Assembly (NCBI RefSeq): GCF_006345805.1
Contig: NC_043007.1
Coordinates: 21,700,001-21,764,000 of the forward strand
Length of the DNA: 64,000 bases
From: Octopus sinensis
Taxonomy: Eukaryota
Direction: 5' to 3'
Made by a program: the position numbers and the translations under genes. Below, one piece after another: positions 1 through 64,000 of the stretch (within the stretch, counting starts at the first letter, position 1; every line of letters starts with the position of its first letter). The notes below the pieces were generated by a model. The model did not search any database. It saw nothing but the letters and a program-made list of their open reading frames with translations, and had not been told where the DNA came from.

Positions 1-999
1 ATTTTGTTTTTAATATTATAAAGGCTTTTGTTTCACTTTTTTTATATTCAGCTGTTGAAGCCGATTCTATGGAACCGATTTCTCCAGAAAACCAACAAAG
101 GAGAGACAGGTAAGCTTTTTCCAATATCATTATATGCAAATAGTTTTCATGTGGTTAGATTTTTTTCACTCACTGCATTTCCAACATCCCCATCACTGCA
201 CCTTCCTTCACACATCATCATCATCATCATCTAGTACCTTCCTTCACACTCACACAAATATACTTACCCATCCATACCACATCTCTTTTATTCACCTCCC
301 TGTAACTTAAGGGTACATACTCACACATGTTCTTTCCCATGTGCAATAGCCATATATCTCCCTACAGCAAGACACCTGTTCTGGTCCCTCTGTCATATTT
401 TAACCTCTCATCACCTGTCATAAAGTCACCTTCCTCAATATCACTCCCCTCTCAGTCAAGGAGCCTTCTCTTGTGAGTTACTTGGGAACCTCACTAATGT
501 CGGTGCCATGTAAAACCACTGTGAAGTGGTTGGCATTAGGAACGGCATCAAGCTATAGAAACTGTGCCAAAGTGAACATTGGTGCTTGGCACACTCCTCT
601 GGCTCACTAGCCCATCAAACCATCGAATCCATTCCAGCATGGAAAAAGGGACATTAAATAATGGGGATGACAACAATGACCCTTGTTATTATTATTATCA
701 TTATTATTATTATCATTATCATTATTATTATTATTATGATGATGATGATGAAGAAGATAGGAAACTAGCTGAATCATTAGCATATTGGACAAAATTGCTG
801 GACATTTCGTCTATTCTGAGCCTTTTTACATTCTGAGTTCAAAATCTGCTGAGGTCAACTTTTTAGCACTGGGGGTCAATGTAATTGACTTAACTACTCC
901 TGGGTAAGAGTATAAATAAACTGCACCACCCCTCTGCCAAGCCATGTCGAGTCAGTGTAGCAGAGTAGACTCATCAAACCAGTATGATTTCAAGTTCAA

Positions 1000-1098
1000 A
1001 TTCATCAGACTGGATGGAAGAGCGAACATGCTGAGGCCTTCGTCCTGCAGTGGACTGAGCATAGGCAGTCCAGTCCAATCCAATCCAGTCCAGTCCAG
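1000..1098 (+). mobile_element. 3' end of an RTE-like LINE
   Basis: Translates as ...GWKSEHAEAFVLQWT, then a (CCAGT/CCAAT)n tail; W...EAFVxQW is a typical RTE-clade C-terminus. Confidence 0.5.
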
Positions 1099-1666
1099 AG
1101 AAAAAAACTGCAGTGATAGGAATAAGTCCTGGGCTCACAAAGAACAAGTCCTGGGGCTTTGTGTGGTTATGAAGCTCATTTTTCAACCTCATGATTTCTG
1201 GTTCAGTCCTACTGTACAGCACCTTGGGCAAGTATCTTCTATTATTGCCCTAGACTGACCAATATGCTGTGAGTGAATTTTGTAGACAGAAACTGTGTGG
1301 AAGCCTGTCAAATATATATGTATATATATATATACGTTGATCGTTGTCAGTGCCGCCTGACTAGTGCCCCGTGCCAGTGGCACGTAAAAACCACCATCCA
1401 AATGTGGTCGATGCCAGTGATGGGAAACAAAGACACATGCACACAGTTATGTATATATGGCAGGCTTCTTTCAGTTTCCATCTACCAAATCCACTCACTA
1501 GACTTTGGTTGGCCCAATGTTATAGTAGAAGACACTTGCCCAAGGTACCACACAGTGGGACTGAACCTGGAGCCATGTGGTTCAGAAGCAAGTTTCTTAT
1601 CACACAGATATGCCAGCGCCAATGATGGTGATATATAGTATATATATACATATATATATATATTAT

Positions 1667-1702
<36 letters not shown>

Positions 1703-1715
1703 CGTATTTATTGTA

Positions 1716-1894
1716 TACAGATATTTATTTGTATATTACATGTTTTATATATCATATATTAGCGCTTTCGTCCATTCTAGTGGAGTTTTCAAATCGAACT
1801 CAATTTGAAAGTTCAATTTGAAAACTCCACTAGAATGGACGAAAGCGCTATTTATGATGTATAAAAACATGTAATATACAAATAAATATCTGTA
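1716..1894. repeat. Long near-perfect palindrome next to a (TA)n tract
   Basis: tacagatatttatttgtatattacatg...tagcgctttcgtccattctagtggagttttcaaat is inverted as atttgaaaactccactagaatggacgaaagcgcta...catgtaatatacaaataaatatctgta. Confidence 0.9.
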
Positions 1895-2580
1895 AATATA
1901 AAACCATCAGAATTTCTGAGTACCTCATTTCTTCTAATATAAAATACCTGTACATCACCTCCAAACCTTCTAATATATATATATATATATTTATGTGTGT
2001 GTGAATAAGTTATTTCTTTATTATGATTATAAAAATTGATTACACAGAAGGACAAATACAGGACATACATACAAAAAACATTTAAGAGATTCGTTTAAAA
2101 ATTTTCATTTACATTTGGGTTATTCATTATAACATAAATGTCCTTTACATGACCAGTAGAACAAACAACAGTACATGAACTTATAATCTCACTGGAGTTT
2201 TTACACCCCGGCAATTTATGAGGCCCTGCAGCTTTTATTTCCTCTCTCTCCTCCATGGTCAAGCTGGGTTTCTGACACCCACCTTTTTTTCCACTTCTGA
2301 ATAAGTGTACATATGTAGTATGAGGCATTTTGAGAAATGACGTCATAATGACGCAGAAGCAACCTGCGACAGTTTTCAATAAAACTAAAAACTAATTAGA
2401 GCAGAAAACATTTTTATTAGATATGTTCGGATGTGAGACAAGGGAGGTAACTTACTAATTTTCTGTGACGTTTACTTCCCTTTATGGTATTTTACTGATC
2501 TACATATCGATCTATCTTTATAATACAGTTAGATATACCACTGTCCTTGCTGGTTTAAGAGCTCGACATACATTTCATTA

Positions 2581-2616
<36 letters not shown>

Positions 2617-2741
2617 GTATATGTTGTTACCTTTCATAAAAAGCCTTTTCTTTTTTTTATTTACAATGTGCATTTTCATTGATTTTTCATATTTTCCCCC
2701 CTATATATATATACACACATATAATAACTTGTAAATAATAA

Positions 2742-2978
2742 TAATGGTATTTTTATACAAGCTTAAAGCTAATGGCGATCACCATGCAATGACCAAGGAA
2801 AAATAGTCTAATAAAGGGGCATATAAGCCCTCAACAGAAAAAAGAAGGCTTTCCTATCCACAGATAGAAAAGCTGCCTTTTTTCTGTCGAGGTCTTATAT
2901 GCCCCGTTATTAGACTATTTTCCTTAGTCATTGCACTGTGATCGCCATTAGCTTTAAGCTTGTATAAAAATACCATTA
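2742..2978. repeat. Long palindrome
   Basis: taatggtatttttatacaagcttaaagctaatggcgatcac... is inverted as ...gtgatcgccattagctttaagcttgtataaaaataccatta; arms about 105 nt. Confidence 0.9.
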
Positions 2979-3038
2979 ACACCGAAAGCTTACATATATT
3001 CAAAATTCAAATAAGTTATCATTATCTTTAAAAATATA

Positions 3039-3456
3039 GGCGCAGGAGTGGCTGTGTGGTAAGTAGCTTGCTTACCAACCACATGGTTCCGGGTTCAGTC
3101 CCACTGCGTGGCATCTTGGGCAGGTGTCTTCTGCTATAGCCCCAGGCCAACCAATGCCTTGTGAGTGGATTTGGTAGACGGAAACTGAAAGAAGCCTGTC
3201 GTATATATGTATATATATATGTCCAACCCATGCTAGCATGGAAAACGGACGCTAAACGATGATGATGATGATATATGTATGTGTGTGTTTGTTCCCCTAG
3301 CATTGCTTGACAACCGATGCTGGTGTGTTTACGTCCCCGTCACTTAGCGGTTCGGCAAAAAGAGACCGATAGAATAAGTACTGGGCTTACAAACTTTGCT
3401 CGACTAAAGGTGGTGCTCCAGCATGGCCGCAGTCAAATGACTGAAACAAGTGAAAG
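3039..3456 (+). mobile_element. tRNA-head SINE family A, full length, with a nested RTE-tail insertion (3221-3270)
   Basis: Head ggcgcaggagtggctgtgtggtaag..ggttccgggttcagtccc (A/B-box-like), central (TA/TG)n, tail gcatggccgcagtcaaatgactgaaacaag. Confidence 0.85.
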
Positions 3457-3636
3457 TATAGTGATAAAGTGGCCAGCAAACATAATGCAAAATATACCCT
3501 GACTTTTAAATATATATGTATATGAAAATTTTTATTAGCTATCCCTCATTGGAAACAAGGGATGAGATATTCCACATGATTCAGCTTTGAATAAATGTTG
3601 TTATGATTTTTTAATAAATTTATTTTTATCTTTCAG

Positions 3637-5035
3637 CGATGAAAGCTATAGAGTTATGGTGGGCAGGACTGAAGCTGGCATTTTTGAGAGTCAACCAGTT
3701 GTTCTAGATGGAGTTGTCCGTTACCATGATTCTGTTGGTGAGGTTAAGCTTCCAGAAGAAGGTACTGCTAGAAATTTGGCTCAGAAGTTCAAGGAATACG
3801 AAAGTGAAAGTCTGAAACCAGTTATTTCCAGTACTACACCAGTTTCAATTAGGTGTGAACAAGATAAGACTGAATTTATCTCAGAACCGAAAACCCATAT
3901 TGAAACTTACGAAGGCAAACCTGATTTAGGAATCTTTGAAAGTCAACCTTCAGCTCTCCCTGAAGACATTACACCTGGGTTTGTGAAACCTGATGAGAAG
4001 TTGCCAGAAAGGGGCACAGCACAAAATCTGTTGGACAAATTTAAAGATATTCAAAAATCTTCAAGCGAAGTAGTGGTCAGTGGTCAACCAGATTTAACTC
4101 CTGATCTGTCTTCCAAAACTGAATTTGTCTCAGAACCACGCAGTACGTTTCAACCATATTGTGGTACAACTGAAAGTGGTATCTTCGAAAGCAAACCCGT
4201 CTATGATCCAAATGTTATCCGTCCTGAAGAAGTGGACACCGAAGACATCTTGCCAGACGAAGGTACAACTAAGAATCTGCTTGCTAAGTTTTCAAAATTA
4301 CGAGAAGACAAACCTTTTGTTTCGAAACCACCCATCGACGTTATTACTGCAAAAGAAGCTGGTCCAACCATTGCTGAAAGTCAGCCAGTTGTCCTCAGTG
4401 ATGTTTTCAAAGAAACCGATGTTGCAGAGGAGAAACTGCCTGAAAGTGGCCAAACAAGAAGTCTTTTAGCAAAGTTTCGAGAAATTGAAAGTGGAGCTGG
4501 ATCCCAGTCCCCCTCTCCTCGAAGTCGCAAGGAGTTTACTCCGCCACGTGAGGATCCTCGTGGGTTTAACACAGAAGCTGCTGTGAGTGGTGTCTATGAA
4601 AACACTCCGAAAAAGGGTTTAGAATATGAACCCACAAAAATAGAAGGAGGAATCTTTGAGAATCAACCTGTCAACCGGCAAGATGTGATAAAGGAAGCTG
4701 ACACAGGTGGGGAAGCTCTTCCGGAAAAGGGAACAGCACGCAGTCTTCTGTCGAAATTTAGCAAAATCGAAAACAATGCGCCCAACGCAACTTCACCAAG
4801 ATCTTTAAAAGAATTTACTCCTCCCAGAGATGACCTTCCAGTTAAATCTACAGCTGTAACTAGCAAAGCAACTTCAGAGAACGAACCTCAATATCGGTCT
4901 GATATCTCCAGGGAAGCTGATACTGATTGGAGTGAGGGTTTACCATCGAAGGGGACAGCAAAGAGCGTTGTTGATAAATTCCGTAACATCCAAGAAGAAG
5001 CCAAAAAAGATTTGGCCAAAGGAATGCCCAAAAAG
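3637..5035 (+). CDS. LIMA1: Large internal coding exon with six degenerate GIFESQP...LPExGTAxxLLxKF repeats (probable actin-binding region)
   Basis: Acceptor tttttatctttcag|C at 3636/3637, donor AAG|GTAGGA at 5035/5036. Lies within the 490-aa ORF 3587-5059, whose first 16 and last 7 codons are intronic. Balanced codon usage in an AT-rich context. Confidence 0.9.
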
Positions 5036-5608
5036 GTAGGACAATTAATTGGTTTGTAATCTTTTTAGGCGTGTTCTGTTTGTTACAATGCATAACATAT
5101 ATATGAATCCGTTTGTCTGTCCTTGTTTGTCCCTTCTGTGTTTAGCCCCTTGTGGGTAGTAAAGAAATATATATGAATGTGTGTGTGCGCATGTATGTGT
5201 GTATACATGTAATAGTGTATATTTATTTGTATATTTAAATATATATTAATATTTTAGGAATATTCTTGAATGTATTATGTAATGCATATCAAAGAACTGG
5301 ATTCTGCAATTTGAATTGTAAAACTTTCTTTTTATTGTTGTTATTATTATTATTATTTTTAGCAAAATGGAAAGTGTTGTAATTTTCCAAAAAATGTTTC
5401 TTTTGTTTCAAAGAAACTTTGTTAAAAATATTTATATTCTGATGTTTCTGGATACACATGTACGTACACACACGTTTCTTCATTAGCGTGATTTGAAAGT
5501 CCTGATTCAGCTACAGGTGATCATCCATATAACAATCTTCTGTTAAGCATTTTAAATTATCCTAAATATCCACCAACTGATATCAGAAAGCTCTATCATA
5601 AACATCTC

Positions 5609-5664
<56 letters not shown>

Positions 5665-5915
5665 TTTACGAAAAAAACGAAAGACGAAGACAGGTGGTGC
5701 ACAAAACAAACAGATGTATTAGTATAACGCTCAGGAATAGAAAAAGTCTTTTACATTTCGAGCCTACGCTCTTCTACAGAAAGGAACACAGAAAAAAACA
5801 AGGAGAGAAAAAAAATGTGTGTTGTGGCTAATGGTGAGGCAACAAAAGAAAGAAAGAGACCTCGATATTATGTAAAATCTGTAAATCTAATATCTGACAA
5901 TTATTCAGTAGCCAT

Positions 5916-5976
5916 GATAAAACTCCGAGTTTCAGATGCCGAGGTGGAAATCCACGCCACTATCTCTTCAGTTATC
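5916..5976 (-). ncRNA. Type I hammerhead ribozyme motif, family 1 (left arm of palindrome)
   Basis: Minus strand: gataa-CUGAAGA-G[stem II]U-GAAA-CUCGGAG-UU^-uuauc; stem I gataa/ttatc is perfect. Confidence 0.65.
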
Positions 5977-6157
5977 CGGTAATCGGGAAAATACTATGAA
6001 AAATGACCGCTATACAAAGGGAAATTACTGTGTGATTTGACCGTCATTAAGACAAAAGAGGTATGACTGCTAGGTCCTTTTGTCTTAATAACAGTCAATC
6101 ACACAGTAATTTCCCTTTGTATAACAGTCATTTTTCATAACATTTTTCGGATGGCCG

Positions 6158-6218
6158 GATATCTGAAGAGATAGCGGCGTGGATTTCCACCTCGGCATCC
6201 GAAACTCAGAGTTTTATC
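6158..6218 (+). ncRNA. Type I hammerhead ribozyme motif, family 1 (right arm of palindrome)
   Basis: gatat-CTGAAGA(6163-6169)-G...C-GAAA(6201-6204)-CTCAGAG-TT^-ttatc; predicted cleavage after 6213. Confidence 0.65.
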
Positions 6219-6904
6219 ATGGCTACTGAATAATTGTCACATATTACATTTACAGATATATACATATATTTACCGGGAACTTTAATAAAAGAATGATATG
6301 GAAATCGTGTATAGAAATCGTGTAAATGGCGGTGCACCAGCATGGCCACAGCTCATTAGCTGAAACTGGAAAAATCAAAATCAAAATCAATCATTCCTTC
6401 CACTCTTTTTTTATTAAAATTTCTCAGCACAGAGAAATAAAGTTAGGAGCGATTCTCTCCCCTTAAATTGCATATACGCACACACTCACTCTCTCTTTCT
6501 CTCTTTCCCATTAAGTAAGCAGTTCGCCCTGAGCCATCCACGTTTGTGGGTGTGTGATTGATTTATTAAATATTGTCTATTCTAGTTGTGTTGTTTTCCT
6601 CAAGTTATATAGTAGCCGATAAGCGAAATCAGAGTTAGGGCAAAACTTGTATTTAATTATGTCCCTTTAATTCAAATCAAAATTAATGACCTTGTGCTAA
6701 TATTAGAAATTATTCATTACACAGGCAATAAATTAATTCCACTTGATAATGTAAGCATTCGTAGTGTAAAATAGGAAGGCGCTTACGTGGAATTTATCAT
6801 CTAAATATAATGAGGTTTGATTTAGCTTAATTTATAACCCATGTTGCTTTGAACATTTTCGTTATGTATTTAAGGAGTTATCGCCCTTTAGTTAGCCGTT
6901 TTAC

Positions 6905-7249
6905 ATCTCTTTATATATAAAGCTGAAGTTGTCTGTGTATGGCAGGTTTGGAAGCCTTCAACTAACACTATCTCCTCCGAGACCCTGCGGCGCAAGTTGA
7001 TCAAAATTGAGAGTATGATAGAAGAAGGCTTGCTTTTCCTTCCGTAGAAGAAAAAATTCAAATCGGACCATGTTAACACCAAAAATTATTTGCATCAAAA
7101 AGGTGTCGAAATTTTTCGGTGTATTTCAACCAGAAAAATGTTCACTTAAAGAGAATATCAAGCTACATAATGCAAAATTTTTACTTTTCAAAAATTCCAA
7201 TTCTAAAGGGTCGAGTCAAACCCTAGCAACGCTGGGCAATACTGCTAGT
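6905..7249 (-). mobile_element. Helentron-associated (HINE-like) non-autonomous element, family H1
   Basis: Reverse copy of the 43539 and 49824 elements (ACTAGCAGTAT.GCCC.GC start; ...acagacaacttcagcttatatata.agagat end). Confidence 0.65.
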
Positions 7250-7741
7250 ATTAAATAAATATATCATTGAATCGCTTCTTCAATATCGTTCATGGAGTCT
7301 TAAGTCACAAGTTTCAGATTTTTAAATTTAAAAACTACTAAACTTATGTAAATAGAGCTTTTCAACTCAAACGTTTACTGGATAATAAAATTTCATTTAT
7401 AAATCGAGCAGAAGCAGTTTATAGAGCACGAATGGGCATTGTATTGGCTATTTATATTTAGTGCTGACTGTACTTTCTCTACAAGTACCCAAGTGCTACT
7501 CCGTGGCTAATGCCGAGATACGTATATGCCAAAGCTGACACTAGAGCTTGGCACAGCCCTGAAGCTTACCAGACTGTGTGTAGTGTATGTATGTATATAT
7601 ATATACATATATTATATTAAATTAGAGACAAAACCACTATTAGGCAAATCATACAATGAAAAACTTAAGCCAATACATAAGATTATTTAATTTATATTAT
7701 TTAAATATATAACAAAATTATTAAAAAAATATAATTAATAT

Positions 7742-7809
7742 AACACTACGATCGTTTCATGGCTGTTAATTTCTTTAAATTTTCGAGTTACAGTCATTCA
7801 TCAGGTGTT
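7742..7809 (-). ncRNA. Type I hammerhead ribozyme motif, family 2
   Basis: Minus strand: aacac-CUGAUGA-augacugu..acagccau-GAAA-C-gauc-GUA^-guguu; 5-bp stem I, stem II 7/8 paired, palindromic ACGATCGT stem III. Confidence 0.75.
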
Positions 7810-8747
7810 TTATATATTTATCTTGGCGAGGTTTAAATATAGAGAGAGAGATGTTATATACATAATATATATGTTGGGTCATCCCATAAATAATGCTGTT
7901 TTTTATATATTTCTCTTATTTTTCAAAATTAAGATAAACTTTCTCTCACTCTTTCTTCTGTTGGCCTTCTCACTTAGCCAGCGGGGTGGTGTCATTTGAA
8001 GGCTAAAACAATGCAAAGCGCATTGTGACCAGCGGTGTGTAGCAACATCTGATAGCCTAGTGATATATCTATATATATATATATATATATATAACCCTTT
8101 GCAAAGAATTCTTTATACAGTCACAATATTTGATGAAAAATTATTCTTAAATTAAAAATTATTGATTTTTACAAAAGAAACTTTTCAAAAAACATGGCAC
8201 AAACCTTTTGGAACACACATACCTGTGTGTGTATGTGTGTACAATGAAACATCATCTTATTTTTGCTTTTTTTCTTGTAATTCCTGTCATCAGCTAATTT
8301 TAATGTTATTTTTATTTAATGATCAACAATCTTGCATTCTCTAGATTTTTTTTTTTTCTTCAGATTATCACTCTTCCAGAATTGAACAAGATTATCTTAA
8401 TCTTTAATACTATCATTTTCCCTATTGCTTACATTTCACCCCCACTCAAATGCTCCCTCTACATACGGGTTTGCACATTACTGACATCAAGTTGTCTTGT
8501 CTATATTTTATTCAGTGTCCTCAATCTCGAACCAGTGAAACCGTCCTGTAGTAACACCTTAATTTAACAATTTAATTTAACACCCTCTGAGTGGTTGGCG
8601 TTAGGAAGGGCATCCAGCTGTAGAAACTCTGCCAGATCAAGACTGGAGCCTGGTGCAGCCATCTGGCTCGCCAGCCCTCAGTCAAAATCATCTAACCCAT
8701 GCTAGCATGGAAAGCGGACGTTAAACGATGATGATGATTTCATCTAA

Positions 8748-8966
8748 TGGCGGTGAGCTGGCAGAATCATTAGCAAGCCGGGCGAAATGTTTAGCGATAT
8801 TTCGTCTGTCTTTACGTTCTGAGTTCAAATTCCGCCGAGGTCGACTTTGCCTTTCATCCTTACAGGGTCGATAAAATAAGTACCAGTTGCGTACTGGGGT
8901 CGATCAAATCGACTGGCCCCCTTCCCCCAAAATTTCAGGCCTTGTGCCTAGAGTAAAAAAGAATTT
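8748..8966 (+). mobile_element. tRNA-head SINE family B (ATT-tailed variant) with 11-bp TSD
   Basis: Head ggcggtgagctggcagaatc..gttctgagttcaaattcc; body gcctttcatcc..ggtcgataaaataagtaccag; TSD atttcatctaa at 8737-8747 and 8967-8977. Confidence 0.85.
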
Positions 8967-9214
8967 ATTTCATCTAAGTAGCTTTTTTTTTTAACAGACC
9001 TTAGTAATAAAAAGCCCAAACATACAACTTACAGTGCAACGATGCCCTGTACACGGTTGAAACTTAGGTGCACTGCTATAAACTTGCTCTCAGATATCGA
9101 GACTGACATGGTCATACACGCAGTATGATTACACATCTCTGTTAATCAAATGTAAGAAAACCTTGTTTAGCGTGGTTACTCCACATTACTCCGTAAGGAG
9201 CACGGGGCTGGTTT

Positions 9215-9405
9215 CTCTAGCGTATATATTCCTTCTTGGACAGGATCTTGGTCTGTTGTAGGATGACTCATTTTTGCCAGCTGAGTGGACTGGAGCAACG
9301 TGAAATGAAGTGTTTTGCTCAAGAACACAACGCGTCGCCCAGTCCAGGAATCGAAACCACAATCTTACAATCATGAGTCCAACACCCTAACCACTAAGCC
9401 ATACA
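9215..9405 (-). mobile_element. tRNA-head SINE with a CORE-like central domain
   Basis: Minus strand tggcttagtggttagggtg..ggtttcgattcctgg..cttgagcaaaacacttcatttcacgttgctccagtccactcagctg; degenerate relatives at about 47390-47590 and 52545-52650. Confidence 0.6.
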
Positions 9406-9626
9406 CATACAGGAACGTAATGCTGCAGGGGTTTTGAGATCTTAGGGACCCTTTTATTTCTTTGTTTTGTCTTGTTGGCAGTTGTTAAAACAATGAATTA
9501 GATCCAAAAGGAATATTTAATTATATATGGGATAAACTTGTACCTTTTTTGATGGTTACAAACTAATACTACTTATATATATGAAGGAAAGAAAGAGAGA
9601 GAGAGAGAGATTTGGTATGAAACTCC

Positions 9627-10474
9627 CTCAGTTAACGTGATTCACTCAGTTAACATATCTCGATTAACACAATTCACTCAGTTAACATAATTCACTCAGT
9701 TAACATATCTCGGTTAACACAATTCACTCAGTTAACGTGATTCACTCAGTTAACATATCTCGGTTAACACAATTCACTCAGTTAACATATCTCAGTTAAC
9801 ACAATTCACTCAGTTAACATATCTCGGTTAACACAATTCACTCAGTTAACATATCTCGATTAACACAATTCACTCAGTTAACATATCTCGGTTAACACAA
9901 TTCACTCAGTTAACATATCTCGGTTAACATAATTCACTCAGTTAACATATCTCGGTTAACACAATTCACTCAGTTAACATATCTCGGTTAACACAATTCA
10001 CTCAGTTAACATATATCGGTTAACACAATTCACTCGGTTAACATAATTCACTCAGTTAACATATCTCGGTTAACACAATTCACTCAGTTAACATATCTCG
10101 GTTAACACAATTCACTCAGTTAACATATCTCGGTTAACACAATTCACTCAGTTAACATATCTCGATTAACACGATTCACTCGGTTAACATGATTCACTCA
10201 GTTAACATATCTCGGTTAACATAATTCACTCAGTTAACATATCTCGGTTAACATAATTCACTCAGTTAACATATCTCGGTTAACACAATTCACTCAGTTA
10301 ACATAATATCGATTAACACGATTCACTCGGTTAACATATCTCAGTTAACACAATTCACTCAGTTAACATATCTCGGTTAACACGATTCACTCGGTTAACA
10401 TAATTCACTCAGTTAACATATCTCAGTTAACACAATTCACTCAGTTAACATATCTCCCTCAGTTAACATATCTC
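9627..10474. repeat. 32-bp higher-order minisatellite (TTCACTCAGTTAACATATCTCGGTTAACACAA)n, about 26 units
   Basis: Direct reading: core CTC(A/G)GTTAAC alternates with spacers ATAT and ACAATTCA. Confidence 0.95.
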
Positions 10475-11154
10475 TTTACATTTGAGTTCTGCATTCATAT
10501 TGCTGCAGATATTGTGATGTATTCTGGAAGTGTGTACTTATAACATTTACTTTTAAGCATTTCATTTTTTTTTTTCTCAAAGATATTTATTTTTCAGCCT
10601 GAGTATAAGTTTTGATTAGTTCAAGCTAATGAGCAATTAAGAGTTATGAACAAAAGATCACATGCAGCTAAACCAAACTCAGTAATAATCGTAATAAAAT
10701 TATCTGTTTGAAATTTTGCATGTATTTTAGGGCATAAATTTTCGACTATCATTTGCCAAAAGACGAAAGGTGGGTTTGTTTGTTGTTTAACTGCCTCCCT
10801 CGTATTTATTCAAATATCCCAATTTTTTTATTTTACAGGGATTTTCCTGCTTTAATCATTTCCCTATTTTCTCAAGACCTCTTTTTTTCCCCAAATTTAT
10901 TTCTTAAAGATATCACACTTAACCCTTTTTCACTTTCCCATTTCAATGACAAATATTCGCAAATGTTTTGTCTTTTAACTAACCTGAAATATTAAGGGCT
11001 TAAGTTAAATGCAAAAATACAAAAACAATAATAATAATAATCCAGTCCCCGTAGCATAAAAATGCCTTTGCTTCTTGCATTTCAATGCCATCTCAGTAGT
11101 CTGATAGCAAAAAACTGTACTTTGAATTTATATATATATATATATATATAATAA

Positions 11155-11410
11155 TAAATATTAGGGAATAAATCCAAATTTACAGGGAAAAAATCAGATT
11201 TAGGATTAAATCCAATTTTATAGTAAAATATTATATAATATTAATTCGAGACAAAACCACTATTTTGCAAAACAAACAAGGAAAGACTTAATCAATACAT
11301 AAAAATTTTAATATAAAATAAATAAACCGCCACTACAATCGTTTCATGTCTTCAAATGACATTCGTCAGGTGGATTTCCGATCTTCTAATCAGTTTTAAT
11401 TTATGAAGTC

Positions 11411-11444
<34 letters not shown>

Positions 11445-11800
11445 TTAGAAAAAAAGACCTTTTATCAATTCAAAATGAACAATTAAATTACACCATCTAG
11501 AAAATTACATATAATAGAAATATTATATATAAAATCACAATAATATACTGATGATTAAGTAATATGCAAAATAATAAATAAAACGTATAGATATTATCGT
11601 TATTTTATATTTAATATTTCTATTATATGTAATTTTCTAGATGGTGTAATTGAATTGTTCATTTTGAATTGATAAAAGGTGGGGTTTTTTTCTAATTTTT
11701 ACATATATATATATATATATTATATTTTGTGAAATTTGATTTAGTATTTCTAAATTGAATTTTTCCCTGTAAGTTAGGAATAATATTCCCTCAAATTATT
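11155..11800. repeat. Nested inverted-repeat structure (outer IR 11160-11220 / 11725-11790, inner palindrome 11444-11696) with one hammerhead
   Basis: ttagggaataaatccaaatttacagggaaaaaatc is inverted near 11760-11790; inner arms attagaaaaaaagaccttttatcaattcaaaatgaacaatt / aattgttcattttgaattgataaaagg...tctaat; flanked by (TA)n. Confidence 0.8.
11330..11373 (-). ncRNA. Minimal type I hammerhead ribozyme motif, family 2
   Basis: Minus strand: ccac-CUGACGA-augtc/gacau-GAAA-C-gauu-GUA^-gugg; upstream flank is homologous to 7608-7810. Confidence 0.72.
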
Positions 11801-12323
11801 ATTATTATATTATTATTATTATATATATATATTATATATATATATATATATAATTAAGATTCAGTTGAATTAAGTATTTAAGTTGAAGCACCAAGTCAGT
11901 CCGATATTATCCACACAGCTCAAAGTAAGGTGAATAAAATCAAAATGATTAACAAAATGATATCCTGTTGCTTATTTTGATTTTATGTATGTATATATAT
12001 ATGCATGAAAAAATTCTATGGTATCACAGTAATGATACTACAAACCTTGAAGTGATGTTGGTAGAGCTGTTTTGTACTAACAAAAGTACTTCCATAGAGA
12101 AATACGCAGTGAATTCTAGTGTTTAAACAACAGGGACATTACAATTCCCGACTGGTTGAGCTAATATTTCTGTTGTTTCTACTCTAGCATATCTACCCTA
12201 TAAAGTCCTTCGTTTTTATGAGACTGTCCAACGTCACTGTCCTTCTGTTTGGTGTTATTCAAATTGCAAAACACCAGCATACACGCACACATACACTTGT
12301 TCAGATATATATATATATGTGTG

Positions 12324-12366
<43 letters not shown>

Positions 12367-14879
12367 ATATATATAAAGGGAACGCTCATGATTGCTTGAA
12401 ATATTTGATTTTATTGGAAGACACCCGATGCCTCTTCACGTCCTTTCCCAAGGATATGCGTATTTGTCTTACTCTAGCAGAGAGAAGAAGAACAAGAAGC
12501 ACAACAACAAGAAAAAAAAAATGATGAATTATTGAAATTTCTTATTTTGTGATCCTTCATTTTGTGTGCAGTTGAAAGCAGATTTTTTTTCTTATTCCCT
12601 AGTTTATCTAAAGTACACACATAATTTCTGAGTGACCCGGCACCTGCCATCAGGTATTATCTTGCATGGAACTCTTTTTCCCCCACTTTCGTTGACATTA
12701 CCATAATTATCTCCTGTAATAAATTGATTGTTGAAATAATCTCGTTGTTGTGATGACCGCATCAATTAATGAAGCATCTGTGTGTTGAGTTTTATCCGAA
12801 CGATGATGACTCCCTATTTTTTCTTGTATCTAACTTCCATCGCTTATGCTGTCTTTCGGACCAAGGAAAAACTGAATCCATACAAGGAAAAACTGTCAGA
12901 TTCTCTTTTTCTTTTGTTTTCAATGTCTTTTGAGTTTTTTTTTTTGTTTTTTTTTTGTCTTCTTATTAATATTCTTGCAGTGAATACAGATCCAATTGCC
13001 TAAAAACTTTTCTCTTAATCACTTCTTGTTCTCTCTTTTTTTTTTTTTTCTCTTTACATTTATTCCTACATCAGTCTTTTCATAAAAAGGTTCAAATATA
13101 GAGTTTCTAAATTTGGGGTTATTTTTAAATTTATTTATTCATTTTTTTTTTATAGTAAACTTAAGTTCAAAACATTTCTCTCAAAAAAACCAATGATTTC
13201 TAAATTTTATCCAGATGGTGTTTTTTTTTTCTTTATTTTATTTAAAAAAAATTTTTTTTTTTTGATAAATCCTTTTACAGAAGCTGGGTGAAAATTAAGT
13301 TTATACAACAAATATAATTTGGAACTCCTTAATTCTCATTTTCACATGCATATGAATGAGTGTATATATTTACTATGTCCTATATGTCTAAATGTGTGTA
13401 TGTGTGCATACATGCACACATATATATATATACAGATACATACACACACATATACATGTATGTTTGTGTGTATATATATATATAATATAAATTTTATATA
13501 TATATACATACACATATACATGTATGTTTGTGTGTATATATATAATATGAATGTGTGTGTGTTTAAAAAGAGAGAGAAAGATGTTTTTATCTATGGACTT
13601 GGTTGTTTTTTTTTATCCATCTAAAATTTCACACAGAATTATTATTATTATTATTATTAGCACAATCTTTAAAGCTAATGCGAAGAAGGTTCTCAAATAA
13701 GGTTCATCATAGGTTTCTGTGTGGCCATTGTCAACTGGACACTGTGATATTTTGTTCCATTATCCAGCATGCCGTACTACTTACCTGTACTTTCCAAGAA
13801 TTTTGTTTGCACCTAAAACCGAATCCCTGCTTGTTATTATTTAGTTTATTTTGCCATTTTCAATGCTTTTGTTTTTCTATTATTATTATTAGTATTATCA
13901 TTATTATTAATTACTGAAAGGTATTTTCATTTTAAATACGTAAACTAGTGTCTTTTGAATTACCTGCCCGTCGTGAGATTTGTTCTTAAATAACTTGAGA
14001 GAAATTAGGCTTTATTGATGAAGCAAAATGTGTCCAGTAAAAATGATTGAAATAAATTTGGTAATTTTACACACACACACACACATAATACTTATTTATT
14101 CACGAATAAAGAAGTGAACTGCAGTCAGTGCTTGTGTTTTTGTTAGCAGAATTACCCTCCCAAAATGCTGCAGTCCCGGTTATACACACACACACACATA
14201 ATATTTATTGATGCAATCAGATTCTCACAGTAAATTTTACAATAATATTTTGCTGTATTATGTGGGATGGACATTCCTGTTAAAAGATGTGTCTGAGTTG
14301 TCATTAACTTCTTTATCAAATTGTCATATTTTTTTAGTTACACTGCTGTGTTTCAGGAAACGCAGTGTTAAAAAAATTACAGATGTGTAACAAAAAACCT
14401 TCACAAATGAATTAAAGAAGTGACCTGCAGTCAGTGCTTGTGTTTTTGTTAGCAGAATTACCCTCCCAAAATGCTGCAGTCCCAGTTTCAATGTACAGTT
14501 TTGTGTCAAGAATCTCACGAAACACGTAGAAAAAATACAATGATGGTTATTTTCCATTTTATTTGCATCAGTTACATGGCAAATTTTATGAACTCCTGCT
14601 AGAATGAAAGCTATGTCAACAGTGGTGTTGTAATATTGTATATCTGTTATTTCTGCCACTCTGCCATTAGCTGGACATCAATATGATATTGACTGGTCCC
14701 AGATTGATCCCAATCTTTCATATGAAGTAGAGCACTGAGCAAGGCTTGAACCTACAGCCTTCAGCACTTAAACCGGCCATATCCAGCTCAAATATTCTAC
14801 CCATTTTATGTTCAGACTGGCTAGATCTGGCCTCTCACACCTACCTTACAATGTCATTGTCAACCAGAATTCATCTACA

Positions 14880-15160
14880 AAGCAATTGCCCCAGCTCCCC
14901 TTCAGGGTTGGCGAAAGCAATATGGTGGACAACGAAAAACCTGGCTGATGACAGTCAAGGCTGATCTGGAACACAACCTAGGCCTCCCCATATCTACGGC
15001 GTTCACCGCTGGAATAAGGAGTGGTTGGAGATCACGTGGTCGTTAGCCTCAAATCGCCAGGTCTGGTCAGCATTTGTGAGAGATGCAGCATTGAGGATGA
15101 ATGAAGCCAGTTCAACCCACCCCGGGTGAATGCTGTCTCAAAACAAGACAAGAAAAGTAT
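14880..15160 (+). mobile_element. 3' end of an RTE-clade LINE (frameshifted)
   Basis: QGWRKQYGGQRKTWLMTVKADLEHNLGLP / IYGVHRWNKEWLEITWSLASNRQVWSAFVRDA..., then an aacaagacaag tail. Confidence 0.7.
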
Positions 15161-15308
15161 GCTATCACATCATCAAAAATCTCAAAGCTATGCGATAATG
15201 CATCATTACTTCAAAAAATATGAATAAATAAGCATTACATTTAATAAAATACTCTGAATCCTGAAGAATTAGCTAAAAAGTCATGTTGGGTTTTTCTTAT
15301 TTTCTATG

Positions 15309-15696
15309 CTAGCACAATGTCCCGGCAACGCCGGGTCATAGTGCTAGTGCATGCATATACAGCTGCGTGCGTTTGCACATATGTGCGAGTACTGTCCAAA
15401 TCTCCGACCAATCACATACAGCTCGCTGGCATTCAATTGGCGTATCAAGTTTCGGGCATTTTGCTTGAGTTTTGGATAGAAAATTCACAAAAAAAAGTCA
15501 CTTCTATTGACTTTTTAATGGCTTTGCAGGGTGACTGGGGAAATGTAAAGATGTACACGACCACCCTTGGACAGTTTTGAATGACCATAGAAAGTGCAAG
15601 CCCTCTAACTTAAAAATTGTGGATTTGTATAAAGGACATGCGCGCGCACACACACACACACACAGACATTTTGCCATTTATATATAGAGAGAGAGA
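15309..15696 (+). mobile_element. HINE-like element, family H2
   Basis: 5' hairpin CTAGCACaatgtCCCGGC-aac-GCCGGGtcataGTGCTAG (15309-15347), (CA)n, and ...cagacattttgccatttatatatagag end. Confidence 0.55.
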
Positions 15697-17335
15697 TTCC
15701 AAGCTGTACAAGCATATGTAAATAAACGATAAGCAGGTAAATCAAAATATAATTTTACGTATTTATTATGAAAGATCATTTTTGCGTATTGAAAAGACTT
15801 TATTGTTTTTGAGTTCTGTCTGATTTGCATGCTTTGTACATGATATTAGTTTTATTTAGTTTGTGTTTTGTTTCCGCATATCCACTCTTCACTGCATGTA
15901 CACACACCATCACGGGCCTCTGTGTTTGCATACACAAATGCATTCTCTGTCTCCTATCACACATTAACAGACAGATTATATAAATGTTCGTTAGACTGAT
16001 GTTGTCTGCCACTGATTTGCTGTTTTTTATGTTTACTTTTTTTTGTTTACTGCTATTTTTCTTCTTTATTTTTTTTTCTTTCTTTAAATTCATCTTCAAC
16101 ATATTTGCCTGATCTTCTAGCTTATCTTCACCCAGGAATCACAGACCACAGGAAAAAACACTTAAATCATCAATATTGTCATTATCATTGTTTTAAAATG
16201 TGCATCACTTTTCACCTTGTTGTCCCTGATTCATTCAAAGCCTTTGGCTTGTCAATATAAACAGATTTTAAATGTGACTACACTAGATTATCCAGAGCAC
16301 TTACTTGCTTTAAAATGGGATTTAGAAAAATCTTCAAGGATTTTTTTTTTTTTAAACAGCTCACCTGTTAAAACTCACCTGTTACCTCGTTCTGGTTTAA
16401 GGTAACAGTCTGTTGTCCCAATCATCTTTACTTCATTTTACTGCATCATTTTCTATTGGTAAATGTATACCTGTTTGAATTGATAAATTATAAGCAAGGA
16501 ATTTTTTTTTTTTTTAACACCTTGTTGATTAATAGTGTTTCATGTGGGTAATTCCTAGTTTGGTCTATGTTAACTATGCTTAAATAAATGCCAAGGACTA
16601 GGAGCTGATATGTCACCAAGAATTATCTTTACGTTTGTTTGATTTTAAAGCTTTCTTTTGGTTTGTAGTCAAAAATTGAAAGTGGAAAATTAATATAAGT
16701 AATTGATATTGTAATAACCATATTTTAAACAAGCAGTAAAAAAAAAATTGAGAAAAAATAGTTTAAATCAAAAACTGGTGGCAGTGGGGGACAAGAGGGG
16801 TAATTCCTCCCTCCCACCCAAACATATCTCCATTGTTCAAGACAAGAATCTGAAGAAATTTTGGGTGGGGAAACAGGAAAATTCTCCGTTTTGAGCATTA
16901 TCAGATACTTTGATATTTCCAGTTTCATTTTGTGATCACAAACCAAAAGATTGCTGATTTTAAGAAGAATAATAATAAAAAAAAAATGACAAATCCAACA
17001 CAAGTAATCTTGTTTGTTAACTGGTGATATAGTAATTTTTCTTTTTTTTTTTTAATCTCTACTGATATTTAGTTTCTAAAAGCATTTTTATTTTTTCCAT
17101 TTTATACAAGAATTTAATGAAATAATAACTAAATTATCAATTGTTGTTCTGAGACAAGGACTCAGAAATTGGCAACCTGCTGTCTTTTATCAGAAACTCT
17201 GTTGCGATTATTTTAAGGTGGTGAATAGCAGAATCATTAGCACATATCCTTTTGGATTTCAATGAAACTAGTACCATTTGAGGCTGGGGTCTGCCCTGTC
17301 CCAAAATTTCAGGCCTTGTCCCTATAGTAGAGAGA

Positions 17336-17717
17336 ATTATTACCTCTGCCTTAGCGAAGGCGGAGATATTGTTTTCAGTTGTGTTTGTTTGTTTGTCTGT
17401 CCTTGGACAAGATATCTCTAGAACCGCTGGATGGATTCGGTTGAAACTTTCAGGGATGTTTGGTCTTGTGACTGGCACAAATTGATTTGATTTTGAGATC
17501 GATTCAGTATCGGACAAGAATTCTGGATTATTTTTCCGTTTTTCTTTTTTTTTTTAACTTAATTTTTGAGAGCGGTCAGGTTCACTTTTAGTATTCTTGT
17601 TTGTGAGAGCAGTCGAGTTTATTTCAGATATTCTCATTTTAAAAATCCTCTCTGGCTAATCGTTGAGAAGACGTTGGTGTTCCCTTAACGGAGGTTTGCA
17701 CTCTCTGAGTGCTCGTT
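17336..17717 (+). mobile_element. HINE/DINE-1-like element, family H3
   Basis: attattacctctgccttagcgaaggcggag start, (TTTG/TCTG)n tract, ggtttgcactctctgagtgctc end; second copy at 25225-25560. Confidence 0.6.
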
Positions 17718-18449
17718 ATAACTTGTTTTTGCTGGAATTTTCTAACATAAATCTTGAAGTTCGATTCTGTTAATCTGACCAATTCCTTTTAATTCTCTTG
17801 GTCAATTTTATTCCCTCTGCTTGGTGTAATATATGGTGTTCTGGTTTGTTAAATAATTATATATATATTTTTTTTTTTAGTTTTAGCAGTGTGACCCTAA
17901 ATCATTAGCTACCTCAATCAATTTTGTACATCTGCTTAACAAAGTCAATAAATAGTATTCCCTGTACTTAATTATAGTGTTATTAAATAAATTACTACTG
18001 TAGTGTTACGGTCTGGTTTAAAATTAGTGACATCATCAAGCCCTCCTTTCAGACAAAAAGTCCGTGTCTAACATAGATGCTTGCTTATTGTTTTAGCTCG
18101 GATAAGAAGCTATGTCTAAATATATCATTCTGGGCCGAACTTTATCATTCATTTGTATATTTTGTTATTTCCATAGTCTTTATTATAGACATCATTTAAA
18201 ACTTTTGTTTATTTTTTAAGACAATATCTGAGGGAAACAAACCGTTTTGTGAGCATCTAACGTACAGAGTTCTCTCCCTTGCTATTATCCGAATTTACAA
18301 TGAAGAATTTGCGTTGAACGTTGTCGGCAATTTGCTTTTTATTCTTATTCGTAACCACTTCGTTTCGCATACGTAGTTAACTCATAAAGCGCTGGGATTT
18401 GCACTTGCATAGCATAGACTGCTGAGCACATCTTATGAAAATGCACACA

Positions 18450-18965
18450 GGCGCAGGAGTGGCTGTGTGATAAGTAGCTTGTCTACCAACCACATGGTTC
18501 CGGGTTCAGTCCCACTGCATGGCATCTCGGGCAAGTGTCTTCTGCTATAGCCTCGGGCCGACCAATGCCTTGTGAGTGGATTTGGTAGACGGAAACTGAA
18601 AGAAGCCCGTCGCATATATGTGTGTCTGTGTTTCTCCTCCCAACATCGCTTGACAACCGATGCTGGTGTGTTTGTGTCTCCGTTACTTAGCAGTTTGGCA
18701 AAAGAGACCGATAGAATAAGTACTGGGCTTACAAAAGAATAAGTCCCGGGGTCGAGTTGCTCGATTAAAGGCGGTGCTCCAGCATGGCCGCAGTCAAATG
18801 ACTGAAACAAGTAAAAGAGAAAAGAGAAAAAATAACAAACAAAAAGTAGTTAGGTGCAGGAGTGGCTGTGTGGTAAGTAGCTTGTTTGCCAACCACATGG
18901 TTTCGGGTTCAGTCCCACTGCATGGCACCTTGGGCAAGTGTCTTCTACTATAGCCTCGGGCCGAC
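18450..18965 (+). mobile_element. SINE family A, one full and one truncated copy in tandem
   Basis: Heads at 18450 and 18853. Confidence 0.85.
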
Positions 18966-19734
18966 AAGTTCCGTCCAATCCATGTAAGCATGGAAAAATG
19001 GATGTTTAAACAAAGATGATGCTGGTAGTGATGATGATGATGATCATCATCATCATCATCATCTAATATAAGGTACCAGACAATTGGTATCGGCAGCGAG
19101 CTGGTAGAATCGTTAGCACGTCGGGCGAAATGCTTAGTGGTATTCTGTCTGCCGCTACATTCTGAGTTCAAATTCCGCCGAGGTCAACTTTGCCTTTCAT
19201 CCTTTCGAGGTCGATTAAATAAGTACCAGTTATGCACTGGGGTTGATGTAATCGACTTAATCCCTTTGTCTGTCCATGTTTGTCCCTTCTGTGTTTGCAT
19301 CTTGCCCTTCCACACTGCATTTTTCAGAATCTAGAAATTAGATCAGTGTTTTGATTAAAAAATTTTAAAAAAGCAGCAACGGCCTGAGGTCATAGCGTGC
19401 TGTTGACCTTCCAGCTGAGCAACTGAGGATTCCAGCATCCCATTATTAGTAATGTGCTATATCCGTAACAATGATTAACTGTTAAATTGGCCCATTTTAA
19501 CCAGCTGCAAGTGACTGTGAGCTGCAGAGGGCACACATCTGGCAAGTATGCAAATATTACCTTGCGGCTCTGTATTTAATTCCTGTAGATGTAAAACCTG
19601 TGATAGAATTGGCGTCGTTTTCATCGGAAAGCTATCTTTCAGATAATTAATGTCTTGAAAACTGTAATAAACCTCAGCACGTTGACATGTTCTGGTGAAA
19701 AGCAGTGAATAAATGGTGAATATAAAATACTATA

Positions 19735-20168
19735 GGCGTAGGAGTGCCTGTGTGGTAAGTAGTTTGCTTACCGACCACACGGCTCTCGGTTCAGTCCCAC
19801 TGCGTGGCACCTTGGGCGAGTGTCTTCTACTATAGCCTCGGGCCAACCAAAGCCTTGTGAGTGGATATGGTAAGCGGAAACTGAAAAAAGCTTGTCGTAT
19901 ATATGTATATATGTATATATATATATATATATTATATATATATATATATATAATATATATATATACACGTGTGTGTCTGTGTTTGTCCCCCCAACATTGC
20001 TTGACAACCGATGCTGGTGTGTTTACGTCCCCGTAACTTAGCAGTTCAGCAGAAGAGACCGATAGAATAAGTACTAGGCTAACAAAGAATTAAGTCCTGG
20101 GGTCGATTTACTCGACTAAAGGCGGTGCTCCAGCATGGCCACAGTCAAATGACTGAAACAAGTAAAAG
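19735..20168 (+). mobile_element. SINE family A, full length
   Basis: Same head, body and tail as 3039-3456. Confidence 0.85.
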
Positions 20169-20366
20169 AGTATAAAATACTGTGTTTAAATAAACTCTGC
20201 TCAGTTTTCTCATTATTACTTCTATATTACTTCATATATATAGTGCCATTTCATAAACACACAACACACACACACATATATATATACATACATAGTTATA
20301 TTAATCAGTAGAAAGTTACAAAAGTGACTCAAGGCTTAGGAGTCTCATGCATGGAACTTATCAAGC

Positions 20367-20405
<39 letters not shown>

Positions 20406-20760
20406 CACATTAAGAGGAAGTCAAATCAAAAGTTTGGCCTTGTTGATGCTCCAGTTGCTGTCTTAGGAGATTATTCATAGATTACATCTGGGCTGTTATT
20501 TCATGTCACTAAAATAGAATAGGACGCAGAACAGGATAAGATAAATTTGTTTTGCAAGAATGTAATTGGATGTAGAAAGATAAGATAAAGTTTAAAACAT
20601 ACTATAGTTTATAATTATCGACTGAGAAGCCAGCCAGATTAAGGACATGTTAGAAACACTTCGTAAGTGAAAGACAAAAAAAAAAGGTATGAAGAACACG
20701 TAAATAAATGATGCTACTAAAAGATGCTAATATTCCTTTATTTAATTCCTACAAATTTAA

Positions 20761-21135
20761 CCCTTTCGTTACTGTATTTATTTTGAGATGCTCAGTGTTT
20801 CTTTCAGTTACTTTAAATATAACAAAGAATTTAGTAAAATAACTTAGTTATCATTCAGCTAGTCTTAGGAACATAAATTGTGACTAAGGTTTGGTGGAAG
20901 ATTTTTATTCAAAACTTATGAAAACAAGACATTTGTACTACAAAGCCAGGGCTGGTTTCAGCCATTTGAGATGCTCAGTGTTTCTTTCAATTAATTTTAA
21001 ATATAACAAAGAATTTAGTCAAATAACATAGTTATCATTAAAGCTAGTGTTAGGAACATAAATTGTGACTAAGGTTTGGTGGAAGATTTTAATTCAAAAC
21101 TTATGAAAACAAGACATTTGTACCTCAGAACCAGA
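20761..21135. mobile_element. piggyBac-like MITE copy with a partial tandem duplication
   Basis: TTAA-CCCTTTCGTTAC start; body gagatgctcagtgtttctttc...ggaacataaattgtgactaaggtttggtggaag is repeated twice. Confidence 0.7.
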
Positions 21136-21209
21136 AGAAGATAAAGATTATCAAATGCATGTACAATACCAAAATCTTTACAAGAAGACAAAAGTTGTTA
21201 GATGTTTAA

Positions 21210-21430
21210 CCCTTTCATTACCATATTTCTGTTGAGATGCTCTGTGTTTCTTTCAATTAATTTTAAATATTACAAAGAATTTAGTAAAATAACTTAGTTA
21301 TCATTAAACTAGTGTTAGGAACATAAATTGTGACTAAGGTTTGGTGGAAGATTTTAATTCAAAACTTATGAAATAAGACATTTGAACTACAAAGCCAGAG
21401 CCAGTTTCAGCCAGGTTGGCAACGAAAGGG
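21210..21430. mobile_element. Complete piggyBac-like MITE
   Basis: TTAA|CCCTTTCATTACC ... GGCAACGAAAGGG|TTAA; TTAA target sites at 21206-21209 and 21431-21434. Confidence 0.8.
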
Positions 21431-22299
21431 TTAAATGTGTATGTGATGAGGAGACTGTTTTATTCTATAGTTTAAAAGTGGAAGTGAAGTCATACTGAAC
21501 AAGAAAACAAGTTGAACAAAGCAGTGGCTGTTGACAGTAAGTAGAGCAGAGCCAGGCTGGTGAAAGAACTAAACATTATTACATTTCTATGAATCACTAT
21601 TGAAATATAAAAAACATAGACAGGCATTAAAGGTCTTCATTAAAAAAAGTTAATTAAGTAATTATAAGATATTAATTATAGCCATGATGGAAAAGGGTGT
21701 GGCTATCATAATCAAAACTGAACCATCTAAAAAAGAAAAAACAGTTGTGTTCAAACAGATCTTCCTGTCCCACTTTAATTTATATTTAGTATTTTAATTA
21801 TTGTTATTTCCAAAGTCAGTAAGGGGCAGAGCTATAACTACAACTATAAATGATTTGAAACAAATGGCTTTACTGTTGGCATCGCTTCTTATCACTAACT
21901 ACACAAGAATAGGCATGGCTGTGTGGTAAGAAGCTTGCTTCCTTATCACATGGTTTGAGGTTCAGTCCCACTGCATGACACTTTGGGCAAGTGTCTTCTA
22001 CTACAGCTTCAGGCCAACCAAAGCCTTGTGAGTTGATTTGGTAGATGGAAACTGAGAGAAGCCCATCGTGTGTGTATATATATATATAAATACCGAGTGA
22101 ATTTCGTCCTCTCTGTCTACGTGGGTTGTTTTGAGTATTTGTTGTCCTGGAGTTTCTTATAGTAGAAGAAATAGCTAAGGTTCTTTGGCTGCTATTTCTA
22201 AAGTTCAGTATGTGGTGAATCAAGTTTTTGCTGAACCCTAATTATAACTATACTCATAGTTATAAAATATTATGTGTGTGTATATATATATATATATAT

Positions 22300-22575
22300 A
22301 AAATGGAACAAAAAAAACAATAGAAGACAATAAAATATCCAGACTGATAGCCAATACAAAGGCAGATGAAAAAAAACAACAATTAGAGGGACAGGAAAAA
22401 GGATGGGTCATTCGTGGCCCATCAAGGGCCAGATGTCTTTACAGTCAAGTGTAACTATCCAAAACTGTAAGGACATCTGGTAACTGGACTGACAAAAGAA
22501 GGCCATGAATGACCCATCTTTTGTTTCCTGTCCTCCTTTGTATAGTCTATCTGTCTGGATGTTTTTGTTCCATTT
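22300..22575. repeat. Degenerate long palindrome between (TA)n tracts
   Basis: aaaatggaacaaaaa..atccagac..gatgggtcattcgtggcc..ccagatgtctttacagt / actgtaaggacatctgg..ggccatgaatgacccatc..gtctggat..tttttgttccatttt. Confidence 0.8.
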
Positions 22576-22850
22576 TTTTATATTTATATATACATATAGT
22601 GGCATATGTACACTTTTGCTCACACATATATATGTGTGTGTGTGTGTGTGTGTATTTGTGTGTCTCCTCACCATCGCTTGACAACCAATGCTGGTGTGTT
22701 TACATCCCTGTAACTTAGCAGTTCAGCAAAAGAGACTAATAAAATAAAGTCCAGAGGTCGATTTCTTTGACTAAAAGGCAGTGCTCCAGCATAGCCACAG
22801 TCAAAATGACTGAAGCAAGTAAAAAGAAGAATATATATATTTATGAAGTT

Positions 22851-23433
22851 TTATTTGTTCCTTCTCGAGCCACGCCTGGCTCATAAGGGCCAGTCTCCCA
22901 GTTTCCTTGGCGTATAGGTTCCCCACCTGGACGGGACGCCGGTCCGTCGCAGGTGAGCTGCAAGATGCAGGAGGAAAGAGTGAGAGAAAGTTGTGGAGAA
23001 AGAGTCAGCAGAATTTTGCCATTACCTTCTGCCGGAGCCGCGTGGAGCTTAGGTGTTTCGCTCACAAACACACACACATCACCCGGTCTGAGATTCGAAC
23101 CCACAATCCCTCGACCACAAGTCCGCTGCTCTAACCACTAGGCCATGTTGTTCCTTCTCAAGCCACGTCTGGCTCTTAAGAGCCGGTTTCCCGGTTCCCC
23201 ACCTGGATAGGACGCGGGTCCATCGCAGGTGAGCTGCAAGATGCAGGAAGAAAGAGTGAGAGAAAGTTGTGGCGAAAGGGTCAGCAGAAGTTTCGCCATT
23301 ACCTTCTGCCGGTGTCACATGGAGCTTAGGTGTTTCGCTCATAAACACACACATCGCCTGGTCTGAGATTCGAACCCACGATCCCTCGACCGCGAGTCCG
23401 CTGCTCTAACCACTAGGCCATGTGCCTCCACTA
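22851..23433 (-). mobile_element. tRNA-head SINE family D, two tandem copies
   Basis: Minus-strand head ggaggcacatggcctagtggttagagcagcggac..ggttcgaatctcagacc; other copies at 52262-52506(-) and 42936-43200(+). Confidence 0.8.
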
Positions 23434-24072
23434 TTTATGAAGCAAAGAAGGGCATATGTTCGTTATACTTAGATAAAATTAAACGAGTGGTGTAACGTTG
23501 TTTTTATTTCAGGTCACAATTAAGAGGCTCAGACGAAAATTTTTAATTAATATTTGGTCTGTCGTTACTCTTATCATTTGACTAATAAACAACTCCTAGC
23601 TTAATTAGACAATTCGTAGCTTGACTTGTCGTGTTAATAAAGCAGTGACGTTTTGAAAATTAATTTGGGTTTATTATTTTCTCATAACACAATAGAATTA
23701 GGATTTTAGTGACAGGTGACAACTGATAAACACTGAACTAAAAGACTAACATGACCTATGTTGTCTTTTGTTTGTTTTTTGTTGGGTTTTTTGTTTTGTT
23801 TTTTTGTGTGTTTTTTTGCTCGTTTCTGTCATTCTGGATTGTGGCCAAACTGGGGCAATGCCTTAAAGGAATTATTTAAGCAGATTGAACCCCCTCCACA
23901 ACCTCCAGTGCTTAGTTTTAAATCTGGTATTTATTTTGATGGTCTCTTTTGCCAAACTGCTAAGTTATGGGGACATAAACAAACCAGCAATGGTTGCCAA
24001 GCAGTGGACTGGAGGGAGACAAACACACACACACACATACCCACACACACACATGTAAGTGTGTGTGTGTAT

Positions 24073-24572
24073 TCTTTTACTTATTTCAGTCATTTTTGAC
24101 TGTGGCCATGCTGGAGCACCGCATAAAGGGGGTTTTTTTATCGAAGAAATCAACCCCAGGGCTCATTCTTTGTAAGCCTAGTACTTATTCTATCGGTCTC
24201 TTTTGCCGAACCGCTAAGTTTCGGGGACGCAAACACACCAGCATCGGTTGTCAAGCGATGTTGGGGGACAAACACAGACACACACATATATATATACATA
24301 TATATGAGGGGCTTCTTTCTGTTTCTGTCTACCAAATCCACTCACAAGGCTTTGGTTGGCCTGAGGCTACAGTAGAAGACATGTGCCCAAGGTTCCACGC
24401 AGTAGGACTGAACATGTGGTTGGTAAGCAAGCTACTTACCACACAGCCACTCCTGCTCCTATATAAATATATATAATGGGCTTCTTTACAGTTTCCAAAT
24501 CCACTCACAAGGCTTTGGTCAGCCTGCAGCTATAGTAGAAGACACTTACCATACAGCCACTCCTGCGCCTAT
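24073..24572 (-). mobile_element. SINE family A, full length plus partial head duplicate
   Basis: Reverse complement of family A; head ends at 24460. Confidence 0.8.
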
Positions 24573-25224
24573 CAGTTTTTTTTTTATTATATTAAAAGTA
24601 CATTTTAGTTCTCTTTTTGTTTATTCAGCCTCAAGTCGGCCCAGGTAACAAAAGATACGTAAGCAAAGACATTTAAACCAGGACATTTCTCTACACAGTG
24701 CCCTTCCCAATACCTCCATTTCTTATAATGGCATAGTGTGTGGGCCCGAAAGCATTGACTGCTATTTTTAGCAAATCAAACAACCACTGAGTATCTTATA
24801 ACAGATTTAGTTGTTGGAAGTTTAAAGGATACAGCTGATTGTTATTTCTGGTTGCAATTCCAACAGTTACGTATTATTATCAATAAAATAAATACTTTCT
24901 TCCCTTTTACTTATATTGTTGTCTAGTAACCTATTTCCTATTGTGAAGCGAGAAATATAGCAAAGCTACTAAGTTACCTGACTCCAACTATTATGCGTGT
25001 TTATACATAACAAATTTGTATAGATAACCTCGTAAACTGTGTTTTCTGAGATTTACTTACAAAACTAAAAAGGAGTCTTTTGTTAGGTAAACCTGCGAAT
25101 AAAAGCTTAGATTTTTTGTTTTGTTTTGTTTTTCCTTTTTATAGTGAAATGTATTGTATTAGGCAATAGGTTGAATGGAGATTATTATTATTATAATTGT
25201 TATTATTATTATTAAATAAAAAAA

Positions 25225-25560
25225 ATTATTACCTTCACCTTAGCAAAGGTAGAGCTATTGTTTTCAGTCATAGTTGTCTCGTTGTCTGTGGACAAGATAT
25301 CTCAAGAACCACTGGATGGATTCGGATGAAACTTCCAGGGATGTTTGGCCTCGTGACAGGCACGAACTGATTAGATTTAGGGATCGATCCAGTACCAAAT
25401 AAGGATTCTGGATTATTTTTCCTGTTTTTTTTTACTTAATTTTCAAGAGCTGTCAGGGTTCATTTCAGATATTCTCATTTTAAAAATCCTCTCTGGCTAA
25501 TCATTGAGAAGACATTGGTGTTGCCTTGGCAGAGGTTTGCACTCTCTGAGTGCTCTTGTT
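25225..25560 (+). mobile_element. HINE/DINE-1-like element, family H3
   Basis: Homologous to 17336-17717 along its length. Confidence 0.6.
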
Positions 25561-26093
25561 ATTAATATTATTCCTCGGTTTTTTTACACTGATTCAAATT
25601 CTGCTATGGTCAACGTAGCTTTCCATCCCTTTTGGGGTCAAGTGAAATAGGTACCAGTTATGCACTGGAGTCGATGTAATCAACTAACCCTGTCACTCAC
25701 CAAATTTCAGGCCTTGTGCCTATTGTAGAAAGGATATTATTATCATCATTATTATTATTATTATTATTATTGTCATCATAACAATACCTTACAGCATTTC
25801 TTGTGGCTTTTTACATCCTGTTTTCAAATTGCACTGGGGTCAACTTCGCCTTTTATTATTATTATTATTATTATTATTAAGGCAGCAATCTAGCAGAATT
25901 GTTTACACGCCTGATCCGTTTCTCTGTCCTTGTTTGTCCCCTCTGTGTTTAGCTCCTTGTGGGTAGTTAAGAAATAGGTATTTCATTTGCCGCTACATCT
26001 GAGTTCAAATTCCACCGAGGTTGACTATACCCCCCCCCCCACAAAATTCAGGCCTTGTACCTATTAGTAGAAAGGATTATTATATTATTATTA

Positions 26094-26139
<46 letters not shown>

Positions 26140-27605
26140 AGGCAGTGAGCTGGCAGAATCATTTACACTCCAGGCGAAATGCATAGCAGTATTTTGTCTG
26201 CCTTTACGTTCTGAGTTCAAATTCCACCGAAGTTGACTTTGTCTTTCATCCTGTCAGGGTCGATAAATTAAGTACCAGTCAAGCACTGCGGCGGGGTCGA
26301 TGTAATCAACTTATCCCTTCCTCCGAAATTGCTGGCCTTGTGCCAAAATTTGAAACCATTATTATTAGTATTATTATTATTATTCAGTAGTCTTATCTTT
26401 ATCATGTGCTTTCACTGTACTACTGAGCACAGCTCTGTGTGCCTTGGGTGTGTACTGTAGTTTGTTATGATAATCTCATTCTTACTCTATTGAAAGTCTT
26501 TTACATAGGATCATTTTATTATTATTATTATTATTATTATTTATTTAACTTGTATGAGTAGCAGATGACATTTTCAGTGAACAAATACAACTGAGTCATA
26601 GAATCATTTACCAATACCCTTGAGAAAGGCAAGAATATTGCAACTGGCCATTTTCACTGCGGTCTCATAATTAAATCCATATCATGTTCTAATTGAAAGA
26701 ATTAAATATCTCTGGTATAAACATCGAAAACTCCAATTAGTTGATGGTGGCTGAGTAAAAATTGGATACAACACTTTAGCATATGTATTTCATTGAAAAT
26801 ATTTGTCTAATTTCTCTTCTTTAGTCGATCAGTTTTATAATCTTTTCAATGAGTTTTCACTGAGTTATTTATCAAAAAGACATGAGGACTAAGCAATACT
26901 CTTTACTCTTTTACTTGTTTCAGTCATTTGACTGTGGCCATGCTGGAGCACCACCTTTTAGTCGAGCAAATCGACACCAGGAATTATTCTTTGTAAGCCT
27001 AGTACTTATTCTATCGGTCTCTTTCGCTGAACCGCTAAGTTACGGGGGACATAAACACGCCAGCATCAGTTGTCAGGCGATGTTGTGGGGACAAACACAG
27101 ACACACAAACACATACATATATATACATATATATGACGGGCTTCTTTCAGTTTCCGTCTACCAAATCCACTCGTAAGGCCGGCCAGCATGGATGGAACAC
27201 AGTTCCATAGCATTTACATCAAAGAGTGAGGAAACCTTAATGATCCAGAAATCATGTGTAATTTTCATTTTTTTTTTATATATTTATCCCAATTAGTATT
27301 TTGGATTAGTCCTTTCTGCTTCAGACACAAGGTCTGAAATTCTGGGGCAGGGCAAGAGGGTATTAGCCAGTTACATCGACCACCTGTGCTTGACCGATGA
27401 CTTAATCTATCGACCCTGAAAGAATTTGGTGTCTTATGTAAAGTCAGCAACTTGTACAAGTTTAGTTTTCTTCTAAACCAGATTCTGTTTTATACGTGAA
27501 CTGTTCCAATCTGAAAATAAGTACATTGAATTTTATGCCATATTAACGAAGAAACAAATCAATGTGTTCAGCTGATAATATTGGAATTCTTGAAAATTTA
27601 TTTTA

Positions 27606-27667
<62 letters not shown>

Positions 27668-28414
27668 GTATGTGTTATTTTTTCAATGTTAATTTGATCT
27701 TTCACTTCAATGGAGAAGATATCGATTTCAAATTCAACGGGAAATAAATGCAAATTCATTCACCATAAAAACTAAACATAAAACGTGAAGTACACGGTGT
27801 CAACAAGCTCATTAATAGGCACAATAATTCTAACCTAATTAAACTCTATGCAACGAACTTCATCAAAAAACGTTTTTGTTTTTGAGGAAACATTTTGTTT
27901 TGGTTTTTTTTTTTGTTTTTTTAATTTATTTTTTTTAATAGCGTAGCAAATTTAGAATATGCAAGTAACTCGAGTCTGTTTTCATAATTATTGTATTCGT
28001 TATATTTATGAAATTTGATCGGAACCTATTCCAAAATTATCAGTTTGTAAGATAAAAAGCCACTGCTATGTAACATCAACTATATTTTACTGGTTTAATT
28101 AGCATCAAATGTTACACAACAAACTGTTGCCCTGACAATCGGATTTATTAGAGAAATATTGACAATCCTAAATAGTTTCACTATTAACATTTTTTTAACA
28201 TTTTAGGCTCGTGTGTCATTTCCATATTGGTTCTATAAAACTTCGCCTTTTGTCACAAGAGGATCGGTTTTGCCGGTTTAAAATACATCCGCTGAATTTC
28301 TTAATAGAGATGATACAGAAAATATAGAATTTGAATTTTGTATTGTCAGTATTGAGTGTAAAAACTAATAGTTCTCTCCATTCTGTTCATTTCTCTTTTA
28401 TATATATATATTAT

Positions 28415-28478
28415 TATATAGAGGGCATTATTACACATAAATGCCACACGCATTATGTGTAATAATGCCCTCTATATA
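28415..28478. repeat. Short perfect palindrome (26-bp arms)
   Basis: tatatagagggcattattacacataa / ttatgtgtaataatgccctctatata; a related gagggcattata end recurs at about 28864. Confidence 0.85.
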
Positions 28479-28604
28479 ATATAAATAAATATTTTCAAGT
28501 GAAAAAATTTACAGATTTTTTCTCTTATGAGGTTTTTCACGCTAACTACCTGATAATTTCTTATTAAGATTTCTTATTAAGATTTTATCCTATTTTTTAA
28601 ATTT

Positions 28605-28638
<34 letters not shown>

Positions 28639-28738
28639 ATATATTGGTAAAAACGGTAAGATAACAAAGAAAGAAAGAGACCTCAATATTATGTAAATAG
28701 AGGAAATTTATCTGTAAATATAATATGTGACAATTACA

Positions 28739-28799
28739 GATAACTGAAGAGATGGTGTTGTGGATTTCCACTTCGGCATCCGAAACTCAGAGTTTTATC
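28739..28799 (+). ncRNA. Type I hammerhead ribozyme motif, family 1 (solo copy)
   Basis: gataa-CTGAAGA(28744-28750)-GATG..GTGGA ttt CCAC..CATCC-GAAA(28782-28785)-CTCAGAG-TT^-ttatc; predicted cleavage after 28794. Confidence 0.7.
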
Positions 28800-29294
28800 T
28801 TGGCTATTGAATAATTGTCACATATTATTTTCAAGATATATATATATATATATATTTATATATAGAGGGCATTATACATACATGCCAGGAGGCAATTAAG
28901 TAGTTGTCCTTAATTGCTATATATATATATATATATACATATATAAACAATGTTTCCTTCTCATATTGTCAGTTCAGCCCATATCTTCTTCTCTGTCCTC
29001 CCTCTGTACAGTAAAAGGACAGCTCATATCTAAAGTTTAGTCATTGAGAACTAATTTGTCAAAACACCTTATCAGCTATGAAGATGATGATAATGATAGT
29101 AATAAATAATAATAAAAGAAAAATCAAAATTTAAAAAAAAAAATAGGGGTAGAAATGTCTTCTGTGTTTAAAAACAATGGAATATATTTAAAAAAAAAAA
29201 AAACTGACGTTAATTTCGAAAATTAACAATAGAAATAGGAGCAGATATACAAATCGCCATGGTGACGAGTTATCATGCTTTGACCAGGTTTCCT

Positions 29295-29780
29295 TCAGTT
29301 TAAAGCACAAGAAAGTTGACTCTCTCCTTCTTCTTCATCGCTCTGTCATCTTTCCACTAAGAATCGGCACCACTCCCTGATATCGCTGCTGCTGCCGCAG
29401 CCACTGAGACTACTAGAGCTGTTGCCAGAACCACCACGGCTGCTGCTGCTGGTTGCTGTTCGGCTGAGAGCTTCTAAATAGCATTCCACTCCTTCCTCTC
29501 ACTCACTCTCTCTCTCTCTATCTATCTATCTATCTTTTCTTCTCTCTCTCTATCTATCTGTTTCTCTCGCTTCCTCCCTCCCTCTCTCTAGCATATGTAG
29601 ACAGCGAGGCAACTCGGCGGCCAGCGGTCCATTGGACATTATTCAGTGCAGTCGTTAGTAGGCTAGCGTATATATATACACATATATACACACTCACGCT
29701 CATATTATATACACACACACATACACACGGTTCCGACTTGCGTTCTTCATCTCATTTTTGAAAAACCATCGATAGCAATG
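29295..29780 (+). promoter_or_regulatory. Candidate internal promoter / 5' UTR of the short isoform
   Basis: SINE-free and locally GC-rich, with (GCT)n and (CT)n tracts. TCAGT initiator-like motifs at 29295 and 29643. The only other ATG in about 480 nt is an ATG-TAG start-stop at 29595-29600. The TSS cannot be fixed from sequence alone. Confidence 0.55.
29778..29780 (+). CDS. Start-codon-only coding end of a candidate alternative first exon (short LIM-only isoform)
   Basis: gatagcaATG|GTAAGT is a consensus donor in phase 0, matching the phase-0 acceptor at 36128 and giving [15 protein letters not shown]... Confidence 0.7.
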
Positions 29781-32700
29781 GTAAGTGCATCGTCCTTTCT
29801 CTTCTCAACTAATTGGAATCGCTTTAAATAAAACTCCCATCATTATCTTTTCCTTTCTCAGATTTTTTAAGCATTTAGAATAATCTTCTCTATTTCTTTT
29901 TAATAAATTACCATAGAATGACAATAGTAACAGAATCTCTCTTCTTTTTTCCTTCTTCCTTGCTACTTTTCATACATCCTGATGCAAGGATATTCGACTA
30001 TGCCCCTCACTTACTTTTTCGCTTCTCTTTATGAAATTCCTCTTGTGATTCCTCTCTGGCTACAGCAATCATTGATTCCATTTTAAACCGTTATCTTGTT
30101 TCCAAAATAAGGCCACCTCTCTTGCTATCTACACCAAGATATTTCTCAATCTCTCCTACTTTCTTGTTATTATTAAACTGGGTTTGTGGCAGGATGAAAG
30201 AAAAGCGTCAGCTTCGTTACAAAGAAAAACGGCTTTGTACTCTATGGTAAAATAAAATCATTATTTATAAATTCCTCCAACTTGAATTAGTATATTCTTC
30301 TGTTGTTGTTCTTCTTCTTGGGGCTCCTTGTTTTCCCTTAATTTCTATTTTTACTCTCTCTCTCTTCTAAGGCTGATCTTATTTTTTCCCTATATTTAAC
30401 CTGATCTCATCCTGTCTCTCTCTACAAACTTCTTTGTTCTATATATTAACGACATTTTCTCTACTCTCACTTTCATATCTGTCACTCTTGTTTATACACG
30501 GTATCGATTTTGTTTTATTTTGGATCGTTCGTTAGATTTTCTTCCTGAAAGCCAGCTTATTATTTATTTGCCTTGCCATGTGTCCGTTGTCACTTGACTT
30601 TCAGTTTTTTTTCTTCCCCCACCTCTAATTACTTATTCGAGTGCTGCTGTTTAAGAAAGAGAAAAAAAAATGTTCTCTCTCCTCATATATAAAATTATCT
30701 TTTACAGTAAATATATATATTTAGCAATTGACAAAATCTCTAGACACTTCAAGTCCATGTCCGTCTTCAGCCACCTTATTTAACAAGAAAGAAAAAAAAA
30801 ACTTTGAAATAAGACTAATTATAAGAATCTAGGCCACGCGATTCTAAGGGTTTTTAACTTCTTGTCAAGTTGATGTGTTGTAATAGCAGTTAATTGTGAC
30901 TTATGCATAAAGAAAACCACGCAACTGACAACTGCCATCATACTCTGACATTATATACACACATACATACATGCAAGCATACATAGTATGTACTTGCATA
31001 TGTATACATGTATAGTATAGCCTTCCTCTCTGACAGGAGGGCGTTTTGATAAATTATTTACTGAATTAAGATGCACAGCTCTCACTGCTCTTATTAAATT
31101 AATAACCACCAGAGGGGAAAAATTATCACAACTTTATTATTATCATTATTGTTGTTGTTGTTGTTGTTGTTGTTATTATTATTATTATTATTTGCAACTT
31201 TTCTATATCAGTTACATTTAGTAATGTTACTCGATGTGGTTGGTGTTGTTCGTGTACTATGATGTAACAACGACTAGAAAACCCCCCCATTTTATCACCG
31301 CCTGCTGCCGGTCTAGAAGTGAGGAGATAGATAGTAGGGCAAAACTGAAGCATTATTATTACTCAAGTGAATTTAGTATATCAGTGGGTAACTGGATACT
31401 TAGTCACTGTAGGCAACCTGACACATGAGAAGTTTTTTGAACGCTTAAAAAGAAGAAAAAAACTAATAATAATAATGATAATAATAAGAGCTGAGCTTAA
31501 AACAAGAAACTTAATGAGATCGAATCACGTTATATCCGGATTTTTAATGAGATGTTTCCTTTAGATTAATTAATTAATCAAACAGAAGTGCAGCTAGAAC
31601 GAAAACTAGTCATTTCCTCCTCCCCCCCCCCCAGTCCATCTCTCAACGAGAATCCCCCCCTTCTTACATAAAATTCACCACCACAAAGAAAGAGTATATA
31701 ATAACGAGTGCCTTTCTCGGCCCTTGTTTTTTTGTTTTTTTGTTTTTCTCTTAAGCTGGTCTACTGCAGATAGCTGAATAAAGAGGAGCAGCCCCCACTC
31801 CTAGTATCACTGTAGTTGTTGTATAACAGTGTTCCGCCACCCCCACCGCTGTTCATAGCAGTTGTCACAGCAACATAACTCTGCTGCTACAGCAGAAGTG
31901 GTATTCAGTCTAAGACTCTCTCTCTCTCTTTACAGCAGCATATCTAAACTAACCTCATTCTCCCTCTTTGTTGATTTATTTTCTCTTTGAAAGCTCTACT
32001 TTACTTTTTTCAGTCTTTCATTCTACTCCTATTCACTTCTTGGGTCTGTTTTTCCAGATTTGAGAGAATTTCGATAGAATTTTCAAATCTGAAATTTTAG
32101 TGGAAACATATTCAATCAAAAAAACAGGGTGTTAGATATTAGCTACACCAGCCACTAAAACGGATTCATGGGTGTATATATATATATATATATAAAAATA
32201 CCTGTGTGTAGATATAAAAAGAGTGACACACATACAGAACAAGAGATCCAGTATGGCCATAGCTAAGAAAATAGACTCTAGATATTACTTGCTATTTTGT
32301 TGCTCCTTGGTTATGGGTGGAATGTCAATGCTATGATTAGTGCTACTAGCTCAGCATTCATTTCCAAATTTGAAAACCCCCTGAAACACTTTTGATAAAG
32401 CTCAGTTCTTTCTCTTTTGCTGTTGTTATTCTTGCGTTGTCTATTAACAGTTGGTATAGACTTGTGAATTTTGTAGCTTATTTCCAGAATCTGCAGATTT
32501 TTAACATTTACTGAAATAATGATGATAAATTTTTGATGAATGCTTGAAGTTTCATACAAATGTCAGAGATCCTACAGGCAGCTCAAGTTATGATAGTCAC
32601 AAATAATTATCATTACCTGACTATGAAGTACTAATTTATATTAGTTGAAGTTAAAACTTAGTTCATATGTCTAATTATGGATTTATAAAATGATTAATTA

Positions 32701-33429
32701 TTCTTTTGTTAAAATATACTTCTTTGAAAAAAGCTCTTCACAAAATTACTTTGGCATTCAATAGCCACCTTATTTCATTTTATTCCTGTGTGTTGAACGG
32801 TTCTGCAAATTTACATTATTACCCGGATTTGTTATCCCTCCTGGTTTTCGTAAGCTTGTCTTTGATCCAGCCATTCTGTCATTGATGAAGAAAATAGAGT
32901 TATTTCTGAGTTAAGTTTAAATCTGTTGAGACAGCTCTGTGAAAGAGAATATTTGCAGTTGTTATTATTATTATTATTATCTAGTATTGACATTATTATA
33001 AATGTCTCACACAAAATACATTTGTAATTTGTCTATGTTATTGTTTCTGGTTTTAAAAGAACATTTATGCTTGTAGATAATTGTCGGCAATTAACAATAC
33101 TCATTTTGAGAAACAATATATAAATACTCTCACACATACATACGTGTGTGAGATTATGTGTATATGCGTATATGTGTGTGTCTACGTACCCATGTGTGAG
33201 TGTGTATGCATGTTTGTATACATACGTGTATATATGTTTTCATATATTTGTACAGGTGTATGTACGTTTATGCTTAGATGTGTGTGTAGATTTATGTACA
33301 TATACAATTGATTGTATAATGTGTGTGTATGCATATAACAACCTGCTGCTAATTGAGGCAAAATTTGAGCTGATCCATTTTGAGAGAGATAATACACTTA
33401 AGCATCTTATTCTCTCCTCATAGCATTAA

Positions 33430-34040
33430 AATAATATCGATGACTTAGAGGTAAATGTTGACCACAACCTAAACTAGAGTGCACATGTAGACCTGCTGGG
33501 TCCATAACTTCCCAGTCCAGAGAGTATTAACACCGTCATTCTTCTCTTCTCTACACTTGCCAGGTCTTACCTTGGTTGAATATTGCTGTCCACTGTGGTC
33601 TCCCTACACAAAACAAAACATTATGAGAATTGAAGCACTCCAGAGATTAACCATACAAAAGCTAAAATGGTGTGACAGGCCTTAATTATTGGGATTAACC
33701 ACAAAAAGCCCCAAACTCCCTTCTCTCCAGTGTCTCTGCAAGCTCTACATGATTTGTATAATGTGGATTAGCATTCTATCAACACTATCCAAAGGATGTC
33801 GGTACCAAGGTTACCTATAGTTAGGCTAGCTCACATGATATTGTGCCACGGCTTTTTACCTCAACAGGTCCTTCTTTATGCCACGTTATCCCGAAAGATA
33901 TCAAAGAAGAGAAACACCTCATCACATTTTCAAACGGTGCCTGGACAAATTCCTCCAAGAGACACCTGAGAAATCACTGGTGCCCTGATTTTGACAAACA
34001 CCCTAGGCATGGCCTGAGTCAGTAACAGCCAAAAACATAA
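33430..34040 (+). mobile_element. Degenerate CR1-clade LINE 3' fragment
   Basis: Broken frames EYCCPLWSPYTKQNIMRIEALQR, VIPKDIKEEKHL and FKRCLDKFLQETP match the post-RT region of CR1 ORF2. Confidence 0.7.
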
Positions 34041-36079
34041 GTTATATGTATACGTATAGGTGTGTGTGTGTATATGTATGCATGTATGTCTAGATAGATA
34101 TATGAATATATATATGTGTGTGTATGTGTGTTTAAGTATGTTTGTTTATAATTACTGTGGATATATTTTTTGATGTTTACACATCAGTTCTCTATATATG
34201 TGTATGTGTGAATATATGTATACACTTGTGTGTATGTATATATATATATATATATACAGCGGTGGTGCCCCAGCATGGCCGCGCCCTTTGGGCTAAAACA
34301 TTTTATAGGATTTTAAGGATTTATACATACATACACACACACACACATATATACATAGGTGTATGTGTGTGTATTTTATATATTAGATATATAGATACTG
34401 CCTTCGAAATTCCTATTTACTCTCCTGGATCTGTAGGATTTCTGGCATTGACGATACATTTATCAGTTTGAATCAAAAATTTATATCCCTTTTTTAATTT
34501 CAGGATTGGCTCTTAGCTTGGCTCTACTACCATTCTGTGCACACTCTCTGCACTTGCCTTTTTTGTTTTTCTTTCAATTTTAGATGTGTCTGTATACATT
34601 GCTTTTAGCCAATTTGTCTTTCTTCATTCTCTCTCTTTTGTGGCATTTCTGCTGTTAAATTTCACTTGTTTAAATATTCCTTTAAACTGTCTTTCTTTTA
34701 TAAATTAATTTCAAAACAATCTAAAATAAAGTACCTCATCAGTAATGGTTTTTTTAATTTGGAGTAATGTGGTTGGTATTTTCGTATCCTGTGAAATGTG
34801 GAGATATTCAATATTTTCATATAATTTACTCTTTAAGACACAAAAATAGCCTTGTTTATTTGTTCACGGCTTCTCTAAAATAATGCTTTATCTTTATCTA
34901 ACAAAATCGATGTCATATGTATGCTTCGTGTCATACATATGCTGCTCTCCTCTAAGTTCTTACTTGATTATTTCATTTAGCTATTGAAATTCAATACATT
35001 AAAAAACAGTATCGCTAACGATAAGGAGGGGGAGCAGTTGTCAGTGTTTTAATTTTCGAAGAAAAGAAAAAAAAAAGCCTCTTCTGCTGTGTATCCTTTA
35101 ATCAATATACAGCCTCAAATGCAAGGAACATCTGCTTCTTAATCAGATTTTCCCAACTTAAATTATTTATACTTAATAAAATTATATAACAATCAGTGTT
35201 AAAGAGAGAGGTTTTAGTTCAGATTTCTCTGTTGTGTTTCCATTGTATTGTTGTAATTCCTCATTGTCTCCATTTCCTGTTCTGTTCTCATTTAACCAAG
35301 CTTTTCATCCAATGCCTTCTTTTCATTTACTTTTTTTCTTCTTATTTATATCATAAGGTATTTTAAATGAGTATTTAATAAAAACCATCATGTCTTTTAA
35401 ATTTAGATAAATAGAATTATTTATTTAAAATTAAAGCTTTTTATCATCAGTAAATGCATGTTCAATTTTTTTTTTTTTTTCTCTTATGGTTAATTTGTTT
35501 ATAAATCAGTTTTGCTTTATTAATGTTTTACTTTTGTTTTTTTATGTTTTTTTTTTTCAATTGCTTCCTTTCAAGCCATAATGCAGAATTGTTGAATAAA
35601 ATTCAAATCTGAAAAAAAAGGATGAATGAGCAATTTTGAATGATTTAGATTTAAATTATTTTTCTATATATTAACTTTTATTATTTCAAAGATAGTTGTG
35701 TAAATAAATAAATAAATGAATAACTGAATAGATAAAAATACGTAAATTCTTGAAATACATTCTTTACAAATAAATGCAGATTTAGATAATCTCTTCAGAT
35801 AGTGTGTGTGTGTGTGTGTGTTTGGTTTACTCTACATGGTTCTGCAGATGGCTTAGCATGTAGTGATTCATAGATGCCACAATATATGGATGCATTTCTT
35901 ATTTTTTGAAAATATCACTGCTTTTCATTGTTTATTGCAATAACGTTGTTAAGCGACGAAGGGAAGGGATTAACTGCACAAATCTTGACAATGATAATGA
36001 CAATAACTGCTGTTAGCAAAAACAAAACAGCTACGATAAGCGCCTAAAAGTGCTCCTCTTTTGACTCTGTGGTCTGTAA

Positions 36080-36274
<195 letters not shown>

Positions 36275-37079
36275 TAAGGCATCACACTGTTGTTACTCGT
36301 TATGAAAAAACCTATTCATCCACTGGCTACAGGTCAAGTTGCAACTTTTAGTCAGTCTCCCCTCCACCATCTTCAAAATTAACACACCTCATCTCCAATC
36401 AGCTGACAATTCATTCCTCTCTCACTCTCACTTCCTCCCTGTCTGCCTCTCACTCTGTCTCTCTCTTTCCCTCTTTTCCTCTCTACTTATTATTAACAAC
36501 GTTTCCACTCTTGAATAGCATTTTCCAAAAATGGCCCAAGAGTTCGACTCTGTTCATTAATTGTTCTTTTAGTACCATCCACCATTCAGTACTAATCACA
36601 ATTCTCACTTTATTTCTATTTCCTTGTCCTGCTTGGAAATTCCTTTGAGCTGATCAAGATAGCACAGTAACCATTTCAAATTTTGGCATTTTAGTCTCAC
36701 GTTAAAGATATTTATGAAGTCTAAATAACTTAAAAGAATTACTATTTCACTTGTTAGACTAAAGCAGCTCAAAACCATGAAAGTAAGGTCAATGTATTTT
36801 CTTACAGAAATATTGTTATCTAACCTTGTTAATATGAAGGTTACAGATAAAAGATGTGTCGTCAATATCACATCTTGAAGAAATTCATACGTGCATTTTT
36901 CAGTTTGCTAATGTTGTCGTTGTAAAGTTTAAGGCAGGTTTAACAATATAGAAAACTTTGTTGAATAATTTACTTGAGTTCATTTAAATAAAAATGTGAT
37001 TTTTACTGCTTTCGTTAACCCTGTCGTACCTGGGCCCCTGTGTCTATCTTTACCCTCCACCTGAGCTCTGGCATTCATG

Positions 37080-37530
37080 GCATCCGTTGCTAGTGGAGCA
37101 CTAAGAGTACCATACGAGTGAGATTGTTGCCAGAGCAACAAGCTGGCCTTTGTGCCGATGGCTTGTTAAGCACACCATTCGAGCGTTGCCTTACTAGCAC
37201 TTGTGCTGGTGGCACGTGAAACGTTCGGGCAAGGTCGTCGCCAGTGCCGCTGGACTGGCTCCTGTGCAGGTGGCACATAAAAAGCACCATTTGGGTGTGG
37301 CCCGTTGCCAGTGCCACCAAACTGGCCCTCGTGCCAGTGGCATGTAAAAGCACCCACTACACTCTCAGAGTGGTTGCCGTTTGGAAGGGCATCCAGCTGT
37401 AGAAACTCTGCCAGATCAGATTGGAGCCTGGTGCAGCCATCTGGTTTGCCAGTCCTCGGTCAAATTGTCCAACCCATGCCAGCATGGAAAGTGGACGTTA
37501 AATGATGCTGATGATGATGATGATGATGAA
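37080..37530 (+). mobile_element. RTE 3'-UTR-derived repeat ending in (GAT)n
   Basis: gagtggttg(g)cgtt.ggaagggcatccagctgtagaaactctgccagatcagattggagcc...ggacgttaaatgatgctgatgat. Shorter copies at about 500-670, 3221-3270, 8588-8737, 18965-19060 and 52200-52260. Confidence 0.75.
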
Positions 37531-38266
37531 AGCTCAAGAGTATTTACTGCAGGTAAACTAATGGACAGAACCAGCTGCATCTTCCTTTCCTATGTGTGTT
37601 GGTCATTACCGCTTTACTGAAAACCCAGCAGAGATGATGTTTAACCTATTCCTGCTATAGTAGGAATACAGCATGGCAGGGTTAATACTAGCATAATTGA
37701 GTGAATGACTTATAAATACATTTATAAATACATTGGTTTATTCAAAGTTGAGAGAGCAGCTATTGTTAGTCTAAATAGAAAAGTGTTTTTGTCGGTAATT
37801 AATATGCTAGTGGTATTTGTAAAATACTAACGATGTAAGTATGTTTCTTTAATAGTATTCGTTACATGCATGGGGGAGACTATTGCACTAAGTTTACCTT
37901 TGTTTAGTTCGTTTGCATTTCGCAGTGGGTTCTCCCCACCAACTGAATTTCTCCAGCCGAAAGCCACACAATGATTTGTTGAAATTAATCTCTTGTCCTT
38001 TTAATACACAATTGAATTTGGAGCTAAGCATTGGCTTTAGGAAACTCTGTGATTGAAGTAGAATTCGTTTTTGTGCATGTATATGTGTACTGTGCAAGTG
38101 TATATGTGTATCGTGTGTGTGTGTGTATAAAAATAATGGGGTTTGATTTTTTTTTTTTTTAGTTTTTTTAGTTTTAGTAAGTTAGTACAAGATCGTCCTG
38201 TCATACACACAATCATACATACACCCACATAATAACTTTAGAAATAGTTTTATTCTGGTTTCATTT

Positions 38267-38308
<42 letters not shown>

Positions 38309-39575
38309 TTTTCAACTTTTCATCATTAACATTGCATCTATCTTTTTCCATGTTATTTTTAGATCACCCGAACTTTCTTACATTTTGCCCTTTTTTTTTC
38401 TTTTTTTTTTTTGTAATTCTGTCAGCATCTGCACATATCTATCATTTATCCATCCTGGTCAGCTATTTTCATCTATTCTTGTGGTATCATGCATTTGTAA
38501 TCTCTCTTTAAGCTGACTATTCTACATTCAACAGGGTTTTGTTTTTTTTTTTTTAAGCATCTTTTTTCCTGCCAGATATTTGCAGTATATTTTCATTGTC
38601 ATTCTACTTTTCACTTGTATTACATGTTTTGTAGACAAATATCATCGTAAAAGATTACGCTAAGATAAAGCTACTATTAATCTGGAGAAGAATAACATTG
38701 TGTAGAATAAGCTAAGATAAACCTACTATTATTAATCCGAAGAAGAAAAGTACAATTTAATTTCAGTCTTCCTTTTATTTATTTTATATTAAAGTATGTA
38801 TGTGTGCTTGCTTATAATTAATGTTTTGTTTCATAATGAGATAAAAATAAATAGACTAAATTATAGATAATGAAGATAATTCCAGGTTTTAAGCACAGTG
38901 TGGAATGTGGAATGTAGAAGGCTGTAGTTTTTACAGTTCGCTGTGTGAACATTTTTTATTAAGGTGTCATCTAGTCTAGTATATATTTCTTGACTATAAT
39001 TCTACATATTTTCCAGAAACAATTTAAGGCTACATTGTTGGTTGTAAACGAGCATCATTGTCACACAAGTGGAGTAGTTTTTGTTTCCAGTTGTCTGTGA
39101 AAAACCATGTCTGACCATGGGAGAAAATATTGCCTAACTTGGAAACAGGTGAGGGTTGGTGACAGGTAGGGCATCCAGCTGTAGAAAATATCATTTTAAT
39201 GTCCACTTTTCCATGCTTTCGTGGGTTGGACAGAATTTGCTGAGGCAGATTTTTATACAACTAGATGCCCTCTCGCCAAACCTCACTTGTTTTCATGATG
39301 CTTGTTTTCTTTTAGGCAGGGAGACAGTAACACACACACACACATATATATATAAGTAAGAAAGGAGTTATGGATGTAACCCATTATGGGATATCAATTA
39401 TCCAATATTCTGTTGGTACAGTACCCAAATTCTTAATACACCAATGTTTTTAATTGCAATGCAATTAATTCATTAAATGGATTTGTTTCATTGGTCCTAT
39501 CAATTAACAGTCTTAAGTATGCAATGAACAAAATAAACGAATTCAATATAAATTCATCCTATTATAAAAATGCTG

Positions 39576-40317
39576 GTATGGTTTGACTGGGGGCTAGCGA
39601 GCCAGAAGGCTGCACCAGTCTCCAATCTGATCTGGCAAAATTTCTGCAGCTGGATGCGCTTCCTAAACTCCAAAAGTGTGGTGGGTGCTTCTACATGCCA
39701 CTAGCATGATGGCCAGCCTGGTGGTACTGGCAGCGGCCACGCTCAAATGGCGCCTTTCTTTTACGTACCACTGGTGCAGGAGCCAGTCCAGCGGCCCTGG
39801 CAACAATCATGCTTGAATGTTACTTTTAATGTTCTACTGGCACAGGTGCCAATCAGGCAATACTGTCATCATCCATGACAGTGATTTCACCTGTCTTAAT
39901 AGGTCTTTGCAAGCATAGTTTATTGTCCAATGGTTGAAGGGTACTCTTAAATGGGCTGGTTATACAGCCCTGGCATAGGCCATGGTTATGGTCTCACTTG
40001 GCTTGCTGGGACTTCTCAAGAAATGCATATTTCCAAAGGTCTTGGTCACTTGTCATTGCCTTGATGAGGCCCAATGTTCAAAGGTTGTGCTTCACCACCT
40101 CATCCCAGGTTTTCCTGGGTCTACCTCTTCCACAGGTTCCCTCAACTGTTAGGGTGTGACACTTTTCCAGACAGCTGTCCTCATCCATTCACAATGCATG
40201 ACCATACCAGTGCACTCATCTCTCTTGTACACTACATCTGATACTTCTTAAGTCCAACTTTTCTCTCAGGGCGCTTACACTCTGTCATGTATACACACTG
40301 ACATTACACATCCAGCA
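39576..40317 (-). mobile_element. RTE-clade LINE 3' end with 3' UTR
   Basis: Minus-strand translation LREKLDLRSIRCSVQER*VHWYGHAL*MDEDSCLEKCHTLTVEGTCGRGRPRKTWDEVVKHNL, followed by the same UTR as the (GAT)n-tailed family. Confidence 0.8.
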
Positions 40318-40890
40318 GATATATATATATATATATACACACATACATAATGCATACATACATACATATATATATATATATGCACGCGCACACACATATC
40401 TACATACATATGTTTGTGTTTGTCCCCGTCACTTAGTGGTTCAGCAAAAGACACCGATAGAATAAGTACTAGGCTTCCAAAGAATAAGTCCTGGGATTGA
40501 TCCATTTGACCAAAGGCAGTGCTCCAGCATGGCTGCAGTCAAATGACTGAAAAGAACAAGAGAATGGGGTCCACCAGGGGTGCAAGAGGAGGTGTCTGCT
40601 CCTCCCGAGCACATTTTTCAAAATTGGCACCTTTTCAACAATTTCTAACTCTTTAGTTTCCGATATCTGTCGATGTAAGTTCCATACATAACGACATTGT
40701 TATTGAAACATGAAATTAATGAATATAGAATACAATTACATATATTATAACTAATGAAAGATTTTGCATAATATAAGGCAAATGAGTTAAAAATTGTTTG
40801 GTATGTGCTTGCTCTTTCTAACTTCAGAACCTGGCTATGCCTCCAGGGTCCACCCAAGTAAAATAAGATTTAAAGAATCCATAGGTAAAA

Positions 40891-41125
40891 AAGGGGGCGA
40901 GCTGGCAGAAACCGTTAGTGCGCCGGGCAAAATGCGTAGCTGTATTTTGTCTGCCGTTACATTCTGAGCTCAAATTCCGCTGAGGTCGACTTTGCCTTTC
41001 GTCCTTTCAGGGTCGATAAATTAAGTACCAGTTACGCACTGGGGTCGATGTAATCGACTTAATCCCTTTGTCTGTCCTTGTTTGTTCCCTCTATGTTTAG
41101 CTTATTGTGGGTAATAAATAAACAG
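40891..41125 (+). mobile_element. SINE family B with 14-bp TSD
   Basis: TSD atccataggtaaaa at 40877-40890 and 41126-41139. Confidence 0.85.
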
Positions 41126-41436
41126 ATCCATAGGTAAAATAATTGGCTGAAAATCACTGATTTGAAGCAGTTTTAAAGAAATTCACATAACTTGTGTTTT
41201 TATTAGGAATTAAAGTAAACAAAATGTTTTGTTTATCAACCATCATTAAGAAAAACAAACTTGATGTTATGATTATTTTATGGTTCTTTTTTCTTTTTCT
41301 TTTTCTTAAAATCTATTTTACTTTAATTATACTATTTGTAATTAATTTTATGGGTGTTGTTTAAGTTAAGCTTTCAAAGAAGCCATTCTACAAATTTCTT
41401 CAAATCATGCAAAGCAAACCGTATGGAAATCTTATT

Positions 41437-41999
41437 CTACTTGTTTCAGTCATGACACTGCAGCCATTGAAGGGGCTCTGCCTTTAATGAATTCTAAGTC
41501 AAATGAATCGAACCCTGGACTTTTTTTTTTAAAGCTCTGTACTTATTCTGTTGGTCTCTTTTGCTGAACCACTAAGTTGTGGGGATGTATACACACATAA
41601 TATATACAACGGGCTTCTTTCAGTTTCCGTCTACCAAATCCATTCACAAGACTTTGGGCCGTTCAAGAATTTGGACCTGGAGATCTCCATTTCCAGTGAC
41701 TTCAAGGGCCACCTCCCAGTGGTGTCGGGCGTTGACGAAGAGCCCTCGACTACAAGACGACCAAAGTTTTTTTTTGGGGTTTTTTTTCCAAGGTCTGGGG
41801 TCTCCCGCCCCTAAGCGCTAGACCATCACCTAATCACCCTTACCCATCTTGTTGCTTAACAGCAACAACAACAACAAGGCTCTGGTCGGCCCAAGGCTTA
41901 CAGTAGAAGACGCTTGCTCAAAGTGCCTCGCAGTGGGACTGAACCCAGAACCATGTGGTTGGGAAGCAAGCTTCTTACCACACAGCCACACCTGTGCCT
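41437..41999 (-). mobile_element. SINE family A interrupted by a GC-rich insertion (41661-41878)
   Basis: Family A sequence resumes after the insert with duplicated caag(a/g)ct(t/c)tgg. Confidence 0.75.
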
Positions 42000-43538
42000 A
42001 TATTGCATATTTCATGCACACACACGTGTGCGTGCCCGCATGACATTAACAACTTGCAGAAGTGTTGTTCTTTTTCCCCAAAATAGATTCTCCTATTACA
42101 TTATTATATTTCTGTTATTATAAAACTTCTTAATTCCGATCAGCTGGCTACCCTTACAAATATCTTCACCGGTAAGCAGCTCTAGCGTGCATATTGTTGC
42201 GCTCAGCCTTAAAGAACATTTAGCCGCGAGAAGCAAATTTATTTGGCGCTCCTGTTTCTTTACTCAACCAACAAGAAACGGGAACTTATAAAGGAAATAT
42301 ATTATTGAAAACAGGCAAAAATAAGTGCAGTGAACTTATGAAGAAAGGTCCGGTCCGTCGTTTTTGATTTCGTTTTGTTAACGATGTCACGACACTGGAG
42401 TCTAATAATAAATACACCCGTGTTGTGGTTTGGTTTTATCGTAGACATGTGAAGTGTACTGCTTAGTGTAACGTGAGACTTATTTCATGAGAGTAGGTAG
42501 GTGCAGCGTGCCCCAGTCATACTGATGTGGTGAAACCTAGTGAGAAACAGTTTATATAAAAAGAACGTGGTGTAAGTTACATCCTATGACTTTGAGACAT
42601 TTCCAACTTGTAAAGAGGGGGCGGGGTCGTGTAGAAGGGAGAGAACTCTTATGTCTCGGCGATTGCGGGGTAGAATTTCGGGATGTTATAATCGTATTTT
42701 ATAAATATTTCCCGATTTGTTAGCTTATACTACCGTTTTTATTAATCTGACGTATCAACTGTGATGATTATGCTTTAGAAGTGGAGGCGCAGTGGTTAGG
42801 ACAATAATTAATAGTATGAAGGTAATAAAAAGTTTAGAAATTTTTACTACCAGTTGCCTAGCATGTAGAAAAAATTAGTCAATAGACTATATATATATAT
42901 ATATGTATGTATGTATGTATGTGTGTGTGTGTGTGTGGAGGCACAATGGCCCAGTGGTTAAGGCAGTGGACCTGCGGTCGTAGGATCGTGGTTTCGATTC
43001 CCAGACAGGGCGTTGTGAGTGTTTATTGAGCGAAAATGCCTAAAGCTCCACGAGGCTCCGGCAGGGTGGTGGTGGCGATCCATGCTGTACTCTTTCGCCG
43101 CAACTTTCTCTCACTCTTTCTTCTGTTGGCCTGCGAAGCGCATTGTGACCAGCGATGTGTAGCAACATCTGATAGCCTGGTCGGTCACAGTGATCACAGT
43201 GATTATGCTTTAGACGAAGACAGCGAGCTGGTAGGATCTTTAGTCCGCTGGACAAAATGCATGACGGCATTTCGTCCGTCTTTAGCTTCCTGGGTTCCAA
43301 TTCCGCCAAAGACGATTTTGCCTTTCATCCGTTCGCGACCGATATAATCGGACTTATTCCCTTGCCACAAAACTTCAGACCGTGTTCTTAAAACAGATAG
43401 AATTATTATGCTTGAAATTTTCGACACTTATGCTCTCAGTTCAGATTTCACCAAGATCAGATTCGCCTTTCGTCCTCTCAGGACACTTACACCTTCTCAA
43501 ATTACTGGTCAAAATTTGAAAGCGTTATTATACTTTAA

Positions 43539-43930
43539 ACTAGCAGTATCGCCCGGCATTGCTCGGGTTTGTTTTGACCCTTTAGAATTGGAATTTTTGA
43601 AAAGTAAAAATTTTGCATTATATAGCTTGTTATTCTCTTTAAGTGAACATTTTTCTGGTTGAAATACGCCGCAAAATGGCGACACAGCAGTCAAAAAATC
43701 ATAAACAATAGGGATTTTCATAGAAAAAAAGGGCCTATTTGATGTAAATAATTTTTGGTGTTAACATGGTCCGATTTGAATTTTTTTCTTCTACGGAATG
43801 AAGAGCAAGCCTTCTTCTATCATACTCTCAATTTTGGCCAACTTGCGTCGCAGGGTCTCGGAGGAGATAGTGTTAGTTGAAGGCTACCAAACTTGCCACA
43901 CACAGACAACTTCAGCTTTATATATAGAGA
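43539..43930 (+). mobile_element. HINE-like element, family H1
   Basis: ACTAGCAGTATCGCCCGGCATTGCTCGGG start with subterminal hairpin; ends cagacaacttcagctttatatatagag. Confidence 0.65.
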
Positions 43931-44605
43931 CATTTAGGCTGGTTGTCATTCATAGTTTTAGGGGTTTTTTTTATTTTTTATTTTTTTTATAAACTGTTGA
44001 ATTGTGATAAAAATCAAATAGGAACGCCATTGCTGTGTTCATAGGAAGGGTTTAGAGGCGAGGATTCTACTTATCTGACTGTTTACACATTTTATTAGTC
44101 ATCTTAGGTTCCTTCAAGTATCTGATGCTTAGTTTGTCAAAATTGTCTCTGGGATAGGTTCACAATTTTGCTTTGATGAGAACACTTGTAATAGATCAAA
44201 TTATGACACTCCTAAAGCATTTCAGCTTTAAATTAGGAAGAGTCTTCTAGAACAATGTACAGACTTGACAGCAGCCAATTGACTAACTAAGCTACACTGC
44301 TGAGAAAATATTGTTTTCACTTGAATCTTTTCATTGTAAATTTTTCTTTTTCTATACTAAAGACCTATTTTTATCATTGCTACTATCCAGCTAAGTAAAC
44401 ATGGATGAATCATAAACATGCTATGGCTGTATCATATTATTTTAGTTTACGGTTGATATCTTTCTCTTTTCTTTTTCTTTTTTTTCTCTATTTTCTACTT
44501 GTTTCAGTCATTGGACTGTGGCCATGCTGGAGCATCGCCTTAGAGGGTTTAGTCAAACATATCAACCCCCATTACTTTTTATATATATATATATATATAT
44601 ATATA

Positions 44606-45031
44606 GGTGCAGGAGTGGCTGTGCGGTAAGTAGCTTGTTTACCAACCACATGGTTCCAGGTTCAGTCCCACTGCATTATGTAGCTTGTTATTCTCTTTAA
44701 GTGAACATTTTTCTGGTTGTGTCTTCTACTGTAGCCTCAGGCCGACCAAAGCCTTGTGAATGGATTTGGTAGGCAGAAACTGAAAGAAGCCCGTCATATA
44801 TATATATGTGTGTGCGTGTATGTTTGTGTGTCTGTGTTTGTCCCATCCAACATCGCTTGACAACTGATGCTGGTGTGTTTATGTCCCCATAACTTAGCGG
44901 TTCGTCAAAGAGGCCGATAGAATAAGTACTAGGCTTACAAAGAATAAGTCCCAGGGTCAAGTTGCTCGACTAAATGCGGTGCTCCAGCATGGCCACAGTC
45001 AAATGACTGAAACAAATAGAAGAGTAAAAGA
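44606..45031 (+). mobile_element. SINE family A with an internal 48-nt foreign patch
   Basis: Family A head and tail; 44672-44719 is HINE-H1 sequence. Confidence 0.8.
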
Positions 45032-45793
45032 GTATATAGTTTGGTATTTATTCTATCAGCCCCTTTTGCTAAACTACACAAAAGTTACTGGGACATAAAC
45101 AAACCAACACCAGTTGCCAAGCAATGGTAGGGTGGAAAACAATCACACTCATCATCATCATCATCATCGTTTAAGGTCCACTTTCCATGTATATATCTAT
45201 ATGTGTGTGTGTGTGCGTATATGATGGGCTTCCACGCAGTTTCTGTGAACCAAATTTGCTCGCAAAGTATTGGTTAGCCCAGGGTTATAGTAGTAAAAGA
45301 CACTTGCCCAAGGTGCTGTGTAGTGAGACTGAACTCAAAACCACACGGTTGCAAAGCAAGCTGCTTAACCACACAGCCATGTCTGCTTGTTGCAGTGGAG
45401 CATCAGGATTTTCTTTCCATCATCCTTTCATTTAGTCTGTTTCATATTCGTTAATATTGATGCTAAAGACAGGGGTTTTGTGAATTACCGAGCATATACT
45501 AAAAAAAGAATGAGTGAGTTAGGGTCAATTGTTTCTGAAGGAGTGAAGTGAGATGATGCATTGGCCAAACTAGACATTTGGAAACTAAAATTCCTTCTGG
45601 GTAGGTAACCACTGCAACACGGGTGCATTTTTAGCAGATGGAAAATATAATCAATGTAGGGTAAAAATCATAGAATGACAGTATTTGTATCTGTTGTCAG
45701 TAACAATTGCTGTCATGTGCATCTGAAAGACCTATTCTATAACAACTTCAGTTAAAAAAAAAAAGAAAAAAAAATTACTTTTACAGTATTTAA

Positions 45794-45993
45794 CCTTTTC
45801 ATTACCGTGTTTCTTTCAATTATTTTAAATATAACAAAGAATTTAGTAAATTAATTTAGTTATCATTCAGCTAGTGTTAGGAACATAAATTGTGACTAAG
45901 GTTTGGTGGAAGATTTTAATTCAAAACTTATGGAAACTAAACATTTGTACTACAGGGCCAGAGCTGGTTTCAGGTGGGTTGGTATCAAAAGGG
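45794..45993. mobile_element. piggyBac-like MITE (same family)
   Basis: TTAA|CCTTTTCATTACC ... GGTATCAAAAGGG|TTAA. Confidence 0.75.
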
Positions 45994-46049
45994 TTAATGT
46001 GACACCATCACTAGTGCTTTCTACATGGCACCAACATGAGTGCTTTTAA

Positions 46050-46271
46050 CCCTTTTGTTCCCATATTTCTGTTGAGATGCTCTGTGTTTCTTTCAATTAA
46101 TTTTTAATATAACAAAGAATTTAGTAAAATAACTTTGTTATCATTCAGCTAGTGTTAGGAACATAAATTGTGACTAAAGTTTGGTGGAAGATTTTAATTC
46201 AAAACTTATGAAAACAAGGCATTTGTACTACAGGGCCAGAGGCGGTTTCAGCCAGGTTGGTAATGAAAGGA
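46050..46271. mobile_element. piggyBac-like MITE (same family)
   Basis: TTAA|CCCTTTTGTTCCC ... GGTAATGAAAGGA|TTAA. Confidence 0.75.
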
Positions 46272-46602
46272 TTAAGAGAGAGGTGTTAATGTTGTTTAGC
46301 CCTAGGCCAGTCTTGAATGAGCAGATCTGTGATCAAAGATGTTGCAGTTGTGACACTTCTATTATCTTATAGTAAATTGGAGATTTGGTTGCTATTTCTT
46401 GCAGGTCTAGTGATAATGTAGAAACTCTCTTGTACTCTGATGGGGACAGTATATTTGTGTCAGTTTCCAAAAGAATTCAATATTTTTAAAGAGTAACTTT
46501 GCTAACAACTTGTTAAATCCGTAATTTTAGAAAAGATTTGCACAGTGGACAAATATGGCCTGGAGACTGTGCTGTAGATCAGAGATATTGTTAACTAAAT
46601 CT

Positions 46603-47222
46603 AAGGCGCCAAGCTGGCAGAAACGTTTCGTCCAGCGTGCTAATGTTTCTGCCAGCTTGCCCCAATGCGTAGCCGTATTTCGTCTGCCACTACGTTCTGA
46701 GTTCAAATTCCGCCGAGGTCGACCTTGCCTTTCATCCTTTCGGGATCAATAAATTAGGTACCAGTTACGCACTGGGGTCGATATAATCGACTTGATCTGT
46801 TTGTCTGTCCTTGTTTGTCCTCTCTGTGTTTAGCCCCTTGTGGGTAGTAAAGAAATAGGTATTTCGTCTGCCACTATGTTCTGAGTTCAAATTCCGCCGA
46901 GGTCGACTTTGCCTTTCATCCTTTCAGGATCAATAAATTAGGTACCAGTTACGCACTGGGGTCGATATAATCGACTTGATCTGTTTGTCTGTCCTTGTTT
47001 GTCCTCTCTGTGTTTAGCCCCTTGTGGGCAGTAAAGAAATAGGTATTTCGTCTGCCACTATGTTCTGAGTTCAAATTCCGCCGAGGTCAACTTTGCCTTT
47101 CATCCTTTCGGGTTCGATAAATTAAGCACCAGTTACGCACTGGGGTCGATATAATCGACTTGATCCATTTGTCCTTGTTTGTCCCCTCTTTGTTTAGCCC
47201 CTTGTGGGTAGTAAAGAAATAT
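46603..47222 (+). mobile_element. SINE family B trimer (184-bp period) with 18-bp TSD
   Basis: cgtctgcc at 46681, 46865 and 47049; TSD atattgttaactaaatct at 46585-46602 and 47223-47240. Confidence 0.9.
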
Positions 47223-47671
47223 ATATTGTTAACTAAATCTGAGCTGAGAGGGCATGGAAGGAAGGAAATATATACATGCAAAGAATTATATTGTTGTAAA
47301 GTTTTGGCAATATCTTGTATTTAGAGTAAGGAGGATATTGAGAGAGTCAAATTACAAGACCATTTTCCAAAATACACAGGATTCTAATGAGGCCAGTTAC
47401 TTAGTTTCCCATGATGTATAAATAACCGAATTGGCAACATTCTCCCTGAAACGGATGCCAGTCTGTTTCAGGGTTAATCATTTACATCTGAATGGACTGG
47501 AGTATTGCGAAATGCAGGGTTTTGCTTATGAACATAACACATCACCCTGTCCATGATTCTGCAATCGTGAACACAACACCCTGACCATTGAGCTATAGAT
47601 TTTTTTTTTTTTAAATGAATATATGAGAGAGCTAAAGGTAGGGCTTACATGAGCAATACAAGAATAAAATA

Positions 47672-48057
47672 GGCGCAGGAGTGGCTGTGTGGTAAGTAGC
47701 TTGCTAACCAACCACATGGTTCCGGGTTCAGTCCCACTGCGTGGCATCTTGGGCAAGTGTCTTCTGCTATAACCCCGGGCCGACCAATGCCTTGTGAGTG
47801 GATTTGGTAGACGGAAACTGAAAGAAGCCTGTCGTATATATGTATATATATATGTGTGTGTCTGTGTTTGTCCCCCTAGCATTGCTTGACAACCGATGCT
47901 GGTGTGTTTATGTCCCCATAACTTAGCGGTTTGGCAAAAGAGACCAATAGAATAAGTACTGGGCTTACAAAGAATAAGTCCCGGGGTCGAGTTGCTCGAC
48001 TAAAGGCGGTGCTCCAGCATGGCCGCAGTCAAAATGACTGAAACAAGTAAAAGAGTA
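47672..48057 (+). mobile_element. SINE family A, full length, near consensus
   Basis: Same as 3039 copy. Further family A copies or fragments at about 1440-1607(-), 21910-22085(+), 22640-22830(+), 26906-27177(-), 40400-40562(+), 45050-45380(-), 51022-51380(+) and 60346-60722(-). Confidence 0.85.
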
Positions 48058-48169
48058 AGATTTGGAATTTAACAAAGGGAGTCTACTCTGCATGTAGCTG
48101 CTTGAAGTACCAACCTTAGAAATTATTCAAATAAAGAATTTTGAATTTGTGCTTGGATGTAAAACCTCA

Positions 48170-48945
48170 GATTCCAGTTTCCTGGTGATACAATTGTGCA
48201 AAAAAATAAAATAATAATAATAATAACATATATTATATTTGGTCAACATTGATAGGCTCCTGTGTTCTGTAGTTCAGTGGTTGGTAATGACAGATAGGTG
48301 TAGATAGATAGAGGGTTTATAAGCACTGCTTATTGTCTTCTGTACATCATATATGAGAGAGCTAAAGGTAGGGTTCGCATGAACAATACAAGAATAAAAT
48401 AAAATTTGGTCCACAACCTGTTCCACTCTGTTAAACAGTAAGACTAAGCACCATTAATTTTTGTCTTCAATCTTTTTTAATTTATTTTATTTCTTTTTGT
48501 AAATAATATAAAACTGGAAATGTAGAAAAGAGTTTGAAAAAAAATTCATGGTGGTTGGTTAATCATAGAAGAATATTGTAAGCAGGATAATTTTATCAAT
48601 ATGGTTATGATGAGTAGATGCTTATTCAATATTGGGGAGTGTACAATAGGATTCCTGACCGGATGATACAGGATTGGTACTAGAGATTACAGATACACAG
48701 TTTTGAGAGCATATAGTTTAGAAATGTGTACCTGAGTGTCAAGAGCATCTTCTGGTGTGTACAACATAGAAAAGTATGTGTAAGGTGAATGGATGATGAC
48801 GAGTTTGTAATAGAGTAGACTTAAAATAGATCTAGGTTCAGAATACAGTATTTAGGAAGATGTTATATTGCCGACACAGCTAACTTATGTTACCTTGTTG
48901 TTAGGTGGACATTAAATCAGAGCTTAAGGTGACAGGGTATAAGAT
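48170..48945 (-). mobile_element. Highly degenerate LINE (CR1-like) fragment; partial copies at 47618-47670 and 50455-50640
   Basis: Weak motif remnants (LPNIE*AST); local sequence similarity between the three sites. Confidence 0.35.
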
Positions 48946-48949
48946 GACA

Positions 48950-49190
48950 GAAGGGCAGCGAGCTGGCAGAAACGTTAGCATGCCGGGTGAAATGCGTAGC
49001 CATATTTCGTCTGCCGTTACGTTCTGAGTTCAAATTCCTCCGAGGTCGACTTTGCCTTTCATCCTTTCGGGGTCAATAAATTAAGTACCAGTTATGCACT
49101 GGGGTCGATGTAATCTACTTAATCCGTTTGTCTGTCCTTGTTTGTCCCCTCTGTGTTTAGCCCCTTGTGGGTAGTAAAGAAATAGGTATT
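48950..49190 (+). mobile_element. SINE family B monomer with TSD
   Basis: ggtat(a/t)agatgaca at 48936-48949 and 49185-49198. Confidence 0.85.
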
Positions 49191-49823
49191 AGATGACATA
49201 AATACTATTTTATCATTTTCTTTCAAAAGTTACTATGGATAATGTAACATTTGTACCTGATTAATCAATTACATGTCATTTTAATCATACAGGTGACTTC
49301 TAATCACTTTTTTTAAATAACATGTTTTATATTTTCATCTTAATGAATAGCTAATGTTTTCAATACATCTCTCATCTCTTTAAGTACCATTTCATCAAAA
49401 GCAGCTCATCAAGGAAAATTTCTTTACATTTTTTTTTATCATTAACCATTCTTATGCCAATAATGCTTTAATGCTTTCTCTTTTTCTTCTTTTTACCTTT
49501 TTTTTTTTCCATCATAATATTTTCCAGTGATGTTTTCCTCCTCATAATTCCTAAATTTTTTTCCTCTATCCTTTATCATGCTATAGCAAGTCCATTCTAC
49601 ATTCAGTTCTCACCAGAGCTTCTCCAAATAATCTTATCATTGACAGTTGTGTATGGTGTCTCCTGTCTTCATTTTTGCAATGTTTTTTTTCATCCATGTT
49701 CGCCATTATAATGCACTGACAACATGAAAAGTGTGTGTATGTGTTTTGTTCATTCAAACCAGCTTTCTTTGAGTGTTAGAAACCAATCTCTATTTCCAAT
49801 ATCATCTCAGCCATCTATCATAA

Positions 49824-50198
49824 ACTAGCAGTATCGCCCGGCGTTGCTCAGGTTTGTTTCGACCCTTTAGAATTAGAATTTTTAAAAAGTAAAAATTTTG
49901 CATTATGTAGCTTGTTATTCTCTTTAAGTGAACATTTTTCTGGTTGAAATACACAGCAGTCAAAAAATCGTATAAAATAGGGATTTTCATAGAAAAAAGG
50001 CACCTTTTTGATGTAAATAATTTTTGGTGTTAACATAGTCCGATTTGAATGTTTTCTTCTATGAAGGAAGAGCAAGCCTTCTTCTATCGTACTCTCAATT
50101 TTGGTCGACTTGCACCGCAGGGTTTGGGAGGAGATAGTGTTAGTTGAAGGCTATCAAGCCTGCCATACACAAACAACTTCAGCTTATATATAGAGAGA
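49824..50198 (+). mobile_element. HINE-like element, family H1
   Basis: Same termini and body as 43539-43930. Confidence 0.65.
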
Positions 50199-51744
50199 TT
50201 AAAACACTTAAAAAAAAAAAACTCAATTGGTAATTTTCTAATTAAAGCTTCTACTGCTTAAATCCAAAACCTTTTGGGTCTCTCTCTGTTCTTAGTAAAT
50301 TTAGTGTTGTTCATGTGGATTTAATACAGAATTGTTATCTCTTAAACAGAACCAAATTGTGCAGCCATCATGTGTGTCACTTGTACAGGTTTCCTTTAGA
50401 TCTTATTATTGCAGAAAAGTTCCCTTGATTTGTGAATGGAACAATGAAGTTTGGTGCAAGTTTCCTGATGATACAATTGTGGAAAAAAGAACCCCAAAAT
50501 TTACATTTGTTGGTCTACATTGACTAGTTCCTGAGTTCTGTGGTTTGATGGTGAGCAATGAGAGATAGGTGTAGATAGAGGATTTACAAGCACTGTGCAT
50601 CATATATGAGTGAGCTAAAGGTAGAGTTTATATGAACATTATGAGGAAGTAAAACTCAAGATGTATAACAGCTGAAGACCCTTTGCAAAAATCTTTTTCG
50701 AATACACACTGATTGTGTGCAACTCCGGTGTGTGTGTATGTGCACCTGTAGAGCTATGTGAGTGTCCCAAAGGCCTAGAGTTTCGAGTATGGGGCTTGTA
50801 CATGTGTGTGTGTATTTGATCATTCGTTTTACGTCTGTTTGTCCATGCCAGCATGGGTTGGATGAATATTTATTGTGAGGCATTATTTTATGATCAATAC
50901 CTTTTTAACAGTACAAGGCACTGACAACCAGCCTTTTTAGTATAAATGCCATGATATACAGTCTATAACAGCAGATTAAATTTCAAGTTGTTGTACTAAA
51001 CAAGTTATTTTATATAAATGCAGATACCACATGGTTCTGGGTTCAGTCTTACTGCGTGGCACCTTGGGTAAGTGCCTTTTACTATAGCCTCGGGCCAACC
51101 AAAGCCTTGTGAGTGGATTTGGTAGACGGAAACTGAAAGAAGCCCGTTGTATATATATGTGTGTGTGTGTGTTTCTGTGTCTGTTTGTCCCCCCTCCCCC
51201 AACATCACTTGACAACCAATGCTGGTTTGTTTACATCCCCGTAACTTAGCGGTTCGGCAAAAGAGACCGATAGCACAAGTACTAGACTTACAAAGAATAA
51301 GTCCTGGGGTAGATTTGCTCGACTAAAGTTTGTGCTCCAGCATGGCCACAGTCAAATGCCTGAAACAAAATAAAAGAGTATACAAATTTATATATTTAAC
51401 TAAAATACTGTGACTGTGTTTTTGTGAAGAGGCTGCCTAAATTTAACAAACATTTATCTGTCATACAAAAAACGAGTCTTTTCAGGAAACCACAAGGATC
51501 CCTCTCCCTTTCACCTGCTCTTTCTCTCTTCTTAGAACAGACTCAGTAATACTTTCACTAGTTTCTACACTCTTACAAGCTCTTCAGGAATGCTTACTTC
51601 ATCCTGAAAGAGGAGACAAGGGACAAGAGTATAACTTGAAGCTACAAATGTAGCCCTGTTTTAATTTTTACAGAACTACTGCTACAGCTTAGAGGCCATG
51701 TCTTTCCAGGTTACAGGCTTAATTACCAAGGTATATCCTCGGTT

Positions 51745-51982
51745 AAGGTGGCGAGCTGGCAGAAACGTTAGCATGCCGGGCAAAATGCTTAGCAGTATTT
51801 CATCTGCCGCTACGTTCTGAGTTCAAAGTCTGCCGAGGTTGACGTTGCCTTTCGTCCTTTCGGGGTCAGTTAAATAAGTACCAGTTACGCACTGGGGTCG
51901 ATATAATCGACTTAATCCGTTTGTCTATCCTTGTTTGTCCTCTCTGTGTTTAGCCCCTTGTGGGTAGTAAAGAAATAGGTAT
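51745..51982 (+). mobile_element. SINE family B monomer with TSD
   Basis: aggtatatcctc at 51729-51740 and 51977-51988. Further family B copies or fragments at about 762-910, 5105-5170, 19091-19290, 25560-26375, 43225-43380 and 53255-53820. Confidence 0.85.
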
Positions 51983-54323
51983 ATCCTCAGTAGTAGTCTA
52001 TGGTTTCCAGTCATAAAGAATGTCACGTGTAGTTTCAATTTTACAGGACTATTCTGTGGTAGACAAGAATGAGGCTGAGAGAAAATGCTTGTCATGGATA
52101 GCCTTGGTTATCAAGAAAAATTAAAAAGTAGTTATCTGGCTGGCCAGGGGATTTCAGCCTATTTCAACTACGGATGGTATCTTTTGGCAGAAGTGACATC
52201 GTCATCATCATCATCATTTAACATCTGCTTTCCATGCTAGCGTGTGTTGGACGGTTTGACTGGCTCATAAGGGCCGGTTTCCTGGTTTCTTTGGCGTATA
52301 GGTTCCCCACCTGGACGGGACGCCGGTTCGTTGCAGGTGAGCTGCAAGATGCAGGAGGAAAGAGTCAGCAGAAGTTCGCCATTACCTTCTGCCGGAGCCG
52401 CGTGGAGCTTAGGTGTTTCACTCATAAACACACACGTCGCCTGGTCTGAGATTCGAACCCGCGATCGCGAGTCCACTGCTCTAACCACTAGGCCATGTGC
52501 CCTCCACTTGTTTTTATTTACAATTAAGTAAATTGGAATAATTTGAAAATGAAGTGTTTTGCTCTATGACTCGAACACTGACTGGTCTAAAGATTGAACC
52601 CATGGCCTCCTGACAATGACCCAGACACTTTAACCACTTAGCTACATGCCTTCAAGCTCTGTGTGTGCATCCACATGCATATTTATACATTACATGATGC
52701 ATTTGACCCTCTAGCGTTCAGGTTACTCTGACAAACGTAAAACTTATTAATCGTGTATTATCTCATAGCTTTGGGATTTCAATGATGTGATTGTATATTT
52801 TTAGAATGACATTGGAGGGCAGGTATGAGAGGCCAGATCTGATTGGTTTAAATGCAAAGGGCTGATGTATATGTGTATAAATTATCTACATTAGCATGTA
52901 TAATGTGTTCGTAAGTGTACTTTTAAGTGCCTGTATTCGTGTTTAAAGTAGCCAAGGATTACGTTTCCAAACCACAATGTTGTTTAATTGACTTGTTGGT
53001 TGTCTATATATAGCCACCATGAAGTGTAAAGAGACGGCTACTATTTTCAAAATCATAATATGATTGTTGAAGAGAACTGTCACTCAGCCGTCATCAGTAG
53101 TAGTTTTTTGGTGGGTGGGTGGGTGGTTAAAAAAAATTCCCGAGGGAAAATTTAGACATTTTCCAGCAGTTTAGAATTAGTTCTCTCTCTCTCTCTCTCT
53201 CTCTTTCTTTCTCTCTATCTATTTGATTGGGACCAGGCGGCAAATGATATTATTAAGGCTGCTAGCAGAATAGTGCACCAGACGGAAAGCTTAGCAGTAT
53301 TTTGCCTGTCACTACATTCTGTAATCAAATTCCGCCAAGGTCGACTTTGCCTTTCATCCCTTCGGGGTTGATAAATTAAGTACCAGTTCTGTACTGGGGT
53401 CAATCTAATCGACTGGCCTCCTCCCCAAAAATTTTGGGTTTTGTGTCTAGAGTAGAAAAAGAATCAATACTCTAATTTACTTTCGGGATTGATAAATTAA
53501 GTACCAGTTATGTACTGGGGTTGATTTAATTGACTGGCCCTCTCCCCAAAAATGTTAGGCCTTGTACCTAGAGTAGAAAAAATTATTATTATTATTAAGG
53601 CAGCAAGTAGAATAGCATGCCGGATGAAATGCTTAGCAGTATTTCGCCTGTCACTATGATCTGAGTTCAAATTCCACTGAGGTCGTCATTGCCTTTCATC
53701 TTTTCGGGGTCGATAAATTAAGTACCAGTTGCATACTGGGTTCGGTTTAATTGACTCGTCTCCTCCTCCAAAATTGCTACCCTTGTGGAAAAATTTGAAA
53801 CCATTATTATTATTATTATTAAACCCCAATACAGTTTAAATAAGAATGTCAACATACTCCCCCTGTGCTATTGCCGTGTAGCAAAAAAAAAAAAGAGGGA
53901 GTCTCCTGACAGACTGTTTCATGGTTTGTTGACTAGTTCTCAGGGAAGACACATAAACCGGTTTCCTTCTCCAATCAATAACATACATCAACTGCTTATA
54001 AATCAGTCATAAATTGAATGACATAATTTGAATATTTTTGCTTATTAAATAACTTCCATTTTATGCAAGGCACAGTATAAATTAGAAGAACTGAAATAAA
54101 TTTAAGTATGCTGTAATAAAACCTTCACTGTGAGTTAATGGGTGTTTACTTAACCCCTTTCATTACTGGATTTCTCTTGGTTTTCATTGTAATTATTTCA
54201 ATTAATTTCCAAAGTCAATAAGAGCTTAAAATAACCTTGTTGCAATTAATCTTCTAGCGTTCAGATTTCTCTGTCACATGTAATGCATACTTATTCACAA
54301 TGTTCAGTTAATCATCAGAAGTA

Positions 54324-54412
54324 ATGCAGTACGATTGTTTCATGCGACTCCATTTAATTGAACAATGCAAACATTACATCGATTTAAAATGTAGAGCAAT
54401 CTTCAGGTGCAT
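54324..54412 (-). ncRNA. Type I hammerhead motif with enlarged stem II, family 2-like (left arm of palindrome)
   Basis: Minus strand: augcac-CUGAAGA-uugcuc...gagucgcau-GAAA-C-aauc-GUA^-cugcau. Confidence 0.6.
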
Positions 54413-54605
54413 AAAAATATAGAATTTAGTTAAATTTGAAGGACTCATTAGTATAATTTTATCCAAAACCACCAAGGGGATAAGGAGATAGACAAAGAAC
54501 ATGTTTCACCAACAACATCACAGTTGTAATTTATCCTCTTGGTGATTTTGGATAAAAAAAATTATACGAATGAATCCTTTGAATTTAACTAAATTCTATA
54601 TTTTT

Positions 54606-54694
54606 ATGCACCTGAAGATTGCTCTACATTTTAAATTGATGTAATGATTGCATTGTTCAAAGAAATGGAGTCACATGAAACAATCGTACTGCAT
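54606..54694 (+). ncRNA. Type I hammerhead motif with enlarged stem II, family 2-like (right arm of palindrome)
   Basis: atgcac-CTGAAGA(54612-54618)...cat-GAAA(54677-54680)-C-aatc-GTA^-ctgcat; predicted cleavage after 54688; C.C mismatch at the first stem I pair. Confidence 0.6.
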
Positions 54695-54728
54695 TATCTC
54701 TCGATATCCTTGTTGCTTATTTTGATTA

Positions 54729-54770
<42 letters not shown>

Positions 54771-54831
54771 GGGAGTATAACTCCAAATTTACAAGGAAAA
54801 ATTCAATTTAGTATTAAATTAAATTTCACAG

Positions 54832-54862
<31 letters not shown>

Positions 54863-56028
54863 GCATGTGTCTTGACATTATGTGGTGGCTGTAAATGAGC
54901 GCCACTGTCATACAAGCAGTGTCCTTCATTTCCAACTTTGCGTGAAAATGTGTCTGATCATAGGGAAATATTACCTGACTTGTAAACAGGTGAGCAAGCG
55001 CTGGTAAGCAGCTGGAAAGGTATGTGGATGTTAAAATGATGGTAATAAAAGACGATGATGTGTCTGTGTGGCCTGTGTATGTATGTGCGTGTGTGTGTGT
55101 GTGTATATGTATATATGTTAAACAAATGTTATTTTACTAGTTCTAATCACTTGCCTGTAATATTCCCATTACATATAAATATTCTGTTGATCCTGCGTCA
55201 TATGCCATCCTTCATCATTAATGATTGTTTTATTGTATGCTAAGATGCATAAGAAAAATTTTGAAACTGAGCTTCCATAGAATACTAGCTATCAGCTCCT
55301 GAAGCTTTCTTTGACCCCGTTAATGAACTGATTCCAGTTCTAATTTCTAACTGATTCTGTGAAGGAGAAATTCAATCAATTCGTAAAACTTAGCATATTT
55401 AGCCTAAACTATATATCTGCTGTTTTTTTAAATGAAGCCAAAAATAGATAGTCTCTGTTTACATTTTTTGCAGAAATCAATGCAAATGAATTAGAGAGAG
55501 TCATTAATTGCATAAACCATTTTTTATTCCAGTAGAATTACATGCCTAGAACCCCAACATATTTCATTCAAGATTGCTAAAAAAAAAAAAAATGAAATTC
55601 TTGTGGAATTTGTTCCTGATTTCAATTTTTTTATTTTCTTTTCTTGTTTTTTTTTTTTGTTTTTTTTAAACCTTGATTATCGCTATTTGAAAATATTTAT
55701 GGTGAACAACAATTGTTTTCATTGCATTATTCAATCCGTTTTTGGAATATAAAGACAGAATGAAAACACTAAATGTGTGTAATTTCTAATCAGCATATTT
55801 TGATGCCGCTATTTAGTCTGAAAAAAAAAATATTTGCAAAGCTGTTTCTTGAAAACTTTTTGATAAATTATACTCTTATTTCCATCACATGATCCTTTGT
55901 TGTGTTGTTAGAGATTTTTTTTTTTTTTTCATATAAATCTATAATTTTAATCTTATTTCACATTAAATGATCCTAAATCAATCATTGTTATACGATTTGT
56001 GTTGATTGCTCTCATTTCATAATTCTAA

Positions 56029-56283
<255 letters not shown>

Positions 56284-58800
56284 CTACAGCTGTAAATTCT
56301 ATCCTGTTTCTTTCACTTCTTGCAGTGACATTAAACAGTTTTTCAACCAAAACAGAGCATCAAAATAGTATTTTATCCCACAATTACTAGGACTGTGCTC
56401 AATTTTTCTTTTTATTCCTTCCCCCACCCCTATCCCCACTTTTTTTTTTTTTTTTTAACAACTTTTTGTTTTCAAACTTATTGTTTGAAAATTTAGTCAG
56501 ACTGAGAATTTCATGTGATTTTACTACCTTCTAAATAGAACAAATTTTAAACAAGATTTCTTCCAATGTTGCCTCCATGACAGATACAAACAAAAAAAAA
56601 ATACCTTGCCCATTCTTCTTCACGAACAAACTATTTTTAAATTCTTTATTTATTTTGCTCAATATTTATCCTAATTGCAAGGTGCTACAGTCTTCTTTTT
56701 TTTTTTCTCTTTTTCTTTTTTTTTTTTCAATATTACAACTATTATTTTCTCTCGTCAAAAACCCTTGCTTTTTGCAGACAGTTTCTCTCTATAATAGTCT
56801 ACACTAAACCTACAGTCTTTCCTTCTTTCCTTTAATATTACAAGCAGTAAAAATTAGAGATATTTCCTTGTCTCCTTTTTATAAACTTCATATTATCGAC
56901 CTAGGTTGCACATTTTTAATGATTAACACCAGTTATCTAATTTAAATGTTTTATTATAGATATTTTTCAGAAATATTTGAGTAGATAACTTCTTCCTGTT
57001 ATTCATTAGATGCCGAATCTAATTGTTATATAAATTACCTGTAAAAATAATAAACAACATCCATAAAAGAAATACGTAAACCTTTGAAACTTATCCTTTT
57101 TTTAATGAAGTAATAATAATAATAATAATAATCCGTATGTTATTTTTAACACAGTTCTTCTCCCTTGGCTATGTCAACGACTATACTTGAGTAGTATTTC
57201 CTATGTCACTCCTTTTGGTTCTCATAAAAATGTTTGCCCTGCCAATGCGCACAGCTGATAAAATATTACCATCTTGGCTTTTTTTAAAATAAAAAAAACA
57301 AAAAAACAAAACAATCACATTAACGAAAAAAAATACTTTAGAGTTACCATTCTCACTGAACATACATAACACTAGCTTTTTGAGTCTTTGCCCTTTTTTT
57401 TATGTTAATTAATATTTTACATTCATTATTTTGAAGACAAAAAAATAACAGAAAAAAAATTGTATCATTTTTTGCTGCTCTGCTTCTCTGAAGCAAACAC
57501 ACATTCGTATCAATTGACTTTTGAAATTTTAACCTTGACAAGTATTAATAAAGCTAAACTGCTACAAAATGTTGGCAGCCTGATCTAGATATGTCATGTG
57601 ACTGCTCTGCTTTCTCTCTCAGCATTTCAGTTTCTGTTTTTTTGTTTGTTGTTTGGGGGCTTTTTGCGTTTTTTTTTTTTTGTTTTTTTTCCCCCTCCAA
57701 ATTGTTGTCTATTTTACTTGTTTCTCTCTCTCTCTCTCTCTTTCTCTATCTGCAGCTGCAATATCAATGCTAAGTGTTTGTCGTCTTCATGCCAATAGCA
57801 TCTATGTTTCTTGTACTCAAAACATTTTCCTAGTTTGCATATTTAAGACATGAAAAAAGGAAAAAAAAAAAAAACTTAAATCTCCAAAAATATTTTTTTT
57901 AAATGCAAAAAAAAACCAAAAAAACACACATATATATATATATATATATACACATACATATATATACCTTTCTATCATGATGTACTCACAATCCGATTAC
58001 TGAAGCAGATAATAATGACTGCTGTACTTCGAATTCTTCACAGAGGCCTGAGTCCCTGATGGTTCTCAACAGATAAAATTTCTTTTATTCTACTTAACAA
58101 AAAAATGTCACTGATTAATGCTTGAGCTGCTATGTACTTTGTTATTTAGGTCACTGGCACTCTGTAGATGTTCCCTGGCTGCTGGAATCACCATAATCAC
58201 AGTATTTTATTACGTGTTTAATAAAGAAACAAATCTTTGAAACATAAATCTTGTATTATCTATTATTATTAAGTTTGCATGTAAAATACAAAAGATATGG
58301 ATATGCGTCTTTTTTCTTCTTCTTTTTTTCCTTTTCCTTTTAATTTGTGCCAAAATTTACTCCATAGACTTCTCTGTCGCCTATTGAAATCATAGTCTTT
58401 TTACTGATGTATGTTATGTATGTCTTGTCTTTGGCTAGAAAATTGACATAGATACTATAAATGTCCAAGGAAGAGGAACAGCGCTTGCCAGTTCCATTTT
58501 CCATGTCTTCCATCTCTAGTGGTGTTGACGCCACTTTGAAATTATAATAATGGCGATGGCTTTTAGCACGTCTGGACGTTGCAAGAATTATTCAACCATT
58601 TTGAAATTCACTGCTGCCAACTATATCATATAATTTTATTGGACTGTTTCTTTCACACTATATACATATATATATATATATATGCATATATATATATATG
58701 TATATATATGTGTATTCTTTCCTTTTCTTACACCAAATTATCTAGCTAAACACATTTTTCTTTTCTTTTTTTTATGTATTTGAAATAAAGAAATTTATTA
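56284..58800 (+). other. Probable long 3' UTR with several AATAAA signals
   Basis: No recognisable SINE between the stop codon and about 59600; U-rich tracts; AATAAA at 57049, 57547, 58220 and about 58785. The true 3' end is not determinable. Confidence 0.45.
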
Positions 58801-58823
58801 GACTATTCCTATTCCTATCATTA

Positions 58824-58862
<39 letters not shown>

Positions 58863-59605
58863 AAACAACACACGGACTAAGACTTCTCAATTGCCAATGC
58901 AACTGGTCAATTCAAAAGTGATGGTGCTACAAAAAGATTTCGGTTGACAAATAATACTCAATAAGTCTTTTGAAATTGTCTTTTTTTCCTTTTATAGTTG
59001 GCAGCAAACTAACACACTAATAATATCCAAAGAAGACTGAATTCTTTTACAATTCTTACTGGCACCAAAGTTATCTTATGCTTTATCTAGCTGCCTCGTT
59101 TTTTGTTTTTTTTTCCAATTTTTTTTTTCTTTGCCTGTATTTTCTCATATTTTGTACTTGTCACAGCTAATAAATTATTGCCTTTTTACATACTTTTCGT
59201 GTTGACATTTAATATTTGTGGCAAAATTTATGACAGAACTTATTTTATCTCGTCTTTACATTATTCTATTCTATCATGTGGCATTGCATGTGAACGGCAA
59301 AAAATTCATAGTTTAAATACCAAAAAGTAGTTACAACATGTAAAGAAATTTACCATCTAGCTCTTCAACATTTTTCCAAAGGTGCTAATATACTGTAAAT
59401 CTTTTGTTCTTTTGAAATAAAAAAAGATCCCAATCAACTGTTTACATTTTATTCCCACATTACAAAAGCATCTGAGTTCAATCCTAGCAGACCAGGCTCC
59501 AGAGGCCCAATTGCAATAAAAAGGGGTTATTGTCAAACTGGTAAGAAACCTATCAATCATAGGGATGAAGGTGTTGGTGGTGGGGGCTAATTCGTTGTAT
59601 GAATC

Positions 59606-60220
59606 ATAGTCTATCATCATCATCATCATCATCATCGTTTAATGTCCGCCTTCCATTCTAGCATGGGTTGGATGATTTGACTGAGGGCTGGCGAACCAGA
59701 TGGCTGCACCAGGCTCCAATCTTGATCTGGCAGAGTTTCTACAGGTGGATGCCCTTCCTAATGCCAACCACTCCGAGAGTGTAGTGGGTGCTTTTATGTG
59801 CCACCAGTATGGGGGCCAGTCAGGTGGTACTGGCAATGACCTCGCTCGAATCTTTTACACATGCCACCGGCACAGGTGCCAGTAAGGCGATGCTGATAAC
59901 GATCACACTCAAATGGTGCCCTTTATGTGCCACGGCACGGGGGCCAGTCAGGCGGTACTGGCAATGACCTTGCTCAAATCTTTTTACACATGCAACTGGC
60001 ACAGGTGACAGTAAGGCGATGTTGGTAACGATCACACTCAAATGAAGCCAGTTAGCCGCTCTGGCAACGATCGCGCTTGGACGGTGCTCTTAGCACCCTA
60101 CAAGCACGGGGCTCAAGTGCCGGTAAGGCGACACTGGTAACGATCACACTCGAATAGTGCCTTTTATGTGCCACCGGCACAGAAGCCGGTTAGCTGCTCT
60201 GTCAACGATCACACTCGTCT
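59606..60220 (-). mobile_element. RTE 3'-UTR-derived repeat with internal tandem modules
   Basis: (CAT)n tail at 59614-59636; module gccagtcaggcggtactggcaatgacc..ggcacaggtgccagtaaggcgatg..aacgatcacactcaaatg is repeated. Confidence 0.75.
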
Positions 60221-61010
60221 AGTGAAAAAAAAACTAGGCAATATTAACCTTTTAATTGCAGGATTAAATTTCTTCGTTATTCCAGTAATGACATTAAATA
60301 TCTACCTTAAAAAATTGAATTGGTATTTTCTGAAAGTTATGTTACTCTTTGTTTCAGTCATTTGACTGTGGCCATGCTGGAGCACCGCCTCTAGTCGAGG
60401 AAATCGACCCCAGGTCTTATTCTTTTTAAGCCTAGTATTTATTATATCAGGCTCTTTTGCTAAACCACTAAGTTACGGGGACGTAAACACACCAGCATTG
60501 GTTGTCAAGAGATGATGGGGGAACAAACACAGACACACATACATACATATATGTATATAGATATAGATATATACATATATACAACAGGCTTCTTTGAGTT
60601 TCCGTCTACAAGGTTTTGGTCGACCCAAGGTTATAGAAGACACTTGCTCAAGGAGCCACGCAGTGGAACTGAACCTGGAACCATGTGGTTGGTAAGCAAG
60701 CTACTTAGCACACAGCTACTCTTGCTAAATTTTTTATCATTTTCAAAATGAATTGAAACAGAGTCAGGGTCTTTCAGCAGAAGCATGGTACCAAAATGGT
60801 TAAGGCATGTAATGACCAGACAGTAAGAAGGGTAAACTCAAATATATGGATCACTGTATATTAATAGCGCTTGTTTCCTTAATTTCAGCTGAATTTGAAT
60901 TCAACTAAATACGACAAGGCATTTAATTCGATGCTCTACCAACTCTGTTAATCTGCCGTCTTATGTGTATTCGTTCAAACAGTCTGTTGCATCCTAAAGT
61001 CTTTTGTCTA

Positions 61011-61908
61011 CCGTAAATCCTCGAGTATTGTCCGTCCTTGAGTAAAATACGCTGGGAATTTTTAGGGGGCTGTACCTCTGAAAAACCTAAACCTTGTGTA
61101 TGATACTCACCCCTTCTCTAACTTGAGTCGTGCGTAATTAAGCCAGCAGCACTGAGTCGAACAAACACTTCTGTGCATGCATAATAAAATAATGGTGATG
61201 TTCTTAACTGTTATATGGGAATGTAAATATGTTAGCAAATTGTTTTTGTTACATGTTATTCTGTGTTCTGAATACTTTTATTTTGATAAATGTTGCTTAC
61301 TGCAAGTTATGGATGATTCTTTTATGACTTCATTGCTTTCAGGCTTAGCTTAAGGTATTTTCGTGCCCGACATCACAAAATGTGTCTGAATAAACATTGC
61401 CAGACAGCAAATAAAGACTCGGACATTGCTTAGAAAATATTTTTTATTTTTAACCTCGTATGTAGTACGCACTAGGGATTTTGACCTTTAAATTTTGGGC
61501 ACTAGGGATCTTGATCTTTAAATTTTGGGCACTAGGGATTTTGACCTTTAAATTTTGGGCACTAGGAATTTTGACCTTTAAATTTTGGGCACTAGGGATT
61601 TTGACCTATAAATTTGGGGCACTAGGGATTTTGACCTTTAAATTTTGGGCACTAGGGATTTTGACCTTTAAATTTTGGGCACTAAGGATTTTGCCCTTTA
61701 AATTTTGGGCACTAGGAATTTTGACCTTTAAATTTTGGGCACTAGGAATTTTGACCTTTAAATTTTGGGCACTAGGGATTTTGACCTTTGAATTTTGGGC
61801 ACTAGGGATTTTGATCTTTGAATTTTGGGCACTAGGGATTTTGAACTTTAAATTTTGGGCACTAGGGATTTGGGGGAAAAAATGCAGATTATACTCGAGG
61901 ATTTACTG
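61011..61908. mobile_element. Non-autonomous Tc2/pogo-like (Tc1/mariner superfamily) DNA transposon
   Basis: TIR CCGTAAATCCTCGAGTAT (61011-61028) and ATACTCGAGGATTTACTG (61891-61908), 17/18 match; TA on both sides (61009-61010, 61909-61910). CCGTA termini are typical of Tc2-group elements. Confidence 0.8.
61469..61870. repeat. 30-bp minisatellite (GCACTAGGGATTTTGACCTTTAAATTTTGG)n, about 13 units, inside the Tc2-like element
   Basis: Direct reading. It explains the 177-aa (LTFKFWALGI)n ORF at 61481-62014. Confidence 0.95.
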
Positions 61909-62239
61909 TATGTCTAGCTTGACAACCCTCAACTACCATTTCTTGGCACTTCTCCAATCAGTTTATGACAATGTTTTCAATGCATGTCAGTCGTCTCTTC
62001 TCTGCATACATTAATCATTCAACATATGCTTCTAATGCTTCTTGCCCTTTAATCTCTCCTTTCTTACCATATTTCCACTGAAGCATCTTGCCTGTGCATT
62101 TTGGTTGATTTTTAAAATAATCCAGAATTCAAAAGGAATTAGTAAAATTAGATTTTTCTTTATCAAGATGTTGATATTTTAAAAGTTTTCAATTTTAAAT
62201 TTATGATGCAAGGATTTTAGTTATATATATTATGTCGTG

Positions 62240-64000
62240 CTGGAGAAGAAGACCCGTCGAGCCAAGTAAAATCGCAGTTGTGGAAGATACTGGTGTCACA
62301 CAAATGGCACATAAAAGCACCAGCACCTATTGAGCGTTGGGCCTCATGGAGGCAAAGTGGTACATGAAAAGCTCCTTTTGAATATTAGGCCTCACAGGGG
62401 CAATGACTGAGACCTTTGGTATTATGTCATGCTTGAGAAGACGACCCATCGAGCCAAGTAAAATCGCAGTTGTGGAAGATACCTATTTCTTTACTACCCA
62501 CAAGGGGCTAAACACAGAGAGGACAAACAATGACAGACAAATGGATTAAGTCAATTATATCGACCCCAGTGCGTAACTGGTACTTATTTAATCGACCCCG
62601 AAAGGATGAAAGGCAAAGTTGACCTCGACAGAATTTGAACTCAGAACATAGCGGCAGACAAAATACCTATTTCTTTACTGCCCATAAGGGGCTAAACACA
62701 GAGGGGACAAACAATGACAGACAAATGGATTAAGTCAATTATATCGACCCCAGTGCGTAACTGGTACTTATTTAATCGACCCCGAAAGGATGAAAGGCAA
62801 AGTTGACCTCGGCGGAATTTGAACTCAGAACGTAGCGGCAGACAAAATACCTATTTCTTTACTGCCCACAAGGGGCGAAACACAGAGGGGACAAACAAGG
62901 ACAGACAAACAGATTAAGTCAATTATATTGACCCCAGTGTGTAACTGGTACTTATTTAATTGACCCTGAAAGGATGAAAGGCAAAGTTGAACTCAGAACG
63001 TAGCGGCAGACAAAATACTGCTAAGCATTTCGCTTGGCGTGCTAACGATTCTGCTAGCTCGCCACCTTGTTGTGGAAGATACCGGTGTCACACAAATGGC
63101 ACTGATGCCAGTGGCACATAAAAGCACCAGCACCTATTGAGCATTGGGCCTCACAGAGGCGAAGTGGTATATGAAAAGCTCCTTTTGAGAATTGGGCCTC
63201 ACGGAGACAGTGACTGAGACCTTTGGCATTATGTCATGCTTGAGAAGAAGACCCATCAAGCCAAGTAAAGTCGCAGTTGAGGAAGATACCGGTGTCACAC
63301 AAATGGCACCGATGCCAGTGGCACATAAAAGCACCAGGACCTTTTGAGCTTGGTTGGGCCTCACAGAGGCAAAGTGGTACGTGAAAAGCTCCTTTTGAGT
63401 ATTGGGCTTCACGGGGGCAGTGAAGAAGAAGACCCATCAAGCCAAGTAAAATAACAGTCATGGAAGATACCAGTGTCACACAAATGGCACTTGTGCCAGT
63501 GGTATGTAAAAGCACCAGCAACTTTCAAGTGTTGGAGCTCACGGAGGCAAAATGGCTGATGCTGGTGGAACACGAAAAACTCCTTTTATGTGTGGGGCTC
63601 ACGGAGTCAATAACGAAGACCTTTGGCATTATGTCATGCTTGAGAAGTCCCATTAAGCCAAGTAAATTAGCAGTTGTAACAGATACCAGGGTCATGTAAA
63701 AGCACCCATTACACTCTCAGAGTGGTTGGCATTAGGAAGCATATCCAGTTGTAGAAACAGTGCTTGATCAGATTGGAGCCTGGTGCAGCCTTCTGGTTCG
63801 CCTGTCAAATTGTCCAACCCATGCCAGCATGGAAAGCGGACGTTAAATGATAATGATGATGATACTCTCTTATTGGCATTATTTATTCACCACTACATTT
63901 TCAGAGTGGTTGGCATTAGGAAGGGCATCCAGCTATTGAAACTGCCAGATCAGATTGGAGCCTGGTGCAGCCTTCTCGTTCGCCATTCCTCAGTCAAATT
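62240..64000 (+). mobile_element. Tandemly amplified RTE ORF2-end/3' UTR modules, interrupted by a SINE trimer
   Basis: Repeated gaagaagaccc.tc.agccaagtaaa.tcgcagttgtggaagatac and ttgggcctcacggaggcaa..gagacctttggcattatgtcatgcttgag, ending in the (GAT)n family tail at about 63845-63862. Confidence 0.7.
62483..63068 (-). mobile_element. SINE family B trimer (184-bp period) with 14-bp TSD
   Basis: ataccta at 62479, 62663 and 62847; TSD gttgtggaagatac at 62469-62482 and 63069-63082. Confidence 0.9.

Follow-up and report, generated by a model that had tools for sequence, protein, structure and literature searches.

The EPLIN class of LIM domains, with LIMA1, LIMD2 and XIRP2 as its members, was defined together with its conserved motif by Koch et al. 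in 2012 (PMC3305314). In vertebrates, the small LIM-only protein LIMD2 is encoded by a paralogue of its own, and a sequence-only reading of the locus described here had assigned the long LIM-plus-actin-binding proteins LIMA1 and XIRP2 to separate paralogues as well. This picture holds for LIMD2 but is incomplete, given that XIRP2 makes both types of isoform, one with repeats and without LIM and the other with LIM and without repeats (PMC10259482), and that the alpha and beta isoforms of LIMA1 (EPLIN) arise from two promoters (PMC2172667). Here, we describe a gene in a stretch of 64,000 nucleotides of Octopus sinensis DNA (the window) that, going by its LIM domain, is a mollusc representative of the EPLIN class (LIMA1/LIMD2/XIRP2 type) and that may encode a LIM-only protein in addition to a repeat protein.

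LIM exons and their predicted product

The LIM domain is split between two exons:

36128 to 36273, + strand: LIM exon 1, 146 nt, with acceptor ttgtgcag/GAC in phase 0 and donor GTAAGG
56100 to 56283, + strand: last coding exon, with the remaining LIM domain, the EPLIN motif and a short tail, ending in TAG at 56281-56283

LIM exon 1 encodes DKGNKF...CNTKLT, which makes up the first zinc finger together with half of the second one, and the only in-frame ATG within it falls inside the zinc finger. When these exons are joined to an ATG that ends at 29780 (29780^36128-36273^56100-56283, with ^ marking the junctions), a coding sequence of 333 nt results, whose product of 110 amino acids reads MDKGNKF...ETSCQS before the stop; splice arithmetic thereby confirms the phase-0 acceptor at 36128 and the LIM-only product that the sequence-only reading had claimed. 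The protein contains one LIM zinc-binding domain (Pfam PF00412, E = 1.4e-12), which spans residues 15 to 70 and the whole length of the model, and the stop codon follows 40 residues past the domain. Its best relatives of solved structure are EPLIN (2d8y, E = 1.5e-26) and LIMD2 (2lzu, E = 2.7e-23), far ahead of CRP and LMO, and the EPLIN motif is present directly C terminal to the LIM domain, with the alignment to 2d8y extending to query residue 83. These matches assign the LIM domain to the EPLIN/LIMD2 type. An exact look-up of the 110-aa protein in the protein collection returned no entry, and a homology search with it yielded no relative above 65% identity and no transcript, annotation or protein of the source species, nor a transcript or annotation from its genus.

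The last exon could be compared with L004, the sole transcript from a close relative, to which its DNA is 89.5% identical. The differences are distributed over the three codon positions as 5/3/14, codons 1 to 48 carry seven synonymous codon differences and one nonsynonymous one, and the similarity stops at the stop codon. On this comparison, purifying selection acts on the LIM frame, so that some isoform must translate it; such an isoform has to include LIM exon 1 and an upstream ATG in phase 0.

A candidate ATG-only exon in the 31-kb intron

The following features of the intron preceding LIM exon 1 bear on the source of this ATG:

29295 to 29780, + strand: candidate 5' exon of a LIM-only transcript, with a tentative 5' end
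29497 to 29591, + strand: CT-rich tract with a terminal AG, acceptor-like, an alternative 5' boundary
29595 to 29600, + strand: one-codon upstream ORF (ATG-TAG), the sole additional ATG of the block
29781 to 29786, + strand: GTAAGT donor in phase 0, immediately 3' of the ATG

Inspection of the sequence confirmed the site on which the sequence-only reading was built, gcaATG/GTAAGT, at 29775 to 29786; in the candidate exon, only the final three bases, the ATG at 29778-29780, would be coding. After splicing to 36128, this ATG has a G at both -3 and +4, the good Kozak context that had been pointed out before, and an in-frame TAG lies upstream of it at 29664. That about 480 nt in front of the donor are UTR-like, free of SINEs and poor in ATGs was likewise upheld; the block has no second copy in the window and the stretch from 29295 to 29786 contains two ATGs (at 29778 and 29595). 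This poverty is mild, with two or fewer ATGs in 3.8% of 492-nt windows, and the criterion was set post hoc.

The block from about 29.3 to 29.78 kb is unique, rich in GC and CpG and contains microsatellites. Its GC content (0.46 to 0.49 over 29295-29780, versus 0.36 window-wide) falls sharply to 0.27 to 0.32 directly past the donor at 29781, and 23 CpG dinucleotides were counted in 29200-29799 versus none in the preceding 400 nt. Among all repeat-free non-coding blocks of the window, the one that ends at 29780 is the richest in GC, at 0.48 to 0.49. Other identities of the block were rejected: a repeat, as a second copy is absent from the window; a coding exon on either strand, as no ORF exceeds 54 amino acids and none has a notable ATG; and a known RNA, as there are no Rfam matches anywhere in the window.

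The donor at 29781 scores 9.86, versus 8.69, 3.42 and 7.21 for the donors of the three homology-supported exons, and a score at least as high is reached by 7 of the 1,782 GT sites in the intron (5036-36127). By itself, the combination of ATG and GT occurs at chance frequency in these 31 kb: the intron contains 17 candidates in which an ATG leads to a phase-0 donor, among them two more sites that consist of an ATG alone (5831 and 19867) and one reading "MA" at 8747. What stands out is not the motif but the surroundings of the ATG at 29778, namely a block without a second copy, rich in GC and CpG and bounded by the donor at its 3' end, the few ATGs, the upstream in-frame stop and the Kozak context. 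Compared with the rival ATG/donor sites, only 29778 combines uniqueness, a single ATG in the 300 nt upstream and a purine at -3.

Given that the GC-richest unique non-coding stretch terminates exactly at a strong donor, we favor the block as an exon. It is the best candidate for the 5' exon of a LIM-only transcript, holding the ATG alone and transcribed from an intronic promoter, an assignment that we make tentatively and that falls somewhat short of probable. A promoter inside the 31-kb intron would start the transcript at the GC-rich block, the exon would remain untranslated but for its terminal ATG, and the GTAAGT at 29781 would be spliced to 36128, so that the mature mRNA would encode a LIMD2-like LIM-only protein of 110 amino acids. 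As this protein would begin with Met-Asp, its Met would be expected to be retained and acetylated. Transcription from the block and the junction 29780^36128 are the two steps that we infer. Such a product would be easily overlooked by gene predictors, since its first coding exon holds nothing but the ATG.

Repeat protein, stop exon and competing explanations

Upstream of the block, the gene contains two exons that concern a repeat protein:

3637 to 5035, + strand: big repeat exon, 1,399 nt and 466 codons, with its acceptor in phase 2 and donor AAG/GTAGGA in phase 0
12603 to 12653, + strand: conserved alternative stop exon, 51 nt, cctag/TTT ATC TAA...CATCAG/gtatta, recognized by homology to a 55-nt exon of L004

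The big exon encodes six repeats of about 84 amino acids (GIFESQP ... LPExGTAxNLLxKFxxIE ... EFVSEPR/EFTPPR), and the homologues of this exon, all from molluscs, have about 600 amino acids and in most cases no LIM. At E ≤ 1, Pfam offered no family for the big exon, protein P0035 or the repeat portion of protein P0055, and neither Xin repeats nor a recognized actin-binding domain gave a Pfam match in the repeat region. The FE[ST]QP core of the mollusc repeats bears what we take to be a resemblance to Xin repeats. When the stop exon is used, the repeat protein is closed as ...GMPKK-FI-stop. The local alignment of the 51-nt exon with the 55-nt exon scores 56, versus 26.6 ± 2.4 for shuffles (maximum 37), and the 55-nt exon is flanked by ag and gt in the related genome (L005).

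The related transcript L004 represents the long repeat form without LIM: its big exon is followed by the 55-nt exon, in which a TAA lies in frame, and then by the last exon, LIM exon 1 is skipped, and the LIM-encoding last exon serves as 3' UTR. The RNA-seq contig passes unbranched from the 55-nt exon to the last exon, and the protein collection holds no LIM-containing ORF from the same run, so that transcripts with LIM exon 1 were rare or absent in that sample. In the related genome (ERZ21867824:ctg111618l), the 20 kb that follow the big exon contain neither a counterpart of the block nor LIM exon 1; the orthologous stretch thus lies beyond them, and the missing counterpart carries no information on the block. 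BLAST between the introns of the window and of the related genome matched microsatellites and a SINE only. In our proposal, an upstream promoter would likewise make a repeat protein whose main form, at least, is closed by the exon at 12603-12653, with the last exon as 3' UTR only. The idea, put forward in the sequence-only reading, that one gene makes both a LIM-only protein and a long LIM-plus-actin-binding protein is therefore supported in its first half as far as the reading frame and the predicted LIM-only product go, and needs correction in its second, as the long form of the relative lacks LIM and the repeat region lacks a recognized actin-binding domain.

An alternative that we consider somewhat unlikely is that LIM is translated only as the C terminus of the long repeat protein, by splicing 5035 directly to 36128 and skipping the 51-nt exon, in which case the block would be no exon and its ATG/GTAAGT a coincidence. 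Both junctions are in phase 0 and would give ...GMPKK-DKGNKF..., this in-frame splice could alone account for the selection on the LIM frame, and ATG/GT motifs are common enough in the intron. Moreover, proteins with repeats and LIM are annotated in the gastropods Nucella (P0055, 807 aa), Batillaria (P0005) and Haliotis rubra (P0010, "LIMD2-like isoform X4"). However, this alternative leaves unexplained that the GC-richest unique block ends at a strong donor, and it is at odds with the sole related long-form transcript, which is without LIM. It also has to accommodate the LIM-only mRNAs that other molluscs do make: the Logan transcript L001 (P0002) reads MDDKTDE-DKGLK... behind a 5' UTR of 45 nt, and transcript L006 is a further example.

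Unlikely, in our estimate, is a LIM-only transcript of another structure, with a transcription start and a non-coding first exon further upstream and 29592-29780 as an internal exon, or with its ATG elsewhere in the intron, e.g., at 5831. The former is suggested by the acceptor-like site, a tract of 95% pyrimidine with AG at 29590-29591, and the latter by the further phase-0 ATG/donor sites; in addition, the LIM-only first exons of other molluscs hold 6 to 11 residues, compared with the lone Met predicted here. On the other hand, the unique site at 5831 (ATG/GTGAGG) has a C at -3 and AT-rich surroundings, the remaining sites lie inside repeats or behind many ATGs, and no ORF resembling the N-terminal peptides of other molluscs was seen among the ATG/donor candidates of the intron. 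A role of the block in regulation or transcription that has nothing to do with LIM coding (as an enhancer, as the promoter of a noncoding RNA or, within the long transcript, as a poison exon) seems very unlikely: unique GC- and CpG-rich sequence with microsatellites would fit such an element, and the 189-nt exon 29592-29780 that results if the acceptor at 29591 is used reads H-M-stop in frame from 5035, an early stop similar to that of the conserved 51-nt exon, but an Rfam family is absent and the well-placed ATG exactly at the donor would be left without a reason.

Comparison with mollusc and vertebrate EPLIN-class genes

The reading of the block as an ATG-only first exon can be set beside the LIMD2-like genes of other molluscs, on which we found no literature. 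The known LIMD2-like proteins (Mactra antiquata P0007, annotated as "LIM domain-containing protein 2", Dreissena P0009 and L001/P0002) resemble the predicted one in having 104 to 111 amino acids and one EPLIN-type LIM domain with a GNYDEGFG motif. Their genes have the same layout, with three coding exons, a tiny first one joined in phase 0 at a point one residue ahead of the K-G in front of LIM, and they too lie downstream of repeat-protein exons on the same strand. A comparison of gene structures had been named as a check in the sequence-only reading, and it came out in its favor: the first exon of the Mactra gene, six codons long (ATGTCTGAACAAATTGAG/GTAAGA), is joined at the homologous phase-0 acceptor, so that the position of the LIM exon 1 acceptor matches that of the Mactra LIMD2 gene. 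The N-terminal peptides of mollusc LIM-only proteins are short and unconserved, which makes a reduction to a bare Met plausible. Lottia has an intronless LIM-only copy. Repeat exons and LIM exons on one strand and in the same order are also found in a bivalve. In the annotation of Mactra, the repeat part and the LIM part figure as two genes with 28 kb between them, a difference from the single gene proposed here.

Should the exon prove real, a second promoter and a LIM-only product of 110 amino acids would have to be added to the gene's annotation, and, together with the stop exon, a single invertebrate EPLIN-class gene would make repeat and LIM-only proteins separately. In vertebrates, such products are partly distributed over LIMA1, LIMD2 and XIRP2, and the locus would therefore bear on how ancestral isoforms were partitioned. 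The mechanism itself is not new, as the use of alternative promoters, first coding exons that hold only an ATG, and mollusc LIMD2-like isoforms are already known or annotated. Going further, the single EPLIN-class locus of this mollusc lineage might make two mutually exclusive proteins, a repeat-only one through the stop exon (51 to 55 nt) and a LIM-only one through the intronic promoter and ATG-only exon, with the last exon translated in the LIM-only form and serving as 3' UTR in the repeat-only form. We hold this to be possible but doubtful. If true, the XIRP2-like split into repeat and LIM isoforms would be older than the vertebrate LIMA1/LIMD2/XIRP2 duplications, and LIMD2 would be a one-time isoform turned independent gene.

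Among the vertebrate counterparts, LIMD2 is likewise a small protein with one LIM domain and the EPLIN motif (class as in PMC3305314), and the same architecture would here come from an internal promoter of the single invertebrate EPLIN-class locus. LIMA1 shares the use of alternative promoters within one gene to make a long and a shorter protein; however, both of its isoforms retain LIM and the flanking actin-binding regions (PMC2172667), whereas the short form here is predicted to be LIM-only. The LIMA1 architecture, a central LIM with long regions on either side, is not found here, as the gene ends 40 residues past LIM. XIRP2 is a single EPLIN-class gene with two isoforms, one carrying the repeats but not LIM and the other LIM but not the repeats, whose common 3' exons are read differently. 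Its short form differs from the one proposed here in that it keeps the N-terminal exons, is made by skipping of exon 7 rather than from an internal promoter and also has a C-terminal domain of 470 amino acids (PMC10259482). Skipping of this kind, from an upstream exon to LIM exon 1 without the big exon, was rejected for the present gene, as the phase-2 acceptor and phase-0 donor of the big exon would break the frame. Unlike in XIRP2, the mollusc repeats match no Pfam family and hence give no Xin-repeat match. As in XIRP2, LIM stays untranslated in a long repeat isoform of the relative (L004), an observation made in that relative and not in the source species. Overall, the sequence comparisons suggest that the locus resembles XIRP2 more than it does a combination of a LIM-only protein and a long LIM protein.

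The candidate ATG-only exon and its surroundings

The sequence-only reading had described an alternative first exon that consists, in coding terms, of a start codon alone, and this description is accurate: gcaATG (ATG at 29778-29780) runs directly into the donor GTAAGT (29781-29786), the acceptor ttgtgcag/GAC opens the next exon in phase 0 at 36128, and the spliced start codon carries G at both -3 and +4, the good Kozak context that had been claimed. Joining 29778-29780 to the two exons below yields 333 nt, i.e., the proposed LIM-only product of 110 codons ending in ETSCQS-stop.

36128-36273, forward strand: LIM exon 1, 146 nt, donor GTAAGG
56100-56283, forward strand: last exon, after tatttcag, with TAG at 56281-56283

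The predicted protein contains one LIM domain (PF00412, E = 1.4e-12); among solved structures, those of EPLIN/LIMA1 (2d8y, 1.5e-26) and LIMD2 (2lzu, 2.7e-23) have the LIM domains nearest to it. The alignment with these extends through KGNYDEGFG, the motif that defines the EPLIN class (PMC3305314).

By itself, the ATG-donor motif is no more than chance; it is the surroundings that distinguish the site. In the intron 5036-36127, 7 of the 1,782 GT sites score at least as high as the GTAAGT at 29781 on an approximate consensus matrix, and there are 17 combinations of an ATG, an open frame and a phase-0 donor, including ATG-only cases at 5831 and 19867 and an "MA" at 8747. The competing sites lie in SINE copies or behind several ATGs, or are the one at 5831, which has AT-rich surroundings and C at -3. 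Upstream of the donor, the near absence of ATGs holds as a count (two in the 492 nt of 29295-29786, at 29778 and at 29595, the latter reading ATG-TAG) but is less telling than it appeared, as 3.8% of 492-nt windows have two or fewer and the left boundary had been set just after two ATGs. The nearest in-frame stop upstream of 29778 is the TAG at 29664. The candidate exon (∼29.3-29.78 kb) is the GC-richest repeat-free noncoding stretch of the window (0.48-0.49 versus 0.36 overall), with a GC content at least equal to that of the coding exon; 23 CpGs fall in 29200-29799 and none in the preceding 400 nt, and right after the donor the GC content drops from 0.39-0.49 to 0.27-0.32. It has no second copy elsewhere in the window, 31% of which is self-repeated, no notable open reading frame on either strand, and no match to an Rfam family.

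The SINE-like element is present in many copies on both strands (e.g., 18436-18849, 19733-20089, 24127-24529, 47529-47999, and 51008-51322), with strings such as GLNPEPCGW and LPNPLTRHW recurring in their chance translations. Tandem arrays occupy 9640-10474, 61469-61871, 46675-47221, and 62479-62994, with units of 32 nt (23.6 copies), 30 nt (13.4 copies), and, in two arrays, 184 nt. A GC-rich unique stretch at 14731-15043 (forward strand) holds an open frame ending ...GWRKQYGGQRKTWLMTVKADLE, which we take to resemble the tail of a LINE reverse transcriptase.

The upstream repeat exon and the routes into the LIM frame

Two further exons lie upstream of LIM exon 1 on the same strand.

3637-5035, forward strand: big exon, repeat coding, 1,399 nt
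12603-12653, forward strand: stop exon, 51 nt, cctag/TTT ATC TAA ... CATCAG/gtatta, with an in-frame TAA as third codon

The big exon encodes six repeats of ∼84 residues (GIFESQP ... LPExGTAxNLLxKFxxIE ... EFVSEPR/EFTPPR) and gave no Pfam match. Its relatives are mollusc proteins of ∼600 residues, mostly without a LIM domain, from a family with no Pfam domain or name; the named ones come from bivalves or gastropods throughout. The closest, 61 to 62% identical, are the RNA-seq contig L004 (run ERR12945499) and the genomic contig L005 (ERZ21867824); no match to the N-terminal exons of L004 came up in the window. In L004, the big exon, ending ...AMPKK, is followed by a 55-nt exon (TTA AAC TAA...) that terminates the repeat protein and then directly by the last exon (89.5% identical to 56096-56285). 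With LIM exon 1 left out, this mRNA carries the latter half of the LIM domain in its 3' UTR. In the related genome, the 55-nt exon follows the big exon at a distance of 6.7 kb, with ag and gt on either side, and it aligns, intron flanks included, with the stop exon at 12603-12653 (local score 56 versus 26.6 ± 2.4, maximum 37, for shuffled queries); the remaining intron gave no alignment with that genome. The long protein in the window would thus end ...GMPKK-FI-stop. This stop codon lies 42 nt upstream of the exon's 3' end; given the usual 50-55-nt rule, the long mRNA should escape nonsense-mediated decay provided that no further junction follows the next one.

Between the window and L004, the last exon differs at 5, 3, and 14 sites in codon positions 1, 2, and 3, with seven synonymous and one nonsynonymous difference in codons 1 to 48, and similarity stops at the stop codon. 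Judged by this synonymous bias, the LIM frame must be translated, and some isoform must include LIM exon 1, entered in phase 0. L004 continues into the last exon without branching, and its run has no LIM open reading frame on record, so transcripts with LIM exon 1 are rare or absent in that sample. Neither a protein nor a gene model or transcript from the source species turned up in the collections searched, and the related genomic locus, after one-hop extension, showed no counterpart of the candidate exon in a stretch that ends before LIM exon 1.

One conceivable route is a first exon of its own with a phase-0 donor. We consider it probable that a LIM-only transcript starts inside the intron; that the ATG exon at 29778 is this start, via the junction 29780-36128, is a tentative reading, a little short of an even chance. 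Most of what is left to an intronic start goes to a different 5' structure, including entry through an acceptor-like CT tract ending at 29591. This (CT)n/(CTAT)n tract with a terminal AG (29497-29591, forward strand) resembles a strong acceptor; with entry from 5035, the resulting exon 29592-29780 (189 nt) would give H-M-stop. Another conceivable route is direct splicing of 5035 to 36128, both phase 0, which would give a repeat-plus-LIM protein such as those annotated in the gastropods Nucella, Batillaria, and Haliotis; that the LIM domain is made solely in this way, at the end of the long protein, seems unlikely. Skipping of the big exon is excluded as a source of the LIM frame by that exon's phases.

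LIM-only genes in molluscs and the vertebrate comparison

Other molluscs have LIM-only transcripts and genes. The transcript L001 has a 45-nt 5' UTR, then MDDKTDE-DKGLKIAVQTEKC... (111 amino acids) and a long 3' UTR, and a second transcript (L006) encodes 123 amino acids. In Mactra antiquata, the LIMD2-named gene comprises three coding exons. The first is six codons long (ATGTCTGAACAAATTGAG/GTAAGA) and is spliced in phase 0 to cacag/GAGAAAGGA, at the position that corresponds to 36128. The Mactra repeat gene (P0061) is found on this strand as well, 28 kb further upstream. On CM103825.1 (31.61-31.67 Mb; L007 and L003), the repeat-protein gene, a 356-amino-acid model and LIMD2 are consecutive on one strand, and the three models may be a single locus. 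In Lottia gigantea (KB201890.1; L008, 6001-6288), an intronless LIM-only gene of 95 amino acids probably arose by retrocopying from a LIM-only mRNA. All these proteins begin with short N-terminal peptides that are unrelated to one another, so that a first exon reduced to its ATG is only a small step. In the Logan contig L002 (1-420), intron-like sequence ending ...tttgcccatgcag immediately precedes ATGTTTGAG; the transcript was therefore probably unspliced, and the N-terminal "MQ" of the protein P0001 an artefact of this.

These comparative data support in kind the view that in molluscs the locus would normally give rise to LIM-only transcripts. The earlier interpretation is reasonable, with the exon at 29778 a candidate for the start of such a transcript here. 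Of the idea that one gene makes both architectures, the LIM-only half agrees with mRNAs known in molluscs, but the long product of the nearest relative lacks the LIM domain. The premise that vertebrates divide the two among separate paralogues fits LIMD2, a LIM-only relative, but not XIRP2, which makes both kinds from one gene: one isoform has the repeats but no LIM domain, the other has LIM but lacks the repeats, and their reading frames overlap at the 3' end (PMC10259482). LIMA1 has two promoters (PMC2172667). The relative's long product corresponds to the repeat form without LIM, and the description that best fits the locus is a mollusc gene of the EPLIN class that divides its labour much as XIRP2 does.
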